Program-made: the position numbers and the translations under genes
Virus record (IMG/VR): IMGVR_UViG_3300033489_000136
Location: 1 to 42,188 of that record
Direction: 5' to 3' (one strand)
DNA length: 42,188 bases
From: a virus
Part shown: positions 1 through 42,188 of the stretch, piece after piece
How the letters are laid out: the number at the start of each line of letters is the position of its first letter
Position numbering within the stretch: position 1 is the first letter of the stretch
The notes under the pieces: generated by a model
What the model saw: the letters and a program-made list of their open reading frames with translations, nothing else
Told to the model about the DNA's origin: nothing
The model's database searches: none

Positions 1-127
1 GGAACAAGAATTGGACCTTTTGTAGCATCAGTCGAGAATGGCTATGTTCGAGGAGCAGATGCTCTGTTCCGAGCAGGAGTAGAACTGGTAGTATCTCCTA
101 TTAAGGGCAGCTTCTGGCTTGCGGGTG
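1..127. repeat. Terminal direct repeat (left copy); overlap of a circular contig
   Basis: nt 1-127 match nt 42062-42188 base for base on reading. The reading frame is continuous through it. Confidence 0.9.
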
Positions 128-3100
128 CAGGCTACCAGATACCTAAGACTATCACTCAAATGAGCAGAAACTTTGCTCGTCAGGCAAGTATGAACTTTAA
201 GTCTGTGCTGGATAGAGCGTTTCCACAGGTGAAGAATTTGGTGGGCTTAACTGCTAAGGATATTAGAGACACCGCCTCCGCCTGCATAGACGCTGCTATT
301 GCTAGACCAACTGAAGGTGGAGACTTAATGGTTCGGGCAGGTAGCAATATGCTAGAGTTCGATGCTCTGGATACATTAGCTGCAAAGAAGCTACTTAAGG
401 GCATAGCAGATGACTTTGAGTTTGATGTTCCTTCCTTAGCAAGGTTGAATGATGAAGTGCTGAATATGTTCTCGGGGCAGCCTGCTAAGATGACTGCTGG
501 AAAGATTCTTGGCAACCTAGCTATTAACCAGACTGATGAAGTGGTAGAAAAGGTTGTGAAGCAACTTGCTACTTTTAAGGACGATGTTGTAGCTAAGGCG
601 AAGGCTATGTTCAGTTCTGATAAATCTGCTGACCAACTTATCGGCATGTTTGAGAAACTGTCTGAAACTAGATATGCTAACCTTGCCTCTCCGATAGCCA
701 CTCATCTGAACCAAGCAGGAATGTCAGTATCGTGGGTCAGCCGAGTGGCAGATAAGGTATTGCAGTCAACTGGGTTGGTGACTCTGGAGAGAAAAGCCAT
801 TATGCCATTTGCTCGCTGGAACTTACTGTTTATGAACTTTGGACCTATGAACTTCTTTGAGAATATGCAACGAAGTTTCCTTGGTGGTGGAGAGCTAATG
901 TACCCTAAGGCTTATGGAGGATTAGCTGAAACCAACAGGCTATTCAGAGGTCTGACCAATGCTCCTTATGAGTTGCAGATGGCAGAACGTGGAGCGCAGA
1001 GGTTGGAGATGGCTCTGGTTGACCCTAAGACTGGGGTTACTAATGCCTTCCGAGGAGGCAAGATTCCCTTTGTAACTAAGGAAGTTAACATCAGAGGTCA
1101 TGTCATTGGTAAGAAGATTAACATCCGAGGTAAGGACTTTAAGCTAACTGATTTCCAGTCCTACAACGATATGTGGGAGGAGATGACTACTCTACAAAGA
1201 GCCTATGACTACCAAGTACATTATATGAAGGCTCTGCCAGAGACTGCCTCAGAAGAGATGCGGATGATTGTAGAGGCAGTTGACAGCAGGATTAACTCCT
1301 TGAAGGGTATGAAGGGGTTAAGCAACTCCGATATTCAGGACATCCGCAGAACTGCAATATCTACATCTACTGTAGGACCTGATGAGTTTCGTCATATGGC
1401 TGACCTGGACGTACTGGAATTGCAGAAGCGTATGATTTCAAAGGAACTTGGCAAGACCTTTGACAAGTGTACCGAAGTAGCTAGCTTCTCCAAAAAGGGC
1501 ATCAGGGACGATGTACTTGATGGTAGCATCTTTAAGGATATAAAAGTTAGGATTGATGCTAGAAAGCAGGAAGCTAGAGAGATGTCATTGGCCTCTCTAG
1601 CTAACCAGATTGATGCGCTGAAGTCCGAAGCCGACAACATGATTAAGGCTTACACGAATACTGGAACACTGCTGGATGAACTTAGTCAGGATATAGCTTT
1701 GGGGACTCCTACACGTAGAGGAGTACCTGCTATGAAGTATAACGAATATCCTATTACTCTAAGTGGTAATGATGTTGGCAGTATTATGATGTATGAATCT
1801 ACAGTTAATCCTGGAGAGTTCATAGTGGATAAAATAAGTATAACTAAAGCTGGTACTCTTAACAGGCGAACATTGCAAGATATTGAACTCTTGATTCATA
1901 ATACTGCTAGGAGTAAGGGTGCTACTACAGTCACTGTTATGCCTAAGCCTAACCATAAGGCTCTGTATGAACTAGGTGGATATAGCAAGACTGCTGTAGG
2001 CTACTCTAAAGCAACCAAGAGTCCTCTATCCAGAGCACCAAAAAGTATTGATGAACTCCTCACAGATATGGATAACATCTCTGCGATGCAGAATGCCATT
2101 GATGAGAGGATTCATGACTACCGCAGATTAGTAGAACTCCGCTCTGCCAAACTGACTCCTGGTAAGGAAGTGGACGACTTCCACGTAGGCTCTAACAAAC
2201 TGATGTCCGAGTTTATGGACTCGGCTAGAGCAGATATGAACCGCATTATAGACCAGACGAATGACTTCCTATCTAGCAGACCTGTAATATATGGACCTAA
2301 GGGGGAGAAGCTACCTACTCTGCAAATTACTGATGCTCAGACTTCTGCTGCAAAGGCTATCAATGAAATCTACAGGCAGGAGACTGCCAATGTCCTGAAT
2401 ACAAGAAATAGACTGGCAGCAGTTGAGGCAAGAATTCCTAAGACTCCTCCAGCTAAAAGAAATGCCCGCTTCTGGCAGCAGCAACGGGCAGAGAAGGCTA
2501 GTATCTGGGATGAGCATGAACTTGCTGCAAGGAGACTGCATAATCTTCAGATGGACTCTAGCCGCCAGTTCCTTAGCTCTGTGGGCAAGACTCCGTTTGT
2601 CCCTGCTCAGATACCAGCAGTAACAGGCAAGCTGACTCCGAGCCATATTGCCCATCTATTTGGAGTAACAGGAGATGACACTTACAGAGGGCTAACAAGA
2701 ATTCATACTCAAGTAACTGTCAGACCAAAGGAAGAGTGGGTTGACTACGTGAAGAATCAAGCTAATGCCTATGCGCAGAAGTTTCAGAAAACTGCCATAG
2801 ATATAGGCTTTACTGACGAGGCAATAGGAGATGTCTATGACCAACTGTGGCGGAATCTTGGGATTGAGCCAAGTATATTAACTCCTGACTCTCCTACTAT
2901 GCTCCAGTTTGATGAGATAGAGGCAGAGCTAACTCGTCTTCATGCAGCAGTTAAGATGGATGAGACTGACATAGCTAAGTGGAGGCAGTTTAATCAGGGT
3001 ATGGCAGATGACTTAGAGAAGATGCCAATGTACCAGAAGGCTGCGCCTGCTATGGTAGCAGATACTCCAGAATCTATAGCAGAGCGTCTTGGCTCTAAGT

Positions 3101-6000
3101 ACAACGGTATGCAAGAAATGCCTGCTCCTGAGGCTCCTATGATGATGTTCACTGATGATGTTACTGGCTCTACATATCTTGCCAGAAACTTTGATGAAGC
3201 CCTAGAAGCTCTTACTGATATGAGAAGGAACTTTGGGGCTGCTGCTCCAGAAGTTAAGCCTCTAGCTGTTCCTGCACGAGGAGGTTCTGATGATTGGTGG
3301 GCTAAGAAAGAACTCGCCATGACTGAAGCTCGCAAGCAGCATGAACTTGCCTACCCGACCTACGATGATGCTAATATAATAGATGAGTCCATGCGAGCTA
3401 TCTTCCCGTTCTGGACATACGAGCAGTTCCGATGGAGATGGCTACCTCGAACATTCATGCGAACTCCAGGCACACTTACTAATCTTGGAAGATTTATGGA
3501 CTACTGCGTTCCTATATCCTACAGAGCCTTAACTAGAAATGGATGGAAGTACTATGATGAGCTAACTGTAGGTGAGGATGTTATGGTAGTTAATCCTGTA
3601 ACTTTAGAGTCTTACTGGAGTCCTCTAAAGGCTGTTAATGTTTTTCCTGCTAGTGATAGGAATATGGTTAGTATTCCTAAACATGGAGGTGGTATATTAT
3701 GTACTCAAGAGCACAGTTGGTTAGTTAGGAGCAAACTTGGAGATTTATCCATACGTAAGGCTAAAGATATAACTGAGCAATACTATGGTATTCCTACCGT
3801 AACAGACTTTGCATTTCCTTCTGGTAGCATCCTATCTCCTAAGGATGCGGCTACTCTAGGGTGGCTAGTAACTGACGGTAGTTATAAGCAAGGAATTATT
3901 TATCAGAAAAAAGCTGAATTTGTGTTTAATATTGAAGTAGAGTTAGGTATCACACCTACTCACTCTAATAGCAATGGGGTACTTAGCTTCTACGTACCTA
4001 AAGCAAAGTTAAGAGAGTTACTATCCATATGCCCTGATAAGACGAATCTTCCTAGCATTGTAAGTAAGCTAGATAAAGATTCGTCAGAAGCAATGTGGAA
4101 CGCTATGATGAGCGCAGAAGGAAACTCAAATGGAGCATTAGAGTTTAGGTCATTTGCTCAGAAGCCAGGACCTGTTCTTGATGCCTTCACTATGCTAAGT
4201 ATTATGTTAGGTTATAAGATATCTATTGAACATACTGACGGAACTAAAGTATGTTCAATAGTCCATATCTGGAAATATAAGAACGATAAACCTTGGAGAA
4301 GAGTTTCTACTAAGAAATATACTGATGCAGTCTGGTGTCCTACTGTAGAGACTGGTGTGTGGATTATGGATGCAGGCGGGCAAATTCTTCCTACAGGAAA
4401 CACTGATGGAGGCTATATCAATGTACCTGGTACTGACCTCCAAATCAACCCTCTCAGAGGCAGCATCTGGATGGGCGGTATGCGCCGATTCTTCCTTAAA
4501 GACTTTCCTGAGTATTATGATAAGTTTCCTGGTGCAGAGCTTATAGACTACATTGGTCGGGCAGGCTTCTATCCTGGCATACATATCACAGGTCTCCAGA
4601 CTCTCTTTGGCGCAGCTACTGGTAAGCCTGAACTCAACGAGCTAGTTCCTACCTGGATGCAGACAGGTTTATCTGCACTCCGAGCCTTATCTCCAGAACA
4701 TATGGGCAAGGTAATAGACTACATCTTCCCTGACCGCTTCCGTGACTACCAGACAATGCTAACACTCGGTGAGTGGGGCTATGATGCAGACGAAATCTGG
4801 AATAAGAAGTATCAGGGGCAGAAGCTTACTCCTGAGGAGGAGAGCCTGTGGCTAAGGGCAGAAGCCCAAGCAAATGGATTGAAAGGTATTCTCATGGAGC
4901 AGACTGGTATGTTCAGAATCCGTCCGCAAGAATACGATGATATGCAGAAGGAGATGAAACTCGCTATTCAGGATGCTACTGGTGTATCCGTAGCAACCCA
5001 GAATCGCATTGACCGCCTGTATCCTATCACTGGTAAGAGATTCTCTGACTACTATAAACTTGATGTCCTGCAAACTAAACTTCTGTATGAGTCTGAATCC
5101 TACCGCCGTTGGCAGGGAGTTACGACTCCTCTCTATCCTTCCTCTTGGCAAGCACTGGAAGTTAAGATTAAGGAGTACTGGGATACTCTGGAGAAGAACT
5201 CCACTGATGCCAGACGTAACGGAGTCTATGATGCTGAAGGGGAGTTGAAATATCCTTCTATTGTTGAAATCAACCGACAGTTTGTAACAGGCGAGATAGG
5301 TCCTGACCAATGGAAATCCTTACGGGAGAATATCATGTCAGGACTGGCGGAAGCTGCCGATGCACTGGCAAAGTCTCCTGCCTACGCTGATGTACCTAAG
5401 ACTCTAGAGGAGCGTGAGGCATGGCTAAGGGAGAAAGGTATCCTGACTCCTACCTACGGCGCAGACCAAGAACTGCTTTGGTATTACTACCAGCTTGAGC
5501 CTGAGTTAGCATACAACTGGGACTCTGACCGTATGGAACTGGATTGGGATACCTACTATGCAAAGGTTGATATGCTTATGGAGAGTCTAACTGAGCCTTA
5601 TCGCCAGCGTCTCCTTGATAGGATTCAGCTTGACTGGACTCCGATGGAAAGACTCTACTGGACTGCAAGTAGAAATTACTTTCGCCCTTACCGCAATATC
5701 CGTACAATAGTTCTAAATCAATATACTGATGAAGAGCGTGGGCAGATTCGCAGGTATGAAGTAGCCAGAGGCGAAGAGCGTGAGGCTTTGCAGGATATAA
5801 TCGGCTCTGATGGTCAGAAGCTCATAGCAGGCTTCAATGCAAGAGTTCGTGAGGCTCGGCAGAAGCTCCGCTACATTGACTCTGACCTTGATGCTTGGTC
5901 TTACTTCTTTGGCAATACTGATAGCTTCATAACTGCTATAGCGGAAGAGAAGTATAATGAACTTGTTAAGCAATATATGAATGAAAGTATGGTACAGTAA
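1..6000 (+). CDS. Giant virion-associated multidomain protein, C-terminal 1,999 codons (continuation of 40841..42188 across the circular junction); intein-containing
   Basis: Frame 1 is open from nt 1, with no stop before the listed Met at 160. It is the same frame as the ORF leaving the window at 42188 once the 127-bp overlap is removed. Stop TAA at 5998-6000. The gene lies between portal and scaffold. Confidence 0.8.
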   Translation, partial: GTRIGPFVASVENGYVRGADALFRAGVELVVSPIKGSFWLAGAGYQIPKTITQMSRNFARQASMNFKSVLDRAFPQVKNLVGLTAKDIRDTASACIDAAIARPTEGGDLMVRAGSNMLEFDALDTLAAKKLLKGIADDFEFDVPSLARLNDEVLNMFSGQPAKMTAGKILGNLAINQTDEVVEKVVKQLATFKDDVVAKAKAMFSSDKSADQLIGMFEKLSETRYANLASPIATHLNQAGMSVSWVSRVADKVLQSTGLVTLERKAIMPFARWNLLFMNFGPMNFFENMQRSFLGGGELMYPKAYGGLAETNRLFRGLTNAPYELQMAERGAQRLEMALVDPKTGVTNAFRGGKIPFVTKEVNIRGHVIGKKINIRGKDFKLTDFQSYNDMWEEMTTLQRAYDYQVHYMKALPETASEEMRMIVEAVDSRINSLKGMKGLSNSDIQDIRRTAISTSTVGPDEFRHMADLDVLELQKRMISKELGKTFDKCTEVASFSKKGIRDDVLDGSIFKDIKVRIDARKQEAREMSLASLANQIDALKSEADNMIKAYTNTGTLLDELSQDIALGTPTRRGVPAMKYNEYPITLSGNDVGSIMMYESTVNPGEFIVDKISITKAGTLNRRTLQDIELLIHNTARSKGATTVTVMPKPNHKALYELGGYSKTAVGYSKATKSPLSRAPKSIDELLTDMDNISAMQNAIDERIHDYRRLVELRSAKLTPGKEVDDFHVGSNKLMSEFMDSARADMNRIIDQTNDFLSSRPVIYGPKGEKLPTLQITDAQTSAAKAINEIYRQETANVLNTRNRLAAVEARIPKTPPAKRNARFWQQQRAEKASIWDEHELAARRLHNLQMDSSRQFLSSVGKTPFVPAQIPAVTGKLTPSHIAHLFGVTGDDTYRGLTRIHTQVTVRPKEEWVDYVKNQANAYAQKFQKTAIDIGFTDEAIGDVYDQLWRNLGIEPSILTPDSPTMLQFDEIEAELTRLHAAVKMDETDIAKWRQFNQGMADDLEKMPMYQKAAPAMVADTPESIAERLGSKYNGMQEMPAPEAPMMMFTDDVTGSTYLARNFDEALEALTDMRRNFGAAAPEVKPLAVPARGGSDDWWAKKELAMTEARKQHELAYPTYDDANIIDESMRAIFPFWTYEQFRWRWLPRTFMRTPGTLTNLGRFMDYCVPISYRALTRNGWKYYDELTVGEDVMVVNPVTLESYWSPLKAVNVFPASDRNMVSIPKHGGGILCTQEHSWLVRSKLGDLSIRKAKDITEQYYGIPTVTDFAFPSGSILSPKDAATLGWLVTDGSYKQGIIYQKKAEFVFNIEVELGITPTHSNSNGVLSFYVPKAKLRELLSICPDKTNLPSIVSKLDKDSSEAMWNAMMSAEGNSNGALEFRSFAQKPGPVLDAFTMLSIMLGYKISIEHTDGTKVCSIVHIWKYKNDKPWRRVSTKKYTDAVWCPTVETGVWIMDAGGQILPTGNTDGGYINVPGTDLQINPLRGSIWMGGMRRFFLKDFPEYYDKFPGAELIDYIGRAGFYPGIHITGLQTLFGAATGKPELNELVPTWMQTGLSALRALSPEHMGKVIDYIFPDRFRDYQTMLTLGEWGYDADEIWNKKYQGQKLTPEEESLWLRAEAQANGLKGILMEQTGMFRIRPQEYDDMQKEMKLAIQDATGVSVATQNRIDRLYPITGKRFSDYYKLDVLQTKLLYESESYRRWQGVTTPLYPSSWQALEVKIKEYWDTLEKNSTDARRNGVYDAEGELKYPSIVEINRQFVTGEIGPDQWKSLRENIMSGLAEAADALAKSPAYADVPKTLEEREAWLREKGILTPTYGADQELLWYYYQLEPELAYNWDSDRMELDWDTYYAKVDMLMESLTEPYRQRLLDRIQLDWTPMERLYWTASRNYFRPYRNIRTIVLNQYTDEERGQIRRYEVARGEEREALQDIIGSDGQKLIAGFNARVREARQKLRYIDSDLDAWSYFFGNTDSFITAIAEEKYNELVKQYMNESMVQ
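3505..4401 (+). mobile_element. Intein (299 aa) with LAGLIDADG-type homing endonuclease domain, inserted in the giant protein
   Basis: Starts with Cys (..FMDY/CVPISYRALT). Block B TxxH is present (ILCTQEHSW). LAGLIDADG-like motifs are LGWLVTDGSY and WNAMMSAEGN. Block F-like VWCPTVETGVWIMDAGG. Ends ..ILPTGN followed by +1 Thr (TDGGY). The segment is visibly more AT-rich than the flanking extein. Confidence 0.8.
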
Positions 6001-6015
6001 AGGAGGGAAGTAAAT

Positions 6016-6049
6016 GTATATTAAATAACCACAAGTTTATTAAATATAC
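6016..6049. promoter_or_regulatory. Imperfect 13-bp inverted repeat abutting the -35 of the capsid-operon promoter (operator or weak terminator)
   Basis: GTATATTAAATAA (6016-6028) and TTATTAAATATAC (6037-6049) are complementary at 12 of 13 positions, with an 8-nt loop. The repeat ends 2 nt before TTGACA at 6052. Confidence 0.35.
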
Positions 6050-6051
6050 TA

Positions 6052-6080
6052 TTGACAACCATGTTTCATTATGGTACAAT
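6052..6080 (+). promoter_or_regulatory. sigma70-type promoter for the scaffold/capsid operon
   Basis: TTGACA (6052-6057), 17-nt spacer, TGgTACAAT with an extended -10 (hexamer 6075-6080). It lies 26 nt upstream of the ATG at 6106. Confidence 0.7.
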
Positions 6081-6105
6081 TAGAGTATGAGGAGGGAATC
6101 ACACC

Positions 6106-6771
6106 ATGCCAGAGAAGAATCAACAGGATGCTCCTAACAGTAATGACCAGAATCCAGCACAGCCTCCACCTGCCAAAGCCGAACCTAAGGTAGAAGTTAA
6201 AGATGGTAAGGTACTGGTAGATGGTAAGAGCTATGTTAAGGAATCTGACCTCATGGCTGCGAAGGAGAGTTTGACTAAGCAACTGGAAACTGCCCAGCAG
6301 ACCCACAACTCAGCGATAGATTCTCTAAAGCTGGAAGTGTCTGCTGCTCAGACTGAAGTTGCTAAGGCAAACGCTGCTCTTGAAGAGGCAAAAAAAGCCC
6401 GTACTTCGGGTGACATCTCCGCAGAGGACTTGTCGAAAGCAAAGCAGGAAGCAGAAACTGCTAAGACAGAACTTACTAAAGCTCAGACTGCCAACCTTGA
6501 CTATCGGCGGAAGTACATCCTCATCGCCTATAATATTCCGCCTAACTCTGATGTTGGTAAGTCCTTAGCAGACAAGACACCTGCTCAACTGGACGCTTTA
6601 GAGGAAGCACTCAAGGCGTTGCAGGTAAAAGGCTCAGGACCTGGTAACTATGCTGTCGGAGGCGGTGGAAGCGGAACAACTCCTCCAACTGCTATGGACA
6701 GAGCAAGGGACATCCTTAGCAAGACTCCCTACCGAGGAACCAGAAATGAAGCTCCTAATCCTGCAAAATAA
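6106..6771 (+). CDS. Scaffolding protein (putative)
   Basis: 221 aa, Ala/Glu/Lys-rich with coiled-coil character and Pro/Gly-rich ends. It sits immediately upstream of the major capsid gene. RBS GAGGAGGG. Confidence 0.6.
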   Translation: MPEKNQQDAPNSNDQNPAQPPPAKAEPKVEVKDGKVLVDGKSYVKESDLMAAKESLTKQLETAQQTHNSAIDSLKLEVSAAQTEVAKANAALEEAKKARTSGDISAEDLSKAKQEAETAKTELTKAQTANLDYRRKYILIAYNIPPNSDVGKSLADKTPAQLDALEEALKALQVKGSGPGNYAVGGGGSGTTPPTAMDRARDILSKTPYRGTRNEAPNPAK

Positions 6772-6795
6772 GTAAATAAAAGAAGGAGAAATAAT

Positions 6796-7875
6796 ATGGC
6801 GGATTCTGGTGGGCACTGGAAAACACTTGCCGAAGCCCAGAAACTCACTCAGTCCCTTAAAATTCCTGGAGTCTTCGAGGAAGATATCAAGCGCAACAAC
6901 CCGATTGAAAGGATAACAGTCGGGCAGGCTGCGAAGACGGGACTGAAAGTAGAGTGGCTTCGGGAGAAGACTACAACCGAAGATGCCGTAGCCGAAACTG
7001 ACATCGGCGACCAGCTTTCCTGGTCTGATGATGTGGAGTATGAAGAGAAAGAAATGACTCTTCGCAGACTCTATATCCAGCGCAAGCTGGACAAGTATGT
7101 GGAAGGCATCTACGGCAATATCAATAACTATGAGGCGAGAGTTCTGCTCGAGTCTGAGAAAGGTCTTAAGCGGAAACTCGGCGCAAGGCTTATCTATGCC
7201 GATACAACCTATGGAGGAACTCCAACCCAGTTCGATGGCTATCATGCTCTGGCAGCAGAGCATGGCACTCCTTATACTGCTGGCTCTGCCTACGACCCGA
7301 AGAATATTGATGGTGGAGAAGCAGGTCTATCTCTGAATCTACTCCGTGAACTCCTTGACGAAATGAAGCATGGAGTGGATGAGATTCTTGCCCCTTACCA
7401 GATTATTCGGCGCATGGACGCAGCCTATCAGGAGAAGGGCTTTGCTGGTCTCGCCTACAATGTGGCAGGCAACCTTGCCTTCCTGACAATGGGCTACAAT
7501 GAACTGGGCAAGAGGGTGCTGTTCTGGGATGGTGCTCCCATCATCCGCACTGACTACCTCGTAGCCGAGCAAGCGAACACTGGCACTGGTGCCTCGTCCG
7601 ATGCCAGAGCACTGCATACCAGTGGGGATAAGCAGTACTCCATCTTCGCCGTCAAGTACGGCATGGTGATGAATGGAGAGGAAAATCCTGGACTCCAGTT
7701 TGCCTATGGCGGAACTGAAGGACAGGGCGACTTGTACAAACTTGTCCGCTTCCCCGAACTGGAAGACTACGATGCAGGCGGTATCCGTCTGGTTACCTAC
7801 GGCGGAGTCCTACTCGGCTCAAGCCTGTGCTTGGGCAGAATCTACGACATCGAAGATGTAGCAATCACTGTATAG
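6796..7875 (+). CDS. Major capsid protein (HK97-fold-like, putative)
   Basis: 359 aa, directly after the scaffold gene. RBS AAGGAG. Size and sequence character are typical of HK97-like capsid proteins. The call rests on position plus pattern, with no search. Confidence 0.65.
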   Translation: MADSGGHWKTLAEAQKLTQSLKIPGVFEEDIKRNNPIERITVGQAAKTGLKVEWLREKTTTEDAVAETDIGDQLSWSDDVEYEEKEMTLRRLYIQRKLDKYVEGIYGNINNYEARVLLESEKGLKRKLGARLIYADTTYGGTPTQFDGYHALAAEHGTPYTAGSAYDPKNIDGGEAGLSLNLLRELLDEMKHGVDEILAPYQIIRRMDAAYQEKGFAGLAYNVAGNLAFLTMGYNELGKRVLFWDGAPIIRTDYLVAEQANTGTGASSDARALHTSGDKQYSIFAVKYGMVMNGEENPGLQFAYGGTEGQGDLYKLVRFPELEDYDAGGIRLVTYGGVLLGSSLCLGRIYDIEDVAITV

Positions 7876-7922
7876 CAGTCACAGAAACCCATAAAAATAA
7901 ATAAAAGGAAGGTTGAACAAAA

Positions 7923-8753
7923 ATGACTGTAGAACAAGAAATGGTAAGAGCTAACTACTCTCTCCGTAACAACAACGGCTTCATATTCCTGCCTAACTGG
8001 ATAAAGAAAGATATGTTGGACCTCCATGTTCCTGACCAGACTGAACTCTTTACCCAGTCTGTAAGCCAGCGGTATCCTATTGCTACCAAGGTAGTCAACC
8101 ATGATGGTATATGGAGATACTGCCTGGCGGGTGCTGCTATGACTCAGGTTGGCTTCCTGAAAGGCAACTACATCCAGGTGCCAGGTAAGGCTGGTAACTC
8201 CGTAAGCTGTGGCTTCGAGGGCGCACCTTACGCAGCAGTAGCGGCAGGCGCCACGATGATTTCTATTGCGGACACTGCTGCAACCAAGAATCTCTATGAA
8301 GGCGCCCTGCTTGTAGTCTACAACGACACTAACTCCGACTACGAGCAACATAGAATCATCGGCAACGATGCCACAGATGCTACCTCCACTAAACTCTACA
8401 TTGCGCCTCCTGGCTTCAAGAGAGCACTGACTACTGCTATGGGTATCACCGTCTACCTGAATGAGTACTCAGGAATAAAGACTCTGACAGGCGGATATAT
8501 GTCTGCTCTGGGCTATGCCAGAATCCCTGTTACCAGTGCCTACTACTTCTGGCTATTCACCGCAGGCAGAATCTCAGGCATTACAGGTGCTTCAACATGG
8601 CCTGGTCAAACGCAGTACTACCGTGATGTCTATGCCAACACTGATGGCTCACTTATCGGTTATACTGCGGGCTACCAGAGAATTGGCTACCTTCTGGGGC
8701 GCACTGCCTCTGACTACGGTGATAATGCCATCATGCTTCAACTTGACCAGTAA
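7923..8753 (+). CDS. Capsid-associated protein (auxiliary/decoration, putative)
   Basis: 276 aa ORF directly downstream of the capsid gene, in the same operon and before the strong hairpin at 8917. Confidence 0.4.
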   Translation: MTVEQEMVRANYSLRNNNGFIFLPNWIKKDMLDLHVPDQTELFTQSVSQRYPIATKVVNHDGIWRYCLAGAAMTQVGFLKGNYIQVPGKAGNSVSCGFEGAPYAAVAAGATMISIADTAATKNLYEGALLVVYNDTNSDYEQHRIIGNDATDATSTKLYIAPPGFKRALTTAMGITVYLNEYSGIKTLTGGYMSALGYARIPVTSAYYFWLFTAGRISGITGASTWPGQTQYYRDVYANTDGSLIGYTAGYQRIGYLLGRTASDYGDNAIMLQLDQ

Positions 8754-8783
8754 GCAGTAAGAATAAGTTTTAAGGAGGATTGT

Positions 8784-8897
8784 ATGGACCTTGAAAAGTT
8801 GAAGGAAATCGCAAAAGAACTCGGTGTGCCAGTGGAAACACTGACTAAGCAGAATAAGCGCCTGCTTGATGAGTACCTGGCTGCACATCCCGAATAG
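8784..8897 (+). CDS. Small HeH/Rho_N-like protein (37 aa)
   Basis: ATG 8784 preceded by AAGGAGG. Sequence MDLEKLKEIAKELGVPVETLTKQNKRLLDEYLAAHPE has the L..LKEIAKELGV helix-extended-helix pattern. Too short for the ORF track. Confidence 0.5.
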   Translation: MDLEKLKEIAKELGVPVETLTKQNKRLLDEYLAAHPE

Positions 8898-8916
8898 GCT
8901 AATTAGCAGTTGGCAT

Positions 8917-8948
8917 GAGGGAGGGAAGAACTGAATCTTTCCTCCCTC
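8917..8948 (+). terminator. Strong stem-loop after the capsid genes (attenuator or processing site; no U-tract)
   Basis: GAGGGAGGGAAGA / TCTTTCCTCCCTC form a 13-bp stem (one G-U pair) with a 6-nt loop. Confidence 0.45.
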
Positions 8949-8963
8949 AACTAGGAGGCTATA

Positions 8964-9281
8964 ATGGACTTACAAAGATTAGCAGGTCAAGTCCTGAGCG
9001 TTGTAGTATCAGATACGCCTCCCGATGGAGATATGCCAGCAGGCTGGCTATGGGAAGGACTCCACTGGTTTAACACAGCAGATGGGAAGTGGCGCAAGTG
9101 GGATGGGTCTTCCTGGTACACAGTCCATAGTCCGTTTAACAATATTAACTTAACAGGAACCATTACTACTGATGATGATGCAGGAGTTAGTGGTGAGTTC
9201 AACTCTGATAATCAGCGCATTAAAAAGATGAAAGTAAAGAACGGTATTATCATCGAGCTTGAAGTTGAAGATTTAGATTAA
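8964..9281 (+). CDS. Virion structural protein, unknown function
   Basis: 105 aa ORF, RBS TAGGAGG, in the late operon. Confidence 0.5.
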   Translation: MDLQRLAGQVLSVVVSDTPPDGDMPAGWLWEGLHWFNTADGKWRKWDGSSWYTVHSPFNNINLTGTITTDDDAGVSGEFNSDNQRIKKMKVKNGIIIELEVEDLD

Positions 9282-9296
9282 ATGAGGAGGGCTATC

Positions 9297-9473
9297 ATGC
9301 CTTTGGCGGTTGAAAACTTAACCCCAGATTCTACTGACCAGCAGATTCAGGATGCTATCTCCGCAACCATTAAGAAGCTAATGGAGGAAGGTAAGGAGCA
9401 AAAAGAAGCTGCGGGTCAGGCATATGGAATGGCTAGAGAAGCCACTGGTAAAGAATTAAACTACGGTAAGTAG
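9297..9473 (+). CDS. Small virion-module protein
   Basis: ATG 9297 with GAGGAGGG 6 nt upstream. It is in frame with track ORF 9282..9473. Confidence 0.5.
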   Translation: MPLAVENLTPDSTDQQIQDAISATIKKLMEEGKEQKEAAGQAYGMAREATGKELNYGK

Positions 9474-9486
9474 GAGGTAACATAAA

Positions 9487-9858
9487 ATGAAAGGTGCATG
9501 GAAAACTGCATTAGTAGATATTGACCGAGCAGTGGAGTTCAGTGGAGATGATGTAGACCGATTCTCCAAGCTCGTTGACTTGGGAAAGGGATTCAAGGAT
9601 GTGCTGGTATTGATTCCAGCACTGAACGCCTCAGCAGTTGTATCCGTCTATGTTCAGAAAGGTTCAGGAGTTGATGAGGTTCCTGTAGCACTTGCAATTC
9701 TGGATGATGATGCTACTGGTCACTTTGCTCATGCCACTACCTCTGGTGCAGGCAGCATTGCAATTATCTTCCATATCGGAGGTGCAGAGTTTATCCGTAT
9801 CTACTGCGGTGCAGACCAGGTGGCAGACCGTTCCTTCAGCGTTATGGGTTCTGATTAA
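9487..9858 (+). CDS. Virion structural protein (head-tail connector region)
   Basis: 123 aa ORF, RBS TAGGAGG, tightly packed in the late operon. Confidence 0.5.
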   Translation: MKGAWKTALVDIDRAVEFSGDDVDRFSKLVDLGKGFKDVLVLIPALNASAVVSVYVQKGSGVDEVPVALAILDDDATGHFAHATTSGAGSIAIIFHIGGAEFIRIYCGADQVADRSFSVMGSD

Positions 9859-9868
9859 GGAGACTTTT

Positions 9869-10117
9869 ATGGGCTGGAATGAGTTGGTGCTAGTACCTCG
9901 TATTGATGCTATTTTCAGAAAACAGAAGAAGCGGTACAAGGTTCAGTGGGTAGCATCTACATATCCGCAGATACGAATCCAGTATGAGGAATCTATTCCA
10001 CTTGCTGCTGCTCAGGAGATAATATCTTTGTTTCCTGATTCAGTATATGTTGAGTTGATTCCTCATATTCAGTTTGCCGAAGATGCAAAGAATCTTCCAG
10101 TGGAGTTCAGGAAGTAA
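9869..10117 (+). CDS. Virion-module protein
   Basis: ATG 9869 after TAAGGAG. It is in frame with track ORF 9692..10117, whose upstream part overlaps the previous gene. Confidence 0.5.
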   Translation: MGWNELVLVPRIDAIFRKQKKRYKVQWVASTYPQIRIQYEESIPLAAAQEIISLFPDSVYVELIPHIQFAEDAKNLPVEFRK

Positions 10118-10119
10118 AT

Positions 10120-10332
10120 ATGACTGCCAGAAGCGATATAATAACTGTTGTGCGAGAAGGGCAGATGATAGCTACTGGACTTGCCGATGGTAGTATTATT
10201 AAGAGGACAGTAGCAGGTGAAGATATGATTTCATCTCTAGCCTTTAATGATGGAACTGTATGGAAGAAAGTCGAAGCTATTTACTTTGACCCTATTACTA
10301 ATATCTTGAAGGTAGTTTATCATGCTGATTAA
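10120..10332 (+). CDS. Virion-module protein
   Basis: 70 aa ORF abutting its neighbours. Confidence 0.45.
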   Translation: MTARSDIITVVREGQMIATGLADGSIIKRTVAGEDMISSLAFNDGTVWKKVEAIYFDPITNILKVVYHAD

Positions 10333-11341
10333 GTTTAATCCAACAGGTACTCAAATAGTTAAAGGCAGACTTGTGGTTAGGCTTGACTTCTATCCTAGTG
10401 TTAATGATAAAGCCTATAGGTATCATTACGTCTCTGTACCTGTTATTCCACCAGAAGGATACTTAGGTAAGGTTGATAACAGGGGCAATCCGCTTGACGA
10501 TAATACTTTCAATGCGTGGTTAGAATCTCTGCCTCATGTATGGAGACTAAACCCTTGTCTTTGTCATTTTATAAATGTTGATGAGGGTATAAAACTTCAG
10601 AAGTTGAGAGACTTTATAACACAGACATTTGATAAGAACATCTTAGCTAATATAAGTGATGCCGTTATACTTTCTAATTCTGCTCATCTTTTGCATTTTA
10701 TGAAAGCTAAGTCTGTTCAGTCAAGTAGAAAGATAATAACTAAAGATATTGTTGACTTACTTGGTTCGGTAAATAATGAACTTAAAAGTACGAATATTGT
10801 CCTTGACAGTAATGGAGAGTCTAATGTTCTGGAACCTCTATCTATAGATATAGGATTACCAGCCATTGATAGAGCTAGTGTTCTTTCTCCAAACTACACG
10901 GATATTCAGAATGACAATCCTGCATATGCCACTGGCTATTTAGACACTATTGAGGTGTGGTTTTATGCAGATGCAACTGCTGTTAAAGCGGGAACATTCT
11001 ATGGAAGTGGAGTAACGTGGACGAATAGAGACTATCATCTTCTCGGTAGTGTTGTAGGGGGCTCAAAGCAAACCTTCTCATCTCTAAGTATTGAAGTAAC
11101 TCTAGGGGACTTAATAGGAGAATATCGTGAAACAGGGGGCATTGAAACAGCAGGAGCAGGTGGAGGCTTTGGAGGAACTATAGAGAAGGCTGGAGACCAG
11201 TTCGGTGCGGGTGTTCAGACCTATACTTTATATACTGGATACGGTGCTAGTATATATGGGACTGGCTCAGAAATTTCAGCAGGTTATTTTCCTGTTATTG
11301 GAGGTAGTCATATAATATATACTGTTGGGGGTGATGAGTGA
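10322..11341 (+). CDS. Tail/structural protein with Gly-rich C-terminus
   Basis: 339 aa with an 11-nt overlap on the upstream gene. C-terminal part GGIETAGAGGGFGGT...GYGASIYGTGSE. Confidence 0.5.
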   Translation: MLIKFNPTGTQIVKGRLVVRLDFYPSVNDKAYRYHYVSVPVIPPEGYLGKVDNRGNPLDDNTFNAWLESLPHVWRLNPCLCHFINVDEGIKLQKLRDFITQTFDKNILANISDAVILSNSAHLLHFMKAKSVQSSRKIITKDIVDLLGSVNNELKSTNIVLDSNGESNVLEPLSIDIGLPAIDRASVLSPNYTDIQNDNPAYATGYLDTIEVWFYADATAVKAGTFYGSGVTWTNRDYHLLGSVVGGSKQTFSSLSIEVTLGDLIGEYRETGGIETAGAGGGFGGTIEKAGDQFGAGVQTYTLYTGYGASIYGTGSEISAGYFPVIGGSHIIYTVGGDE

Positions 11342-12384
11342 GAAAACTGGGCGATACTATTATTTTTGACTTCACTACTCATATTGCCTCTACAGGTCAG
11401 GTTTCTGACGCAGACGACACGCCTACCTGTGAGGTATTTGAGGATGATAACGATACTCCAATATTGACTCCGACTGTTACTAAAAGAACATCTAAGACTG
11501 GTAACTATAGAGTTCCAATAGCAGCTACTTCGGGCAATGGTTTTGAAGTCGGTAAAAGCTACAATGTTATAGTAACAGTTGTTATGGGAGAAGTAACTGC
11601 TAAGGCTCAGATAGCCTGCTTCTCGCTTGAGTCTAAGCGCATGAGTGACCTAAATGACTTAGCTGCCTCCTCGATTATATCAGATGCTACTCCTTTTGCT
11701 GGAGGAAGTATTGCTACCATAAAGACTTCTACCGATAAGATTGGAGCCTCAGTAGCACTTGAAAGTGGAGGAAATGTGGCTGCTATCAAAGCCAAGACCG
11801 ACTTGATTCCAGCGGATATTACTACGCAACTTGATACTAACATTCCTGCTATTAAGGCAAAGACTGACTTAACGGCTCTCGATTCTACAGTTGCTAAGGA
11901 TAGCACTGTTGCGAAAGACGCCACAGTGTCGAAGTCGGCTGGAGCAAAAGGAACTGATGCTATATACGATGAGACAATTACTCATCCAACTCTTATGGAG
12001 ATAGAAGCATCAACAGTTATAGCTAAAGAAGCAACCCTGTCTGGAAAGGCAGATGAGGACAGTGGGCGTCTTGAAGCTATAGATACTCGATTGCCTACTG
12101 ACCCAGCAGATGAATCTCTTTTGGAAGCTGCCATAGCAGCTATACCTACAGGTACTGCTCCTACTGCTGAGGAAAATGCAGATGCTGTGTGGGATGAACT
12201 GAAAGCAGGTCATGTTACTGCCAACACAATGGGTAAGTTACTACAGGATATCTACACTGCATTAGGGTCTCTGTCTATAGACCTTGGCGGAGTATGGGAT
12301 GTGCAGTTAGCTTTACATACTGCTACTGGAACATTTGGAGCAAAGATAAATAATCTTGGTCAGATTGTATTTGAGGCAAGTTAG
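11338..12384 (+). CDS. Tail fibre-like protein
   Basis: 348 aa with a GTG start overlapping the previous stop. Internal repeats are AIKAKTDLIPAD / AIKAKTDLTALD and STVAKD-STVAKD-ATVSKS. The central rod is Ala/Thr-rich. Confidence 0.55.
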   Translation: MRKLGDTIIFDFTTHIASTGQVSDADDTPTCEVFEDDNDTPILTPTVTKRTSKTGNYRVPIAATSGNGFEVGKSYNVIVTVVMGEVTAKAQIACFSLESKRMSDLNDLAASSIISDATPFAGGSIATIKTSTDKIGASVALESGGNVAAIKAKTDLIPADITTQLDTNIPAIKAKTDLTALDSTVAKDSTVAKDATVSKSAGAKGTDAIYDETITHPTLMEIEASTVIAKEATLSGKADEDSGRLEAIDTRLPTDPADESLLEAAIAAIPTGTAPTAEENADAVWDELKAGHVTANTMGKLLQDIYTALGSLSIDLGGVWDVQLALHTATGTFGAKINNLGQIVFEAS

Positions 12385-13434
12385 ATGAGAACAGGATTAT
12401 CTGCCACTCTTGAGGCTGCTCAGGTTGCTGCATCTAGACAGCCATATCTCTACTTGCTATTTACTAGCTATGACGAAGGAACTACCTACAACCTATCCTC
12501 TAACGGTAGCTATGGCAATAGGATTCTCCTTATTGACCACTCTGAGGAGCCTTACAACGAGTATGCCTATATTATGCTTCGGGACTATGACCGAGCATTA
12601 CCGACTGACCTAACTGGCTACTGGGTAGAAATCGGCTATGGAGATGTAACTGGAGTAGGTGATGAATATGCTCAGACTGCTCGTCTCTGGGTTAAGCATC
12701 AGCAGGTTGTATCCGCAGCAGGCAAACTTATTATTATCCTTGAACTTGAGGGTATGTGGGCAAAGTTGAAGGAGACTAAGATGATGCTCGGCACTGCTCC
12801 ATACTTCAACGCAACCTACACCACTGAGACTCCTTATGACCTTATTACTCTGTTCCTTTCCGAGGCTGACCCTGCTGTGACTCTAGCAGCACTAGGAGGG
12901 CAGGATGATGGTATCATAGATACTTATATCCCTGAGTTCTCAGTCAATGAAGTTGAATACTTTGAGGATGCAGCCTCACTAATCTATGAAGCTATTAAGA
13001 TGACCAAGTGCTTCCTTCGACCTAAGACTGGTCTGGAGTTTGAAGTCCGCTATCCGTTGGAGTCCAATGCTGTTGACCTGACTATCTACTCTGAGGGTAC
13101 TGGTGTTCAGAAGTTCTATGAATATGCAGATAGGAAGAATCTTGTTATTCCAAATCACATCTACTGCGTAGCTAATCAAGGGGCAGATGGTCTCTGGACT
13201 GACAAGATTATAGCTGAGGCAGTAAGTCAGGATTCAATAGATGCGTATGGCGACACACCTGATATTGTTCTTGCTCCTGAACTGGACAATGCTACTGATG
13301 CTGAGAATCGGGCAGAAGTTGTTCTTGCTAGGATGGGTGATGAAGAACCTGCGGGTACACTAACTATACCTCATGACTGCCGAATAGAACTGTATGATTA
13401 TATATTAGTTGGAGACTCTAGAGGTTTTGTATAA
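12385..13434 (+). CDS. Tail structural protein
   Basis: 349 aa ORF starting directly after the previous stop. Confidence 0.5.
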   Translation: MRTGLSATLEAAQVAASRQPYLYLLFTSYDEGTTYNLSSNGSYGNRILLIDHSEEPYNEYAYIMLRDYDRALPTDLTGYWVEIGYGDVTGVGDEYAQTARLWVKHQQVVSAAGKLIIILELEGMWAKLKETKMMLGTAPYFNATYTTETPYDLITLFLSEADPAVTLAALGGQDDGIIDTYIPEFSVNEVEYFEDAASLIYEAIKMTKCFLRPKTGLEFEVRYPLESNAVDLTIYSEGTGVQKFYEYADRKNLVIPNHIYCVANQGADGLWTDKIIAEAVSQDSIDAYGDTPDIVLAPELDNATDAENRAEVVLARMGDEEPAGTLTIPHDCRIELYDYILVGDSRGFV

Positions 13435-14639
13435 TGCCTACAAGATTTGCATATAAAAGGGTATTTAGTACTTCTGGAACTATAGTAGATGTAGTAGATG
13501 GAGTATGGCTTGCCCAGTCTATATCTTCTCCTGGCTACGCAGCTTCAGGGCTTCAAGTATATTTATATTTTAATTACTTTGAGGCACCTGAAACTCCTCC
13601 TCCTGCGTCAATACCTTCTCAGCTTTGTACTGTAAGCATTAGGGCAGCAGATGAGAATAATCTTCCGATTGGAGATGACTTAGCATCTACTATATTTAAC
13701 TTGTCAAGTGCTGTACTTTATGCTCAGTACCAAGGTCCTCCTTACTATCCTGCTATTTATAAGGTTGTAGTTAGCATATCTAATATAGAACTAGTAATGT
13801 CTACCGACTATGTATTATGCGTTAGACCTAACTCTCAACCTGAATTTAGTTGGATTTATCATACTATTCGATTCTCTAATAGTACGTGGACTATTCCGCC
13901 TGACCCAGAAAAGGACGAAGGCTTAAGTAATGTAGGAGTAGCTTCACGCTCTACTGATGGCGGAGTTACTTGGAGTGCCCAGGCTCAAAATTCCTATGGA
14001 ATAAATATTGAAGTTCTTGGGAATCTATTTTTAGGTAGTTACTCTAGACATTTTGTAAATGGTATTCGCCATGTCTATCGTCCTGGCAGCTACCGTGAAG
14101 AACTTGTCTTTGGTGGAATGACTGATGATGTCAAGACTGAAACAGCTAAACTGACCATTAAGACTACAAAGGAAACTGGGGAGGAAACTGTACAGGAAGT
14201 TACTGCCCCTACTAAGGTTGTTGATGAGATGCAACAAGTGCTAGAGAATGAACTAGGTGCAGTTGTTGACCGCATCAAGACTGATAAAGCCTTTCTTCAG
14301 TATGGCTTCACTACCACTGATGTTATGAAGTGGATTAAACAAGGGTTTACTCCTCAGCAGATTCTTAAGATGATGCAATCATACAAAGGTGCTAAGGTAG
14401 AATTGACCAAGACTGAGCCTGCATTGAAGAAGATTGGTCTCACTACTGGGCAGACTATGGACTTGCTCAAGCAACAGAAGTTACAGCCTAAGGATATTAT
14501 CCAAGGTACTGATGCAGCAGTAAAGCGGGCTAAGGCTTTTAACAAGTATGGCTACTCTGAGGCTGAAGTCCGAGCATTTATTAAGAAGGGCTGGCAACCT
14601 GGTCAGATAGTAAAGTACATGATGGAGCACCCGAAATGA
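13434..14639 (+). CDS. Tail structural protein with three C-terminal repeats of about 30 aa
   Basis: 401 aa with an ATG overlapping the previous stop (TAATG). The repeats are KAFLQYGFTTTDVMKWIKQGFTPQQILKMM, PALKKIGLTTGQTMDLLKQQKLQPKDIIQG and KAFNKYGYSEAEVRAFIKKGWQPGQIVKYM. Confidence 0.5.
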   Translation: MPTRFAYKRVFSTSGTIVDVVDGVWLAQSISSPGYAASGLQVYLYFNYFEAPETPPPASIPSQLCTVSIRAADENNLPIGDDLASTIFNLSSAVLYAQYQGPPYYPAIYKVVVSISNIELVMSTDYVLCVRPNSQPEFSWIYHTIRFSNSTWTIPPDPEKDEGLSNVGVASRSTDGGVTWSAQAQNSYGINIEVLGNLFLGSYSRHFVNGIRHVYRPGSYREELVFGGMTDDVKTETAKLTIKTTKETGEETVQEVTAPTKVVDEMQQVLENELGAVVDRIKTDKAFLQYGFTTTDVMKWIKQGFTPQQILKMMQSYKGAKVELTKTEPALKKIGLTTGQTMDLLKQQKLQPKDIIQGTDAAVKRAKAFNKYGYSEAEVRAFIKKGWQPGQIVKYMMEHPK

Positions 14640-14893
14640 AAGATAAGCAAGGCATCCCGCAACGTCCAGGACTTGAGGGCAATAAGTTCTCTAATCTAGA
14701 GAGGCGGAGAATTCTGTACATACCTAATGGCTATATATCTATCCGTATGGTAGACTCTTCCGTCATGGCTAATAATGATGGGACTGAAGATGGAAGATAC
14801 GGCATCGGTCAGTATGGCAGATGTATCTATGCGGACGTAGGACCTAAAGGAATCTATGGTGCTGACTACTACGGAGCAGCACTTTACTGGTAA
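14636..14893 (+). CDS. Small Gly/Tyr-rich structural protein
   Basis: 85 aa with an ATGA overlap on the upstream gene. Confidence 0.45.
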   Translation: MKDKQGIPQRPGLEGNKFSNLERRRILYIPNGYISIRMVDSSVMANNDGTEDGRYGIGQYGRCIYADVGPKGIYGADYYGAALYW

Positions 14894-14905
14894 GGAGGAA
14901 ACAAA

Positions 14906-15451
14906 ATGGGAACAGGAAGTTCGGTTTCAACTGGTGATGCGATTACCGCAGCCAAGATGAACTTGAAACTGGAGTCAGTGGCTCCTGGCGAGGTTGATGC
15001 AGGACACGCACATTCTATAACTTTTCATGTCAATGCCTTTCAGTATCCTGCACCTGGAACTGATTGGACTCCTAAGCTGGAAGGAGCAGGTCTGGCTCAG
15101 AGCTTGTCTGCTAAGAAGGTGTGGCTGCCACTAAACTTCCTCAAGGTAGGTGATGTAATAACTGTCTATAGCCTTCTGGGGGATGCTATCGAGGCTGCTG
15201 CGCTGACACTAGACTGCAAACTTGTCCGTGTCAATAAGGCAGACCCACTGACTACAACTGACATCACTAACGGTGCTATTACTCAGATAACTGCTGATGG
15301 AGTCTTCGACTCTGCTGCCAATCCTGACAACGAGACAGTGGCTACTGATAAGCAGTATTTGCTGGAAATTCTTGGCACAACTGGTGCAGGTGATAGCATC
15401 ACTGTCATGGGTGCAGAAGTCACTATTACCAGAATATTAAAATCTGCCTAA
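14906..15451 (+). CDS. Structural protein (fibre/decoration-like)
   Basis: 181 aa, RBS AAGGAGG. Confidence 0.5.
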   Translation: MGTGSSVSTGDAITAAKMNLKLESVAPGEVDAGHAHSITFHVNAFQYPAPGTDWTPKLEGAGLAQSLSAKKVWLPLNFLKVGDVITVYSLLGDAIEAAALTLDCKLVRVNKADPLTTTDITNGAITQITADGVFDSAANPDNETVATDKQYLLEILGTTGAGDSITVMGAEVTITRILKSA

Positions 15452-15461
15452 GGAGGTAACT

Positions 15462-17261
15462 ATGAAAGACAGAACAGTAATGAGAGCAGATTTACGGACT
15501 GACCTGAAGGACTCAGGCTCACTCTGGTCAGATGCAGAACTTAATCGCTGTGTGGAGAGAGCAGTGGCAGACCTTAGCCGTTATCTTCCTCGTGAGCGTC
15601 AGTATGAGGAGGTCCTTGAGTTTGATGTGACAGGCGAGTCACTAACCTTTCCAAAGACTACATCTGCTATCTACATAGTTAATGCGGGTACCTTTAACGG
15701 CAAGACTGCTGGAAGTACCTTTAATATTGCTGCTCAACCTGATGTGCCTAGAGTGATTACTCTATTGATTACTGATGTAGATAACTCTATCACTGACTGG
15801 CATATCAGGATTCATGGGACTGATGAGGAGAGCCTTGGCTGTACTGAGGACTTCTACTTCAGCCGAGGCAAGACTCAGACTGGTGAGCAGATATTCAAGC
15901 GAATTGATAAGGTGGAGTTGGTGGAGAACTTCACTGGTTCGGCTGCTGCTGGTGATACTCTATCTCTCGGCATCGGGGCATACACGACTGTCTGGGTGTC
16001 ACTAGCCTATAAGCCTATTAAGCAGGGGTCGGAAGCAGTGACTGAAGCAGGTGGAACTGCATCTGCTCGCAACACTGACTACGAAATTGACTACGTGAAG
16101 GGAAGAGTAAGAGCTATGTCTGGCGGAGACATAGCAGCAGAGGAAGTCTGCACTGTTACTTACAAGAAAGACCAGACTCAGATAGACCTAACGGCTCTGG
16201 ATGACTTTATCCGAGTCTATAGAGTAGAGTATCCCGTAGGCAGCATCCCGCAGAACTTCTGCCAGTATGAACTCTACGGCAGATATCTTGCAATTACTGG
16301 GCAGGGCGAGTCTGAAGGGCAGATGAGCTTGTCTGAAGGCAAACAGGTTAGAGTCTACTACGATGCTAATCACCATCCTCCGACTGACTACGCTCCTGGT
16401 ACTATTCCAGAGTTCCTTGAGACTACCGTAGAAACTGCTGCTACTGCCTATGCTCTGCTCATCTACTCTCTCAAGCATGAGCATCAGGCTTTGACTGACA
16501 TAGCCACCGCCAGAGCAGCAATAGTCTTGGCAGACGCTATCCACTCCGTAATTACTACTGACCTTACGGCACTTGAGGGATACTTGACTTCTGGCTCAAC
16601 TGCTCTTGGTCTATGTGCTGCCCTTCATGCAGCCATCATAACTGCTCTTGATGCTGCCAATGCTTATCTGGACTTGGTAGCTACTGACCTAACCAACGCA
16701 GATGGTGTAGCTGATAACTACATTGGGAGTACTAACTATGTAGATGGTGGTACAGAGCCTGATATTAAAACTTACTTGGAATCTGGAGATGCTTTAATAA
16801 ACACTGTTACTGAGGGCGGAGAGAATGAGCGAACGCCAGAGATGTATGCTAGCTATGCGCAAGTAGCGAAAAATGCTCTGGTTGCTGCTTTTGAGCAGGA
16901 TAGAGCCTTCTACCAGCAGGACGCAACCGCCCGAACTAATGCAGCACTGGCGTATGTTCAGGAGGCTGCGCAGAGGGTATCTGATATCCAAGCGAAGATA
17001 GCCGAAGCATCTGGCTATAATGAACTGGCAGCAACAATAGTCAGGGAGGTTGAGGCTGAACTTGCTCAGATTGCCAGCTATCTGTCCTCCGCCGCCCACT
17101 CCATTGAAATATCTTCTCGTGACCTTGATATGGCTGATAAGTTCAGGACAGAGGCAGACATCAGGCTGACCGAAGTATACAGCATCTGGAGAGACAGGAA
17201 ACAGTATATCGGAGACTTTTCCGCATCCTCCATGAGACAAATACCTACAGGAGGTAGCTAA
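15462..17261 (+). CDS. Large tail/fibre-associated structural protein with Ala-rich coiled-coil C-terminal half
   Basis: 599 aa, RBS AAGGAGG. Confidence 0.5.
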   Translation: MKDRTVMRADLRTDLKDSGSLWSDAELNRCVERAVADLSRYLPRERQYEEVLEFDVTGESLTFPKTTSAIYIVNAGTFNGKTAGSTFNIAAQPDVPRVITLLITDVDNSITDWHIRIHGTDEESLGCTEDFYFSRGKTQTGEQIFKRIDKVELVENFTGSAAAGDTLSLGIGAYTTVWVSLAYKPIKQGSEAVTEAGGTASARNTDYEIDYVKGRVRAMSGGDIAAEEVCTVTYKKDQTQIDLTALDDFIRVYRVEYPVGSIPQNFCQYELYGRYLAITGQGESEGQMSLSEGKQVRVYYDANHHPPTDYAPGTIPEFLETTVETAATAYALLIYSLKHEHQALTDIATARAAIVLADAIHSVITTDLTALEGYLTSGSTALGLCAALHAAIITALDAANAYLDLVATDLTNADGVADNYIGSTNYVDGGTEPDIKTYLESGDALINTVTEGGENERTPEMYASYAQVAKNALVAAFEQDRAFYQQDATARTNAALAYVQEAAQRVSDIQAKIAEASGYNELAATIVREVEAELAQIASYLSSAAHSIEISSRDLDMADKFRTEADIRLTEVYSIWRDRKQYIGDFSASSMRQIPTGGS

Positions 17262-17563
17262 TGTTTAAGTGGGTAGAAAGTACTTACTACTGGTTCCTAT
17301 GGTTTATGGGGTTCTCGGACACGGACGGCAACTTCCAGACTCCAGCCGACAGAGAAATGATAACCTTTATGCTCAGAAGGATGAAGGAGCGTATGGGTCT
17401 GCTGTGGTGGATTCTGTCCTTAGGTACATTACTAGGAGTCTGGACTGCCTGTATCTTAGCATCTTGGTGGTTGGTGCTGCTGGAAGCCTTCCTGCTCTGG
17501 CTTTTTGTTCATGTTCTGTATCCGTATACTCCATCAGACAATATCTGGAAAGGTAAGAAATAG
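17261..17563 (+). CDS. Membrane protein, holin candidate
   Basis: 100 aa with a TAATG overlap on the previous gene. The Trp/Leu-rich hydrophobic stretch LLWWILSLGTLLGVWTACILASWWLVLLEAFLLWLFVHVL is long enough for two TM helices. It is the last gene of the late operon. The alternative frame 17269..17556 was rejected. Confidence 0.45.
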   Translation: MFKWVESTYYWFLWFMGFSDTDGNFQTPADREMITFMLRRMKERMGLLWWILSLGTLLGVWTACILASWWLVLLEAFLLWLFVHVLYPYTPSDNIWKGKK

Positions 17564-17588
17564 CCTGCTATTGGCAGGACCTCCTCTT

Positions 17589-17622
17589 GAGGGAGGGCTA
17601 GGAGTAATCTTAGCTCTCCCTC
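17589..17622. terminator. Long stem-loop between the convergent late and replication modules
   Basis: GAGGGAGGGCTAGG / CTTAGCTCTCCCTC form a 14-bp stem including two G-U pairs, with a 6-nt loop. It lies in the 164-nt gap between the convergent gene ends. Confidence 0.45.
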
Positions 17623-17626
17623 TCGA

Positions 17627-17663
17627 CTTGCTAAGCTCTCTGTTCAGGCGGCTAGCAAGTTTG
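17627..17663 (+). terminator. Second hairpin followed by TTT (possible plus-strand terminator)
   Basis: CTTGCTA (17627-17633) pairs with TAGCAAG (17653-17659) and is followed by TTTGG. The stem is short and the loop long. Confidence 0.3.
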
Positions 17664-17727
17664 GAGGTCTTGCCATTCTGTATCTGTCGGTTGCCTTTAG
17701 TGTTATGGTGGCGTCTGCGATGAGACA

Positions 17728-18042
17728 TCAATACCTTCTCTTGAATGTATGAAAGAAAATAATCCAGTTAGGCTGATAGCCTTTGTTTGGATGTATCTGC
17801 CTCCACTCAGCAATAAACTCCTCAGTTGTGTTGCAACCTTCCTCCTCGTAATGGAACGCAGCAACTTCACCTAGTCTCATCTTCTTTACTGAAGTAATCT
17901 CACAATATCCATCCTTTACCTGAAAGAAATCTCCTACATTACCGTACTGAGTAGGTCTGCTAGTGGCAGTCTTCTTTCCTGATAAACACATAACTGCATT
18001 GTTCGGGCGCATAGGGATATGGACTAATCTTGGCTGATTCAT
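17728..18042 (-). CDS. ASCH/PUA-like domain protein (putative)
   Basis: 104 aa. The pattern AVMCLSGKKTATSRP..GDFFQVKDG..CEITSVKKMRLGEV...EEFIAEWRQIHP resembles ASCH-domain proteins. Confidence 0.4.
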   Translation of the reverse strand: MNQPRLVHIPMRPNNAVMCLSGKKTATSRPTQYGNVGDFFQVKDGYCEITSVKKMRLGEVAAFHYEEEGCNTTEEFIAEWRQIHPNKGYQPNWIIFFHTFKRRY

Positions 18043-18045
18043 ACT

Positions 18046-19746
18046 TCACTCCCAACGGAACGTACTTTTCATCTCAAACGGAACTCTGAAGCCTGGGAAA
18101 ATATGCTCTAACTCATCCTTTGGCACTCTATCTAATACATCTCCATCCCATGTAAATGAGTCATGTACTGTAATAACTAACGGCTCTTTATCATTAGGTC
18201 CTAGCCTTCTGTTATTGCAAAGTATGAGTGCTCTCTTACATACTTCTCCGTCACTTCCCAAAATAGGATAATTCACTGCTTTCCTTTTCATCTCGTTGAC
18301 TGATTCCTCTGGCAACCGTATGCGTCTTCCGAACAATGTAGGTAATGCCCACCCGTCTCGGAGTCCTTCTCTCTGTGCATGGATAATCCAGTCCGCTGCT
18401 CCTCTATAAGCTCTGAACCAGCCTTCTAGCAAGTCCTCACATCTTCGTCTGTCCTGCGTCTTTAACTGCTCCATCAGTGTTTCAGCCGTAGCTCCATACA
18501 GGACTGCGAAGTTACATACCTTAGCCAGCTTTCGGGGTACTCTCATCAGGTCAGCAGTGTGTTGGTGGATGTCTGCCTTCTGCGGGTCAGGATTGTAGAG
18601 AACATCTAGCATCGTCTTGTCTTGAGACATGGAGGCGAGAATGTAGAGGTGTTCACGGCTGAAGTCGCCGCTGGTAAATACTCCGTTATCTGGTATAAGC
18701 ATAAACCTTGCACCTGGGTCACCTGTATCCTTATCTGCACCTGGGATATTCTGGATATTCCTGTTGCGACTATTGAGTCGTCCTACATCAGTGTCTGGGT
18801 AGTACTCTGTATAAAAACGGTCTTCACCTTTTAATGGAATAAGATAGGTGTTCAAAAACTTGCTATTCTTCCTGTATCCAATTACTCCAGCAGCCAGAGG
18901 GTCGTCAAGGAACTCTAAATCCTTTTCACGAGTACGCAGTTGTCTTTTCGATTTTGTAAACTTAAGGAAGCTGCCACGCTTAGCAAGGGTATAGCCGACT
19001 TGCTGTGAACTGCCAGGATTGCTAATTCCATAGCCTTGAACTATTCTTCGGTACATCTCTACCTTCTGTGCATACTTATCCTCTAGCTCCTGCCTAGCCT
19101 GCTGGTCTATGGCAATTCCGTGCATAGACATATCTTTGAGGATTGGAACGACTGCCATTTCCACTTTGAAATACTCGCCGTACCTGTCATATATCTTTTG
19201 TTTCCATTCGAGGTAGAGCGTGTAGGTAGCCTTTACATCAGCAGCGCAGTGGTCTGCTAATAACATAGGATTCTTCTTTATGAGTTGTATGTTATCAGTA
19301 CAGCCATTCTCCTTCATTATCTCACCCATGCCTACAGTATGGCAGTTAAACTCGGCAGCGAGAATAGGTAAGGATGTTTCTCGGTAGCCTAGTAGCCTTG
19401 CTGCAACGTTGGTGTCGAATATGTTAGCTCTGTCAAGTGATTCACCGATAACTGGAATGAGGGGAAAGACTCCCATATCAAAGACCCAATTATGGGCAAT
19501 CTTTACAATGCGTACATCACTGACAAACTTCCTCAATGCCTCGAGAGCTTTAACATTTGGTTCTGGGTACAGGCTAAAGTAGAAGCTCTCCTGCGGACTG
19601 AACGCTATGCCTATGCCAACTGGATGTCTCTCATCTAGACTAATGGTTTCAATGTCTAGTGCAACTGCTGATGGGCGATTCTGCTCCCAGTATATCCAGC
19701 GGTCATCAGCCTTAGCATCTGGGAAGCCATAGTAGAACACACTCAT
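18046..19746 (-). CDS. Family A DNA polymerase with 3'-5' exonuclease domain
   Basis: Exo motifs are LDIETISL, HNWVFDMGV and HCAADVKATY. Pol motif A-like is SGDFSREHLYILA. Motif B is KLAKVCNFAVLYGAT. Motif C is VITVHDSF. Confidence 0.85.
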   Translation of the reverse strand: MSVFYYGFPDAKADDRWIYWEQNRPSAVALDIETISLDERHPVGIGIAFSPQESFYFSLYPEPNVKALEALRKFVSDVRIVKIAHNWVFDMGVFPLIPVIGESLDRANIFDTNVAARLLGYRETSLPILAAEFNCHTVGMGEIMKENGCTDNIQLIKKNPMLLADHCAADVKATYTLYLEWKQKIYDRYGEYFKVEMAVVPILKDMSMHGIAIDQQARQELEDKYAQKVEMYRRIVQGYGISNPGSSQQVGYTLAKRGSFLKFTKSKRQLRTREKDLEFLDDPLAAGVIGYRKNSKFLNTYLIPLKGEDRFYTEYYPDTDVGRLNSRNRNIQNIPGADKDTGDPGARFMLIPDNGVFTSGDFSREHLYILASMSQDKTMLDVLYNPDPQKADIHQHTADLMRVPRKLAKVCNFAVLYGATAETLMEQLKTQDRRRCEDLLEGWFRAYRGAADWIIHAQREGLRDGWALPTLFGRRIRLPEESVNEMKRKAVNYPILGSDGEVCKRALILCNNRRLGPNDKEPLVITVHDSFTWDGDVLDRVPKDELEHIFPGFRVPFEMKSTFRWE

Positions 19747-19753
19747 TATTTCC

Positions 19754-20146
19754 TCACAATACTGTATTAACTAGCATACCGTCAATATTCTCTATGATTC
19801 TTTTTATTCCAGCAGTCTTCATCACTTGTAAGCAGTTGTGGCAGGCTTCTGGTCTTTCCAGTCCATATATATAAACATCTGCTCCATGAACTGAAATACC
19901 AAACTTTGCAGCCTGACATACTGCATTGACTTCTGCATGAATGGCTCTTTGACAGTGGTTTGACTCTATTAAGCATCCAGCCTCTATGCAGTGCGATTCT
20001 CCAGAGGGTGCTCCGTTATACCCTGTAGATATAATCCGATTATCCTTTACAATTACTGCTCCGACTGATGCTCTTGAACAGGTTGCTCTTGTTGATACAT
20101 CCTTGGCAATCTGCATGAAGTAATGTTCCCAATCTGGTCTTTCCAT
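19754..20146 (-). CDS. dCMP (deoxycytidylate) deaminase
   Basis: Zinc-binding motifs HAEVNA and PEACHNC are present, with an N-terminus RPDWEHYFMQIAKDVS typical of the family. ATG 20146 follows AAGGAG. The track start at 20176 is a TTG. Confidence 0.8.
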   Translation of the reverse strand: MERPDWEHYFMQIAKDVSTRATCSRASVGAVIVKDNRIISTGYNGAPSGESHCIEAGCLIESNHCQRAIHAEVNAVCQAAKFGISVHGADVYIYGLERPEACHNCLQVMKTAGIKRIIENIDGMLVNTVL

Positions 20147-20199
20147 TTTGTCTCCTTCCGAAATTTCAATTTTCAAAAATAGGTCACAGTAGCATTAAG

Positions 20200-21060
20200 C
20201 TATCTTGAGAATATGGCATCCTTTGTAGGTACTACTGGATGGTTAGGAAATGTGTTGTTAGGTTTGCGGAGTACAATAATGTCCTCATCTGAAACTACCT
20301 CCCATCCTCTAGCCTTATAAATATGTGTGTAAACTGAACCTGGAGCATCCCATTTGAACCATTCTGCTTTATCCTGTGTGAAGCCTACTCTAATACAAGC
20401 ATCAACTGCCGACTGGCTGAGACCTACCCGCTGCCTTTTCTCCATATGGTCTTTCGTGATGATAGTCATACTGCCTCCTGGCTTAAGGCTATTGAAGCAC
20501 TTGGCATAGACCTCTTCCATCTTCTGCGACCACATCCAGTCATTCAGCAGTCCAAGATTCAAATTCGATGTGAACGTATATTCTGCCATTTTATAATCTG
20601 TCTTTTCTAATGTCAGCTTGTCTGTACCTTTGGACTTCATTATCGAAGCGTAAGGCGGAGAAAAGATTATGTGGTCGAAGGTTTCAGGTATGGGCAGGAT
20701 AAGCTGTAAAGGCTTATTAACTAGCTGGATATGCTCCGATACTCCAGGAGCAATCTGCTCAAGCCTTTCGACTGCTATCTGCTGGAGTTTGTGATATTCA
20801 GGAGATATCTCTATTAGCATGACATCTCTGCTAATCAAAGCAGCTATCATTAGAGTTCCTGTGCCCCCGAAAGGGTCAAGGATGTAGTCTCCAGGTTTGC
20901 TGACATACTCCACGCAGGCTTGGATAAGAAAGCAGTTAGCCTTTGCCTGATGCTGGTTTACTTCAACTGGAAACATTTCCTTGCGGTAGGTTGCATCGGA
21001 TGGGAATAGTATCCAGCCGTTCTCATTTCTGGAGTATTCTGGTGCAAACTGCTTTTCCAT
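20200..21060 (-). CDS. SAM-dependent methyltransferase with [S/D/N]PPY motif (DNA N6-A/N4-C type, RNA target not excluded)
   Basis: Motif I is ILDPFGGTGTL, followed by the acidic motif LIEISPEY, then motif IV IIFSPPYAS. Confidence 0.75.
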   Translation of the reverse strand: MEKQFAPEYSRNENGWILFPSDATYRKEMFPVEVNQHQAKANCFLIQACVEYVSKPGDYILDPFGGTGTLMIAALISRDVMLIEISPEYHKLQQIAVERLEQIAPGVSEHIQLVNKPLQLILPIPETFDHIIFSPPYASIMKSKGTDKLTLEKTDYKMAEYTFTSNLNLGLLNDWMWSQKMEEVYAKCFNSLKPGGSMTIITKDHMEKRQRVGLSQSAVDACIRVGFTQDKAEWFKWDAPGSVYTHIYKARGWEVVSDEDIIVLRKPNNTFPNHPVVPTKDAIFSR

Positions 21061-21178
21061 TATCTATATCCTTTCTTGCTCTTTCTATGCATTCTATACA
21101 GTCCTGCATTGTGTATGTAAAAGTATCTGGCATATACTTACTATATAGGCACTTATAGCACTTAGGCTTTTTAGCCAT
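21023..21178 (-). CDS. Small CxxC...CxxC zinc-ribbon protein (51 aa, putative)
   Basis: MAKKPKCYKC...QDCIECIERARK. The ATG 21178 overlaps the stop of the upstream HNH gene (ATGGCTAA), with GGAG upstream. The 3' end overlaps the methyltransferase start by 38 nt. Confidence 0.35.
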   Translation of the reverse strand: MAKKPKCYKCLYSKYMPDTFTYTMQDCIECIERARKDIDNGKAVCTRILQK

Positions 21179-21626
21179 ACAGCAATCTCCAGAATGTGTC
21201 TTGCAGGTTGAAGTCCTTAACCCACTGGTCGTAACTTCCATGCATCCATATCTCCAACTGCACATCATCATTGAGCACAGGGTACTTGCCTCTCCAGTTC
21301 TCATCTAGACCACCGAATAGTTCGTTATGTTCTTCGTGGTGATGAGTTCCGCATAGTATAATCCTGCTCTGCATCATTCCCCAACCATTGTGGTCTTCTC
21401 CAAAAGGCTCATGGAAGTAGAGGTTATCAACTGCTCCACAGATGTTTCCTTCTATATCTCGATAGATGCACATACCTCCGCAGTCAATCCACACCTGCCT
21501 CCAGTTGCCATGCTTGAAGGTTCTCTTAGCCATGCGGTTGAAGAACAACTTGCGGTAACGAAACTGCTCAGGTGTGAATACCTGCACGTTACCGTGAGCC
21601 TTTGGAAACACTATATTCAAGGTCAT
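21171..21626 (-). CDS. HNH-family endonuclease (putative)
   Basis: 151 aa with a Cys/His-rich core: CGGMCIY..GNICG...FHEPFGEDHN...ILCGTHHHEEHN. Confidence 0.5.
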   Translation of the reverse strand: MTLNIVFPKAHGNVQVFTPEQFRYRKLFFNRMAKRTFKHGNWRQVWIDCGGMCIYRDIEGNICGAVDNLYFHEPFGEDHNGWGMMQSRIILCGTHHHEEHNELFGGLDENWRGKYPVLNDDVQLEIWMHGSYDQWVKDFNLQDTFWRLLYG

Positions 21627-22438
21627 ATTGTCCTCCCTAAGGCTTTTAGTAACTTCCTTGCCGTAGCTATTCCCATATTCTCCACAGATGCTACCTGTTC
21701 TGGACTTGCCATAGCTATGTCCATTAGATTGATGTACTCCTTAGCCAGTGCCTTAGCTCGCTTCTCGCCAACTCCAATCTTATACGCATCGGATAAGAAT
21801 ATCAGTGACTTCATCAGCCTGTACTCATTCCGTTCGTCACTACTCATCCTTGTCTCATCCATAACTGATGCTCTAGGTACTATTACCCTCTGCAAAGTCT
21901 TATGGTTCTCGGGTGGCTTCTGCTCATTCTTGTACTCAATCACTAACCTCCGAGCAGTCTCGCACCAGTTAATAGTATATATGGTCGGTACTCCGCACAT
22001 TATGAGCCTGTGTTCCCAAGCATACAGAATGGAGGAACTAATGGTACTGAAACTGTGTCCATGCTCTATATGTCCGTTAGGCTGGACGGGGTAGCAGTAT
22101 AGCTTCTGCCCTAACTCCCTGATTGAGGCTGGCTTCATCTTGGAGAAGTCCTTAATATCTATCCCTTTGATAGGCAGAGGCGAAATCCATCCTTCCACAA
22201 TCTGAAAGTTATAGTCTGCCTGATTGTAGTAATCAGCTATCTGCCTTTCCGCTTCATCAATATCTCCGACCAGTTCTGCCGCCTGCTTACGACTATACTG
22301 GAATGTCTTGCCCTCATAGTTCTGGAATAGGTAGTCGCTCTTATGCAGTCTGTTCAAAGGATGAAATACAGCAGGAACAGACTGCTTAATTAGCTTTAGC
22401 AACTCTGGAGGCTCATGCTCATCAACTAAGATGGTCAT
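21623..22438 (-). CDS. ERCC4/XPF-Mus81-like nuclease domain protein with C-terminal helix-hairpin-helix
   Basis: ILVDEHE, SDYLF and YSRKQAAELVGDI parallel the ERCC4 signature (V/I)DxRE, GDY, ERKxxxDLxxS. The C-terminus ASPEQVASVENMGIATARKLLKALG is HhH-like. Confidence 0.5.
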   Translation of the reverse strand: MTILVDEHEPPELLKLIKQSVPAVFHPLNRLHKSDYLFQNYEGKTFQYSRKQAAELVGDIDEAERQIADYYNQADYNFQIVEGWISPLPIKGIDIKDFSKMKPASIRELGQKLYCYPVQPNGHIEHGHSFSTISSSILYAWEHRLIMCGVPTIYTINWCETARRLVIEYKNEQKPPENHKTLQRVIVPRASVMDETRMSSDERNEYRLMKSLIFLSDAYKIGVGEKRAKALAKEYINLMDIAMASPEQVASVENMGIATARKLLKALGRTI

Positions 22439-22440
22439 TA

Positions 22441-23028
22441 CTATCCTCCAGTCTTCTTGCTCTTAGCTCTCTTGACTATCTCCTCATCAGGCTTCTCGGC
22501 AGCTTCCTCATCTGCTCCAATGTCCTTCTCTCTCCTCATGGCATTACGGACTATCTTTGAGGCAGAAGCATCTGGACTCGCACCGTAGTCCGTAGCCTGT
22601 CCTGGAGGAATTGCTCCACCTGGAGGCTCTTTGGCAATTCTTTCCTTTAGCTTATTTGCATTGAAGGCAGCTTTGGCAGGTGATACTATTTTAGCTTCTG
22701 CCTCTACTTTGCTTATTGTATCCTTTGTCTGGTCATAAACCTTTTCCTTTTCATCTGCTGCTGCCTCTGATGCCTCCGATGGTAGAGGAATATTACTAGC
22801 ATCTTCAGCAATCTCTACTGCCACTGGAGAATTATCAGGTATGTACTCAATGGGAATAAACTTTCCTTTGATAAAAGGATGTGGTACTGACCTGAACATA
22901 GGGAAGATAATTCGGTCAGGTTCCTGATTCTTCGTCTGGTATAGGTAGAGTCTGGCGTAGGCTCCAAGAACATACTCTATGTCTCGTCTTTCGATGTCTA
23001 ATATCTTTTCCTTTTCGTTAATTCTCAT
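22441..23028 (-). CDS. Hypothetical protein (folded N-terminal domain plus low-complexity acidic/Ala-rich tail)
   Basis: 195 aa ORF in the replication operon, tightly packed. Confidence 0.5.
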   Translation of the reverse strand: MRINEKEKILDIERRDIEYVLGAYARLYLYQTKNQEPDRIIFPMFRSVPHPFIKGKFIPIEYIPDNSPVAVEIAEDASNIPLPSEASEAAADEKEKVYDQTKDTISKVEAEAKIVSPAKAAFNANKLKERIAKEPPGGAIPPGQATDYGASPDASASKIVRNAMRREKDIGADEEAAEKPDEEIVKRAKSKKTGG

Positions 23029-23037
23029 TATTCTCCT

Positions 23038-23550
23038 TTACTTTAGTATATTTCCTGCAAGGTTCTCCTTGCGAGGAATCCATTGAAATTTGACATCTAC
23101 ATTCTGGCACATCTGCCATACTTGCATTGCTAACTTCCTTAGCCTATCACTGCCGATGTGGTACTGACGACTTAGCTGCTTGACTACAACTTCATTATCC
23201 GAGCAAACCATGACAGGAGGAGGCAGAGGTCTTTTGGTATAGGCAGAAGGATTCATAACATTATCTACAATGTTCTTGGTCTCTGGGTCGAGGTCGCTGA
23301 ACCGACTGTCAAGCTCTTTGTTCCACTTGAGGAAGTACTCATTCAGTCCATACATGATAGCCAGATACTCTGCCTCCATTGAAGTTGCAGGAGTCTGAAG
23401 GCTCTGGTATCCACTACCTCCATACTCCAAGTAGTATGCTACCATGTTAGGATTAGCATCGCAGAAGAGCTTAGGCATAGCCGAGTTCTCCATCAAAGTG
23501 ACCATCCTGTTCATGGTCGTCAGGTGAAGGCTGAGTTGCGCACTCTTCAC
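23038..23550 (-). CDS. RNase H-like protein (RNase HI/RVT_3-type)
   Basis: FCDA..., SMEAEYLAIMYGL, VCSDNEVVVKQL and WIPRKENLAGNILK match the RNase H D-E-D layout. The start is uncertain: the track start is GTG, and the internal ATG at MPKLF is also plausible. Confidence 0.55.
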   Translation of the reverse strand: MKSAQLSLHLTTMNRMVTLMENSAMPKLFCDANPNMVAYYLEYGGSGYQSLQTPATSMEAEYLAIMYGLNEYFLKWNKELDSRFSDLDPETKNIVDNVMNPSAYTKRPLPPPVMVCSDNEVVVKQLSRQYHIGSDRLRKLAMQVWQMCQNVDVKFQWIPRKENLAGNILK

Positions 23551-23604
23551 ATTTTATTCCTTGCTCCAGACACCATGACTCTAAGCCAAACTTGCAGTGT
23601 TCCA

Positions 23605-24558
23605 TTATTCTTCTCCTCTCATCATATTCCGCAGTCCTATGATTCCGTCAAAACTAGCGGATATTTCCTTTCCGACTGCATCCAGCCCCATGCCTTCTAT
23701 TCCACACTTAGTAATGGTAGCAACTGGAGTCTTGACTGAAACCATCTTCTTCAACTTGCTATCCATGACTGATGATTCCTTAACTCGTGTCCATATTATT
23801 AGGTCGCACAACTTGGCAGTATGCTTGAAACCATCTATGACTAGTTTGCCTGTCTTGCCTTCAACCATTCCGCCTTTGCCATCTGATACTACACCGTACT
23901 CATCAGTAGGGTAGTGAGTCAGGACAAGATTCTTCCTGAATGAACGGCAGGTCTGAAGCAAGGTAGTCATTCTGTCATTAGGCTGACCATACTCAATAGG
24001 TTGTAGGCGCTCCCGATACTCATTCTCATCAAATGGAATCTTAGAGGTCTTGGAGTCTGACCGCCACTTATACTCCTGAATCTCCTGCAACTCCTGCAAC
24101 CTTGCATTATGGTCTATATTCCAGAGCATTGTTGCGGAGTCGAACATGATTGTGCAGATTTCCTTCTTCTGGCATACTAGCACGAAGTCGGCTATGACTG
24201 ACTGCCAAAGCTCCTTCATACCTTCAACCTTCTTCGGTTGCTGAATTGTTCTGATGGATGCAGTCTTTCCAGTTAGCTGCCCCATTAGTTTGTTCACTTG
24301 CAGAGGCTTCGGGTAAGGTTTAGTAATTACATCATACTTGCTAAAGTCTAGCTGGCTGACATCCTCGTCCTTATCTGCTCGGTAGATTCTTATCTTCGGG
24401 TCATCTTGCTTGAGCCTCCACGCAGCCCTGTCAAAGCCTCCTACATCAATGTCAAAGTGGAATAAAGGTTTAGGGAATGAGAGTCCTGCTGTTGTCTTGC
24501 AACTACCTTCATCTCCGACAATAGCAGAAACTCCAATATATTCGAACTCTATTCCCAT
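23605..24558 (-). CDS. AAA_24/Sak4-like RecA-superfamily ATPase
   Basis: Walker A-like GDEGSCKTT near the N-terminus, followed by FPKPLFHFDIDVGG. It is adjacent to the Cas4-like nuclease, as is typical for this module. Confidence 0.6.
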   Translation of the reverse strand: MGIEFEYIGVSAIVGDEGSCKTTAGLSFPKPLFHFDIDVGGFDRAAWRLKQDDPKIRIYRADKDEDVSQLDFSKYDVITKPYPKPLQVNKLMGQLTGKTASIRTIQQPKKVEGMKELWQSVIADFVLVCQKKEICTIMFDSATMLWNIDHNARLQELQEIQEYKWRSDSKTSKIPFDENEYRERLQPIEYGQPNDRMTTLLQTCRSFRKNLVLTHYPTDEYGVVSDGKGGMVEGKTGKLVIDGFKHTAKLCDLIIWTRVKESSVMDSKLKKMVSVKTPVATITKCGIEGMGLDAVGKEISASFDGIIGLRNMMRGEE

Positions 24559-26090
24559 AGTTTTTCAACCTCCTGTATACTTTCCTTCATCGGATTAGGC
24601 AGATGCATAGCCAGAATTATCTGCTCGCACATCATCTTGTATCTGCAATACTTACACTCCCAGTCATAGCAATGCTGGAAAGGATACGGTGAAACTCCTG
24701 AACTTAATGAGGCATCCAGTATCTGCTTGTGCTGCAAAATATCCAACCAGTTAGAATCTATTTCTTCCTGTGTAAAGATAAATGTATCACAGTAGATTTG
24801 GGGAAATGGAGGAGAATTGTGTGACACTAATCCTTCTGCTATCAGCGTCTTAGTTGTAGTCTCAATAGCAACTACATCAGACGTTCCAATATCTTCAATA
24901 GCTTCGACCTGTAATGTCGAGTTGTGCATTGGGAGTGCCAAGCCGTCAAGGTTTAGTTTGTTAAGTAGTCTCACTGGTCTAAATATTCCAAGTATGTGCA
25001 GAGCATCCTGCATATCGTGGGTTCTATATGATATAGTTCCGCCACTTGTAGGTGAAGGAGTTAGATAAAAGCCATGTTCATCCATTATTCTTCTAAACTG
25101 AACTCCCATTATATTATCCTTCTGGCTGAACCCAACTCTTAAACCATGCCCTACTTCTAAGTGCCCTTCCCCATCTAGTGCTGCTGCAATATAGCCTGAA
25201 TCGTAGCTAGACTCATGCTCCCATACTTCGGAAAGTTTTCGTATTCTGCTGCCTATTTTGAGTTGCTTAGTGGCTGTCCATTCTGGTGATGTATTTCTTC
25301 CTGGAGTATTCATTTGTTCTAACCATAGGTGTTCAGAACTGCATACAATATGAGTTCCGTTTGATAGCCATAACCTGTATGATGGTAGAGTTCTTGTGCC
25401 AGTAGACATTACTGTAGCATTTCTCAACTTGCGTCTGGCACCTCTAGCACCTACCGTAGGATACTCATCAACTCCGACTACCTTATCACCAACTCTAAGA
25501 TTAGCAATATCTGTCCATGTTAGGTCTGGTCTAAGGATATTAGTTCCTGGGGATAAACAGTAGTTTCCCATCATGTAGAGCACTGCAAGGTCATACTTAT
25601 CTGTGCCAGTTATCTTGCAGCCTCCTTTCATATACGCAAGCCAAGTGAGAGGAATAGACTCGTCTATGTAATGTTGCTTGGCAGACCTTCGTGTTGTCTT
25701 GAGTTCAATCAATCTGCCCATATCCGCTACACTAGCTTCAAGTCTCATGTCTGGGCGGTAGATAACTCCATCGTACTGGTATACCTCTGCCTTAGCATCC
25801 TTCGGTGTCAGTACATCTTGCAGTCCATAACCTAAAGCAAACAACATCACTTCCTCATCGGTAGGTTCTATTGCTTGCTTCTGGTCAAAGAATGTCCTTG
25901 TCCTGCATCCGATGTAGCTAGACAAATGATTCGGTTCTCTAATTTCCTTTATCTTATACTGGTCTGCAAGATGGTTCAGTAGCTTACGTTGCAATTCTGG
26001 GTTATCATGCCTTTCCATATTTAACTCACTTGTTTCCAGAGGAGGAAGCATCTTGAAGGAGGTCGGTATCCAACTTGGTGCTTCCTCCAT
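24549..26090 (-). CDS. Cas4-like PD-(D/E)XK exonuclease (Cys4 cluster type), intein-containing
   Basis: N-terminal Cys (SYIGCRTRTF). D...ELK core (RPDMRL...GRLIELKTT). C-terminal CYDWECKYCRYKMMC. It is interrupted by a 248-aa intein. Confidence 0.7.
   Translation of the reverse strand: MEEAPSWIPTSFKMLPPLETSELNMERHDNPELQRKLLNHLADQYKIKEIREPNHLSSYIGCRTRTFFDQKQAIEPTDEEVMLFALGYGLQDVLTPKDAKAEVYQYDGVIYRPDMRLEASVADMGRLIELKTTRRSAKQHYIDESIPLTWLAYMKGGCKITGTDKYDLAVLYMMGNYCLSPGTNILRPDLTWTDIANLRVGDKVVGVDEYPTVGARGARRKLRNATVMSTGTRTLPSYRLWLSNGTHIVCSSEHLWLEQMNTPGRNTSPEWTATKQLKIGSRIRKLSEVWEHESSYDSGYIAAALDGEGHLEVGHGLRVGFSQKDNIMGVQFRRIMDEHGFYLTPSPTSGGTISYRTHDMQDALHILGIFRPVRLLNKLNLDGLALPMHNSTLQVEAIEDIGTSDVVAIETTTKTLIAEGLVSHNSPPFPQIYCDTFIFTQEEIDSNWLDILQHKQILDASLSSGVSPYPFQHCYDWECKYCRYKMMCEQIILAMHLPNPMKESIQEVEKLWE
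24816..25559 (-). mobile_element. Intein (248 aa) with a single clear LAGLIDADG motif, inserted in the Cas4-like nuclease
   Basis: ..MMGNY/CLSPGTNIL starts with Cys. Block B variant is IVCSSEHLW. LAGLIDADG-like motif is SGYIAAALDGEGH. Block F-like is DVVAIETTTKTLIAEG. It ends LVSHN with +1 Ser (SPPFPQ). Confidence 0.85.
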
Positions 26091-26100
26091 ACCTGGCTAC

Positions 26101-26862
26101 TTAAGCTACCTTGTGATAAATACCACTCTTGTCCTTGCTGAACTGCTTACTTGCTACCATTGATGTAGCAAAGTTCTTGGGTGAACTCGCAGGTAGTCCG
26201 ATGGAGGTGAACAGGGTAGTGTCGGACTTGATAATCTCCGACTCCATCGCAGTAGCGTTGAACTGTGGTAGTGTCTTGCCATCTAGCAGTTCCATAGCTG
26301 CATCGAGAGGAGATACTCCCTTTCCTCCTGCACTGCCAAAGCCTTCAACCGAGAAACATTCCCATGTTGAAGTAGGTACATCTTGACCTTTTGGATGTGT
26401 CTCGTCCTTCGCTCTCCCATCCCACAACTCGTGCATAGGCGGGCGACCTTCTTCTCCGTCTGCCATAACCATACCCACTCTTTTACCGATACAGTCAGAC
26501 AGGTCAGGTCGGTCAGAAGGCTTAATGTATTCAGGACTTGTAGGGTCTTTCTGAGCATCGGTGAGAGACTGGTCGAGAATACTGGCGAGGCTAACTCCAA
26601 ACACACCGTATCTGGATTTCTTGCGGTTTGATATAGTCAGGGTGATAGTGTATATGGGGAAGTTGTAAGGCTCCACTGACTCAACGACTTCCAGGTCCTT
26701 GAAGTTGAGACTTAGGGATACAGATGTTCGTTCGGTTGCAGTACCCTCGTCATACTTCTTAGTCTCCTGTGGACATGAGTCAAGGACTCCGTAGAACCTG
26801 CGTAAAGGACCGATGTCGCTGTCTATTAAACCTCTAATGCTTGGAATTTTTTCGTCTGTCAT
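26101..26862 (-). CDS. Hypothetical protein; possible ssDNA-binding partner of the Sak4/Cas4-like module (by position only)
   Basis: ATG 26862 follows GGAGGAAAGAAAC. The track start at 26880 is 6 codons upstream. Confidence 0.5.
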   Translation of the reverse strand: MTDEKIPSIRGLIDSDIGPLRRFYGVLDSCPQETKKYDEGTATERTSVSLSLNFKDLEVVESVEPYNFPIYTITLTISNRKKSRYGVFGVSLASILDQSLTDAQKDPTSPEYIKPSDRPDLSDCIGKRVGMVMADGEEGRPPMHELWDGRAKDETHPKGQDVPTSTWECFSVEGFGSAGGKGVSPLDAAMELLDGKTLPQFNATAMESEIIKSDTTLFTSIGLPASSPKNFATSMVASKQFSKDKSGIYHKVA

Positions 26863-26953
26863 GTTTCTTTCCTCCGTCATTTATTATTATCATTACTACT
26901 ATTGGAACTACTACTAAGGAGATGATGCCGACTGTAACTACTACATTCTCAAT
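26834..26953 (-). CDS. Candidate 39-aa membrane peptide with non-canonical ATT start
   Basis: AAGGAGG, 5 nt, then ATT GAG AAT... encodes (M)ENVVVTVGIISLVVVPIVVMIIINDGGKKHDRRKNSKH. No ATG/GTG/TTG lies between the upstream in-frame TGA and the hydrophobic segment. Confidence 0.25.
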   Translation of the reverse strand: MENVVVTVGIISLVVVPIVVMIIINDGGKKHDRRKNSKH

Positions 26954-26993
26954 TACGACCTCCTTCGGTTTGAATTTCTTAGCTCACTATTAT

Positions 26994-27023
26994 ATTATAT
27001 CATACAGATAGCTAAGTTGTCAA
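26994..27023 (-). promoter_or_regulatory. sigma70-type promoter (minus strand)
   Basis: Minus strand reads TTGACA (27023-27018), 18 nt, TGaTATAAT (hexamer 26999-26994). Confidence 0.6.
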
Positions 27024-27203
27024 TAGCGGAGTATCAGCAGTTTCAGCTAACTCCCCAAGTGTCATGTTCATCATGTATACGGAAGGCTTAGCAGTGGACG
27101 CAAGAACCTTATCAAGCTGACTTAGCATCCTACGACACTCCTTATGACTTCGGTTGCAGTTCCGCAGATGTCTCTCTGCATCCTTCTGATATTCACTTTT
27201 CAT
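27012..27203 (-). CDS. Small hypothetical protein
   Basis: ATG 27203 preceded by GGAGG. The track start at 27215 is a GTG inside that RBS. Confidence 0.5.
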   Translation of the reverse strand: MKSEYQKDAERHLRNCNRSHKECRRMLSQLDKVLASTAKPSVYMMNMTLGELAETADTPLLTT

Positions 27204-27254
27204 TTTTGCCTCCACTTACTTGGTATATTTTGAAATCCGATATATTGTTAATAA

Positions 27255-27758
27255 TTACATTATTTCATTTATATCTTGTGTATCATTGTACTGTATTATC
27301 TTTCTCTCTTTAGCATTGTCTAGGGTTATGAATCTAGCAATATAAGGAAGGTCCTTAGTGCCTTCATAAGCCCATGTGAGGTCACTGTAGAATATGATTA
27401 TCTTGCAGGTAGGAGTCATATACTTATTCCATCTAGAATAGTAATGCTTAGATATTTTATACTCTCCAGCAGTGAGAGTACATCCTAGAACATCTGCAAT
27501 ATATTCGCAGTTAGATGGCGTTGAGATAAGAAGGTCAAAGGGTAAGTAGTCAGCATATCCATTTACATCTTCTACTTTATTGCCGTTGCATCTAAGAATA
27601 GCAGACACTTTAGCTTCTATCATCTTATGGGATAGTAGGCGTTTAATGAAGTCTACGGTATCATCATAATTAGGCTCAATGCCTGGATACTTGTCTGCAT
27701 ACTTCTCATTATCAAGTCTACTTCGTATGCGCTCCATTCTGCTTTCAGTGCTTTCCAT
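27255..27758 (-). CDS. Hypothetical protein in an AT-rich island; weak PD-(D/E)XK-like pattern
   Basis: 167 aa, RBS CAGGAG. LPFDLLIS ... GEYKISK could be a D...ExK motif. The gene is visibly more AT-rich than its neighbours. Confidence 0.5.
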   Translation of the reverse strand: MESTESRMERIRSRLDNEKYADKYPGIEPNYDDTVDFIKRLLSHKMIEAKVSAILRCNGNKVEDVNGYADYLPFDLLISTPSNCEYIADVLGCTLTAGEYKISKHYYSRWNKYMTPTCKIIIFYSDLTWAYEGTKDLPYIARFITLDNAKERKIIQYNDTQDINEIM

Positions 27759-27828
27759 ATCTGCTCCTGTGAGTGAATAATAATAATAATGTATTGATTA
27801 TCAATATAGGCGATTTCATTTTATACAT

Positions 27829-28800
27829 TTACTCCAAGTGATTCAGCAATTCAGAACCTCGAAGTTCAACTTCATCTTCAGGAATAGTAGGCACACGGCG
27901 AGTCAGGATTTGTGGATGAAGAGTAGACCTGTCCCATCGGAGCTTGATATAGTCAGGAAGGATGGTCTCTGCATTACGAGGGTGCTTAGTGAACTCCATG
28001 TCAACGGTAGTTTTAGTTTTGTCCGCAGTATTTAAGTTCATCTGAATGACTGTATCAAACCACCAGGAGAGTTCCTTGACACCAAAGGATTCATCAGAGC
28101 CATGACGGACTTCATTACCATCAGCATCAGTACCAGCCTTACGAGGATGATGGATAACTACCAGAGCCAGTTGACGCTGATAACCAGTATGTCTGTCCTT
28201 TTCATTGTAGTCGTATAGCATAAGGTCAAAGTTCTCAAGTAAGATATTTACATCATTAGCTTTAGTAAGGTCATGGTGAAACATCTTGTATAGTGGGTCA
28301 ATAATGATTAGGACAGGAAGGGAAGGGTAGTTAGTTATCATACTATCTATGTTGTTGCGAAGAGAGGATATGCCCGCCTGCTCATCAAGGTGGAGGATGT
28401 CTATGTAGCGTAAGACAACATTAGGAGGATAGGCTAGAGAGTCGGCTCTTTGAGCTTCTGCTGGCGCATCACCAGGCTTAGCAAGGTAGATTGCTTTCGT
28501 TCCTTCACAATACTTTTCAACTCTGTTCTTAGCAGCAACCCTACCACCTTCAGCTAGGAGATAGATAACATTACAGGGAGAGGTCTTGAAGCCTAGCCAC
28601 CTGCGACCAGTAGATGCTGCGTAGGCAAGATGGAGGGCAGAGGCTGACTTCCAACTTCCTTCGTTGCCAAAGATTTCAACCTTCCCGCCTACGTTTAGAA
28701 TACCATCCCAGATGATACGCTGAGTAGGAGGAGGCTTCCATTCTGCCCAGTCTTGAACTGTAAAAAGGTCCTTGTCTTCACGGTGGATGTCAGATGGCAA
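27829..28800 (-). CDS. RepA/AAA_25-type RecA-superfamily ATPase (putative replicative helicase)
   Basis: Walker A is FGNEGSWKSASAL and Walker B-like is LPVLIIIDPLYK. Overall it resembles RepA/DnaB C-terminal domain proteins. TTG start follows AAGGAG. Confidence 0.6.
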   Translation of the reverse strand: MPSDIHREDKDLFTVQDWAEWKPPPTQRIIWDGILNVGGKVEIFGNEGSWKSASALHLAYAASTGRRWLGFKTSPCNVIYLLAEGGRVAAKNRVEKYCEGTKAIYLAKPGDAPAEAQRADSLAYPPNVVLRYIDILHLDEQAGISSLRNNIDSMITNYPSLPVLIIIDPLYKMFHHDLTKANDVNILLENFDLMLYDYNEKDRHTGYQRQLALVVIHHPRKAGTDADGNEVRHGSDESFGVKELSWWFDTVIQMNLNTADKTKTTVDMEFTKHPRNAETILPDYIKLRWDRSTLHPQILTRRVPTIPEDEVELRGSELLNHLE

Positions 28801-28811
28801 AGGAGGCTCCT

Positions 28812-29186
28812 TTATTGCACGAATCTTTTGATTGTCTTCATCAGTTTGACTTCGCTACTACCTTCGGTTGGAGCAGTATGTTCACACAAGTACCGAAGTG
28901 CTGCATAAAGGACAGACATTTCCTCCTTAGTAAAGTTAATATCTGGCACTTGAGATACGGCATGGATGGCGGAGTGGATAGAGTATAGTTCCTTCTGTGC
29001 TATCTCTCCCATCATTAGTTCAGAATCCATTGGCAGTTCAATTACTGCACATCTGGTGGCTTGTGATAGACCTACAATAAGGTTAGGATTAAGATGGGTA
29101 CTTCTTGGATGCTTGATAACTATAAGGTTAGGTTCTCTGATGAGTGGTTGACCTGCGGGACTGATTAAGTCTTTTGCGCTAGCCAT
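28812..29186 (-). CDS. Hypothetical protein
   Basis: 124 aa, RBS AAAGGAG, first gene after the promoter at 29223-29251. Confidence 0.5.
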   Translation of the reverse strand: MASAKDLISPAGQPLIREPNLIVIKHPRSTHLNPNLIVGLSQATRCAVIELPMDSELMMGEIAQKELYSIHSAIHAVSQVPDINFTKEEMSVLYAALRYLCEHTAPTEGSSEVKLMKTIKRFVQ

Positions 29187-29222
29187 GACTAAGGCTCCTT
29201 TCGTGTTGAGGGTTCTTATTAT

Positions 29223-29251
29223 ATTATAACATAATGCGGTACTGATGTCAA
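29223..29251 (-). promoter_or_regulatory. sigma70-type promoter (minus strand)
   Basis: TTGACA (29251-29246), 17 nt, TGtTATAAT (hexamer 29228-29223). Confidence 0.65.
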
Positions 29252-29547
29252 CCTTCGCAACCTGGCAGGTATGGCTTATTCATAGCATCTTCTTCCTGCT
29301 GTTGCACCCATTCTGCAAACTCTCGTGCTTCATCTTCTGCTTCCGATTCGGCAATCATCTGAGCTTCTTGTGCTGCATCGTGGGCTGCATCTATTCGGGC
29401 AGATTCTCGGTCAGTCCACTCGGCTATCGCATGTTGCCAGACCTCCATCTGAATGTTCTCAGGCAAGTCATAATAGTCTTTATTGTAGCGTTCTTGAGAA
29501 AGTTCCTCTGCTCGGTTTGAAATCCAGTCCTCATAATCTGCTATCAT
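29248..29547 (-). CDS. Highly acidic small protein (DNA-mimic / anti-restriction candidate)
   Basis: 99 aa. By hand count there are 27 Asp+Glu against 7 Lys+Arg. Confidence 0.5.
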   Translation of the reverse strand: MIADYEDWISNRAEELSQERYNKDYYDLPENIQMEVWQHAIAEWTDRESARIDAAHDAAQEAQMIAESEAEDEAREFAEWVQQQEEDAMNKPYLPGCEG

Positions 29548-29559
29548 ACATAGTTCCCC

Positions 29560-29883
29560 CTAGAAGTGTGATTCAGGAAACTCCTCTTGCATATGCTTCT
29601 TGTCCATATAGATGCCAACTCGTTTCCTCCACTTACTAATAGTACTTCTGTCAACCTCATTGTTGAGGAAGCGGACTACATCATCAAGGCTTCCGTCAAA
29701 GAGGATTACATCCAGTTTGATATGGTACTTATACTCCAGCTTCTTCATTCTATCAGTTTTGGGAAAGGAGTCAGGCTGCTCATCTACAGTTTGCAGATGC
29801 TTAGTCCGCTTGGCAGGCTTAACACCCCGATGCTTAAGTACCTGACGGCGAAGTTGTGCTATCGGTGTCCGTTGCTCTGGCAT
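29560..29883 (-). CDS. Small DNA-binding protein (HTH-like C-terminal half)
   Basis: 107 aa, RBS AGGAG. The segment VVRFLNNEVDRSTISKWRKRVGI looks like a helix-turn-helix. Confidence 0.45.
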   Translation of the reverse strand: MPEQRTPIAQLRRQVLKHRGVKPAKRTKHLQTVDEQPDSFPKTDRMKKLEYKYHIKLDVILFDGSLDDVVRFLNNEVDRSTISKWRKRVGIYMDKKHMQEEFPESHF

Positions 29884-30250
29884 AGGAGTCTCCTATTCTA
29901 TCTAGTTCTTCACAACCAGCTAACATCAGAGCCGTTAGTTCTGACTTTGCAATACGGCATATGCGAGTGTGCCTTCGGCTAAGAAGATGAATATCCACAA
30001 GGATACTAGCATCATACCTCTTAGGCTTATGAGGACGGATGAGTAACCGTAGCCTTTGCCATAAGGAGTCACGGAACTCTATCTGGTCAGGCTGATGGCA
30101 AGATGGGCAGGCTATCTCAGGAATCACATCACCTGGTAGGAGAGGGTTAGAGCAATAGCCTACCTCAAGGTCACGGAATCTTCCGTTCCAGTGGCAGTGA
30201 TGGCAACTGACCTGAATGTTGCCTGCTGGTACTTTGTTCTTGTTAGACAT
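29834..30250 (-). CDS. Zinc-ribbon protein
   Basis: 138 aa, RBS AAGGAG. CHHC ... CPSC lie in the N-terminal half. The 3' end overlaps the next gene by 50 nt. Confidence 0.45.
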   Translation of the reverse strand: MSNKNKVPAGNIQVSCHHCHWNGRFRDLEVGYCSNPLLPGDVIPEIACPSCHQPDQIEFRDSLWQRLRLLIRPHKPKRYDASILVDIHLLSRRHTRICRIAKSELTALMLAGCEELDRIGDSYARATDTDSTTSPSGT

Positions 30251-30299
30251 ATGATTCTCCTTTCAGCTACTAGGATAATGTTCAGACTTATTCCGACTT

Positions 30300-30617
30300 T
30301 TATTGTGCGTTCTTTTCTCCTTTATATAGTTGATGTATATACTCTAGCTTTTCAGCATCTGACTGCTCATCAAGGAAGTCCTTATAATCTTCAATTATGC
30401 TCCATGTAGTAGGAGTGCGACAGGTTAAGCACCATAACCAACCTCCTCTAGCCCAGACGCAGGATATTGCACCACAATGAGGACAAGGCTGGTAGTTACG
30501 ATGCCAGTCAAGATGCCCTGACTCAATTCGTGCAGTCATTTCCTCCTCATCTGGCTCATCTTCACATAAACCGAAGATTAGATTGCCTTTTTCAGTATAG
30601 TGTTTGTTAGTAGCCAC
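30300..30617 (-). CDS. Zinc-ribbon protein
   Basis: 105 aa with CPHC ... CLTC. The GTG start overlaps the upstream stop (TAGTG). Confidence 0.45.
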   Translation of the reverse strand: MATNKHYTEKGNLIFGLCEDEPDEEEMTARIESGHLDWHRNYQPCPHCGAISCVWARGGWLWCLTCRTPTTWSIIEDYKDFLDEQSDAEKLEYIHQLYKGEKNAQ

Positions 30618-30901
30618 TAATCTTGCTCCTTATTTATGTTATCCTTCGTGTGATGTGACTTATGGCAGATACGATGGACGAGTACACGGTTCTCCAACTT
30701 CATATTCATGTGGTCTCCATCTATGTGATGCTCGGTAAGGTTATCAGTACCACGAGGAGGCAGAGCATCATCATAGATAAACGGCTCTTTGCACATATAG
30801 CAGTTAGGCTGATACTTTTCTATCATTGCCCAGAGGAAGTACTTCAGCCTTGCTTTCTCATTGGAGAGATTAGTCCTCCGATGAATTACCTTTTTGGTCA
30901 C
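30617..30901 (-). CDS. HNH endonuclease
   Basis: LTEHHIDGDHMNMKLENRVLVHRICHKSHH is a classical H-N-H layout, with an upstream Cys pair (NCYMCKE). GTG start follows GGAGG. Confidence 0.75.
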   Translation of the reverse strand: MTKKVIHRRTNLSNEKARLKYFLWAMIEKYQPNCYMCKEPFIYDDALPPRGTDNLTEHHIDGDHMNMKLENRVLVHRICHKSHHTKDNINKEQD

Positions 30902-30919
30902 TGTTCAGCCTCCATATTC

Positions 30920-30948
30920 ATTATACCATCTACTGTTGCGAATGTCAA
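30920..30948 (-). promoter_or_regulatory. sigma70-type promoter (minus strand)
   Basis: TTGACA (30948-30943), 17 nt, TGgTATAAT (hexamer 30925-30920). The spacer begins TTCGCAACA. Confidence 0.7.
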
Positions 30949-30959
30949 TAGCCAGTAAG

Positions 30960-31175
30960 CTAGGACTGAGACATACTGTCTAGATTAGTACGGAGAGCAA
31001 GTTTATCGTCATGCTTCTGTTGTTGTCTGATAATACTAATGCACTTATCCACTTGAGCAATCTTGTGAGTCAGACGCTTGTAAGGATTACTGCCCCGCAG
31101 ACGAATGAGTCGCTGATTTACCAGTTTCTTACGCTCGGCGAGCAGTTCCGCCATTGTCATCTTTGCAAAAGTCAT
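30960..31175 (-). CDS. Small hypothetical protein
   Basis: 71 aa, RBS GGGAGGTGG. Confidence 0.45.
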   Translation of the reverse strand: MTFAKMTMAELLAERKKLVNQRLIRLRGSNPYKRLTHKIAQVDKCISIIRQQQKHDDKLALRTNLDSMSQS

Positions 31176-31228
31176 TTACCACCTCCCGAAATTGAGCCTT
31201 CATAAAATCAGGTTACAGTTGCAATAAG

Positions 31229-31363
31229 CTAGTTAAGGAACAGTTGGGCAACTAATTCCAAAGGACGCTGGTTCTCATAATAGTCCCAGTCGAGTCCTTC
31301 CACTCCGTTCAACACTATATAGCTTGCAAGAATAAGATTCTGCAAGTTATCTATATCTTCCAT
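31229..31363 (-). CDS. Small hypothetical protein (44 aa)
   Basis: ATG 31363 after GAGGAGG. Sequence MEDIDNLQNLILASYIVLNGVEGLDWDYYENQRPLELVAQLFLN. Below the ORF-track size cutoff. Confidence 0.4.
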   Translation of the reverse strand: MEDIDNLQNLILASYIVLNGVEGLDWDYYENQRPLELVAQLFLN

Positions 31364-31440
31364 TATACCTCCTCAATGTCCCACCATGCAAGGAAGAACA
31401 GTCCTATTACTGCTAGTATTGAGACAATAAACTGTAACAT
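31363..31440 (-). CDS. 25-aa membrane peptide
   Basis: MLQFIVSILAVIGLFFLAWWDIEEV. ATG 31440 after GGAGGAATAGAGT. Its stop overlaps the next ATG (TAATG). Confidence 0.4.
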   Translation of the reverse strand: MLQFIVSILAVIGLFFLAWWDIEEV

Positions 31441-31443
31441 ACT

Positions 31444-31650
31444 CTATTCCTCCATAAATGCTATGATGTCTGCCACCTGGTCATTAGTTATGCTACCATC
31501 TCTGCGTATGATGTCCTGCTCAATGGACATGAACTGCTTGTGGTCTTTGCCATGAAGCAGCCCACCACAACGGCAAGTACAGCGTGGATGTTCTGCTAAC
31601 GTGCAGGAGTCAGACTGATGCAGAGTCAAGGCTCGCTTAAACTGTTTCAT
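31444..31650 (-). CDS. Small Cys-rich protein
   Basis: 68 aa, RBS GGAGGTGAG, first gene after the promoter at 31683-31711. Contains CTLAEHPRCTCRCGGLLH. Confidence 0.5.
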   Translation of the reverse strand: MKQFKRALTLHQSDSCTLAEHPRCTCRCGGLLHGKDHKQFMSIEQDIIRRDGSITNDQVADIIAFMEE

Positions 31651-31682
31651 ATGTTCTCACCTCCATTCATTGTACTGATTAT

Positions 31683-31711
31683 ATTATACCATCTTTTGTT
31701 GCCATTGTCAA
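31683..31711 (-). promoter_or_regulatory. sigma70-type promoter (minus strand), perfect consensus hexamers
   Basis: TTGACA (31711-31706), 17 nt, TGgTATAAT (hexamer 31688-31683). The spacer begins ATGGCAACA. Confidence 0.75.
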
Positions 31712-31732
31712 CCCACCAGTAGCCAGCATTAC

Positions 31733-31864
31733 TTATTCTTTTTCAATCTTGATGTAGATTATTCCATCAGTACAGTGTAGATGCCCACCTTCAAACGCAC
31801 CTACACTTTCAGTAGTGTCGAAGCCTAATCTACGTAGCGCTTCTAATGCTTCTTTAATAGTCAT
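31733..31864 (-). CDS. Small hypothetical protein (43 aa)
   Basis: ATG 31864 after AAGGAG. Sequence MTIKEALEALRRLGFDTTESVGAFEGGHLHCTDGIIYIKIEKE. Confidence 0.4.
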   Translation of the reverse strand: MTIKEALEALRRLGFDTTESVGAFEGGHLHCTDGIIYIKIEKE

Positions 31865-31874
31865 ATACTCCTTT

Positions 31875-31973
31875 CTACATTAGCCATATTACTATTGCTA
31901 TCCATACTGCTAGACCTAAGGCGGTGTAGATAGCTACTAGCGTTAGGATAGCCTTGAGTTGAACTTTATCCAT
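31875..31973 (-). CDS. 32-aa membrane peptide
   Basis: MDKVQLKAILTLVAIYTALGLAVWIAIVIWLM. It lies between two annotated genes, and its RBS is weak. Confidence 0.3.
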   Translation of the reverse strand: MDKVQLKAILTLVAIYTALGLAVWIAIVIWLM

Positions 31974-31990
31974 ACTTATCGCTACTATCC

Positions 31991-32182
31991 TCACACTTCT
32001 TTTAGCCAGCCTGCCTTGACAGCATCCGCCACTTCACATGCTCTTGAGTTTGGCATATCTTCCTGATACTCACCGCACAAAGGACAATGCTTAACTGACT
32101 TCGGGTGAATATAATACTGCTCGCACTCGCAGTCCCAATATTCAGAGGCTAGTGTTAAGTCCCCGACTACTTCAAGTTTCAT
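31991..32182 (-). CDS. Small zinc-binding protein
   Basis: 63 aa with CEC ... CPLC. Confidence 0.45.
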   Translation of the reverse strand: MKLEVVGDLTLASEYWDCECEQYYIHPKSVKHCPLCGEYQEDMPNSRACEVADAVKAGWLKEV

Positions 32183-32215
32183 GTTTCACCTACCTTTTAT
32201 ATTATTTTAGCTTAG

Positions 32216-32389
32216 CTACTTTACCATCATTAGCATTCTGGCTAGACGCTTGTGTCCTGCCTTAAGATACCAGCGTCTCCACCAGTCAGCTAACTGCGCC
32301 ACAGTGCCCTCTCCACCGAGGATGATAAGTTCCTTACTTGCATCCTCCGCATAGGAGTCCATCTGTTCTGGAGTTAGTTGTTCTGCCAT
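32216..32389 (-). CDS. Small hypothetical protein
   Basis: ATG 32389 after AAGGAG. The track start at 32422 is a TTG that would overlap the upstream gene. Confidence 0.45.
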   Translation of the reverse strand: MAEQLTPEQMDSYAEDASKELIILGGEGTVAQLADWWRRWYLKAGHKRLARMLMMVK

Positions 32390-32399
32390 ATCATCTCCT

Positions 32400-32573
32400 T
32401 TATAGGTCATATTTTGATTCAAACTCGCAGGTAGGCTCTGCGTTAGCGGGTATCTCTATATCATCGTTATCTACGAATGTTAGAACTCTCCCATTCTCAT
32501 CTTTCAGAGCCGATATTGTGTAGTGCGGATTGTCATCTTGTTTTATCTCATACTCGTACAACTTATAATGCAT
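32400..32573 (-). CDS. Small hypothetical protein (57 aa)
   Basis: ATG 32573 after GGGAGG. The protein begins MHYKLYEYEIKQDDNPHYTISALKDENGRVL... Confidence 0.4.
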   Translation of the reverse strand: MHYKLYEYEIKQDDNPHYTISALKDENGRVLTFVDNDDIEIPANAEPTCEFESKYDL

Positions 32574-32579
32574 GGCATA

Positions 32580-32753
32580 TTACCTCCCTTCCTGCTTATA
32601 TTTATAGTTCACTACCATAAAGTATATCGGGAAGCCAGTCCGCTTCACTCCAACGCACACCCAGCTTAGGAAGAGTTCAATCTCCCTATCGGAGTATGTA
32701 ACGTTGAAGTTACTTCCCCCTATTCTCCACCCGAACTGTGTCTTTCGTAACAT
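32580..32753 (-). CDS. Small hypothetical protein
   Basis: ATG 32753 after GGAGG. The track ATG at 32768 would lie about 3 nt from the predicted transcript start. Confidence 0.45.
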   Translation of the reverse strand: MLRKTQFGWRIGGSNFNVTYSDREIELFLSWVCVGVKRTGFPIYFMVVNYKYKQEGR

Positions 32754-32777
32754 TATGCTTACCTCCATTCCTATTTA

Positions 32778-32807
32778 ATTATACCACACAGTACAGCCAG
32801 TTGTCAA
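32778..32807 (-). promoter_or_regulatory. sigma70-type promoter (minus strand), with a second TTGACA 20 bp upstream
   Basis: TTGACA (32807-32802), 18 nt, TGgTATAAT (hexamer 32783-32778). A second TTGACAAGCGCAACA lies at 32827-32813. Confidence 0.65.
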
Positions 32808-32901
32808 CCACCTGTTGCGCTTGTCAACCCTGCAACCGTCCAAAGCGGTACTGCTACGTGTGGATTGTTGGCTGGTTGAACTGTCCTGAAATGCGCTGAA
32901 C

Positions 32902-32940
32902 AACAGAAAAGCGAGACAGCTTGTTACTGAACTGCCTCGC
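32902..32940 (-). terminator. Rho-independent terminator (minus strand)
   Basis: Minus strand reads GCGAGGCAG, 12-nt loop, CTGTCTCGC (9-bp stem, one mismatch), followed by TTTTCTGTT. It lies 41 nt after the stop of gene 32981..33511. Confidence 0.65.
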
Positions 32941-32980
32941 CTTTACTGCCCCCTGATAACTGCCACCCTGATTGTGAAGT

Positions 32981-33511
32981 TTAGGTTATGTACCCGCCTT
33001 TCTTGAGTAGGGCTTCTCTGATTCCGTACCGCCAGTTTTTGTCCGTGTTGGAGTCGTACGCTTCTTTGAAGCTTTTGCCGTCCTTGAAAGGCTCGTTGCC
33101 CAACTTTTCCATGAGTTCGTCTGTGGTGACGGTAAACTTCTTGCCTCCACCACCTCCGCCTGTTCTGGTTGCTCTTGCCTGTGTCTTGAGCAAGCGGACT
33201 GTTACGAGCTTCTCGCCAAAGTCATTCACATACCAGATACCGTCTGCGTCATCCAGTTCTCCAGCCTCCACCATCTTTTTCAGGGCGTTCTGGATTGCTG
33301 ACTTGACTTTTTCCGTCTTGCCTTCAAGGACTTTCTGCTTGGCGGCGAGTTCGGCGGCTTCCTTTTCTTTCTGGAATTTCACCAGTTCGGCTGACACTTT
33401 GGATACCAGCTTGAAGTCCTTTGACTTCAGAGCTTTATCCATCTCCGCCATGAGTTCAGCTTCGGTCTTGGGTTTCTCGGGTGTAGCTACTGTTCCTTTG
33501 TTTTCTGCCAT
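32981..33511 (-). CDS. Hypothetical Lys/Glu-rich coiled-coil protein with Gly6 linker and C-terminal globular domain (nucleic-acid-binding candidate)
   Basis: 176 aa, RBS GGAGG. It has its own promoter and terminator and is visibly more GC-rich than its neighbours. The antisense ORF 32988..33605 was rejected. Confidence 0.6.
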   Translation of the reverse strand: MAENKGTVATPEKPKTEAELMAEMDKALKSKDFKLVSKVSAELVKFQKEKEAAELAAKQKVLEGKTEKVKSAIQNALKKMVEAGELDDADGIWYVNDFGEKLVTVRLLKTQARATRTGGGGGGKKFTVTTDELMEKLGNEPFKDGKSFKEAYDSNTDKNWRYGIREALLKKGGYIT

Positions 33512-33558
33512 TCGGCACCTCCATTTATTTGCTAGGGTGTCTTATCACCCTGCCTTAC

Positions 33559-33588
33559 ATTTTACCATGACAGGGTGGCAGATGTCAA
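33559..33588 (-). promoter_or_regulatory. sigma70-type promoter (minus strand)
   Basis: TTGACA (33588-33583), 18 nt, TGgTAAAAT (hexamer 33564-33559). It shares TTGACATCTGCCA with the promoter at 36231-36260. Confidence 0.65.
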
Positions 33589-33661
33589 GGGCAGTTGCTG
33601 TTTGAGTTCAGCTTGTCTTGTTGGTGGACTGCTGGCAGGCGCTTAGCGCCTACCACTTCTG

Positions 33662-33880
33662 TTACGTGTAGCTTATGAGCAAGATGTTAACAAATGCTCC
33701 CCACTCACCAGCCTGCTTTTCTAGCATTTGCTTTAGCTCATAAGTGGCATCTTCATCTGGCTCAAGCTCCACCCGCCACTTTTCTCCATGAGGCATATCA
33801 ATGATGATATACCTCTTGTCTGCTGGGGCGATTGCCTCGCTGTGCCCGAAGTCGGTTCTCCGTTCGCTAAAATTTTTCAT
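33662..33880 (-). CDS. Small hypothetical protein
   Basis: 72 aa, RBS GGGAGG. It is preceded by an untranslated leader of about 165 nt from the promoter at 34050-34078. Confidence 0.5.
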   Translation of the reverse strand: MKNFSERRTDFGHSEAIAPADKRYIIIDMPHGEKWRVELEPDEDATYELKQMLEKQAGEWGAFVNILLISYT

Positions 33881-34049
33881 ATTAGCACCTCCCAGCAGTC
33901 CACCGTGCCTATTCAGTTGTCAATCGGACAGGTTCTGCCATACGATACATTCTCCTCAATGCTCAACCGTATATGCCAGTCCTACCATGCGGGGAGAACA
34001 CCCGCTATCGGTATGTCATGCTGTAACCTCCATAATTGATTCTACCTCC

Positions 34050-34078
34050 ATCATACCAGAACGTGTTGCCATTGTCAA
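34050..34078 (-). promoter_or_regulatory. sigma70-type promoter (minus strand)
   Basis: TTGACA (34078-34073), 17 nt, TGgTATGAT (hexamer 34055-34050). The -35 plus spacer start, TTGACAATGGCAACA, is identical to the promoter at 31683-31711. Confidence 0.65.
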
Positions 34079-34079
34079 T

Positions 34080-34225
34080 GGTACAATGGTACTAGTACCA
34101 AGGTCCTAGAACAAACGTTCTAATTATGCTAATGGGAGAGCATTAGCACATATGTTCATATTGTTCTGGCATTGCATAAATGCGTACATGCGGAGTTGCG
34201 CAATTGCGGACTAGCACATCTGTTC
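34080..34225. promoter_or_regulatory. Cluster of palindromes and repeated half-sites (operators, LexA-box-like sites or origin iterons)
   Basis: The cluster contains GGTAC (34080-34084) and GGTACTAGTACC (34088-34099). It also has TAGAAC-N4-GTTCTA (34107-34122) and the GCTAATG-N6-CATTAGC hairpin (34128-34147). TAGCACAT[A/C]TGTTC occurs twice (34144-34157 and 34212-34225), and CGCAATTGCG lies at 34199-34208. Confidence 0.5.
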
Positions 34226-34371
34226 TACATCGGGAGGTTTACATAATCCAGAACACCCCCGCTGGAGTAGCTTGACATAAAAAGAATGGGGGTACGGTCA
34301 TGGGAGTTTTATACGCTATTTTACTCTCTATGACTGTGCGGAGAATTTCAATTTTATAAATCTGAAACTGG

Positions 34372-34509
34372 CTACTTGGAGATGAATAGGAATAATACCC
34401 CTATGCTAATGAGTCCTAGCGTTACTACCAGGGGAGGTCCTACAATAAGAAGGAATAACGCCCAGTCAAATGGTTCTTCTTTAGATATGATGCCTCCATT
34501 AGGAGAATT
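34372..34509 (-). other. 45-codon transmembrane segment in frame behind the TAG stop of gene 34510..34755 (possible readthrough extension or non-canonical-start peptide)
   Basis: ..ESDFQK-TAG-NSPNGGIISKEEPFDWALFLLIVGPPLVVTLGLISIGVLFLFISK-TAG. No ATG/GTG/TTG lies in this frame before the hydrophobic stretch. Confidence 0.3.
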
Positions 34510-34755
34510 CTATTTTTGAAAATCTGATTCTGGAAAAGTCCTTACTTTGGGTAGAGGACCTGTAGGATAACCCGCAAACTCATCAAGGATTATTGTATCA
34601 ATCGAGTTACCAGCTTTACTTGGAGTATACGAGGGACATTGAGGTCTGGAAGAGAGGCATCGAACTCCAGGTTGAAGATGATACTGCTCTGATTTGCAGG
34701 CAGGACGGAAGTTCGGGTGCTCGGTAGTTGCGTAGAATAAGCAGAACTCAATCAT
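34510..34755 (-). CDS. Small hypothetical protein
   Basis: 81 aa, ATG after GGAGGTATTGAT. Confidence 0.5.
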   Translation of the reverse strand: MIEFCLFYATTEHPNFRPACKSEQYHLQPGVRCLSSRPQCPSYTPSKAGNSIDTIILDEFAGYPTGPLPKVRTFPESDFQK

Positions 34756-34756
34756 A

Positions 34757-34822
34757 TCAATACCTCCAGAAATGGTCTAACAGCCAGTTCCAAGCCTTAA
34801 TAATCCAGTTGATGAGTTTCAT
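34757..34822 (-). CDS. 21-aa Trp-rich peptide (candidate)
   Basis: MKLINWIIKAWNWLLDHFWRY. It fills the gap between two genes, and its stop overlaps the next start (TGATATG). The RBS is weak. Confidence 0.25.
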   Translation of the reverse strand: MKLINWIIKAWNWLLDHFWRY

Positions 34823-34830
34823 ATTATCTT

Positions 34831-35073
34831 TTACTCCTCCGTCTCATAATATGTAATAGCATTACCACAGTTGCTGCATACGATAGCTCTGTTCCAGTGG
34901 TCTAATTGATATACTCTCATCTTCACCTGAAAAGCTGCCTTTACCCAATAGCTGCCTGGAGTAAATTGCGGTAGTGTAGGCATTTCTAATGGTTCGTCTT
35001 TCCTATACTCCACTGACGATGCTCCTATACAGTGGCATAATGGGCAGTTAAACTCCACAATTTTTTCATTCAT
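34831..35073 (-). CDS. Zinc-ribbon protein
   Basis: 80 aa with CPLC ... CSNC. ATGA overlap with the upstream stop. Confidence 0.5.
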   Translation of the reverse strand: MNEKIVEFNCPLCHCIGASSVEYRKDEPLEMPTLPQFTPGSYWVKAAFQVKMRVYQLDHWNRAIVCSNCGNAITYYETEE

Positions 35074-35753
35074 AGCATTTCCTCCTCTATAACTTCTACA
35101 TCGTACGGGTACTCCCTATCCATAATGATAGATGCGAGTGCCAGATGAAATATATCATTGTCCTGCACAGCCTTGCGCAAGTAGTAAATATCCTGTATCT
35201 TAGCCATGATTCTCTTTGCAGCAGGACGTAAGTCTAGCGTCTTCTGATAACCTAAGTCGTGTCCGTAGATTGCTATGTTTCTGCTTAGGTCTGCACAACC
35301 ACCAAAGTCACTAGGCAGCCAAATTACTCTATGACAGAACTTGCACTCGAACAATGAGCCTTCATTAACTTTAACTTCACCGACCCAGTGGTGTGCTTTA
35401 CTGACTGAGGAGTCCTCACACCTTGCATCAATCCATTTTATTCCCAACTCGGTGGCACTCCTCCTAGAGGTTCTATCTCCTGCTTTAGCTTTTCTATTTG
35501 CTCTCCTAAATGAATTATTCTGCTCAAGTCTATTGGCTCTATGTTCATCTCTGCTCTTAGCCTTTGCGCTACTCTTCCTCTCCTTAACATAACCAGACGT
35601 CTCTGCTCTCGAACATCCTTTGGGAGGACTAGCCTCCTCCTCCCCCGATGCTCTACATAAGGAGTCTTTTCCAAACGTTCCAATCCCTGAATTATGTAAC
35701 AACTCTGACTGTCTGAGTCTCTCTTTGCGTGCCAATGCAGAGTCTTTGTCCAT
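35070..35753 (-). CDS. Hypothetical protein; the C-terminal ~122 aa look globular (Cys/His-containing) and the N-terminal ~105 codons overlap gene 35438..35896
   Basis: ATG 35753 has a good RBS (GGAGGAAGACA). An alternative TTG at 35447 lies 12 nt after AGGAGG. The true start or frame-entry point is unresolved. Confidence 0.45.
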   Translation of the reverse strand: MDKDSALARKERLRQSELLHNSGIGTFGKDSLCRASGEEEASPPKGCSRAETSGYVKERKSSAKAKSRDEHRANRLEQNNSFRRANRKAKAGDRTSRRSATELGIKWIDARCEDSSVSKAHHWVGEVKVNEGSLFECKFCHRVIWLPSDFGGCADLSRNIAIYGHDLGYQKTLDLRPAAKRIMAKIQDIYYLRKAVQDNDIFHLALASIIMDREYPYDVEVIEEEML

Positions 35754-35896
35754 TGTCTTCCTCCAATATTACCAGCTACTATACTTTTCCAAATTTTACC
35801 AAATACGCAAGGTGAGCCGACTGTTATCATTTCTCCACAGTAGCAACACTTGCTAGTCTTATTTGCCCGACTTATCCAGATTTCTATTTCAGCCAC
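35438..35896 (-). CDS. Cys-rich / Arg-rich hypothetical protein
   Basis: 152 aa with a GTG start. It begins with KCCYCGEMITVGSPC, followed by RGRRRLVLPKDVREQRRLVMLRRGRVAQRL. The sequence looks like real protein throughout. Confidence 0.55.
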   Translation of the reverse strand: MAEIEIWISRANKTSKCCYCGEMITVGSPCVFGKIWKSIVAGNIGGRQWTKTLHWHAKRDSDSQSCYIIQGLERLEKTPYVEHRGRRRLVLPKDVREQRRLVMLRRGRVAQRLRAEMNIEPIDLSRIIHLGEQIEKLKQEIEPLGGVPPSWE

Positions 35897-36204
35897 CTAT
35901 GAACAGTCCTAATGCTTACATTTTTTGCTTCTGCAATTTTCTGAATACTATATCCTATTTTCCGTAAATCTGTGGCTTTCTTAACTTTAGCACTACGCTT
36001 AGCAGTAGTTTTTCCTCTCTGAGTTTCCAGCTCACACCAAGGATAAGGACAACTCTCTAGGCAGAAGTTAATACCATCCTGAGAGTCAGGCAATTTAATG
36101 CGTGCTGCCTTCATAGCAGAGCAAGGCTTTGTGCCAGTACTATGAACTATTTTTCCGTGTGAGGAAGATTTAGCACCAACAAAATGTCCTGGCAGATTGA
36201 CCAT
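35884..36204 (-). CDS. HTH DNA-binding protein, first gene of the early operon
   Basis: C-terminal LRKIGYSIQKIAEAKNVSIRTVHRWLK is a helix-turn-helix of the resolvase/HTH_7 kind. ATG 36204 follows GAGGGAG. The track ATG at 36225 lies only 5 nt after the -10 hexamer. Confidence 0.55.
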   Translation of the reverse strand: MVNLPGHFVGAKSSSHGKIVHSTGTKPCSAMKAARIKLPDSQDGINFCLESCPYPWCELETQRGKTTAKRSAKVKKATDLRKIGYSIQKIAEAKNVSIRTVHRWLK

Positions 36205-36230
36205 TAGCTCCCTCTTTTTCACCATAACCT

Positions 36231-36260
36231 ATTATACCATGAAGTAATGGCAGATGTCAA
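36231..36260 (-). promoter_or_regulatory. sigma70-type promoter (minus strand) for the early operon
   Basis: TTGACA (36260-36255), 18 nt, TGgTATAAT (hexamer 36236-36231). Confidence 0.7.
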
Positions 36261-36312
36261 TAGCCTGGATGTACTTTGTATAAAAAATAACAATGAGATA
36301 ATAAAATATACC

Positions 36313-36341
36313 TTGACACGGCGGGTCGGATGTGCTATACT
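36313..36341 (+). promoter_or_regulatory. sigma70-type promoter (plus strand) for the packaging operon, divergent from 36231-36260
   Basis: TTGACA (36313-36318), 17 nt, TGcTATACT (hexamer 36336-36341). Confidence 0.65.
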
Positions 36342-36393
36342 GAAAGTGTAGGGTATTGAATAAGTCTGAAACGATTGAGTGCAGGAGGACAGG

Positions 36394-36954
36394 ATGGCAG
36401 AAACAGATATAACTAACATAGATATAGTTGATAATCATCCAGATGGAACTCCTGAACTCTCAATAGCAAGTGCTCTGATACCTTGGGGGAGAGATGACGA
36501 GAGGGCACTGTACCTTGGTTGCAGAGCATCAGGAATGTCAGTAAGAGAATCTCTCAATTGGATTAAGCGCTCTAAGCCTTGGCTATCACTCCAACGCCAC
36601 GACCCGAAGTTTGTTGACCTGGAAACCAGAATCCCTGAGTTCCGCCGAGACCTGGCGAAAGAGTATGTTGAGCTAGAGACATATAGGAATTATAGGTTTG
36701 TTCTGGAGAGAGATAGACAGGTACTGGAAAAAGCTGTTAAGGGAGCAGAACCTCTGACAAGAAATGAGCAGGAATATCTTATTAAGCTTAGAACTATGTA
36801 TACTCCTGCCCAACTGCAAATCCTTGAGTCTATGGTCAAGGGTGGACAGAATGGATTCAACTTCACTGACTTTGTTATGAGTCACCCTGATATTCTCCAG
36901 CTTGAGAGGAAAGAGACAATTACAATGGCTAGGAGAATAGATGGGGAGCTATAG
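36394..36954 (+). CDS. Putative small terminase subunit (by position)
   Basis: ATG 36394 after AGGAGG. 186 aa. It is the first gene of the packaging operon, upstream of the large terminase. Confidence 0.4.
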   Translation: MAETDITNIDIVDNHPDGTPELSIASALIPWGRDDERALYLGCRASGMSVRESLNWIKRSKPWLSLQRHDPKFVDLETRIPEFRRDLAKEYVELETYRNYRFVLERDRQVLEKAVKGAEPLTRNEQEYLIKLRTMYTPAQLQILESMVKGGQNGFNFTDFVMSHPDILQLERKETITMARRIDGEL

Positions 36955-37138
36955 GCTAAGGACAGCGGTTAGGGCAAAGAAAGCTACTCCCCTACGCTAT
37001 CCTTCAGGACAGAGGGGCAGAGTATCCACCGCTAAACATAACGCATCAGTAAGAAATATTAGTAAGGCTCATATAACTAGATTCAGAAGCCACGAACCGA
37101 GAAGTCCAGGGAGAGTTAGACCAGCTAGAAGGAGATAA
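36941..37138 (+). CDS. Arg-rich, protamine-like 65-aa protein
   Basis: ATG after AGGAGAATAG. By hand count there are 15 Arg + 4 Lys and a single acidic residue. It fills an otherwise non-coding 186-nt gap. Confidence 0.4.
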   Translation: MGSYRLRTAVRAKKATPLRYPSGQRGRVSTAKHNASVRNISKAHITRFRSHEPRSPGRVRPARRR

Positions 37139-37140
37139 CT

Positions 37141-37389
37141 ATGGAGTCAGCAGTACTTGAGGCTTTGGTAACTGGTGGACCTGTGGCGGTTCTTGCAGGA
37201 ATTATCTTCATCATGTATGTTAGGCATAGGAATAACTCAGAGAAGTGCCAGCGTGATGACAGAGTATTCATGGAGGATAGGCTAACAAAGATAATTGAGA
37301 GCGAACAGAGAACAAGAGAAGATAATACAAAGGCTATAACGGAACTGAATGTTCTTCTCAAAACTTTGAATGGCAGAAGTAAAGGGTAA
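37141..37389 (+). CDS. Small membrane protein (N-terminal TM helix plus charged helix)
   Basis: 82 aa, RBS AAGGAG. The TM segment is VTGGPVAVLAGIIFIMYV. Confidence 0.5.
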   Translation: MESAVLEALVTGGPVAVLAGIIFIMYVRHRNNSEKCQRDDRVFMEDRLTKIIESEQRTREDNTKAITELNVLLKTLNGRSKG

Positions 37390-37390
37390 T

Positions 37391-39091
37391 ATGGCAGTAG
37401 TGCAGATTTCGCAAGAAGAAGCCATGAGGCGGTTGTTCTCAAACCGCAAACTTACTCTTGAGACACTGCTAGAGATTGAGGATAAGAGCAGGCAACTTGT
37501 GCCTATGAAGCTCAATCCTATCCAGGCGGATGTGATTGACACCTCCACATGGAGAGACATCTATGTTAAGCCTGGGCAGATAGGATTTACTTCAGTTGTC
37601 GGCGGAGACTTCCTCATCGACAATGTTACTATAAATGGCACTGTGTCAGTCATTATCAGCTATGATGAGTTCTCGGCGCAGAGGCTTCTGCTCAAAGCTA
37701 AGAAGTATCATCAATCCTTGCAGAGGAAGATTCCTTCCATTCCTGACCTAGACCACAAGTCAAGCACTGAACTTAGCTTTGTTAATAAGGAGAGAGGATT
37801 CTACTCTACATTCTACATCTTCTCCGCCCGAGGTTATGTACTCGGCAGAGGTGAGACAATTCACAATCTGCTATGTGATGAGTATGCGTTCTGGCCTCCT
37901 GGCACTCATGAGCAAGTATTTGCCTCGGCGGTGCAGAGAGTACCCCTGAAGGCAGGAACAAAAATCCGTATTGGGTCTACGGCTAATGGAGAAGAGAATC
38001 CCTTTTGCGAGATGTATAAGGCAGCGAGAGAAGGCTATGCCATAGGTTCTGGACTTAGCCGTTCAGTCTACAAGCCTCACTTCTATCCTTGGTTCATTCA
38101 TCCAGAATATGTAATGTACCCTGATGATACTTTTGTGCTAGATGGAGATGAGGCAGAACCGCTGAAGAATATGTCTGATGTAGAAGTCCAACTAATGAAA
38201 AAACTTACCGAAGTATTTGACTTTGAGCCTCAGTTGGCTATGGCTAAACTCCGCTGGAGAAGATACAAGCAAGCCGAGATGAGGTCACTACATAGGTCTG
38301 GGCAGACGGTATTTATCTTCAATCAGGAGTATCCTGAGGATGATGAGAGTTGTTTTCTTACCGCAGGTAACCAAGCCTACTCAACTGATATAATAGAGCA
38401 GAAGGTGAGGACTTGCTACCCTGCACCGATTGTCCATGCCTTCACGAATAAGAAAACTGGAGCGTCTGCGGAGGCACAGATTTGGGAAGATGCGCAAGTT
38501 GGGCTGCCTTATCTGATAGGTATTGACCCAGGCAAGGGCAAGCAGTCCGAATCAGTTGCTCATGTGTGGCACTTTGAGGAGGGTTATCAGGATAAGGAAG
38601 GCAAGGACATTCCTCCAGTACTTAAGCATGTAGCAACACTGTCAGGCTGGTATGACGAGTGGGAGATGGCAGAGTATGTTAAATCACTTGGCTACCACTT
38701 TAATACGGCGGTACTCTGTCCTGAAGACAATCTTGATATTGTGTCTCACCTGCGTGATTATCCTGCGCTTTATTATCGGGAGGATATGCGCACAGGCAAG
38801 GGCATCAGGGCAATCGGTTGGCAGACTAATACTTCCACCAAGCCTTACATGCTGACTGAACTTAACCGCCACATGGAGGACGTTGAGTGCCATGACCAGA
38901 GATTCTGGTCTCAGTGCAAGAACATCCGCAGGGATGCTTCTATGAAATACGGAATCTCTGTAGTTGGAGCTGACGACCACCATGACGCAGGCGCAATAGC
39001 AGTGTGTTGCCGAGGAGTGCAAGCAGTACAGGTTGGTTATGCAGGGAATACAGGAGACTCAGGTGGCTGGAATGATACTTGGGGCAAGTAG
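37391..39091 (+). CDS. terL: Terminase large subunit
   Basis: Lies immediately upstream of the portal. P-loop-like VKPGQIGFTS. Nuclease-domain-like YLIGIDPGKGK and VVGADDHHDAGAIA. ATG 37391 follows the upstream stop, and ATG 37370 is an in-frame alternative. Confidence 0.8.
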   Translation: MAVVQISQEEAMRRLFSNRKLTLETLLEIEDKSRQLVPMKLNPIQADVIDTSTWRDIYVKPGQIGFTSVVGGDFLIDNVTINGTVSVIISYDEFSAQRLLLKAKKYHQSLQRKIPSIPDLDHKSSTELSFVNKERGFYSTFYIFSARGYVLGRGETIHNLLCDEYAFWPPGTHEQVFASAVQRVPLKAGTKIRIGSTANGEENPFCEMYKAAREGYAIGSGLSRSVYKPHFYPWFIHPEYVMYPDDTFVLDGDEAEPLKNMSDVEVQLMKKLTEVFDFEPQLAMAKLRWRRYKQAEMRSLHRSGQTVFIFNQEYPEDDESCFLTAGNQAYSTDIIEQKVRTCYPAPIVHAFTNKKTGASAEAQIWEDAQVGLPYLIGIDPGKGKQSESVAHVWHFEEGYQDKEGKDIPPVLKHVATLSGWYDEWEMAEYVKSLGYHFNTAVLCPEDNLDIVSHLRDYPALYYREDMRTGKGIRAIGWQTNTSTKPYMLTELNRHMEDVECHDQRFWSQCKNIRRDASMKYGISVVGADDHHDAGAIAVCCRGVQAVQVGYAGNTGDSGGWNDTWGK

Positions 39092-39100
39092 GAGGTTATA

Positions 39101-40831
39101 ATGCTAGTTAAGAATAGCGCAAAAGAAGTAATCGCCAAGTGTAATGAGTTGCAGCAGTTCTGGGCGCCTCGTAATGCCAAGATGCAGCAGTGGTACAGGC
39201 TTATCCAGATGGTAGATGACCTGAAAACCGAGAAAATGGAGTCATTCGTTGGCAATGACCCGAGGAGTATATTTAACTTAGTTCTCCATATGCTTGACTG
39301 TACTGTACCGCATAGACTGGCAAATCCTGACCTGCTAGGCATGGAGGCTGCAACGGCTTCTGCTGAGATAACCAGATTCTACGACACTGCCTGGCTAGAT
39401 GTTGAGACTGAGTTTAGACGTACAGGTCCGAGACAGAGCTTTAAGCGGAGTCTGATAGGTCTGCTCCTTGCTACAGGCTGGTATAGCCTATTTACTATTG
39501 TAGCAGATGATGGAAGCAAGGTCTTTGCTGACCTCTGGAATCCTGCACAAGTCTTTCCTATGTGGGATATGGAGATGGGACTGTCCGAGTGTGCACATGT
39601 TTACCCTTGTTCTGACCGTAGGGCAAAGAGTATGCAGCAAAGAAATGGCTGGCAAGACTTAGGCGCACTGCATGGAGACCAGACTGTGCATGATTACTGG
39701 TGGGTAGAGATTGATATGGCATTTCCTTTCTCCACTAGAGTATGGAACGCTGTAGTTGTAGCAGGCAAGCTTGTAAAGTATGAGCCTACACGATTCAAGA
39801 GGATTCCGATTTATGTTGCACCTATAGGTGGACTGCCTGATACTGGAGCTTTGTCTGAAGGAGTATCCCTGTCTACATCCTCTTACAATGCAGGTAGCAT
39901 GACTAAAGGGGACAGGTGGAAGGAAGAAATAGGACAGAGCCTTATAGCTACTAACGAGAATATCTACAAGGCTTGGAATAAGTGGTGGACATTCAGTCTG
40001 CAACTACTGCGGGATACTGCTCAACCGAGAATATTTGAGAGGAGTAGAAGTGGCAAGGCAATAGTCAAGCCTGAAGATGTATTCAGAAGAGGCGCTATCT
40101 TCCGAGGCGGAGCAGATGATGCAGTTGAGTTCATCGGTGCGCCTCCAATGCCTCTGGAACTTCGCTCGACTCAACTTGACCTTGAAGCTATGATGCAAAG
40201 AGGAGGAGTCAGTTGGGCTATGTATGGTAATGTAACTGGAGAGCTAACCAGTTATGTTATGAGCCAGATATCTGCCTCTGCCAATCAGGTAATGAAACCT
40301 TACCAGCAGGCATTGCAGAACCTCTTTGCTGATGTTGATAATGACTGGCTGGAGGACATCCGAACTCGAGGTGTCAGACCGTACAACTGGGAGATTCCTA
40401 AGGCAGTACCTGATGATGCCAAGATTACCGCTAAGTTTGAAGTTGAAATACCTGGAGATTTAATTCAGCGGGCAACTGCTGCTAGAATGATTGACCCGAA
40501 CTTTGCTCTCAGCTATACCTACGTGGTGAGCAAGCTATTTCCAGAGATTAAGAATCCATTACAGGAGAGAGCACTGAGACTGGCTGATATGGCTGAGTTG
40601 TCGCTTGAGAACGCTACAATAGCTAAGATAAGATATTATCGCAAGCAGGCTGCATTTATGGCTAAGACTGATGCAGATGCAGCAAGACTGTATGACTTAG
40701 CAGCAGAAGCAGCAGAAGCTATGCTTAATCCTATTGCTGCAAAGAAGACAACAGAAGAACGTCAACCGCCTGGTACTGGTAATAGGGCTGAGAATACTCC
40801 ACAACAGCCAGCAGACCAGATGCCGATGTAG
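39101..40831 (+). CDS. Portal protein
   Basis: 576 aa, RBS TAGGAGG. Directly downstream of terL with a typical size and an acidic/Ala-rich C-terminal tail. Confidence 0.7.
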   Translation: MLVKNSAKEVIAKCNELQQFWAPRNAKMQQWYRLIQMVDDLKTEKMESFVGNDPRSIFNLVLHMLDCTVPHRLANPDLLGMEAATASAEITRFYDTAWLDVETEFRRTGPRQSFKRSLIGLLLATGWYSLFTIVADDGSKVFADLWNPAQVFPMWDMEMGLSECAHVYPCSDRRAKSMQQRNGWQDLGALHGDQTVHDYWWVEIDMAFPFSTRVWNAVVVAGKLVKYEPTRFKRIPIYVAPIGGLPDTGALSEGVSLSTSSYNAGSMTKGDRWKEEIGQSLIATNENIYKAWNKWWTFSLQLLRDTAQPRIFERSRSGKAIVKPEDVFRRGAIFRGGADDAVEFIGAPPMPLELRSTQLDLEAMMQRGGVSWAMYGNVTGELTSYVMSQISASANQVMKPYQQALQNLFADVDNDWLEDIRTRGVRPYNWEIPKAVPDDAKITAKFEVEIPGDLIQRATAARMIDPNFALSYTYVVSKLFPEIKNPLQERALRLADMAELSLENATIAKIRYYRKQAAFMAKTDADAARLYDLAAEAAEAMLNPIAAKKTTEERQPPGTGNRAENTPQQPADQMPM

Positions 40832-40840
40832 GAGGACATT

Positions 40841-42188
40841 ATGCCTTTAGAGGATATTGCACCAAAGGTTAAGAAGCCTACTGTTTCCTTTGGCTTAGGG
40901 CAGGAAGAGCCGAAGAAGGAAGAGACTACAACTCCGACTGATGCTACAAAGTTGCCTGAGACTGTTCAGCCTACCGAATACTTTGAAGGGTATAAATGGC
41001 AACTGGAAAGATGGTCTTTGCGTGCTGCTGACTGGAATGCTATTGTTACGAAGGCTTATAAAGACATAGAAGTTCTTACAGGTGCTATTAGGAATCCTCT
41101 GACTCTGTGGTTCAGGAGAAGCCAGTACCAGCGGAACTTAAAGCAGCGCCAGGCAGACCTTGATGCTGCTCTACAACAGCTAGCAGGCATGGAGTGGAGG
41201 CTTCAGGTTCTGCACACTTTGCCAGCATACTTTGCAAGCACTAAATTTACTATAAATAATCTAGATGATGTGATGAATCTCATTCCTAATGAGTTAGCCA
41301 GTGACATTGACATGGACTGGTTGCAGGATACTTATGACCGAATGAGCTATCTAAACAATAAACTACCAGAGGAATATGAAGGCTCGGTGTCTGAAAGCCA
41401 AGAGATGATTCTTAATGAGATATTAAAAGAGCCTAAGCTAGAGACTAAGTCTCTGCATAATCTAACGGTAGACGAGTTGGCTAAGTACTTTACTCCAATG
41501 GCTGCGGAACTGCCAGAGAGTATGACAATAGAGCAGGTACGTAGCGTCTTGTCTCGTGTTGAACTTGACTCTGAAGCGGATATAGAGCTATCTGCTTGGC
41601 TTATTGGTAGAGCTAGAGATTGGGCAGTAGAGACTGATAGGCTTAATCTTATCAAGGCAGGCATTACTGAGACTGCTGATATTGATTTGACTCCAAGCGA
41701 GTTCTTCAACGCCCTGCTTGTTCAACCTTTCATGGCAACAACTGAACTGTTGGATAAGTACTTTAGTCTAGTTGCTAGACCTTTAGCTGGCGCTGCTGTC
41801 ATAGGATTTCATAGACTATTCAACACTCCTGAAGATACAATGGCTGCCGAGATGTCCCGAAAGTATGATGCCTACCGAGAGAGTGGCGAAAACGCTTGGA
41901 ATTCCTTATCCTTAGCAGTTAGTGAGACCGAGATGCCTTGGTATACTCGGATGCTTATCGAAGGAGCCTTTGACCCAACTACATACATAGGTATAGGTAT
42001 AGCTCCTGCTCTTGCAACTAAAGCGGGAACAATGCTTACCAAGATAGGTGTAAGAGGACTAGGAACAAGAATTGGACCTTTTGTAGCATCAGTCGAGAAT
42101 GGCTATGTTCGAGGAGCAGATGCTCTGTTCCGAGCAGGAGTAGAACTGGTAGTATCTCCTATTAAGGGCAGCTTCTGGCTTGCGGGTG
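40841..42188 (+). CDS. Giant virion-associated multidomain protein, N-terminal part (runs off the window and continues at nt 128 via the circular junction)
   Basis: ATG 40841 lies 5 nt after AGGAGG. I read no stop codon in this frame through 42188. The last 127 nt duplicate nt 1-127. Confidence 0.8.
   Translation, partial: MPLEDIAPKVKKPTVSFGLGQEEPKKEETTTPTDATKLPETVQPTEYFEGYKWQLERWSLRAADWNAIVTKAYKDIEVLTGAIRNPLTLWFRRSQYQRNLKQRQADLDAALQQLAGMEWRLQVLHTLPAYFASTKFTINNLDDVMNLIPNELASDIDMDWLQDTYDRMSYLNNKLPEEYEGSVSESQEMILNEILKEPKLETKSLHNLTVDELAKYFTPMAAELPESMTIEQVRSVLSRVELDSEADIELSAWLIGRARDWAVETDRLNLIKAGITETADIDLTPSEFFNALLVQPFMATTELLDKYFSLVARPLAGAAVIGFHRLFNTPEDTMAAEMSRKYDAYRESGENAWNSLSLAVSETEMPWYTRMLIEGAFDPTTYIGIGIAPALATKAGTMLTKIGVRGLGTRIGPFVASVENGYVRGADALFRAGVELVVSPIKGSFWLAG
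42062..42188. repeat. Terminal direct repeat (right copy)
   Basis: Identical to nt 1-127. Confidence 0.9.

Follow-up and report, generated by a model that had tools for sequence, protein, structure and literature searches.

The locus analysed here raises the question of what is encoded by a very long reading frame which is cut by both ends of a viral contig, and what role its product may play in the virion. The window (the whole stretch of DNA that was analysed) comprises 42,188 nt, of which nt 1 to 127 are identical to nt 42062 to 42188, representing the longest terminal overlap and giving a circularised length of 42,061 nt.

A single gene across the contig ends

The first-pass annotation had described a 2,406-codon ORF running across the contig ends. 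Following re-circularisation at the 127-bp overlap, the frame which starts at ATG 40841 was found to remain open throughout, across the junction and up to the TAA at 5998-6000, thus comprising 407 + 1,999 = 2,406 codons in a gene of 7,221 nt, or 17.2% of the circular genome. The overlap, the AGGAGG spacing, the codon counts and the genome share of about 17 percent previously given were all reproduced, as was the observation that only the 1,946-aa tail of the ORF (160..6000) is visible in the ORF list of the linear window. The relevant features are as follows.

1..127: direct repeat of the two contig ends (same sequence as 42062-42188), lying within coding sequence; reflects assembly overlap in a genome that is circular or circularly permuted
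40830..40835, + strand: Shine-Dalgarno sequence AGGAGG (read from sequence), 5 nt (ACATT) before ATG 40841
40841..42188, + strand: 5' portion of the giant ORF, with codons 1-407 extending to 42061; 42062-42188 repeat nt 1-127
1..6000, + strand: 3' portion of the giant ORF, with codons 408-2406 followed by the TAA (5998-6000)

The AGGAGG motif overlaps the stop codon (TAG, 40829-40831) of an upstream 576-aa ORF, 9 nt separating this stop from the ATG of the giant gene. An identical 2,406-aa protein, P0001, is already on record, being encoded on a linear 14,777-bp Logan contig (run SRR10376092) which matches the circularised window from position 34178 via the junction to approximately 6893 with 100% identity, and in which the 127-nt segment is present only once; this contig represents an independent assembly, not necessarily an independent sample. 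In three IMG/VR relatives of approximately 42 kb, the giant gene is likewise cut by the contig ends. The notion that the long ORF is an artefact, whether of wrong circularisation, of chimeric assembly or of pseudogene decay, could appeal to the contig ends cutting the gene and to the dependence of the join on the 127-nt overlap, but it is effectively refuted by the separately assembled contig which crosses the join without a single mismatch over its 14,777 nt, by the recorded identical protein, by homologues which align end to end over the join region with full occupancy, and by the chance probability of 2,406 open codons (~1e-50, given 3 stops in 64 codons). The giant gene is, therefore, confirmed as a single gene, whose apparent break reflects nothing more than where the circular phage contig was arbitrarily opened.

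Its neighbours, of which only TerL and the capsid protein are identified by homology, are the following.

37370..39091, + strand: TerL (terminase large subunit; phrog_2, E 6.8e-12)
39101..40831, + strand: putative portal, 576 aa; label from position and size only
6106..6771, + strand: putative scaffold, 221 aa; label from position only, with synteny in relatives
6796..7875, + strand: major capsid protein (phrog_212, E 2.6e-12)

In tblastn searches, TerL displayed 24-28% identity to the TerL proteins of Stx-converting and other podoviruses, while the major capsid protein shares approximately 28% identity with annotated capsid proteins. The 576-aa ORF, which adjoins the giant gene in relatives too, returned no portal match in Pfam, PHROGs, PDB or GenBank phages or by hhalign. 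The order TerL, 570-600-aa ORF, giant gene, ~200-aa ORF and capsid protein was evident in the window and in each of the three diverged relatives examined (the contigs carrying P0022, P0030 [24-36% identity] and P0009). The portal-scaffold slot initially assigned to the giant gene is thus upheld as a place between the ORF following TerL and that preceding the capsid gene, the names "portal" and "scaffold" being positional only. No other ORF of the structural module exceeds 599 aa, and there is, therefore, no other obvious ejection-protein or tape-measure candidate; a short tail is hinted at only by the similarity of TerL to podoviral homologues and by the lack of another tape-measure-like ORF.

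A conserved backbone, its intein and its cassettes

Following removal of the intein, the protein is 2,107 aa in length (239 kDa, pI 5.3), and AlphaFold2 models of both halves are nearly all helix, at moderate confidence only (mean pLDDT 64-66, pTM 0.32-0.35). Its parts may be listed as follows.

40841..40975, + strand: N-terminal ~45 aa, predicted disordered (pLDDT ~31), of low conservation and variable in the family
730..1029, + strand: aa 651-750, most conserved block of the N-half, "...ARWNLLFMNFGPMNFFENMQRSFLGGG...", identity 0.72-0.73
1675..2034, + strand: cassette slot V1, aa ~966-1085, small alpha/beta GNAT-like fold, pLDDT 77-87
2965..3285, + strand: cassette slot V3, aa ~1396-1502, short, poorly modelled insert, also in P0005
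3286..3504, + strand: N-extein side of the most conserved block, "...FPFWTYEQFRWRWLPRTFMRTPGT...RFMDY" (from alignment; invariant columns, low pLDDT)
3505..4401, + strand: intein, 299 aa, C1576..N1874, +1 = T1875, its flanks exactly conserved in homologues without it
~3853-3882 and 4105-4137, + strand: LAGLIDADG homing-endonuclease motifs in the intein
4402..5997, + strand: C-extein, aa 1875-2406, helical model, pLDDT 70-90 in the last ~300 aa

The N-terminal consensus "MPxxP" is common to the homologues, and the aa 651-750 block is rich in aromatic residues, Gly and Pro, with a pLDDT of 44-50 over much of its length. Positions 3286-3504 and 4402-5997 together specify a 605-aa C-terminal module common to the whole family. 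The V1 domain (~110 aa), across which GC content dips to 0.40-0.41, was matched by Foldseek to GNAT acetyltransferases (3exn, E 4.9e-3, prob 1.00, TM ~0.45); it is present in approximately half of the close homologues and is replaced by another domain in P0023. No Pfam match was obtained for this domain. It is also without a clear acetyl-CoA loop motif, a counterpoint to the ejection reading discussed below, as it is the window's sole recognisable cassette.

The spliced protein as a whole yielded no match in Pfam, PHROGs, PDB or GenBank phages, and Foldseek searches with the helical parts returned nothing significant (best PDB E 0.4; best BFVD E 0.019 at probability 0.2). No strong transmembrane helix was detected (maximum Kyte-Doolittle 19-residue mean outside the intein, 1.16), nor was a cell-wall hydrolase in the window's own member. 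Judging from the models, the GNAT-like cassette is the sole recognisable fold of the spliced protein, in keeping with its earlier description as mostly dark save for an intein and a weak GNAT-like stretch.

The 299-aa insertion, whose exact boundaries bear out the earlier figure of 2,107 codons after intein removal, is a genuine LAGLIDADG intein. It is exactly absent from 29 of 29 close homologues with conserved flanks, its GC content is 0.39-0.41 (versus 0.45-0.49 in the flanks), and its splicing residues are invariant among aligned relatives. The insertion point lies within the most conserved block of the family, where related inteins occupy two nearby sites (three separate sites within ~30 aa); related inteins also occur in unrelated host proteins. 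It is presumed to splice out of a 272-kDa precursor, which would join "...RFMDY" to "TDGGY..." within this block and leave an acidic, almost entirely alpha-helical product.

The intein resembles the class 3 "WCT" inteins (Tori et al., PMC2807308) in carrying Trp at position 12 of block B, Cys at position 4 of block F, Thr at position 5 of block G and Thr at +1, together with the TxxH of block B, an Asn as its last residue and a pair of LAGLIDADG motifs that retain their acidic residues. It differs in retaining an N-terminal Cys, which is by definition absent from class 3 and was found in only 3 of 37 WCT inteins (PMC2807308), in its penultimate Gly rather than His (shared by 15 of 15 aligned relatives), and in its host, a non-ATPase, probable virion protein, whereas the first inteins known with the WCT signature resided chiefly in ATPase or helicase motifs (PMC2807308).

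Conservation extends along the whole length of 29 full-length homologues (41-68% identity), and an exhaustive search with the C-terminal-module profile A1 retrieved 483 representative clusters (50% identity), mostly of 1,750-3,300 aa. Relatives were located on 40 IMG/VR viral contigs, the complete-looking ones being 41.7-43.4 kb; the lineage is uncultured and had no match in 50,697 GenBank phage records. By sequence comparison, the giant protein is considered to found a large, unnamed new family.

The sequences retrieved include 144 long members (1,752-3,283 aa, median 2,114). In the giant protein, approximately 1,900 aa constitute a family-specific conserved backbone, cassettes being restricted to fixed slots. 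Inserts of at least 80 aa are concentrated in five hot spots, namely the N-terminus (60/144 members), V1, V2, V3 and the intein block, and 127 of the 144 carry at least one. They form 99 sequence clusters, and the same domain can fill different slots. Of the commonest cassette, 17 of 19 members have an HExxH motif. Among 19 large members of the family, glucosaminidase was identified in 5 (best E 1.6e-23; e.g., P0030 and P0069), SLT in 2 (E 8e-12) and ART-PolyVal in 2 (E 7e-10), and a D12 N6-adenine methylase cassette was also detected (E 6.6e-20). The N-terminal slot is the site of glucosaminidase or SLT domains, and V3 holds D12 methylase, ART-PolyVal, ParB-like or other domains. The presence of peptidoglycan hydrolases in relatives implies a host with a peptidoglycan wall, i.e., a bacterium.

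Proposed function and its alternatives

It is considered probable that the giant protein is packaged in the capsid and ejected from it, serving in genome delivery and as a carrier of effectors. The fusion of cell-wall hydrolases and of enzymes that modify the host to a giant protein of the head module is a signature of packaging and injection (PMC5512222), and glucosaminidase, SLT, ART-PolyVal and D12 domains are the kind of cargo that packaged polyvalent proteins and ejection proteins typically bear (PMC5512222, PMC8954989). The earlier proposal of a virion-internal or ejected multidomain protein gains support from the hydrolase, ART-PolyVal and D12 cargo which relatives carry at fixed variable slots. 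The protein would enter the procapsid along with the portal and scaffold, the putative products of the flanking genes, be stored in the head, and be expelled via the portal and tail at infection, when it may help DNA to cross the envelope, a task which falls to the ejection proteins in short-tailed phages. It would also deliver its enzymatic cassette, predicted to be a small GNAT-like domain in the window's member and a muramidase or transglycosylase, ADP-ribosyltransferase, DNA methylase, HExxH or ParB-like domain in relatives. Packaging, ejection and any conduit role are thus inferred.

An internal head protein which is not ejected, but has a core, inner-body or scaffold-like role in arranging the DNA or in nucleating the procapsid at the portal, with cassettes acting inside the particle or being removed by proteolysis, is an unlikely alternative, albeit the best of those considered. 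The conserved placement of the gene between the putative portal and scaffold genes and the helical, acidic nature of the product (pI 5.3) would suit such a role, and the HExxH cassettes of relatives could serve maturation cleavage. However, muramidase or transglycosylase, ART and DNA methylase domains have their targets outside the particle, namely the cell wall, the proteins of the host and intracellular DNA, and an N-terminal cell-wall hydrolase would serve no purpose in a protein that stayed within the capsid.

The usual location of inteins is within the catalytic motifs of enzymes acting on nucleic acids. The clustering of three intein sites within the most conserved block, together with the original association of WCT inteins with ATPase or helicase motifs, could thus indicate that the backbone has an enzymatic or motor function which has escaped recognition, for instance that of a polymerase, translocase or nuclease carried in the virion, and that the inteins mark its active site. 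An RNA polymerase gene was not recognised among the ORFs scanned, and N4 is known to possess a giant virion RNA polymerase (cited in PMC5512222). Such a function is nevertheless improbable, as no DxDGD, T7-like polymerase, P-loop, DEAD or HExxH motif is present in the giant protein, the columns invariant in distant members consist largely of Trp, Tyr, Phe, Pro, Gly and Arg, unlike the residues typical of catalytic sites, and Pfam, PDB and fold searches returned no matches. Furthermore, the portal, minor capsid and tape-measure proteins of phages can harbour inteins as well (bioRxiv 10.1101/2025.01.02.630785), so that an intein does not imply an enzyme.

Slightly less probable still is a tail-associated function, as a tape measure or otherwise, in a long-tailed phage. 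Proteins of this kind are long, helical and variable in length, sometimes with embedded cell-wall hydrolase domains. The giant protein is likewise very long and helical, and its relatives embed peptidoglycan hydrolases; no other ORF is of tape-measure size, and tape-measure proteins are found among the weak BFVD matches, but these are non-significant (probability 0.35 or less, TM ~0.1). In all genomes examined, the gene resides in the head module, upstream of the scaffold and capsid genes, and it is not preceded by a frameshifted chaperone pair, the overlapping ORFs at 9487-10117 being accounted for by an internal start codon (ATG) near 9869. For a 42-kb genome, a protein of 2,107 aa would specify a tail of approximately 300 nm (at 1.5 Angstrom per residue), and the nearest TerL relatives are podoviruses.

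Comparison with known phage proteins

The ejected-carrier function favoured above is best read, by analogy, as resembling polyvalent and ejection proteins in its logic, with no homology to either group; hhalign probabilities against the Stx-phage LPD5 giant protein, T7 gp15 and T7 gp16 were below 1%. A MuF/LPD-type polyvalent fusion was considered and rejected, as no MuF or LPD domain and no profile homology to the 2,807-aa LPD5 protein of an Stx phage were found.

With SPP1 gp7 and Mu F, the minor head proteins, the giant protein shares the slot directly downstream of the (here putative) portal gene; it lacks a Phage_Mu_F match and is roughly six to seven times as long as a typical MuF protein. 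MuF domains are fusion platforms for injected effectors (PMC5512222).

The polyvalent proteins (Iyer et al. 2017, PMC5512222), among them large proteins of the LPD/MuF type such as gp47 of Stx phage phi24B (2,811 aa), are likewise giant single polypeptides encoded among virion genes in phages of the portal-terminase type. The family described here similarly joins disparate enzymatic domains on one chain (hydrolase, ART-PolyVal, methylase, HExxH and ParB-like) and is encoded next to the putative portal gene, where MuF-type proteins sit. In contrast to polyvalent proteins, however, the giant protein has no detectable MuF, LPD or other characteristic domain, its family displays a conserved backbone with fixed slots rather than a string of shuffled domains, and the window's member has one recognisable cassette only; the LPD5 gene of Stx phage, furthermore, lies at the far end of the late region. 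The 2,811-aa polyvalent protein is packaged by Stx phage phi24B and has been proposed by the authors to be an ejection protein (bioRxiv 10.64898/2026.04.10.717836).

As a further counterpoint to the ejection reading, the ejection or giant genes of T7-like and Stx phages follow the tail genes and are not portal-adjacent.

The ejection proteins of T7 (gp14/gp15/gp16) and P22 (gp7/gp20/gp16; PMC8954989) differ from the giant protein in being three polypeptides rather than one, in gene location (after the tail genes in T7, as opposed to between the putative portal and scaffold genes), in its lack of detected sequence or fold similarity to them and of predicted transmembrane helices, and in the exchangeable effector cassettes of its family. 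They resemble it in that the giant protein is largely alpha-helical and poorly conserved beyond its own lineage. T7 gp16 has a helical body with an optional N-terminal transglycosylase (PMC8954989), comparable to the optional N-terminal peptidoglycan hydrolase of some family members, and the combined length of T7 gp14, gp15 and gp16 (196 + 747 + 1,318 = 2,261 aa) is similar to the 2,107 aa of the spliced giant protein.

Giant gene across the contig ends

The first-pass annotation held that one giant gene is cut by the ends of the contig, a reading borne out when the window was re-circularized and translated. Nucleotides 1 to 127 are identical to the last 127 nt, representing the longest terminal overlap, and removal of one copy yields a 42,061-nt circle in which the frame beginning at ATG 40841 remains open across the junction for 407 + 1,999 = 2,406 codons and ends at the TAA at 5998-6000. 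The gene spans 7,221 nt (17.2% of the genome, matching the 17 percent estimated previously), and the six-frame track of the linear window lists just its 1,946-aa tail (160..6000), as had been pointed out. Its start is preceded by the following elements:

40829-40831, + strand: stop codon TAG of the upstream 576-aa ORF, read from the sequence
40830-40835, + strand: AGGAGG, overlapping the upstream TAG and followed by five bases and then ATG 40841

The chance probability of a stop-free run as long as this gene was computed to be approximately 1e-50. The junction is, furthermore, spanned by a linear 14,777-bp Logan contig (run SRR10376092), in which the 127-nt segment occurs once and which is identical to the circularized window, at 0 mismatches, over an interval that starts at 34178, crosses the junction, and extends to approximately 6893; this contig was assembled independently, although its sample need not be independent. 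Because the identical 2,406-aa protein on record (family member P0001) is carried by this linear, junction-spanning contig, the join rests on more than the overlap, and the notion that the giant ORF is an assembly artifact, being refuted by the 0-mismatch contig, may be set aside as next to impossible. Genes interrupted in this manner drop out of both six-frame and gene-call tracks, a problem which recurs in three near-complete IMG/VR relatives of 41.8 to 42.3 kb (contigs L019, L028, and L040), whose giant gene is also interrupted at the ends of the contig.

The giant gene is located between two ORFs for which the labels "putative portal" (576 aa) and "putative scaffold" (221 aa, 6106-6771) denote position alone. 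Two structural genes, and no others, were identified by homology:

37370-39091, + strand: TerL (phrog_2)
6796-7875, + strand: capsid protein (phrog_212)

The order TerL, 570- to 600-aa ORF, giant gene, ~200-aa ORF, and capsid protein was also observed on the contigs of the family members P0022 and P0009 and of the distant member P0030. For the 576-aa ORF (39101-40831, + strand), no portal match was obtained in Pfam, PHROGs, or the PDB (single sequence and four-sequence profile) or by tblastn of GenBank phages, nor did hhalign detect any similarity to a pair of annotated podovirus portals. Most of the other head and tail ORFs are as dark as this one. The closest relatives of TerL, at 24 to 28% identity, are those of podoviruses (Stx-converting phages and uncultured "Podoviridae sp."). 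The replication module (17728-36225) occupies the - strand, opposite to the structural module, and the following genes were recognized on that strand:

18046-19746, - strand: family A DNA polymerase with 3'-5' exonuclease
20200-21060, - strand: N6/N4 DNA methylase
21623-22438, - strand: helix-hairpin-helix protein
27829-28800, - strand: AAA_25 helicase-like protein

The tRNA and Rfam scans of the window were empty, and no RNA polymerase was recognized in the scanned ORFs.

Backbone, cassettes, and family of the giant protein

Following removal of the intein, the protein comprises 2,107 aa (2,406 - 299; 239 kDa, pI 5.3), the length that had been predicted, and its earlier description as functionally dark holds for the libraries searched, the exceptions being the intein and a GNAT-like stretch. 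Neither Pfam nor PHROGs returned a match for the whole protein or for seven overlapping segments, and none was obtained among PDB sequences by phmmer (single sequence) or profile, or by tblastn of both halves against 50,697 GenBank phage records. No strong transmembrane helix was predicted. A regex scan of the window's spliced protein for polymerase, P-loop, DEAD, and HExxH motifs found none of them, in keeping with the previous statement that no catalytic motif is recognizable by eye. AlphaFold2 models of residues 1-1100 and of spliced 1101-2406 were of moderate confidence (mean pLDDT of 66 and 64 and pTM of 0.32 and 0.35, respectively), and both are nearly all alpha-helical. The protein is organized as follows, V1, V2, and V3 being slots at which family members carry optional inserted domains:

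aa ~1-45: variable, disordered head (AlphaFold2 and conservation)
aa 46-965: helical modules, with confident stretches at 50-170, 300-370, and 460-650
aa 651-750: top-conserved block of the N-terminal part, rich in aromatic residues, Gly, and Pro, and poorly modelled
aa ~966-1085: V1, a small alpha/beta cassette
aa 1100-1395: helical module in the middle of the protein, bearing the TGDDxYRGLTR motif (near-invariant)
aa ~1396-1502: V3, a variable stretch
aa 1503-1575 and 1875 onward: intein-targeted block, the most conserved, pLDDT <50
rest of the C-extein: confident helical tail

The intein-targeted block carries the motif FPFWxYExFRWRWxPRTxMRTPGT...DY↓TDGGYxPVPGTDLQxNPLRGSxWMGG..., where the arrow marks an insertion point. 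Conservation of the protein peaks in two blocks (730-1029 and 3286-3504 plus 4402-4900), both with a high content of Trp, Phe, Tyr, Gly, Pro, and Arg, and it is these that AlphaFold2 models worst (pLDDT <50); such a pairing of conservation with low model confidence suggests that their folding requires oligomerization or a partner.

Foldseek searches of the helical parts against the PDB and BFVD returned nothing significant. The matches of the C-terminal half in these databases were generic long helical proteins, including a "large polyvalent protein" and tape-measure and internal virion proteins at a probability of ≤0.35; being non-significant, they were not counted as evidence. For the N-terminal half, the GNAT-like cassette alone was matched in the PDB. 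This "weak GNAT-like stretch" of the first-pass annotation corresponds to V1, for which Foldseek gave one consistent match, to GNAT acetyltransferases, as exemplified by 3exn (E value of 4.9e-3, probability of 1.00, TM score of ~0.45, ~100 residues). Such matches were many, each with a probability of 1.00 but with E values of 5e-3 to 4e-2 and TM scores of 0.4 to 0.54 over ~100 of ~160 residues. The acetyl-CoA pyrophosphate-binding loop of GNAT enzymes has the form Q/R-x-x-G-x-G/A. V1 has no Pfam match and no recognizable acetyl-CoA loop motif, its conserved stretch being L-N-R-R-x-M-Q-D, without a Gly-rich loop. We call V1 GNAT-like by predicted fold.

Conservation of the giant protein is strong: twenty-nine full-length homologues with 41 to 68% identity could be aligned to it from end to end. 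An exhaustive search with a profile of the 605-aa C-terminal module retrieved 483 representative clusters at an E value of <1e-3, 335 of them below 1e-30, and among the best 150 of the 483 the module is located at the C terminus in nearly all full-length matches. The retrieved sequences include 144 long members (1,752 to 3,283 aa; median, 2,114), and when the family alignment was used for a further, word-indexed search for homologues, the same set was retrieved again. In IMG/VR, relatives are encoded by 40 viral contigs, the complete-looking ones measuring 41.7 to 43.4 kb; the sources of relatives include marine sediment and Tara Oceans samples. A natural split of the giant gene into smaller genes was considered and rejected, the short matches being contig-end fragments or internal-Met calls; one apparent split gene (on contig L008) is closely preceded by a stretch of N. 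A search of 185,579 species genomes revealed no prophage copy and no host clue, its single match being a contig filed as an "uncultured archaeon" MAG. This contig (L004; CAYPUO010000001.1; 43,776 bp), the record title of which is "MAG: uncultured archaeon," encodes, in the gene order of the window, TerL, the putative portal, a giant protein of 2,026 aa, and the capsid protein, and it has the appearance of a complete genome from this phage lineage, not from an archaeon. Bacterial hosts are argued for by the peptidoglycan hydrolases of the relatives. No name for the family was found in any source consulted, and a literature search, which was not family-specific, gave no description of it.

Alignment of the 144 long members to the family profile using hmmalign identified 194 inserts of at least 80 aa, 127 of the 144 carrying at least one. 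Five hot spots were apparent, namely the N terminus (60 inserts), V1 (17), V2 (located after query residue ~1171; 35), V3 (69), and the intein block (8). By sequence, the non-intein inserts group into 99 clusters, and a given cluster may have members in different slots. Among 19 large members, Pfam recognized an N-terminal glucosaminidase cassette in 5 (best E value of 1.6e-23), an SLT cassette in 2 (8e-12), and an ART-PolyVal cassette in 2 (7e-10), together with one sub-threshold case of the last; a D12 N6-adenine DNA methylase cassette is also present in relatives (6.6e-20). Pfam searches with ten representative cassettes were mostly empty, yielding weak matches to WLM (0.0045), ParB_N (0.0017), and SLT_3 (0.05).

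The commonest optional cassette, present in 19 members, has no Pfam match and is characterized at the motif level by HExxH, which is found in 17 of the 19. Possibly, it is a previously undescribed zincin-like peptidase, and it brings to mind the processing peptidases found in polyvalent proteins. This cassette occupies V2 in P0027, P0035, P0037, P0041, P0042, P0054, and other members and is absent from the window's protein.

As judged from these alignments, the family architecture is that of an unchanging backbone which offers a small number of set slots for swapped and varied, predicted enzymatic domains, and the family is best described as large and unnamed, with its own backbone of ~1,900 aa and a slot-based cassette organization. 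One sixth of this phage genome is a single gene which no library can name, and the same applies to at least 483 protein clusters (50% identity) from public metagenomes. Most of the 99 insert clusters are unannotated, and if the giant protein is packaged and injected, the slots would be useful for finding new anti-defense or host-takeover domains. What was unexpected, and lends itself to experiment, is how large the dark family is, together with its fixed-slot architecture and its triple targeting by inteins (see below); giant packaged phage proteins are an already established idea.

Intein of the giant protein

A single insertion interrupts the most conserved stretch of the giant protein:

3505-4401, + strand: intein, 299 aa (C1576..N1874), an exact indel versus 29 homologues

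In a MAFFT alignment of 30 proteins, the insertion is missing from 29/29 close homologues, and the extein flanks join exactly as ...RFMDY↓TDGGY..., with Thr or Ser at position +1 in every aligned sequence and a conserved flank pattern of ...(F/Y)xDY↓(T/S)D(G/Q)GY.... The splice-junction residues, comprising Cys1, the block B T-x-x-H (TQEH), the terminal Asn, and the +1 Thr, are invariant or conservatively replaced across 15 aligned relatives, and two LAGLIDADG-like motifs, LGWLVTDGS and MMSAEGN, have kept their acidic residues. The penultimate residue is Gly, not His, in all 15 aligned relatives, which is not disqualifying, as some inteins are known to use residues other than a penultimate His (PMC2807308). 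Sequence models provide weak evidence: for the query intein, Pfam gives no match even at an E value of <10, the related intein of family member P0010 matches PF14890 at 4.4e-5 with 23.8 bits (under the 35.8-bit cut-off), and the best PDB profile match is a bacterial intein-like domain at a weak E value of 0.38. It is, therefore, on the basis of the exact indel, the junction residues, and mobility that the 299-aa insertion is considered to be an intein, putatively self-splicing.

Class 3 inteins are defined by a WCT triplet (B:12 Trp, F:4 Cys, and G:5 Thr) and a +1 Ser/Thr and are devoid of an N-terminal nucleophile (PMC2807308). The triplet is discernible in the window's intein as TQEHSW (B:12 Trp), VWCP (F:4 Cys), and PTGN↓T (G:5 Thr), and among the 15 aligned relatives B:12 Trp and F:4 Cys are invariant and G:5 is Thr or Ser. 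Cys1 is, however, present in all 15, in place of the non-nucleophilic N terminus of class 3, and since it is kept despite the WCT triplet, the intein is not assignable to class 3 from sequence. Across the intein family, the invariant Cys1, the T..H.W of block B, the VWCP Cys of block F, the T/S-G-N of block G, and the LAGLIDADG acidic residues are intact. The co-occurrence of Cys1, WCT, and a penultimate Gly bears on the relation of class 1 to class 3 splicing mechanisms.

Related inteins, ~38% identical where aligned, were detected in 8 of the 144 long family members at three insertion points within ~30 residues, 3 after ...MDY, 4 after ...FPFW, and 1 three residues further. The presence of three points in one block is indicative of repeated site-switching inside a single host protein, as opposed to one allelic site. 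The multi-site inteins near window positions 3376-3504 and 4402-4450 (aa ~1533-1890) are those of P0010, P0014, P0057, P0065, P0082, P0093, and P0171. Intein relatives bounded by C...[T/S]GN↓[T/C/S] also occur in unrelated proteins, e.g., SAM-dependent methyltransferases, and one carries the NCBI name "Hint domain-containing protein"; in total, the intein family (P0010, P0014, P0057, P0082, P0171, and P0179-P0193) is distributed over at least 4 unrelated host proteins. The GC content is 0.39 to 0.41 within the intein versus 0.45 to 0.49 alongside it, and a similar value (~0.39 to 0.41) was observed for the GNAT-like cassette (1675-2034) versus 0.45 to 0.49 in neighboring parts of the gene, which fits with both elements being later acquisitions. 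Inteins at three sites within 30 residues mark a functionally critical part of a 2,100-aa dark protein, and they may also provide an experimental handle, as conditional splicing could turn the giant protein on or off.

Predicted role in genome delivery

Several independent lines of evidence, each circumstantial, suggest that the giant protein is probably capsid-internal and would be ejected on infection, assisting genome delivery and carrying effector cassettes into the host. The gene is located in the head module beside the putative portal, a slot otherwise taken by MuF/SPP1 gp7 proteins, whose role as effector-fusion platforms is established (PMC5512222). Cell-wall hydrolase cassettes at the N terminus of relatives would be pointless unless the protein exits the particle; gp16 of T7 consists of a helical body with an optional N-terminal transglycosylase (PMC8954989), and ART-PolyVal and DNA methylase domains are typical injected cargo (PMC5512222). 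In addition, the protein is helical, poorly conserved beyond its lineage, and sized like the three ejection proteins of T7 combined, and the genome offers no other candidate. An abundant polyvalent protein of 2,811 aa, present in phi24B virions, has been proposed to be an ejection protein (bioRxiv 10.64898/2026.04.10.717836). Counted against ejection are the lack of a cell-wall hydrolase in the window's own protein, the lack of predicted transmembrane helices, a gene position unlike that in T7 and Stx phages, and the lack of sequence-based homology to known ejection proteins and polyvalent proteins alike.

The giant gene resembles those of polyvalent proteins in being placed among the virion genes of a portal-terminase phage, with conserved order. 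Several unrelated enzymatic domains per chain are seen family-wide; in the window's protein, one GNAT-like cassette is recognizable. The MuF/polyvalent type of protein which the first-pass annotation associated with this slot was not recovered, however, as Pfam detected no MuF, LPD, or other signature domain, and hhalign of the family profile against the LPD5 giant protein of Stx phages gave a probability of 0.2%. A mostly alpha-helical body is shared with the T7 ejection proteins, as is, in relatives but not in the window's protein, an N-terminal glucosaminidase/SLT domain; in contrast, the hhalign probability was ≤0.5% versus gp15 and gp16 of the gp14/15/16 set, T7 core proteins are not among the PDB Foldseek matches listed for the giant protein, and the T7 ejection genes follow the tail genes, whereas the giant gene has the putative portal on one side and the putative scaffold on the other. 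With MuF/LPD domains and T7-type homology both sought and not found, the giant protein is not a member of any family so far defined; its mode of action, to the extent that this is open to inference, is like that of a polyvalent or ejection protein.

A more extensive proposal, which we regard as tentative and rather doubtful, is that the ~1,900-aa backbone might form a self-contained genome-delivery machine, in which one polypeptide replaces the three-protein ejectosome of T7/P22 and also serves as a chassis with fixed effector slots. The block at aa 651-750 and the intein-targeted block might then refold on exit to engage the portal, membrane, or DNA, and the family might mark a large clade of ~42-kb uncultured bacterial viruses, so far from marine-sediment, ocean (Tara), and other environmental metagenomes. 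If packaged and injected, the giant protein would represent a new, sequence-independent family beside the MuF/LPD polyvalent and T7/P22 ejection proteins and a natural fixed backbone which displays swappable effector cassettes at set positions.

Among the other readings, an internal head protein which is not ejected would be compatible with the same location in the head module, and we consider it improbable, though the best placed of the alternatives. Somewhat less probable again is a hidden enzyme whose active site is marked by the inteins: at the invariant columns, the residues are predominantly Trp, Tyr, Phe, Pro, Gly, and Arg, and inteins have also been described from phage proteins of the portal, minor capsid, and tape-measure types (bioRxiv 10.1101/2025.01.02.630785). 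Two specific enzymatic assignments were rejected, namely a virion RNA polymerase (N4-type, two-barrel), for which no DxDGD or T7-like motifs A, B, and C and no Pfam/PDB matches were found, and an ATPase, for which the regex scan found no motifs. Less likely still is a tape-measure or tail protein; the other + strand structural ORFs, at ≤599 aa, are not tape-measure-like, but the giant gene sits in the head module, not the tail module, and no chaperone-like frameshift pair was found. The overlapping ORFs at 9487-10117 (+ strand) were considered as such a pair and rejected: the second ORF has its own ATG at ~9869, just past the first stop, and two ordinary small genes are, therefore, the simpler reading.

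What the first reader, a model, noticed from the sequence alone, without database searches (positions are those of the whole stretch)
3505..4401. LAGLIDADG intein inside the giant virion protein, with a non-canonical Gly-Asn C-terminus
**Seen in sequence**
- A 299-aa insert begins with Cys directly after ..LGRFMDY.
- It has a block B TxxH (CTQEHSW), two LAGLIDADG-like motifs (LGWLVTDGSY, WNAMMSAEGN) and a block F-like strand.
- It ends ..QILPTGN followed by Thr.
- It is visibly more AT-rich than the flanking gene.

**Established knowledge**
- Inteins home into highly conserved, functionally critical sites.
- In phages they are mostly reported in replication, terminase, portal or nucleotide-metabolism genes.
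- The penultimate residue is usually His, and non-His variants exist but are uncommon.

**Inference**
- The splice junction (MDY/TDGGYINVPG) probably marks a key functional site of an otherwise uncharacterised giant protein.
- The intein may use a variant C-terminal cleavage chemistry.
Basis: partly seen in the sequence, partly recalled or inferred. Interest (0 to 1): 0.75.

Follow-up and report, generated by a model that had tools for sequence, protein, structure and literature searches.

The report
Homing intein in giant phage protein
A 299-residue self-splicing, mobile protein insert (an intein with its own DNA-cutting enzyme) interrupts the most conserved part of a 2,406-residue protein of an uncultured phage; it is real and well formed, but belongs to a large, already known kind of phage intein whose unusual Gly-Asn ending is the family norm.

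Summary
Window 3505-4401 encodes a 299-aa insert (Cys1 ... Thr-Gly-Asn, followed by Thr) in frame within a giant gene.

- **Boundaries:** 41 of 45 homologues of the host protein, including one that is 69% identical and syntenic, read straight through ..RFMDY|TDGGY.. with nothing between.
- **Fold:** an AlphaFold model (pLDDT 94) matches endonuclease-containing inteins best (TliVMA, PI-SceI, PI-PfuI, PI-PkoII).
- **Endonuclease:** both LAGLIDADG acidic residues are conserved.
- **Composition:** GC is 0.39, against 0.45-0.47 in the flanks.

The Gly-Asn ending is not an oddity. The insert belongs to a family of at least 875 representative sequences. Of 117 full-length members, all have Cys1, block-F Cys and penultimate Gly. 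The Bethlehem RDF intein matches this family end to end; it is published as splicing completely with its penultimate Gly.

The intein carries the full Trp/Cys/Thr triplet typical of class 3 inteins while keeping Cys1. The host gene also wraps around the window ends, so the protein is 2,406 aa.

The host region is an intein hot-spot, with five insertion points within about 30 residues. Host function remains unknown.

Verdict: a new member of a known kind, of moderate interest.

The parts
40841..42188 (+). 5' part of the host gene (N-extein, residues 1-449 of the 2,406-aa precursor). The last 127 nt repeat window 1-127 because the genome is circularly permuted in the window.
   Evidence: The N-terminal 460 aa of P0001 map to 40841-42188 in frame and continue at window position 1. 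The 127-nt terminal overlap is shown.
1..3504 (+). Continuation of the N-extein, ending ..TPGTLTNLGRFMDY.
   Evidence: Open frame 1 from window position 1. Identical to P0001 and to Logan contig L006.
3505..4401 (+). Intein, 299 aa, Cys1 to Asn299.
   Evidence: Translation. Exactly missing from 41 of 45 homologues. AF2 pLDDT 94.1 and Foldseek top hits to endonuclease-containing inteins. Family HMM match end to end at E 1e-104.
3505..3543 (+). Block A (CVPISYRALTRNG), including the Cys1 nucleophile.
   Evidence: C1, L9 and G13 are invariant in A1/A2. Cys1 is present in 117/117.
3685..3726 (+). Block B (GGGILCTQEHSWLV): T67 (B:7), H70 (B:10), W72 (B:12).
   Evidence: T and H are present in 117/117 and W in 103/117.
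3817..4278 (+). LAGLIDADG homing-endonuclease domain (about aa 105-258).
   Evidence: The profile matches PI-PkoII residues 275-433 and I-DmoI. Foldseek matches I-DmoI. LAGLIDADG_3 hits on relatives.
3847..3885 (+). LAGLIDADG motif 1 (AATLGWLVTDGSY), catalytic Asp124.
   Evidence: G119, W120, D124 and G125 are conserved at 97% or more. D124 is present in 116/117.
4087..4125 (+). LAGLIDADG motif 2 (EAMWNAMMSAEGN), catalytic Glu205.
   Evidence: Glu or Asp is present in 113/117, A204 in 111/117 and G206 in 108/117.
4327..4377 (+). Block F (AVWCPTVETGVWIMDAG), Cys278 at F:4.
   Evidence: W277, C278 and P279 are conserved in 115-117 of 117. Cys278 lies 21 residues before the terminal Asn, the same spacing as in class 3 inteins (PMC5222942 for the numbering of class 3 inteins).
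4381..4404 (+). Block G (QILPTGN) plus the +1 Thr codon: T297 (G:5), G298 (G:6), N299 (G:7), T+1.
   Evidence: The ending is TGN in 111/116, Gly G:6 is present in 117/117 and Asn in 117/117. The +1 residue is Thr 74, Ser 36, Cys 6.
4402..6000 (+). C-extein (TDGGYINVPGTDLQINPLRG ... MVQ, then the stop codon).
   Evidence: Translation. Aligned with intein-less homologues.

Best explanation
Window 3505-4401 is a full-length mobile intein: a HINT protein-splicing domain split by a LAGLIDADG homing endonuclease. It sits in the conserved core of a 2,406-aa protein encoded between the terminase/putative portal genes and the major head protein gene of an uncultured phage of about 42 kb.

**Proposed mechanism (inferred from residues and from published work on relatives; not shown here).**
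1. After translation, Cys1 attacks the Tyr(-1) carbonyl to give a thioester. Thr67 and His70 of block B assist.
2. Thr+1 takes over the N-extein.
3. Asn299 cyclises to release the intein.
4. An O-to-N shift leaves ..RFMDY-TDGGY.. as in intein-less homologues.

This is the class 1 route. The intein belongs to a large phage-borne family defined by Cys1, T-x-x-H-x-W in block B, W-C-P in block F and a T-G-N C-terminus. In this family the penultimate Gly is the rule, not a defect.

**At the DNA level (also inferred).** The endonuclease (Asp124, Glu205) cuts intein-free alleles around ..ATGGACTAY|ACTGATGG.. and the intein is copied in by repair. This would explain its patchy distribution and low GC.
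For: **Shown by tools**
- In-frame insert with all splicing blocks.
- 41 of 45 host homologues lack it exactly at Y|T. They include syntenic locus L005, 69% identical in the extein and 33/45 plus 37/45 nt identical in the DNA flanks.
- tblastn against 50,697 phage records hits only the insert. The hits lie inside unrelated proteins: GordTnk2 TerL, Woes portal 'contains intein', phapecoctavirus DNA pol I, Pinkcreek gp135.
- Pfam Intein_splicing (3.7e-5) and LAGLIDADG_3 (3.5e-6) hit relatives.
- A profile search of the PDB finds PI-PkoII, mini-inteins and I-DmoI.
- AF2 gives pLDDT 94.1 and pTM 0.91. Foldseek's top 16 hits are all endonuclease-containing inteins, with E down to 2e-11 and TM up to 0.68.
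- The family is large: 2,277 hits at E<=1e-3 and 875 at E<=1e-10 among 1.84 billion representatives.
- Cys1, Thr B:7, His B:10, Cys F:4, Gly G:6 and Asn G:7 are invariant in 117/117.
- The endonuclease acidic residues are conserved.
- Inteins at the same site in hosts only 30-32% identical are 51-52% identical to this one, while the closest hosts are intein-free.
- GC is in the lowest 2.9% of genome windows.
- The Bethlehem RDF intein matches the family HMM over positions 3-307 of 307 at 89 bits.

**From the literature**
- The Bethlehem RDF intein, with penultimate Gly316, splices completely, and G316H slows it. Phage class 1 inteins often replace the penultimate His by Gly, Lys or Ser (PMC5050341).
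Against: - No splicing or cleavage assay exists for this sequence.
- The window intein itself misses Pfam and NCBIfam thresholds. A single-sequence PDB search gave only E of about 0.6-1.
- It carries the complete class-3 Trp/Cys/Thr triplet in the exact class-3 register. Cys278 rather than Cys1 could therefore be the first nucleophile.
- Neither a penultimate His nor a block F:13 His is present, so the residue that assists Asn cyclisation is unidentified.
- Most family members have Arg at F:15. This intein has Asp-Ala there, although the active Bethlehem intein also lacks the Arg.
- Endonuclease activity is inferred only from conservation.
Confidence: 0.9

Rival explanations
1. The insert is an intein that splices by the class 3 route, or by a dual route. 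[quoted passage not shown] The N-extein then passes to Thr+1. Cys1 would be dispensable or serve a regulatory role, for example a redox disulfide with Cys278.
For: - The full WCT triplet is in class-3 register: H70-x-W72, Cys278 21 residues before Asn299, and Thr297 at G:5.
- Thr or Ser at +1 occurs in 110/116 members, as in class 3.
- Three WCT inteins with Ser1 or Cys1 were already noted in PMC2807308.
- The Catera gp206 intein starts with Ser by the published coordinates and is listed as class 3 in PMC3196547.
Against: - Cys1 is invariant in 117/117 family members. Class 3 inteins, by contrast, are characterised by a non-nucleophilic first residue (PMC2807308).
- The family HMM scores the class 3 Catera intein at only 13 bits, and over the N-terminal lobe alone. 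It scores the Bethlehem RDF intein, analysed among class 1 inteins, at 89 bits end to end (PMC5050341).
- Class 1 inteins with Cys at F:4 are known and are polyphyletic (PMC3196547, citing Tori and Perler 2011).
Confidence: 0.12
2. The insert is a decayed or splicing-dead intein, or a HINT-like cleavage domain. It stays in the mature protein or merely cleaves it, so the giant protein works as two fragments or with the extra domain in place.
For: - Both the penultimate His and the F:13 His are missing.
- Asp-Ala replaces the family's usual Arg-His/Gln at F:15-16.
- The sequence comes from metagenome assemblies, so phage viability is unproven.
Against: - Every catalytic position conserved in the family is intact: C1, T67, H70, C278, T297, N299 and T+1.
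- The open frame has no stops or frameshifts over 897 nt.
- The model is compact and confident.
- The insert splits a sequence block conserved at 76-98% per residue in the host family.
- The identical gene was assembled independently in another data set (L006).
- The Bethlehem intein, with the same block F/G style, is active (PMC5050341).
Confidence: 0.05
3. The 299-aa segment is an integral, lineage-specific domain of the giant protein, or a free-standing endonuclease gene or intron ORF fused by chance. It would not be a protein-splicing element.
For: The host family does contain hypervariable regions with different inserted modules in different members.
Against: - The segment is absent from 41 of 45 homologues, with residue-exact boundaries in a conserved block and not in the variable regions.
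- Homologous segments occur in terminase, portal and DNA polymerase genes.
- HINT N- and C-lobes surround the endonuclease.
- No group I or II intron signal is found in 3000-5000.
Confidence: 0.01

Closest known systems
Mycobacteriophage Bethlehem gp51 (RDF / metallophosphoesterase) intein, a class 1 phage intein with penultimate Gly (Kelley et al. 2016, PMC5050341)
   Same: - Cys1.
- T-x-x-H in block B.
- V-W-C in block F (Cys at F:4).
- The ending ..L-T-G-N followed by Ser or Thr.
- An embedded LAGLIDADG-type endonuclease.
- No Arg at F:15.
- It matches the window intein's family HMM end to end at 89 bits.
   Different: - A different host protein and insertion site.
- Val rather than Trp at B:12.
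- Low pairwise similarity to the window intein.
- The Bethlehem intein has been shown to splice; the window intein has not.
Inteins of Gordonia phage Woes portal, GordTnk2 TerL, Mycobacterium phage Pinkcreek gp135 and phapecoctavirus (nieznany) DNA polymerase I
   Same: The same family. Their HMM scores are 130-165 bits and they are 22-26% identical to the window intein. All start with Cys, have T-x-x-H-x-W, [WF]-C in block F and T-G-N plus Ser, Thr or Cys, and carry two LAGLIDADG motifs.
   Different: - The host proteins are unrelated to the giant protein.
- These inteins are 25-55 residues longer.
- Only the Woes record is annotated as containing an intein.
Class 3 inteins (MP-Be DnaB, Msm/Mch DnaB-1, MP-Catera gp206; PMC2807308, PMC5222942, PMC7664689)
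   Same: - The Trp B:12 / Cys F:4 / Thr G:5 triplet in identical register.
- Thr or Ser at +1.
- A phage association.
   Different: - Class 3 inteins are characterised by a non-nucleophilic first residue, although exceptions such as Catera gp206 start with Ser. MP-Be (His340) and Catera gp206 (..T-H-N) keep a penultimate His.
- The window intein's family has invariant Cys1 and invariant Gly G:6.
- It is only weakly similar to Catera gp206 (13 bits).
PI-SceI, PI-PfuI, PI-PkoII and Tli/Pho VMA inteins (solved structures)
   Same: The overall two-domain architecture: a HINT horseshoe with an inserted LAGLIDADG endonuclease. They are the best structural matches, with E 2e-11 to 3e-8 and TM 0.53-0.68.
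   Different: - Sequence identity is only 9-14%.
- They are larger, with extra DNA-recognition regions.
- They have the canonical His-Asn C-terminus and Asp-type block F.
- Their hosts are archaeal or eukaryotic.

Membership tests
Intein (HINT protein-splicing element) | Nucleophile (Cys, Ser or Thr) as first residue, directly after the N-extein | tested here: met
   Cys1 follows ..RFMDY. Cys is present in 117/117 family members.
Intein (HINT protein-splicing element) | Block B T-x-x-H | tested here: met
   T67 and H70 are invariant in 117/117.
Intein (HINT protein-splicing element) | C-terminal Asn followed by a Cys, Ser or Thr +1 extein residue | tested here: met
   N299 is followed by Thr. 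Asn is present in 117/117, and the +1 residue is Thr, Ser or Cys in 116/116.
Intein (HINT protein-splicing element) | Penultimate His (usual but not obligatory) | tested here: not met
   Gly298 occupies this position, as in 117/117 of the family. Published active inteins lack this His (PMC5050341; PMC4031507 cites Chen et al. 2000).
Intein (HINT protein-splicing element) | In-frame insertion that is absent, residue-exact, from homologues of the host protein | tested here: met
   41 of 45 homologues have the uninterrupted 61-63-aa spacing and the sequence ..MDY-TDGG... The syntenic locus L005 confirms it.
Intein (HINT protein-splicing element) | HINT fold | tested here: met
   The AF2 model has pLDDT 94.1. 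Foldseek hits PI-SceI-type inteins, the hedgehog autoprocessing domain and mini-inteins.
Intein (HINT protein-splicing element) | Autocatalytic excision with ligation of the exteins | not testable with these tools
   This needs a reporter assay or a junction peptide from proteomics.
LAGLIDADG homing endonuclease (two-motif, monomeric type) | Two LAGLIDADG helices, each ending in a catalytic Asp or Glu followed by Gly | tested here: met
   The motifs are ..LGWLVTD124G and ..AMMSAE205G. The acids are conserved in 116/117 and 113/117.
LAGLIDADG homing endonuclease (two-motif, monomeric type) | Endonuclease fold similar to I-DmoI or the PI-SceI domain II | tested here: met
   Foldseek matches I-DmoI at E about 1e-4 over about 170 columns. 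The profile matches PI-PkoII 275-433 and I-DmoI.
LAGLIDADG homing endonuclease (two-motif, monomeric type) | Site-specific cleavage of the intein-less allele | not testable with these tools
   Only indirect support exists: a patchy distribution, and intein identity (51-52%) exceeding extein identity (30-32%) at the same site.
Class 3 inteins | Trp B:12, Cys F:4, Thr G:5 triplet | tested here: met
   W72, C278 and T297 have the same spacing as in Msm, Mle and MP-Be class 3 inteins (PMC5222942).
Class 3 inteins | Non-nucleophilic first residue (original definition) | tested here: not met
   Cys1 is invariant across the family.
Class 3 inteins | Placement inside the monophyletic class 3 clade | tested here: inconclusive
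   No tree was built. The family HMM scores the class 3 Catera gp206 intein at 13 bits, against 89-165 bits for Cys1/TGN inteins.
Class 3 inteins | Cys F:4 as obligate first nucleophile (block-F branched intermediate) | not testable with these tools
   This needs C1A and C278A mutants and mass spectrometry.
Bacterial intein-like (BIL) domains | No +1 nucleophile, and not inserted in conserved sites of essential proteins | tested here: not met
   Thr+1 is present, and the insertion lies in a conserved block.

The most novel reading that the evidence does not exclude
The window intein represents a very abundant, mostly metagenomic phage intein family that combines an invariant Cys1 with the complete class-3 Trp/Cys/Thr triplet and an invariant penultimate Gly, with no His at G:6 or F:13. 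It could be the surviving class-1 (or dual-nucleophile) lineage from which class 3 inteins arose. It might be able to start splicing from either Cys1 or Cys278, or be gated by a Cys1-Cys278 disulfide. Its preferred home, a PF[YW]/MDY-TDGGY core motif of large uncharacterised head-module proteins, would then mark the functional centre of a widespread unknown phage protein superfamily.
Probability: 0.12. Interest if true: 0.7.

Novelty: new member of a known kind. Interest (0 to 1): 0.38.

Why it matters
**For intein biology.**
- This adds a new host protein and new insertion sites to the phage intein catalogue.
- It shows that the 'Cys1 ... W-C-P ... T-G-N' type is a large family in uncultured phages, not a handful of actinophage cases. 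At least 875 representatives score E<=1e-10.
- The family carries the class 3 triplet while keeping Cys1. It is therefore a natural test bed for how class 3 splicing evolved, and for what replaces the penultimate His in Asn cyclisation.

**For phage biology.**
- Five intein insertion points crowd into about 30 residues: ..PFW|TY|E|..RYM|DY|TDGGY...
- About three quarters of family members target the equivalent PF[YW] motif in other proteins of 900-2,400 aa.
- This flags the motif as the likely functional core of a widespread, unannotated superfamily of large proteins. In this genome and in the intein-free relative L005 the gene lies in the head-gene module, which gives experimenters a precise place to mutate.

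**Practically.** A compact 299-aa intein with a Thr+1 junction and a probably active endonuclease is a candidate tool. That is incremental.

Tried and rejected
- **Pfam and NCBIfam on the insert and on the host protein** gave no hit. The intein was recognised only through relatives and profiles.
- **The search for homologous proteins with the insert alone** returned nothing. This is a false negative of the word index, because P0001 contains the insert exactly. The exhaustive HMMER search found 2,277 relatives.
- **megablast of the gene against phage records** gave no match.
- **Host-protein identity** was not resolved.
  - PHROGs gave nothing for the giant protein.
  - PHROGs gave only a weak 'tail fiber' family hit on three smaller members of the wider superfamily.
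  - A profile search of the PDB gave nothing.
  - The AF2 model of the C-terminal 602 aa of the intein-less homologue was poor exactly around the insertion site: pLDDT below 50 for residues 15-166, mean 60.7.
  - Its Foldseek searches of the PDB and BFVD gave no hit with E<=0.001.
  - Nothing can therefore be said about where the junction lies in three dimensions.
- **Group I/II intron or other RNA explanation:** rejected, with no relevant Rfam hit in 3000-5000.
- **A second intein elsewhere in the window:** none found with the family HMM on six-frame ORFs.
- **Integral-domain explanation:** rejected on the 41/45 absence.
- **Tori and Perler 2011** (PMC3133030), which tested WCT inteins that keep an N-terminal nucleophile, is not held in the library. 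Its conclusions are cited only as reported in PMC3196547.
Cys1-Cys278 distances could not be measured.

Full report
**What is in the sequence.**
- Window 3505-4401 translates without stops to 299 aa: CVPISYRALT...QILPTGN. It lies in frame inside a long ORF, directly after ..LGRFMDY and directly before TDGGYINVPG.
  - block B, GGGILCTQEHSWLV (T67, H70);
  - two LAGLIDADG motifs, ..LGWLVTD124G.. and ..AMMSAE205G..;
  - block F, AVWC278PTVETGVWIM;
  - block G, ..PT297-G298-N299, followed by Thr.
- The insert has GC 0.388, against 0.451 and 0.470 for the two extein-coding parts. GC3 is 0.29, against 0.42-0.46. It lies in the lowest 2.9% of all 897-nt windows of the genome.
- One correction concerns the host ORF. 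The window is a circularly permuted complete genome with a 127-nt terminal overlap. The gene begins at 40841 and runs through the window end into position 1. It encodes 2,406 aa, identical to database protein P0001 and to an independently assembled Logan contig.

**It is an insertion, with residue-exact boundaries.**
- The spliced extein sequence finds 46 homologues of 1,125-2,458 aa from metagenomes.
- In 41 of the 45 that cover the region, the conserved anchors are 61-63 residues apart and the sequence reads ..ARFMDY-TDGGYVNVPGTDLQ...
- The nearest homologue, P0002, is 69% identical over the extein and lies in a syntenic locus, L005. The gene order there is terminase-like gene, 575-aa gene, giant gene, 225-aa gene, 359-aa gene. 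It has no insert. Its DNA is 33/45 and 37/45 identical to the window on the two sides of the junction.

**It is an intein with a homing endonuclease.**
- tblastn of the whole protein against 50,697 phage records hits only residues of about 1095-1443, that is, the insert. The hits lie inside unrelated proteins:
  - GordTnk2 TerL;
  - Woes portal, annotated 'contains intein';
  - DNA polymerase I of phapecoctaviruses;
  - Pinkcreek gp135.
- All these relatives begin with Cys, carry T-x-x-H-x-W and [WF]-C in block F, and end T-G-N followed by Ser, Thr or Cys.
- Three of eight aligned members reach Pfam Intein_splicing (3.7e-5) and LAGLIDADG_3 (3.5e-6).
- The profile finds PI-PkoII, several mini-inteins, a BIL domain, PI-MtuI and I-DmoI in the PDB.
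- An AlphaFold2 model built on 31 family members is confident, with pLDDT 94.1 and pTM 0.91.
- Its 16 best Foldseek matches are all endonuclease-containing inteins: TliVMA, PI-SceI, PhoVMA, PI-PfuI and PI-PkoII. E-values run from 2e-11 to 3e-8 and TM-scores reach 0.68. Next come the hedgehog autoprocessing domain, I-DmoI and mini-inteins.
- No intron-like RNA is detected, and there is no second intein in the window.

**The Gly-Asn ending is the family norm.**
- An exhaustive HMMER search of 1.84 billion representative proteins finds 2,277 relatives at E<=1e-3, 875 at E<=1e-10 and 74 at E<=1e-30. They are embedded at internal positions of proteins of many sizes.
- Full-length matches among the top 150, plus the window intein, were tallied. 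Tallies out of 116 leave out the window intein itself.

| Position | Residue | Count |
|---|---|---|
| A:1 | Cys | 117/117 |
| B:7 / B:10 | Thr / His | 117/117 |
| B:12 | Trp | 103/117 |
| F:4 | Cys | 117/117 |
| F:5 | Pro | 117/117 |
| G:5 | Thr | 112/117 |
| G:6 | Gly | 117/117 |
| G:7 | Asn | 117/117 |
| F:13 | His | 0/117 |
| +1 | Thr / Ser / Cys | 74 / 36 / 6 (of 116) |
| LAGLIDADG acid 1 | Asp | 116/117 |
| LAGLIDADG acid 2 | Glu or Asp | 113/117 |

- The conservation of both LAGLIDADG acids points to selection on endonuclease function.
- Kelley et al. (PMC5050341) report that phage class 1 inteins often replace the penultimate His by Gly, Lys or Ser. [quoted passage not shown]
- I fetched that intein: CSWTNARAVT..TANHRV..VWCLRVPNGRFFIEDGGKIHLTGN|S. 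It matches the window intein's family HMM over positions 3-307 of 307 at 89 bits.
Asn cyclisation is retained, and only the helper residue differs. That residue remains unidentified.

- W72, C278 and T297 form the Trp/Cys/Thr triplet that defines class 3 inteins, in exactly the class 3 register. The pattern is His-x-Trp, with the Cys 21 residues before the terminal Asn (PMC2807308, PMC5222942).
- Class 3 inteins start splicing from the block-F Cys and are characterised by a non-nucleophilic first residue.
- Here Cys1 is invariant. This argues that it is used, meaning class 1.
- The class 3 Catera gp206 intein scores only 13 bits against the family HMM.
- Sequence alone cannot settle this. Tori et al. 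already listed three WCT inteins with Ser1 or Cys1. Catera gp206 begins with Ser by the published coordinates, yet it is counted as class 3 (PMC2807308, PMC3196547).
- I give the class 3 or dual route about 12%.

**Mobility and the insertion site.**
- Three other host homologues carry related inteins, 35-37% identical to this one, at two other points 27-30 residues upstream:
  - P0013, at ..FPFW|C..TGN|TYE..;
  - P0029 and P0036, at ..FPFWNYE|C..TGN|CFRW...
- Among the representatives, P0047 and P0048 carry inteins 51-52% identical to this one at the very same site (..YMDY|..|SDTGY..PGTDMQ). Their exteins are only 30-32% identical to the window's protein.
- P0052 has an intein two residues upstream of that site.
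- The intein is thus more conserved than its hosts at one site, and it is absent from the closest hosts. Together with the low GC, this is the expected signature of homing.
- Sites A and B lie in the second most conserved 31-residue window of the host protein (0.874, against a mean of 0.63).
- The window's site lies between two of the top three blocks. Its local conservation is 0.80, rank 290 of 2,077.
- About 75% of the 116 family representatives sit at a ..R..PF[YW]|[TS][WYF].R[KR]N.P.Q motif, or two residues downstream of it. Their hosts are proteins of 900-2,400 aa that share other short motifs with the giant protein.
- The region is therefore a hot-spot, and plausibly the functional core of a broad superfamily.

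**Host protein.**
- The gene follows a terminase large subunit (phrog_2) and a 576-aa ORF. It precedes a 221-aa ORF and the major head protein (phrog_212).
- Homologues carry different extra modules in variable regions. Precomputed Pfam hits are D12 methylase in P0042 and GNAT in P0039. One homologue has a UniRef name that begins 'Large polyvalent protei'.
- This fits a head-packaged, multi-domain protein, but packaging is inferred and not shown.
- The conserved core has no match in Pfam, PHROGs, the PDB or BFVD. Its AF2 model is unreliable around the junction.

**Verdict.** The feature is real and correctly identified. It is a new allele and site of a known kind of element. Its 'non-canonical' ending is typical of its family and known to be compatible with efficient splicing. 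The moderately interesting points are three: the class-3 triplet combined with an invariant Cys1, the size of the family in uncultured phages, and the intein hot-spot that marks an unknown protein superfamily.

Noticed in passing
window 1-127 and 42062-42188; gene 40841..42188 + 1..6000: The window is a circularly permuted complete phage genome of about 42,061 bp with a 127-nt terminal overlap. The giant gene is split across the window ends, so the true product is 2,406 aa, not 1,946 aa.
   Followed up: yes
host-protein homologues P0001-P0046 (variable regions upstream of the conserved C-terminal ~600 aa): Different homologues carry different inserted modules. Precomputed Pfam hits are PF02086 D12 methylase in P0042 and PF00583 GNAT in P0039. 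HExxH and ParB-like motifs are visible by eye in others. This gives a 'polyvalent protein' look. The conserved core has no Pfam, PHROG, PDB or BFVD match.
   Followed up: partly
representative proteins P0047-P0196 (flanks of the intein); window aa motif ..MRAIFPFW|TYEQFRWRW..RFMDY|TDGGY (nt ~3400-4440): About 75% of 116 intein-family representatives sit in a ..R..PF[YW]|[TS][WYF].R[KR]N.P.Q motif, or 2 aa downstream of it, in phage proteins of 900-2,400 aa that appear distantly related to the giant protein. At least five insertion points fall within about 30 residues. This is an intein hot-spot marking an uncharacterised superfamily.
   Followed up: partly
window ~9821-11200 and ~26681-28150: These are two further low-GC islands, as low as the intein. 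The ORFs there (for example 10322-11341 and 27255-27758) have no Pfam or PHROG hit. They may be other horizontally acquired genes.
   Followed up: partly
window ~30617-32981: This stretch of about 2.4 kb has no ORF of 100 aa or more on either strand. No tRNA genes occur anywhere in the window. It was not examined further.
   Followed up: no
intein aa 289-290 (nt 4369-4374): Most family members have Arg at block F:15 (90/117), followed by His, Gln or Arg. The window intein has Asp-Ala. Its same-site relatives P0047 and P0048, and the experimentally active Bethlehem RDF intein (Glu-Asp), also lack the Arg. The residue that helps Asn cyclisation in this family is unidentified.
   Followed up: partly
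tool behaviour: The word-indexed protein search with the insert alone returned no hit, although a database protein (P0001) contains the insert exactly. The exhaustive HMMER search found 2,277 relatives. Negative results from the indexed search should not be trusted for this kind of query.
   Followed up: yes
L001 (Mycobacterium phage Pinkcreek gp135, 81527-83905) and L003 (Escherichia phage nieznany DNA polymerase I): Both records contain a family intein that is not annotated as such. It is 341 aa in a hypothetical protein next to baseplate and minor tail genes, and 324 aa in DNA polymerase I.
   Followed up: partly

Follow-up and report, generated by a model that had tools for sequence, protein, structure and literature searches.

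The nuclease gene examined here raises the question of whether the 248-residue segment that separates its two conserved halves is an intein and, if so, whether the single LAGLIDADG motif within it belongs to a working endonuclease or to one in decay. The gene is part of the replication/recombination module of a ~42-kb uncultured phage, represented by the window (IMG/VR record IMGVR_UViG_3300033489_000136), i.e., the entire stretch of 42,188 nucleotides that was analysed.

Organization of the interrupted gene

The insert is in frame (ORF residues 178-425, CLSPGT...LVSHN), follows LYMMGNY and precedes SPPFPQIYCD, with Ser at position +1. A previous sequence-only reading had placed a 248-aa insert at 24816-25559; these coordinates are exact, and the strand (minus), missing there, is now added. 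Its CLSPGT start, SSEH(77)LW, YIAAALDGEGH, LVSHN end and +1 Ser were all found in the translation. The annotated start is probably 24 codons too far upstream, since every homologue begins at the equivalent of MERHDNPEL, which points to Met25, at position 26018, as the true start. From Met25, the precursor contains 489 aa and the spliced product 241 aa, and extein residues are numbered from this probable start throughout. The parts of the locus are as follows:

24549..26090, minus strand: nuclease precursor ORF, 513 aa; stop codon 24549-24551
25560..26018, minus strand: N-extein, 153 aa from Met25, with C38, D90, E105-x-K107, the TWLxY helix and a strand ending LYMMGNY
24816-25559, minus strand: insert (intein), 248 aa
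25209..25559, minus strand: N-terminal splicing region of the intein, residues 1-117; Cys1 at 25557-25559; block B S74-x-x-H77, His codon 25329-25331
24954..25208, minus strand: LAGLIDADG part of the intein, with YIAAALDGEGH, putative catalytic E131 at 25167-25169 and the conserved RPxRLL segment
24816..24953, minus strand: C-terminal splicing region of the intein, residues 203-248, with blocks F and G, ending TKTLIAEGLVSH247-N248 (24816-24821)
24552..24815, minus strand: C-extein, 88 aa, with the +1 nucleophile Ser at 24813-24815, the invariant PPFP and the Fe-S cysteines C-x2-C-x5-C

Evidence that the insert is an intein

We interpret the insert as a canonical class-1 bifunctional intein, placed in frame within the gene of a Cas4-like (RecB-family, Fe-S) PD-(D/E)XK nuclease, and assign this reading a probability of about 85%. 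It is independently supported by intein-less homologues, by the occurrence of the element in unrelated host proteins, by invariant splicing residues, by a predicted Hint fold, by a relative that has been shown to splice, and by a break in sequence identity at the junctions. A search with the spliced extein returned 310 nuclease homologues of 216-273 aa that do not contain the insert, with identities of up to 79% over 100% of the query, and the gap in the corresponding alignment (A1) comprises exactly the 248 insert residues. The GNY/SPPFP site is also empty in three viral loci (L001-L003), and a further homologue, P0012, carries a related intein at a different site while its own GNYSPPFP site is uninterrupted. 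The earlier assignment of an intein to a Cas4-like nuclease is thus borne out by the intein-less homologues together with the splicing residues, the fold and the relatives.

Profile comparisons agree with this picture. In a search of NCBIfam, the insert aligned end to end with the intein part of NF038136 (E 2.6e-15), and a profile built from the insert family matched the ORF far beyond chance (E 7e-101). The same family profile matched gp41-1 at 1e-7 and PI-PfuI at 9e-7, as well as the DnaB intein. A Pfam search of the window's own insert gave no match at E<=10, and Pfam and PHROGs gave no matches for the whole protein or for the insert alone; family-level searches, NCBIfam and structure were informative instead. 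Pfam LAGLIDADG_3 was detected in 20 of the 24 family members.

Splicing residues, fold and class

Alignment of 24 intein-family sequences (A2) revealed that C1, H77, T238, G243, H247 and N248 are invariant. Block B reads S74-S-E-H77 and aligns to block B of gp41-1, with S74 kept in at least 90% of the sequences; the C-terminal splicing region aligns to block F/G of the same intein. Among 80 viral loci, Cys1 is present in all 80 and the terminal His-Asn in 79; the +1 nucleophile is Ser in 34, Cys in 30 and Thr in 15, and is unreadable in the remaining locus. Position 4 of block F, which in class-1 inteins is usually but not obligatorily Asp, is occupied by Ala229 (D107 in gp41-1) and by A, G or T across the family.

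The AlphaFold model of the insert (pLDDT 92.4, pTM 0.89) contains Hint-type strands. Among the top Foldseek matches listed against the PDB, all were inteins or other Hint-fold autoprocessing domains, including a few hedgehog and BIL domains; PI-PfuI was found at 1e-7, and gp41-1 gave the best agreement with a mini-intein (TM 0.80). Because the known inteins of Cas4 nucleases belong to class 3, this class was considered and rejected: Cys1 is present and block F has no Cys, which places the intein in class 1. From the class 3 triplet Trp(B12)-Cys(F4)-Thr(G5), only the Trp is present (W79, after the block B His), with Ala at F4 and Ser at G5.

The precursor ORF is intact and can be translated in full. 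From residue conservation, fold prediction and the demonstrated splicing of a relative, we infer that the Hint domain would then excise itself using Cys1, block B His77, His247-Asn248 and Ser+1. Excision would join Tyr153 to Ser154 and re-form the nuclease's conserved GNY-SPPFP hairpin loop. The relative, Pham3880-g, spliced in a reporter (ScottMcG gp245) and left visible unspliced precursor (Kelley et al. 2016, PMC5050341); given this and Ala229 in block F, splicing of the window intein may be slow.

The host nuclease and the insertion site

The two exteins, when joined, are predicted to rebuild a Cas4-like Fe-S PD-(D/E)XK nuclease, a conclusion supported by conservation and by modelling. The N-terminal Cys, D...ELK core and C-terminal cysteines described earlier are all present and are conserved in two extein-family alignments of 50 (A3) and 121 (A4) sequences, where the conserved residues comprise C38, D90, E105-x-K107 and C202-x4-C207-x2-C210-x5-C216. 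D90, E105 and K107 are invariant in the 121 sequences. The four cluster cysteines are C38 and C207-x2-C210-x5-C216, and the C-terminal Cys motif aligns to the C-terminus of Cas4 SSO0001 and to TIGR00372. In the helix equivalent to the QhxxY motif, T125-W126-L-A-Y129, W126 and Y129 are invariant and the Gln is replaced. The insertion point lies within the conserved hairpin loop GNY|SPPFP, 46 residues past motif III. At the empty site of intein-less alleles, the +1 position is occupied by Ser (for example, in P0040) or by Ala (P0030, P0031 and L001).

Sequence profiles place the extein below family cut-offs: 11 bits for Pfam PDDEXK_1 (E 0.36; cut-off 22) and 14.8 bits for TIGR00372 (cut-off 65), for which the relative P0013 reached 24.7 bits. 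Against PDB sequences, the extein-family profile gave only a marginal Cas4 match (E 0.47), so a comparison of folds was needed. In the AlphaFold model of the extein (pLDDT 84), for which only database proteins served as homologues, the top Foldseek match was Cas4 SSO0001 (4ic1; E 2.3e-5, probability 1.0), with a TM-score of only 0.31-0.37, and the BFVD matches were phage Cas4-like and PD-(D/E)XK nucleases. Among 50,697 cultured phage records, no relatives of the nuclease were detectable, and only the intein part was matched.

A single LAGLIDADG domain

Each chain contains one LAGLIDADG domain of ~85 residues with the motif YIAAALDGEG. D129, E131 and G132 are invariant in A2, although its 24 sequences range from 26 to 97% identity and come from many host genes. 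The modelled secondary structure (H, helix; E, strand) is H119-131, E132-135, E141-147, H150-161, E167-170, E175-179, H183-193, and the family profile matches the LAGLIDADG domain of PI-PfuI. Exactly one LAGLIDADG motif was found in 74 of the 80 viral loci and two in none, with a median length of 257 aa. A natural variant, P0011, has a deletion of 68 residues that removes most of the domain. Between the window intein and its recent copy in allele L004, 21 codons differ, 13 synonymously and 8 nonsynonymously; the LAGLIDADG part accounts for 8 and 4 of these, respectively.

The single motif had previously been taken to suggest either a homodimeric or a decaying endonuclease. Decay is disfavoured: one motif per intein is what a large family has conserved, D-x-E-G does not vary in A2, and synonymous changes predominate (13 of the 21 differing codons); these comparisons suggest that the endonuclease part is under selection. 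The endonuclease may well act as a homodimer. A search for palindromic symmetry in the reconstructed target site found none, the best agreement being 5-6/11, under typical shuffle values. This fits poorly with a simple symmetric homodimer; I-CreI and other natural homodimers do accept sites that are imperfect palindromes.

Spread and recent transfer

At least 194 relatives of the intein were confirmed in IMG/VR. Relatives with 26-41% identity occur in terminases, Rad3-type helicases, D12 methylases, DNA polymerase I and other proteins, and the 80 viral loci that were kept represent about 40 different insertion contexts.

The L004 allele carries an intein that is 96.8% identical to that of the window at both nucleotide and protein level, while the flanking exteins share only 68% and 60% of their nucleotides, and identity between the two alleles drops at the junction codons. 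None of the three closest exteins (79%, 74% and 73%) has an intein, and they are more similar to the window extein than is any intein-bearing allele. Such near-identity of the inteins, against flanks of only 60-68% identity, indicates recent lateral transfer of the intein between alleles. The source of the near-identity could be ordinary recombination between co-infecting phages and not endonuclease-driven homing.

Proposed mobility and alternative explanations

Following excision, the single LAGLIDADG domain would most likely pair with that of a second copy, yielding an endonuclease with two active sites that, during co-infection, may cut alleles lacking the intein, in or close to the sequence that encodes GNY/SPPFP. 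Recombinational repair would then copy the intein into the cut allele (homing), a step that gains support from the near-identical intein in a divergent allele. We propose, tentatively and at somewhat less than even odds, a large and actively spreading phage intein family of ~250 aa in which two inteins, or two unspliced precursors, would dimerise to form the active nuclease. To our knowledge, all characterised intein endonucleases are two-domain monomers. In our literature search, no explicit account of an intein with only one LAGLIDADG motif was found, which is not proof of absence. If the dimer reading is true, homing activity would be tied to intein concentration and dimerisation, and this would explain how small inteins hop among many host genes, and among sites 2 codons apart within one gene.

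Three other explanations were weighed against the evidence. That the mature nuclease retains the segment as a native or domesticated domain, i.e., a non-splicing Hint/LAGLIDADG-like DNA-binding module, had been named at the outset as the finding that would speak against an intein, and the segment is indeed present in all 13 closest full-length database matches. However, this pattern is an artefact of querying with the full precursor; with the spliced extein as query, the 310 homologues that do not have the segment are retrieved. None of the residues required for splicing varies, and the element recurs in proteins unrelated to the nuclease, where the next residue is nearly always Ser, Thr or Cys. 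The intein reading stands, and we regard a native domain as extremely improbable. It is also conceivable that a splicing-competent intein carries an inactive or remnant endonuclease and persists only by vertical inheritance with occasional general phage recombination. A remnant would agree with the presence of a lone LAGLIDADG motif and a lone alpha/beta domain, as well as with a target site that is not palindromic, and the loss of 68 domain residues in P0011 demonstrates that decay does occur within the family. A remnant is nevertheless quite unlikely in view of the single motif shared by 74 of 80 loci (none with two; median 257 aa), the invariant D-x-E-G at 26-97% identity over many host genes, the mostly synonymous substitutions between recent copies, domain included, the 96.8% identical copy within a host gene of 64% identity with breakpoints at the junctions, and the ~40 insertion contexts occupied.

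The intein may also splice and be mobile while its single LAGLIDADG domain acts other than as a symmetric homodimer, either as a monomer that nicks one DNA strand with the help of Hint contacts or as an asymmetric dimer formed only on DNA. Such action would suit the target without palindromic symmetry, the confident fixed arrangement of Hint and LAGLIDADG parts in the model (pTM 0.89) and the near-invariant RPxRLL at the boundary of the LAGLIDADG domain and the C-terminal splicing region. The tolerance of I-CreI-like homodimers for imperfect palindromes weakens the first of these points. A precedent is PI-SceI, whose splicing domain takes part in binding DNA, but every solved functional LAGLIDADG enzyme has required two alpha/beta domains (PMC3267165). 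On balance, we consider such action unlikely.

Search for another intein in the window

The intein had been described as the second of two in one phage. No other intein was found in the window, which does not prove absence, since Pfam missed the present intein too. The family HMM, applied to all six-frame ORFs of the window, recovered only the present intein, and Pfam and NCBIfam searches of its large ORFs revealed no other. A phmmer comparison against the PDB found no intein in the 1946-aa ORF, the portal or the terminase. A motif scan of the window for canonical intein termini gave no further candidate; neither did a comparison of gene sizes across the replication module with the syntenic intein-less genome (L001).

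Significance and comparison with known systems

The window intein reveals no new kind of biological system. It extends a known phenomenon, inteins in phage Cas4-like nucleases, to an insertion site and a phage lineage that are both new, and preserves an unusually clear natural trace of recent intein transfer, with 97% identity inside, 60-68% outside and the break at the splice junctions. Its family consists of small (~250 aa), probably fast-moving inteins whose variants with an endonuclease (as in the window) and without one (P0011) are possible splicing tools. It also makes it possible to ask whether a LAGLIDADG enzyme with a single domain can function within an intein.

By sequence, the window intein is a member of a family that had been described before in mycobacteriophages. 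The Pham3880-g inteins are found in a terminase-like protein of cluster C1 mycobacteriophages, e.g., ET08 gp239 and ScottMcG gp245. Residues 289-557 of ET08 gp239 match positions 1-249 of the A2 profile (hmmsearch, E 2.4e-75), and tblastn identity is ~31%. Both share Cys1, an SxxH-type block B, one LAGLIDADG motif, RPVRLL and AEGLxxHN followed by Ser. They differ in host protein, a nuclease here and a terminase-like ATPase there, and in host genome, an uncultured 42-kb phage as opposed to ~155-kb Actinobacteria myoviruses; the Pham3880-g intein is, in addition, ~20 residues longer.

Inteins in the Cas4/RecB-like exonucleases of actinobacteriophages have been reported in 40 copies (Kelley 2016, PMC5050341) and in 138 copies (Gosselin et al. 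2025, bioRxiv 10.1101/2025.01.02.630785). In these, as in the window, a phage Cas4-like PD-(D/E)XK nuclease is interrupted at a conserved motif, and the kinship to terminase inteins on both sides suggests switching between host genes. However, the actinophage inteins belong to class 3 and lie in motif III (EFKT), whereas the window intein is class 1 and lies at GNY|SPPFP, 46 residues downstream.

Like PI-SceI, PI-PfuI and the Tli/Pho VMA inteins, the window intein has a Hint splicing domain into which a LAGLIDADG endonuclease is inserted, and such canonical bifunctional LAGLIDADG inteins are its best structural and profile matches. Those proteins are monomers with two LAGLIDADG alpha/beta domains per chain (blocks C and E), in contrast to the single domain of the present family, with ~250 aa in total. 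The single-motif homodimers of the I-CreI and I-MsoI type are represented by weak profile matches to I-MsoI and I-CvuI. I-CreI and I-MsoI are free-standing, intron-encoded enzymes with pseudo-palindromic targets, while the window domain is embedded in an intein and its target is without symmetry.

The host nuclease shares with Cas4 SSO0001 (PDB 4ic1) and phage Cas4-like 5'-3' exonucleases the D...ExK core and one N-terminal plus three C-terminal Cys (CX2CX5C). It differs in that it has no CRISPR context, scores below the family cut-offs and carries TWLxY in place of QhxxY. The loop that receives the intein, GxY(S/A)PPFP, is conserved in and specific to the phage family of the window nuclease.

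Identification of the insert as an intein

The nuclease precursor and its insert lie on the minus strand:

24549-26090, minus strand: nuclease precursor ORF, 513 aa
24816-25559, minus strand: 248-aa insert, CLSPGT...LVSHN (ORF residues 178-425)

The insert, flanked by LYMMGNY and SPPFPQIYCD, maps exactly to these positions, and SSEHLW, YIAAALDGEGH, the terminal HN and the +1 Ser (first C-extein residue) were all found, in agreement with an earlier sequence-only reading of its extent and motifs. The nuclease probably starts at 26018 rather than at the first ATG at 26090, because the start of every homologue aligns with Met25 (MERHDNPEL), from which exteins are numbered here; neither candidate start has a clear Shine-Dalgarno sequence upstream.

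When the full precursor served as query, the 13 full-length relatives found all carried the segment, a pattern that would fit a native domain of the nuclease, the alternative that the sequence-only reading had itself raised. This pattern was overturned by a search with the spliced extein, which returned 310 proteins of 216-273 aa (at most 79% identical across the whole extein) without the segment. When intein-less homologues were aligned, their gap coincided exactly with the 248 residues, where they read unbroken ...MMGNY(S/A)PPFPQ.... The nearest exteins (79%, 74% and 73% identical) are all intein-less, and the extein of the nearest intein-bearing allele is just 64% identical to that of the window. 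Judged from these comparisons, the distribution of the intein among nuclease alleles is sporadic, as expected for a mobile element.

Based on the intein-less homologues, unrelated hosts, invariant splicing residues, profile matches, predicted Hint fold and a spliced relative, we conclude with high confidence that the insert is an intein, as had been proposed; splicing of this protein is predicted from sequence, modelling and analogy. Related elements (26-41% identity) occur in terminases, Rad3-type helicases, D12 methylases, a DNA polymerase I, another PD-(D/E)XK nuclease and other proteins. Among 24 aligned family members the splicing residues C1, block B H77, T238, G243, H247 and N248 are invariant, as are the LAGLIDADG residues G122, D129, E131 and G132. 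The profile of this alignment matched the gp41-1 intein (1e-7), PI-PfuI (9e-7), DnaB mini-inteins and PI-SceI; Pfam detected LAGLIDADG_3 in 20 and Intein_splicing in 8 of the 24 members, and for the window's own insert there was an end-to-end match to the intein portion of NCBIfam NF038136 (E 2.6e-15). For the confident AlphaFold model of the intein (pLDDT 92.4, pTM 0.89), the top Foldseek matches listed against PDB were inteins and a few related Hint-fold autoprocessing domains (hedgehog, BIL2), and its predicted Hint part reached TM values of up to 0.80 when superposed on mini-inteins.

In IMG/VR at least 194 relatives were confirmed by scanning, and 80 loci were kept as the basis of all viral-locus counts. 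Cys is the first residue in all 80 and His-Asn the last two in 79, where the residue that follows is Ser in 34, Cys in 30 and Thr in 15, and about 40 different insertion contexts are represented. Mycobacteriophage ET08 gp239 (terminase-like, Pham3880) contains an end-to-end family member (E 2.4e-75), and Kelley et al. showed splicing of the Pham3880-g intein from ScottMcG in a reporter, where part of the precursor persisted (PMC5050341).

By its residues the element is class 1 and not class 3, because Cys1 is present and block F position 4, Ala229 in the gp41-1 alignment, is not Cys; the block F Asp is absent, a minor departure from the usual pattern. A nearly invariant Trp, W79 (window 25323-25325), lies two residues past the block B His, where class 3 inteins have their signature Trp, and co-occurs with Cys1 and without the class 3 block F Cys.

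Host nuclease and insertion sites

The proposed Cas4-like PD-(D/E)XK host gained support from conserved core residues and cysteines and from the top fold match. In the extein family alignments C38, D90, E105-x-K107 and Y129 are invariant, and in C207-x2-C210-x5-C216 the first cysteine is invariant and the others at least 90% conserved, a layout that reads as that of Cas4-type Fe-S nucleases. Sequence models of Cas4/PD-(D/E)XK families scored the extein below their cut-offs. Its AlphaFold model (pLDDT 84) matched Cas4 SSO0001 best in Foldseek (E 2e-5), with lambda exonuclease and relatives next, and matched phage PD-(D/E)XK and Cas4-like exonucleases in a viral structure library. The gene neighbours a DnaB-like helicase (AAA_25), an AAA_24-like ATPase, a DNA methylase and a family A DNA polymerase, and is syntenic with relatives of about 42 kb that lack the intein. 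In a tblastn search, 165 of 50,697 cultured phage records, mostly Mycobacterium, Gordonia and Ralstonia phages, matched the precursor, through the intein part only. No relative of the nuclease family was detected in that collection, and the family appears restricted to uncultured, metagenomic phages of about 42 kb.

The insertion point falls between Y153 and S154, in a beta-hairpin loop of the AlphaFold model (strands 141-148 and 159-166) and inside the invariant motif G151-x-Y-(S/A)-P155-P156-F-P158. Alignment with intein-free nucleases, suggested earlier for locating the site relative to QhxxY, placed it 24 residues past the TWLxY helix that stands in for that motif. One intein family uses three sites in this nuclease family (arrow, insertion point):

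Site c, GNY↓SPPFP: window copy, 24813-25562, minus strand
Site b, MMG↓SY(H/K/A)PPFP, exactly two codons upstream of site c: homologues P0007, P0009, P0011 and P0013
Site a, YCLTR↓SFFD, adjoining the N-terminal Fe-S cysteine: homologue P0012

The site-a intein is closest to the site-b inteins (57%), and the exteins of P0013 and P0014 are 62% identical with different insertion sites. In 120 alleles without the intein, the +1 residue (window 24813-24815) is Ser in 69, Ala in 46, Gly in 2 and another residue in 3; the three relatives nearest to the window's nuclease all have Ala. Ala at +1 could not support splicing and would rule out functional invasion, and it may represent resistance to the intein. 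A different, larger PD-(D/E)XK nuclease (P0020, 686 aa) carries a related intein between ...QGLYKGY and TSYG, and one of the viral loci L006-L085 has an intein at YKGY↓SSYG; the P0020-type site looks analogous to the window's, at a strand end after the nuclease core.

Endonuclease domain and signs of recent transfer

No second LAGLIDADG motif was found in the window's intein. Exactly one D-x-[DE]-G motif occurs in 74 of the 80 viral loci and two in none, with intein lengths of 217 to 278 aa; by these counts a single LAGLIDADG domain is the family norm. Active enzymes are made up of two LAGLIDADG domains, and I-CreI and other proteins with a single motif form homodimers (PMC3267165); dimerisation of two inteins would therefore be the most likely mechanism, and it is a plausible one. 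An asymmetric or Hint-assisted mode of action is possible, and palindromic symmetry was not found in the reconstructed target site.

Between the window and P0002, an allele from another metagenome (locus L004), the inteins are 96.8% identical in nucleotides and protein alike, while the exteins share 68% (N) and 60% (C) of nucleotides and 64% of protein overall; the drop in identity lies no more than one or two codons from each splice junction. The inteins differ at 21 codons (13 synonymous, 8 nonsynonymous), including 8 synonymous and 4 nonsynonymous in the LAGLIDADG part, small counts that point to purifying selection rather than decay. Besides a homodimer, the sequence-only reading had considered a decaying endonuclease; the mostly synonymous differences and the single motif as family norm disfavour decay, and active homing is likely.

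A natural mini-intein derivative of 183 aa occurs in the same nuclease, in P0011, whose sequence is almost identical to that of P0009 except that 68 residues of the LAGLIDADG domain are cleanly deleted. The rest of the element can thus do without the endonuclease, and losses occur in the family.

Other features of the window

The intein had been described as the second of two; HMM, family, PDB and motif scans revealed no other in the window, nor did a gene-size comparison of the replication module with a syntenic relative. A 95-aa ORF (30620-30904, minus strand) with an HNH-like histidine-rich motif (...EHHIDGDHMNMKLENRVLVHRICHKSHH...) may encode a free-standing HNH endonuclease, another selfish nuclease in the genome. 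Pfam, NCBIfam and PDB sequences gave no match to the 1946-aa ORF at 160-6000 (plus strand), which presumably encodes a giant protein, virion or internal, of this group of phages.

Comparison with known Cas4 inteins

Kelley et al. described 40 inteins in Cas4-like nucleases of cluster C1 mycobacteriophages (PMC5050341), and Gosselin et al. 138 in actinophage Cas4-like nucleases (bioRxiv 10.1101/2025.01.02.630785); these are class 3 inteins in motif III (EFKT), derived from terminase inteins. In contrast, the window's intein is assigned to class 1, belongs to the Pham3880-g family, occupies a different site and resides in a nuclease family without a detectable relative in the 50,697 cultured phage records. 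Inteins of phage Cas4-like nucleases are already known, and what is new here is the insertion site; the case is a well-documented example within this category, in which the mark of recent transfer is neat and the half-size endonuclease is conserved.

Follow-up and report, generated by a model that had tools for sequence, protein, structure and literature searches.

Which protein reads a dense cluster of operator-like palindromes in a phage genome that holds no recognisable repressor gene, and what does the cluster control? The question is raised by positions 34080-34225 of the present DNA, where an earlier note, made from the sequence alone, had described GAAC-N4-GTTC sites resembling LexA boxes and had suggested an SOS-responsive or repressor-controlled switch or, as an alternative, a replication origin with iterons.

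A lytic-looking phage without a recognisable repressor

The window, i.e. the whole stretch of 42,188 nucleotides analysed here, is the genome (~42 kb) of a lytic-looking phage. No phage in GenBank resembles it at the DNA level, and the identity of its TerL to GenBank phages does not exceed 28%; annotated relatives are thus of no help. The phage family is previously undescribed, and the operator array discussed below is a variant of a known element type. TerL (37370-39091) and the late/structural genes are encoded on the plus strand. The minus strand holds a long block (36.2 kb to 17.7 kb) in which small early genes are followed by a replication module comprising a helicase (AAA_25), an RNase H-like protein, a dCMP deaminase, a DNA methylase and a family-A DNA polymerase (PolA). 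Searches of the ~55 ORFs against Pfam and PHROGs do not reveal an integrase, CI/Cro, HTH_3, LexA_DNA_bind or S24. This agrees with the earlier description of a genome without visible integrase or CI-like repressor, and LexA and S24 domains were likewise not found in these ORFs. Judging from the PolA, helicase and RNase H-like protein that it encodes itself, the phage appears to be strictly lytic.

Five 16-bp dyads abut a single sigma70-type promoter

The coordinates of all previously described elements are correct. These are GGTAC (34080-34084), the palindrome GGTACTAGTACC (34088-34099), which lies 9 bp from a -35 hexamer, a hairpin with a 7-bp stem, GCTAATG/CATTAGC (34128-34147), two copies of TAGCACAT[A/C]TGTTC (34144-34157 and 34212-34225) and the palindrome CGCAATTGCG (34199-34208). 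The true repeat unit, however, is a 16-bp dyad, TAG-N-AC-N4-GT-N-CTA, of which five copies (O1 to O5) are present in 34079-34227. GGTAC, GGTACTAGTACC and GGTACAATGGTACT are fragments of two overlapping 16-mers, O1 (34079-34094, minus strand, TAGTACCATTGTACCA) and O2 (34093-34108, minus strand, TAGGACCTTGGTACTA). O1 is a class 2 site of the GTAC type (classes are defined below) and leaves a gap of 0 to the -35 hexamer, and O2 shares 2 bp with O1 and 2 bp with O3. The remaining three sites are of class 1: O3 (34107-34122) is the perfect palindrome TAGAACAAACGTTCTA, read as TAGAACGTTTGTTCTA on the minus strand, and is of the GAAC-N4-GTTC type; O4 (34144-34159, minus strand, ATGAACATATGTGCTA) combines GAAC and GCAC halves; and O5 (34212-34227, minus strand) reads TAGAACAGATGTGCTA. 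O3, O2 and O1 overlap, each displaced from the next by 14 bp, and this series stops precisely at the -35 hexamer, with O4 and O5 placed 37 and 105 bp farther upstream.

The hexamer belongs to a sigma70-type promoter on the minus strand (34050-34078), in which a spacer of 17 bp separates TTGACA (34078-34073) from a TG-extended TATGAT whose last base is at 34050. Nowhere else in the region is the sigma70 consensus matched as well (11 of 12 positions). With transcription predicted to start at ~34043, 7 nt after the -10, the centres of O1, O2 and O3 fall at -43.5, -57.5 and -71.5, respectively. There are nine near-consensus promoters on the minus strand of the window (29/30-nt matches with TTGACA, a 16-18-bp spacer ending in TG, and TATAAT), and the one at 34078 alone is accompanied by operators.

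The pattern TAGMAC-N4-GTTC is matched exactly at 34107, 34144 and 34212 and nowhere else in the 42 kb. Of the 12 occurrences of the looser pattern GNAC-N4-GTNC in the window, five fall within 153 bp, where 0.025 would be expected (Poisson P ~9e-11, or ~5e-8 when corrected for scanning). The signal is a local cluster, since GAAC-N4-GTTC with at most one mismatch is unenriched genome-wide (15 occurrences, 12 expected).

The earlier note had found no convincing ORF in this region; indeed, the minus strand from 33881 to 34509 contains none of 30 aa or more, and the plus-strand ORFs in the same interval are of 31 and 47 aa only. Searches of the region for tRNA, tmRNA and Rfam families returned no match. 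The predicted start implies an untranslated leader of ~160 nt (33881-34043, minus strand), of which the block 33910-33992 is 76% identical to the related phage genome L001 without a preserved ORF. By eye, a block like it is also present in L147. The fold of the leader is ordinary (z = 0), and a leader motif conserved in the relatives gives zero consensus pairs (RNAalifold on a MAFFT alignment). The first gene after the promoter is an ORF of 72 aa (33662-33880, minus strand) with no match in Pfam or PHROG; it is a variable cassette, flanked by a 21-nt inverted repeat (33623-33643 and 33884-33904). It is followed by the gene for p176, a protein of 176 aa (32981-33511, minus strand). Nearly all relatives have this gene downstream of the promoter that bears the operators, and in the window it is also served by an operator-free promoter of its own (33588-33559).

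The array is conserved at a fixed position in related phages

In order to follow the sites in related phages, a comparison that the earlier note had proposed as a check, relatives were gathered using p176 and TerL as probes. They were drawn from IMG/VR (L001-L007 and L094-L112), GTDB MAGs (L118-L121), assemblies with p176 homologues (L147-L154) and JGI metagenomes (L158). There are at least 162 homologues of p176, all of them metagenomic and without a Pfam domain; one is labelled marine sediment, and many reside on contigs of 38-46 kb. The same family of 16-mers is found at the same intergenic position in ~20 genomes, namely: L001-L006, L097, L100, L101, L105, L107, L118, L119, L147-L149, L151-L154 and L158. 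Each has 1-5 dyads, located just upstream of a near-consensus promoter reading toward p176, and the flanking DNA is too diverged for blastn alignment. An unbiased count of 8-mers in 19 upstream regions placed operator words only in the top ranks (ACATATGT, GAACATAT, AGAACATA, TAGTACCA, TAGAACAT and ATGTTCTA), each of which is present in 6-8 genomes compared to 0.01-0.04 expected per region.

The register with the promoter is also retained. In twelve promoters of eleven genomes, the centre of the site nearest to the promoter is -43.5 or about -54. A gap of 0 to the -35 hexamer is seen in the window, L004, L005 and L153 (centre at -43.5) and in L148 (-44.5), and a gap of 10-11 (centre at about -54) in L101, L105, L107, L148b and L149. 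In the remaining relatives the proximal dyad is found between -68 and -138. Every dyad is upstream of the -35; none covers the -10 or the spacer. The 44-bp triple operator O3-O2-O1 is preserved near base-for-base in the window, L149, L154 and L158, and its O3-O2 part is retained in L118. In particular, TAGGACCTTNGTACYA (O2) is kept in L149, L154 and L158, with variants in L118 and L107, and TAGAACATWTGTTCTA, which is homologous to O3, occupies the same position in L149, L154, L158 and L118. Dyads were not found in L007, L121 or L150.

It should be noted that the extra motif matches in L005 and L006 are coding coincidences, as they lie inside terL and encode EVAHMF. A metagenome scan with the O3/O2 junction yielded one more relative (L158), its other matches being unrelated. 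The exact 16-mer TAGAACAAACGTTCTA has 86 scattered matches in IMG/VR on unrelated contigs, which are uninformative, and a literature search for the exact box strings gave nothing relevant.

Not every palindrome reported earlier belongs to the array. The 16-mer operators are conserved, whereas the hairpin and CGCAATTGCG are outside the operator family. The hairpin at 34128-34147 has no counterpart in the aligned regions of L149, L154, L158 and L118 and is therefore probably incidental, as far as this comparison of sequences indicates. By eye, CGCAATTGCG appears to be a different, weakly conserved motif of the TTGC..CAA type. That these short palindromes are unconserved as such is what would be expected if all palindromes here had accumulated by chance and without function. 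Such an origin of the array nevertheless has a practically negligible probability given the clustering statistics above, and the conservation at a fixed position in ~20 genomes already refutes it. Taken together, the operator cluster singled out in the earlier note is genuine and evolutionarily conserved, adjoins the 34078-34050 promoter and falls, as detailed below, within the LexA-box family by sequence; we consider it likely to be a real array of the LexA-box type that gates this promoter.

The dyads resemble LexA boxes

Symmetrised counts over 40 sites read T1 A2 G3 N4 A5 C6 A7 W8 W9 T10 G11 T12 N13 C14 T15 A16, i.e. the consensus TAGAACATATGTTCTA; since the sites were collected by pattern, the invariance of the core G, A and C is partly circular, and the flanks and spacer alone are independent. 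At position 4, A, C and T are found and G is rare, and position 13 does not change in step with it. This, together with a centre of only 2 nt, points to a protein site rather than a hairpin, cruciform or RNA structure, and a dimeric DNA-binding protein would be the natural reader of dyads of this form.

The sites can be divided into class 1, G[A/C]ACA-NN-TGT[G/T]C, and class 2, TAGTAC[C/T]-NN-NGTACYA. Wherever both classes occur (the window, L101, L105, L107 and L149), class 2 is proximal to the promoter. In L004, L005 and L153, a class 1 site occupies -43.5. Half-sites are mixed within one array and include GAAC, GCAC, GTAC and GGAC.

CGAACN4GTTCG is quoted as the LexA box of Gram-positive bacteria and Chloroflexi, and the cyanobacterial LexA consensus is RGTACNNNDGTWCB, or AGTACWNWTGTACT (PMC3091678). 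The earlier note had recognised the GAAC-N4-GTTC core of LexA boxes in the cluster, and the perfect palindrome O3 does contain it, with a spacer of the RNRY type. It had also proposed a fit to the cyanobacterial consensus, and 34080-34093, within O1, matches RGTACNNNDGTWCB exactly. O2, O4 and O5 each differ from the LexA consensus at one core base. TAGAACATATGTTCTA equals the Gram-positive box except for the outermost bases, which are TA...TA here and C...G there, and the class 2 subtype TAGTAC-N4-GTACYA fits the cyanobacterial boxes. The frame G-N-AC-N4-GT-N-C is common to the phage dyads and LexA boxes, as are the spacer preference A..T, often ATAT, and the occurrence of boxes in tandem. In contrast to LexA boxes, many phage half-sites are GCAC or GGAC, and the dyads sit in a lytic-looking phage. 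LexA sites usually overlap the -35, the -10 or the start site, whereas the phage dyads are upstream of the -35 and not over the core promoter.

Host LexA as the candidate reader

We tentatively favour host LexA, or a LexA-type repressor of the host, as the protein that reads the array. It would be the likeliest reader because the sites follow a LexA-box consensus and the phage has no recognisable LexA-like domain. In profile comparisons by hhalign, neither of the two universal early proteins, p176 and p152 (the latter described below), shows similarity to the LexA DNA-binding domain, which was represented by the N-terminal domains of E. coli and B. subtilis LexA. The pattern of loss among relatives is in keeping with this preference. 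L007 and L121 retain p152 and p176, and the L150 locus retains p176, and yet all three are without dyads; loss of control by a host factor is a likelier explanation for this than loss of a phage autoregulator. In addition, LexA motifs are reported to be stable across broad groups (PMC8565304), which fits the constancy of the operators while the phages diverge to ~50% protein identity.

In the mechanism that we propose, the five dyads would form a cis-regulatory array gating one promoter of the host RNA polymerase, with each dyad binding one protein dimer. Dimers that fill the array cooperatively from -43.5 outward would be placed next to the alpha subunits and region 4 of sigma, and in this way they would determine how active the promoter is. 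Under the control of the promoter would be the leader, the ORF of the small cassette and, for most relatives, the p176 gene, which looks abundant. The promoter would be released by RecA-stimulated cleavage of LexA, either upon DNA damage or through phage replication itself. As the promoter is already close to consensus, we favour repression as the sign of regulation.

Several observations run counter to host LexA. A centre at -43.5 is where classical activators bind and would not obviously obstruct the polymerase, and in the window p176 has an operator-free promoter as well. The mixed half-sites, with subtypes at fixed positions, resemble the graded operators of a dedicated switch, or else sites for two readers. 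Characterised LexA proteins reportedly discriminate A from T at the variable position of the half-site (a result attributed to Mazon, 2004). Moreover, the benefit of SOS control is not obvious for a phage that looks strictly lytic.

The closest precedent is GIL01, a tectivirus of Bacillus thuringiensis that lacks a repressor of its own, in which host LexA and the phage protein gp7 bind tandem dinBoxes at P1 and P3 (PMC6182141, PMC4551915). P3 is activated by gp6, a truncated LexA homologue, from a palindrome at -43.5, GACACAC-GTGTGAC (PMC6182141). In both GIL01 and the present phage, a CI-type repressor and an integrase are absent, boxes of the LexA type are arranged in tandem at a phage promoter, and a palindrome is centred at -43.5. 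However, the dinBoxes of GIL01 are within or downstream of the promoter, whereas the present dyads are upstream of the -35. The -43.5 site of GIL01 has another sequence and a recognisable LexA-like reader, of which none is detectable here, and GIL01 is a temperate linear plasmid prophage, whereas the present family has a T7-like replication module. We regard it as less likely than not that a large, uncultivated, lytic-looking family of sediment phages wires host LexA into its early transcription, be it as a damage sensor, as a timer triggered by replication or for a GIL01-like carrier or lysogenic state. If host LexA is the reader, a widespread lineage of the virulent type would join temperate phages, plasmids and integrons among the mobile elements that exploit LexA, and the array would offer a clue to the LexA motif of the host and, through it, to the host's phylum.

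With regard to that host, the consensus sigma70 promoters show it to be a bacterium. The phage is present in the samples SRR10376091, SRR10376092 and IMG 3300027740; a literature search did not find sample accessions. HIP1 (GCGATCGC), a cyanobacterial hallmark, has 0 copies in the window, a count that is uninformative because GATC is wholly avoided there. The labels of the MAGs that contain relatives (uncultured archaeon, Thermodesulfovibrionales and Pirellulales) were discarded as host assignments. They conflict, the close relatives in these MAGs are whole-phage contigs, and mis-binning is the best explanation, the promoters being unmistakably bacterial.

Other readers and other roles

Alternatively, the array could be read by a dimeric regulator of the phage itself, acting as a temporal or autoregulatory switch that either shuts the promoter off or activates it from -43.5 in the class II manner of GIL01 gp6 or Mu Mor/C; this is a genuine possibility, although it falls well short of probable. 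Multi-site arrays with overlapping dyads and a fixed order of subtypes are typical of phage switches, lambda OR being the familiar example of a multi-site operator array, and the colicin promoters have overlapping double SOS boxes. Like the boxes of lambda OR1-OR3 and of the colicins, the dyads are adjacent and graded, stand beside a promoter and keep a conserved order of variants, and boxes that overlap imply cooperative occupancy. As in an array of the lambda OR/OL type, five dyads, three of them overlapping, are found beside the 34078 promoter. Unlike the lambda operators, the phage array was found to have neither a second, divergent promoter nor a repressor gene beside it, the dyads are more tightly spaced, with 2-bp overlaps at 14-bp steps, and neither Pfam nor PHROGs reveals a cognate CI/Cro/HTH_3 repressor. 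The candidates for such a regulator are p176, the gene controlled in most relatives, to which the array is always linked in cis, and the universal early protein p152 (35438-35896). In the structure model of p176 (pLDDT 72), a long coiled-coil helix, a beta hairpin and a Gly6 linker are seen together with a domain of three helices at the C-terminus, which bears the near-invariant motif TDKNWRYAIR..LLK. However, no fold in PDB or BFVD and no family lends support to DNA binding by p176, all Pfam matches of 39 members being weak. In p152, which was not found in the protein database, an invariant C-C-H-C metal site is accompanied by a basic region and a coiled coil, and the protein gives weak matches to DNA-binding zinc fingers and to Max; these matches (PDB, Pfam) are all sub-threshold, and its single-sequence model is unusable (pLDDT 37). 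Co-variation of a 'recognition helix' of p176 (W/F/K variants) with operator subtype initially appeared promising and failed, since L148 combines the 'W' variant with GTAC sites and L150 has the helix without sites. p113 (35884-36225), the only clear HTH protein, was rejected as the reader because it is missing from the operator-bearing L098, L100, L105, L107 and L118. As for the sign of regulation, class II activators bind palindromes near -41.5 to -43.5 at promoters that depend on them and have a poor -35. The position agrees in the window, L004, L005 and L153 (-43.5) and in L148 (-44.5), and -43.5 is also the centre of the gp6 palindrome of GIL01. The promoters, in contrast, have a perfect TTGACA and a TG-extended -10 in the window and in the relatives, and with these an activator is not needed. 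It is also unlikely that a private operator would match the LexA consensus, spacer included, by chance, which is a further reason for our preference for host LexA. If the reader is a phage protein after all, the array would be the operator of a new family of regulators, p176 and p152 being without known relatives, and would constitute a compact, portable promoter-operator module.

Two further readings have a lower probability. That the dyads are recognised by a different global regulator of the host with a similar site is very improbable. The TAGTAC half-sites resemble those of the FapR operators of Firmicutes, TTAGTAC-N3-GTACTAA; however, the spacing is 1 bp off (N4 in the phage dyads), and the class 1 sites (GAACA..TGTTC) do not fit. 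It is also improbable, albeit somewhat less so, that the region is a replication origin or part of one, in which the palindromes and a second motif, TTATGTMAA, would bind an initiator and the adjacent transcription would open or prime the DNA for the PolA/RNase H-like machinery, as transcription primes T4 oriF/oriG and ColE1. An origin would account for the presence of at least three families of short motifs within ~300 non-coding bp, including direct repeats of TTATGTMAA in the same orientation, for an AT-rich duplicated element and for a promoter with a 160-nt leader, and the phage does encode a PolA, a helicase and an RNase H-like protein. Origins of the iteron type have regularly spaced direct repeats in one orientation, an AT-rich unwinding element next to them and a gene for an initiator. 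On the other hand, an initiator gene was not recognised, the GC skew simply follows the orientation of the genes, and the sites are dyads, not iterons. Furthermore, the dyads keep a base-pair-exact register with the -35 in many genomes, which suggests that they themselves interact with RNA polymerase and leaves the 'origin with iterons' of the earlier note weak as far as the palindromes are concerned.

A second motif family in the control region

TTATGTMAA, the second motif family of the control region, occurs just upstream of the dyads as two direct repeats on the minus strand of the window (34246-34238 and 34280-34272). L001, L147, L118 and L120 have three copies each, and L007 has 11 copies in place of dyads; in all of them the repeats share one orientation and occupy the same intergenic region. 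Farther upstream of the promoter, the window contains a conserved block, GACCGTAC (34299-34291), and the AT-rich element (34371-34340), of which a second copy is located at 34533-34502.

Early-region promoters and possible clues to the host

Nine near-identical consensus promoters are found throughout the early region, on the minus strand of the window between 26994 and 36260, at a spacing of roughly one per 0.5-2 kb. They take the form TTGACA, a 16-18-bp spacer with TG at its end, and then TATAAT. For a set of host-type promoters, both the density and the uniformity are unusual.

Contigs of the same phage family occur in metagenome-assembled genomes (MAGs) given very different names. Two of them, L118 and L119 (CAYPUO010000001.1 and CAYUTF010000085.1, GTDB), belong to two different 'uncultured archaeon' MAGs, and further ones lie inside Thermodesulfovibrionales and Pirellulales MAGs. 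Because the promoters are of the bacterial sigma70 type, this placement is probably a binning artefact.

In addition, short palindromes are extremely avoided across the whole window. GATC, CCGG and CGCG have 0 copies each, against about 150, 71 and 25 expected, respectively, and GGCC is present in 3 copies against 101 expected. Likewise, a count over the whole window gives 0 copies each of ATTAAT, CCATGG and CAGCTG. This avoidance points to strong selection from host restriction systems, and it may aid in naming the host of the phage.

Small ORFs, their flanking repeats and an overlapping gene pair

The 72-aa ORF, which is the first gene past the regulated promoter, is flanked by a 21-nt inverted repeat (33623-33643 and 33884-33904; 90% complementary), with its Shine-Dalgarno sequence inside the 5′ arm. 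The same arms as in the window, GTGGACTGCTGG and CCAGCAGTCCAC, enclose different small ORFs in the related phage genomes L101, L107, L148 and L153, and a second arm pair, CCTCCCAGTGG and CCACTGGGAGG, encloses different small ORFs in L105, L148 and L150. The small ORFs bracketed in this way look like exchangeable mini-gene cassettes; alternatively, the arms look like long-range RNA stems, possibly for RNase III-type processing.

A direct repeat of 32 nt (34340-34371 and 34502-34533; 78% identical) is found around a segment next to the 81-aa ORF. Past the TAG stop of this ORF (34512-34510, minus strand), 45 in-frame codons for a transmembrane helix continue to 34372 on the same strand, and no ATG, GTG or TTG start is present for them. 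A cassette may have been inserted here; other possible readings of the segment are an extension made by readthrough and a gene in decay.

Elsewhere in the early region, the ORFs p152 (35896-35438) and p227 (35753-35070), both on the minus strand, overlap in different frames by 316 nt (35438-35753). Both have tblastn matches in relatives. Gene callers chose p227, which has a strong GGAGG ribosome-binding site, and passed over p152, which is absent from the protein database in which it was looked up. In L101, L105 and L107, p227 is represented by its C-terminal part alone, as a separate gene.

Leader elements and sites related to the operator-like dyads

Within the leader of the regulated promoter, the segment 33910-33992 shares 76% identity with L001, and in L147 a similar block can be made out by eye. 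L001 carries a 91-aa ORF at this place, where stop codons stand in both L147 and the window. The segment may be conserved without coding for protein, or it may be what is left of a gene lost not long ago.

The mRNA leader of the conserved downstream gene p176 has a motif common to relatives, AGTGGTAACA followed by CAGCACTTTAACAA, which is carried by L003 (about 5869), L005 (about 5904), L101, L105, L107, L119, L148, L154 and others, and is not found in the window. Short complementary arms around it, seen by eye, vary by genome (GCTG/CAGC, CTGGAC/GTCCAG and GGCGA/TCGCC). RNAalifold on a MAFFT alignment gave no consensus pairs at the motif, and the stem is putative.

Upstream of the dyads, TTATGT[C/A/T]AA is directly repeated in a single orientation (34238-34246 and 34272-34280). 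L007, in which the dyads are absent, has 11 copies in 240 bp (5562-5803). The opposite strand of each repeat reads TTGACATAA, a word resembling a -35 element. The repeats could be iteron-like or decoy sites.

Finally, L160 (Ga0233403_10009633), an unrelated, GC-rich contig, contains at about 540-640 TAGGACGTTTGTTCTAGGACCTTTGTACTA, 12 bp and then TAGAACAAACGTTCTA, the latter identical to dyad O3 of the window. This pair adjoins a 520-aa phage-like ORF, and the operator grammar of the dyads may therefore also be present in another virus or host lineage.
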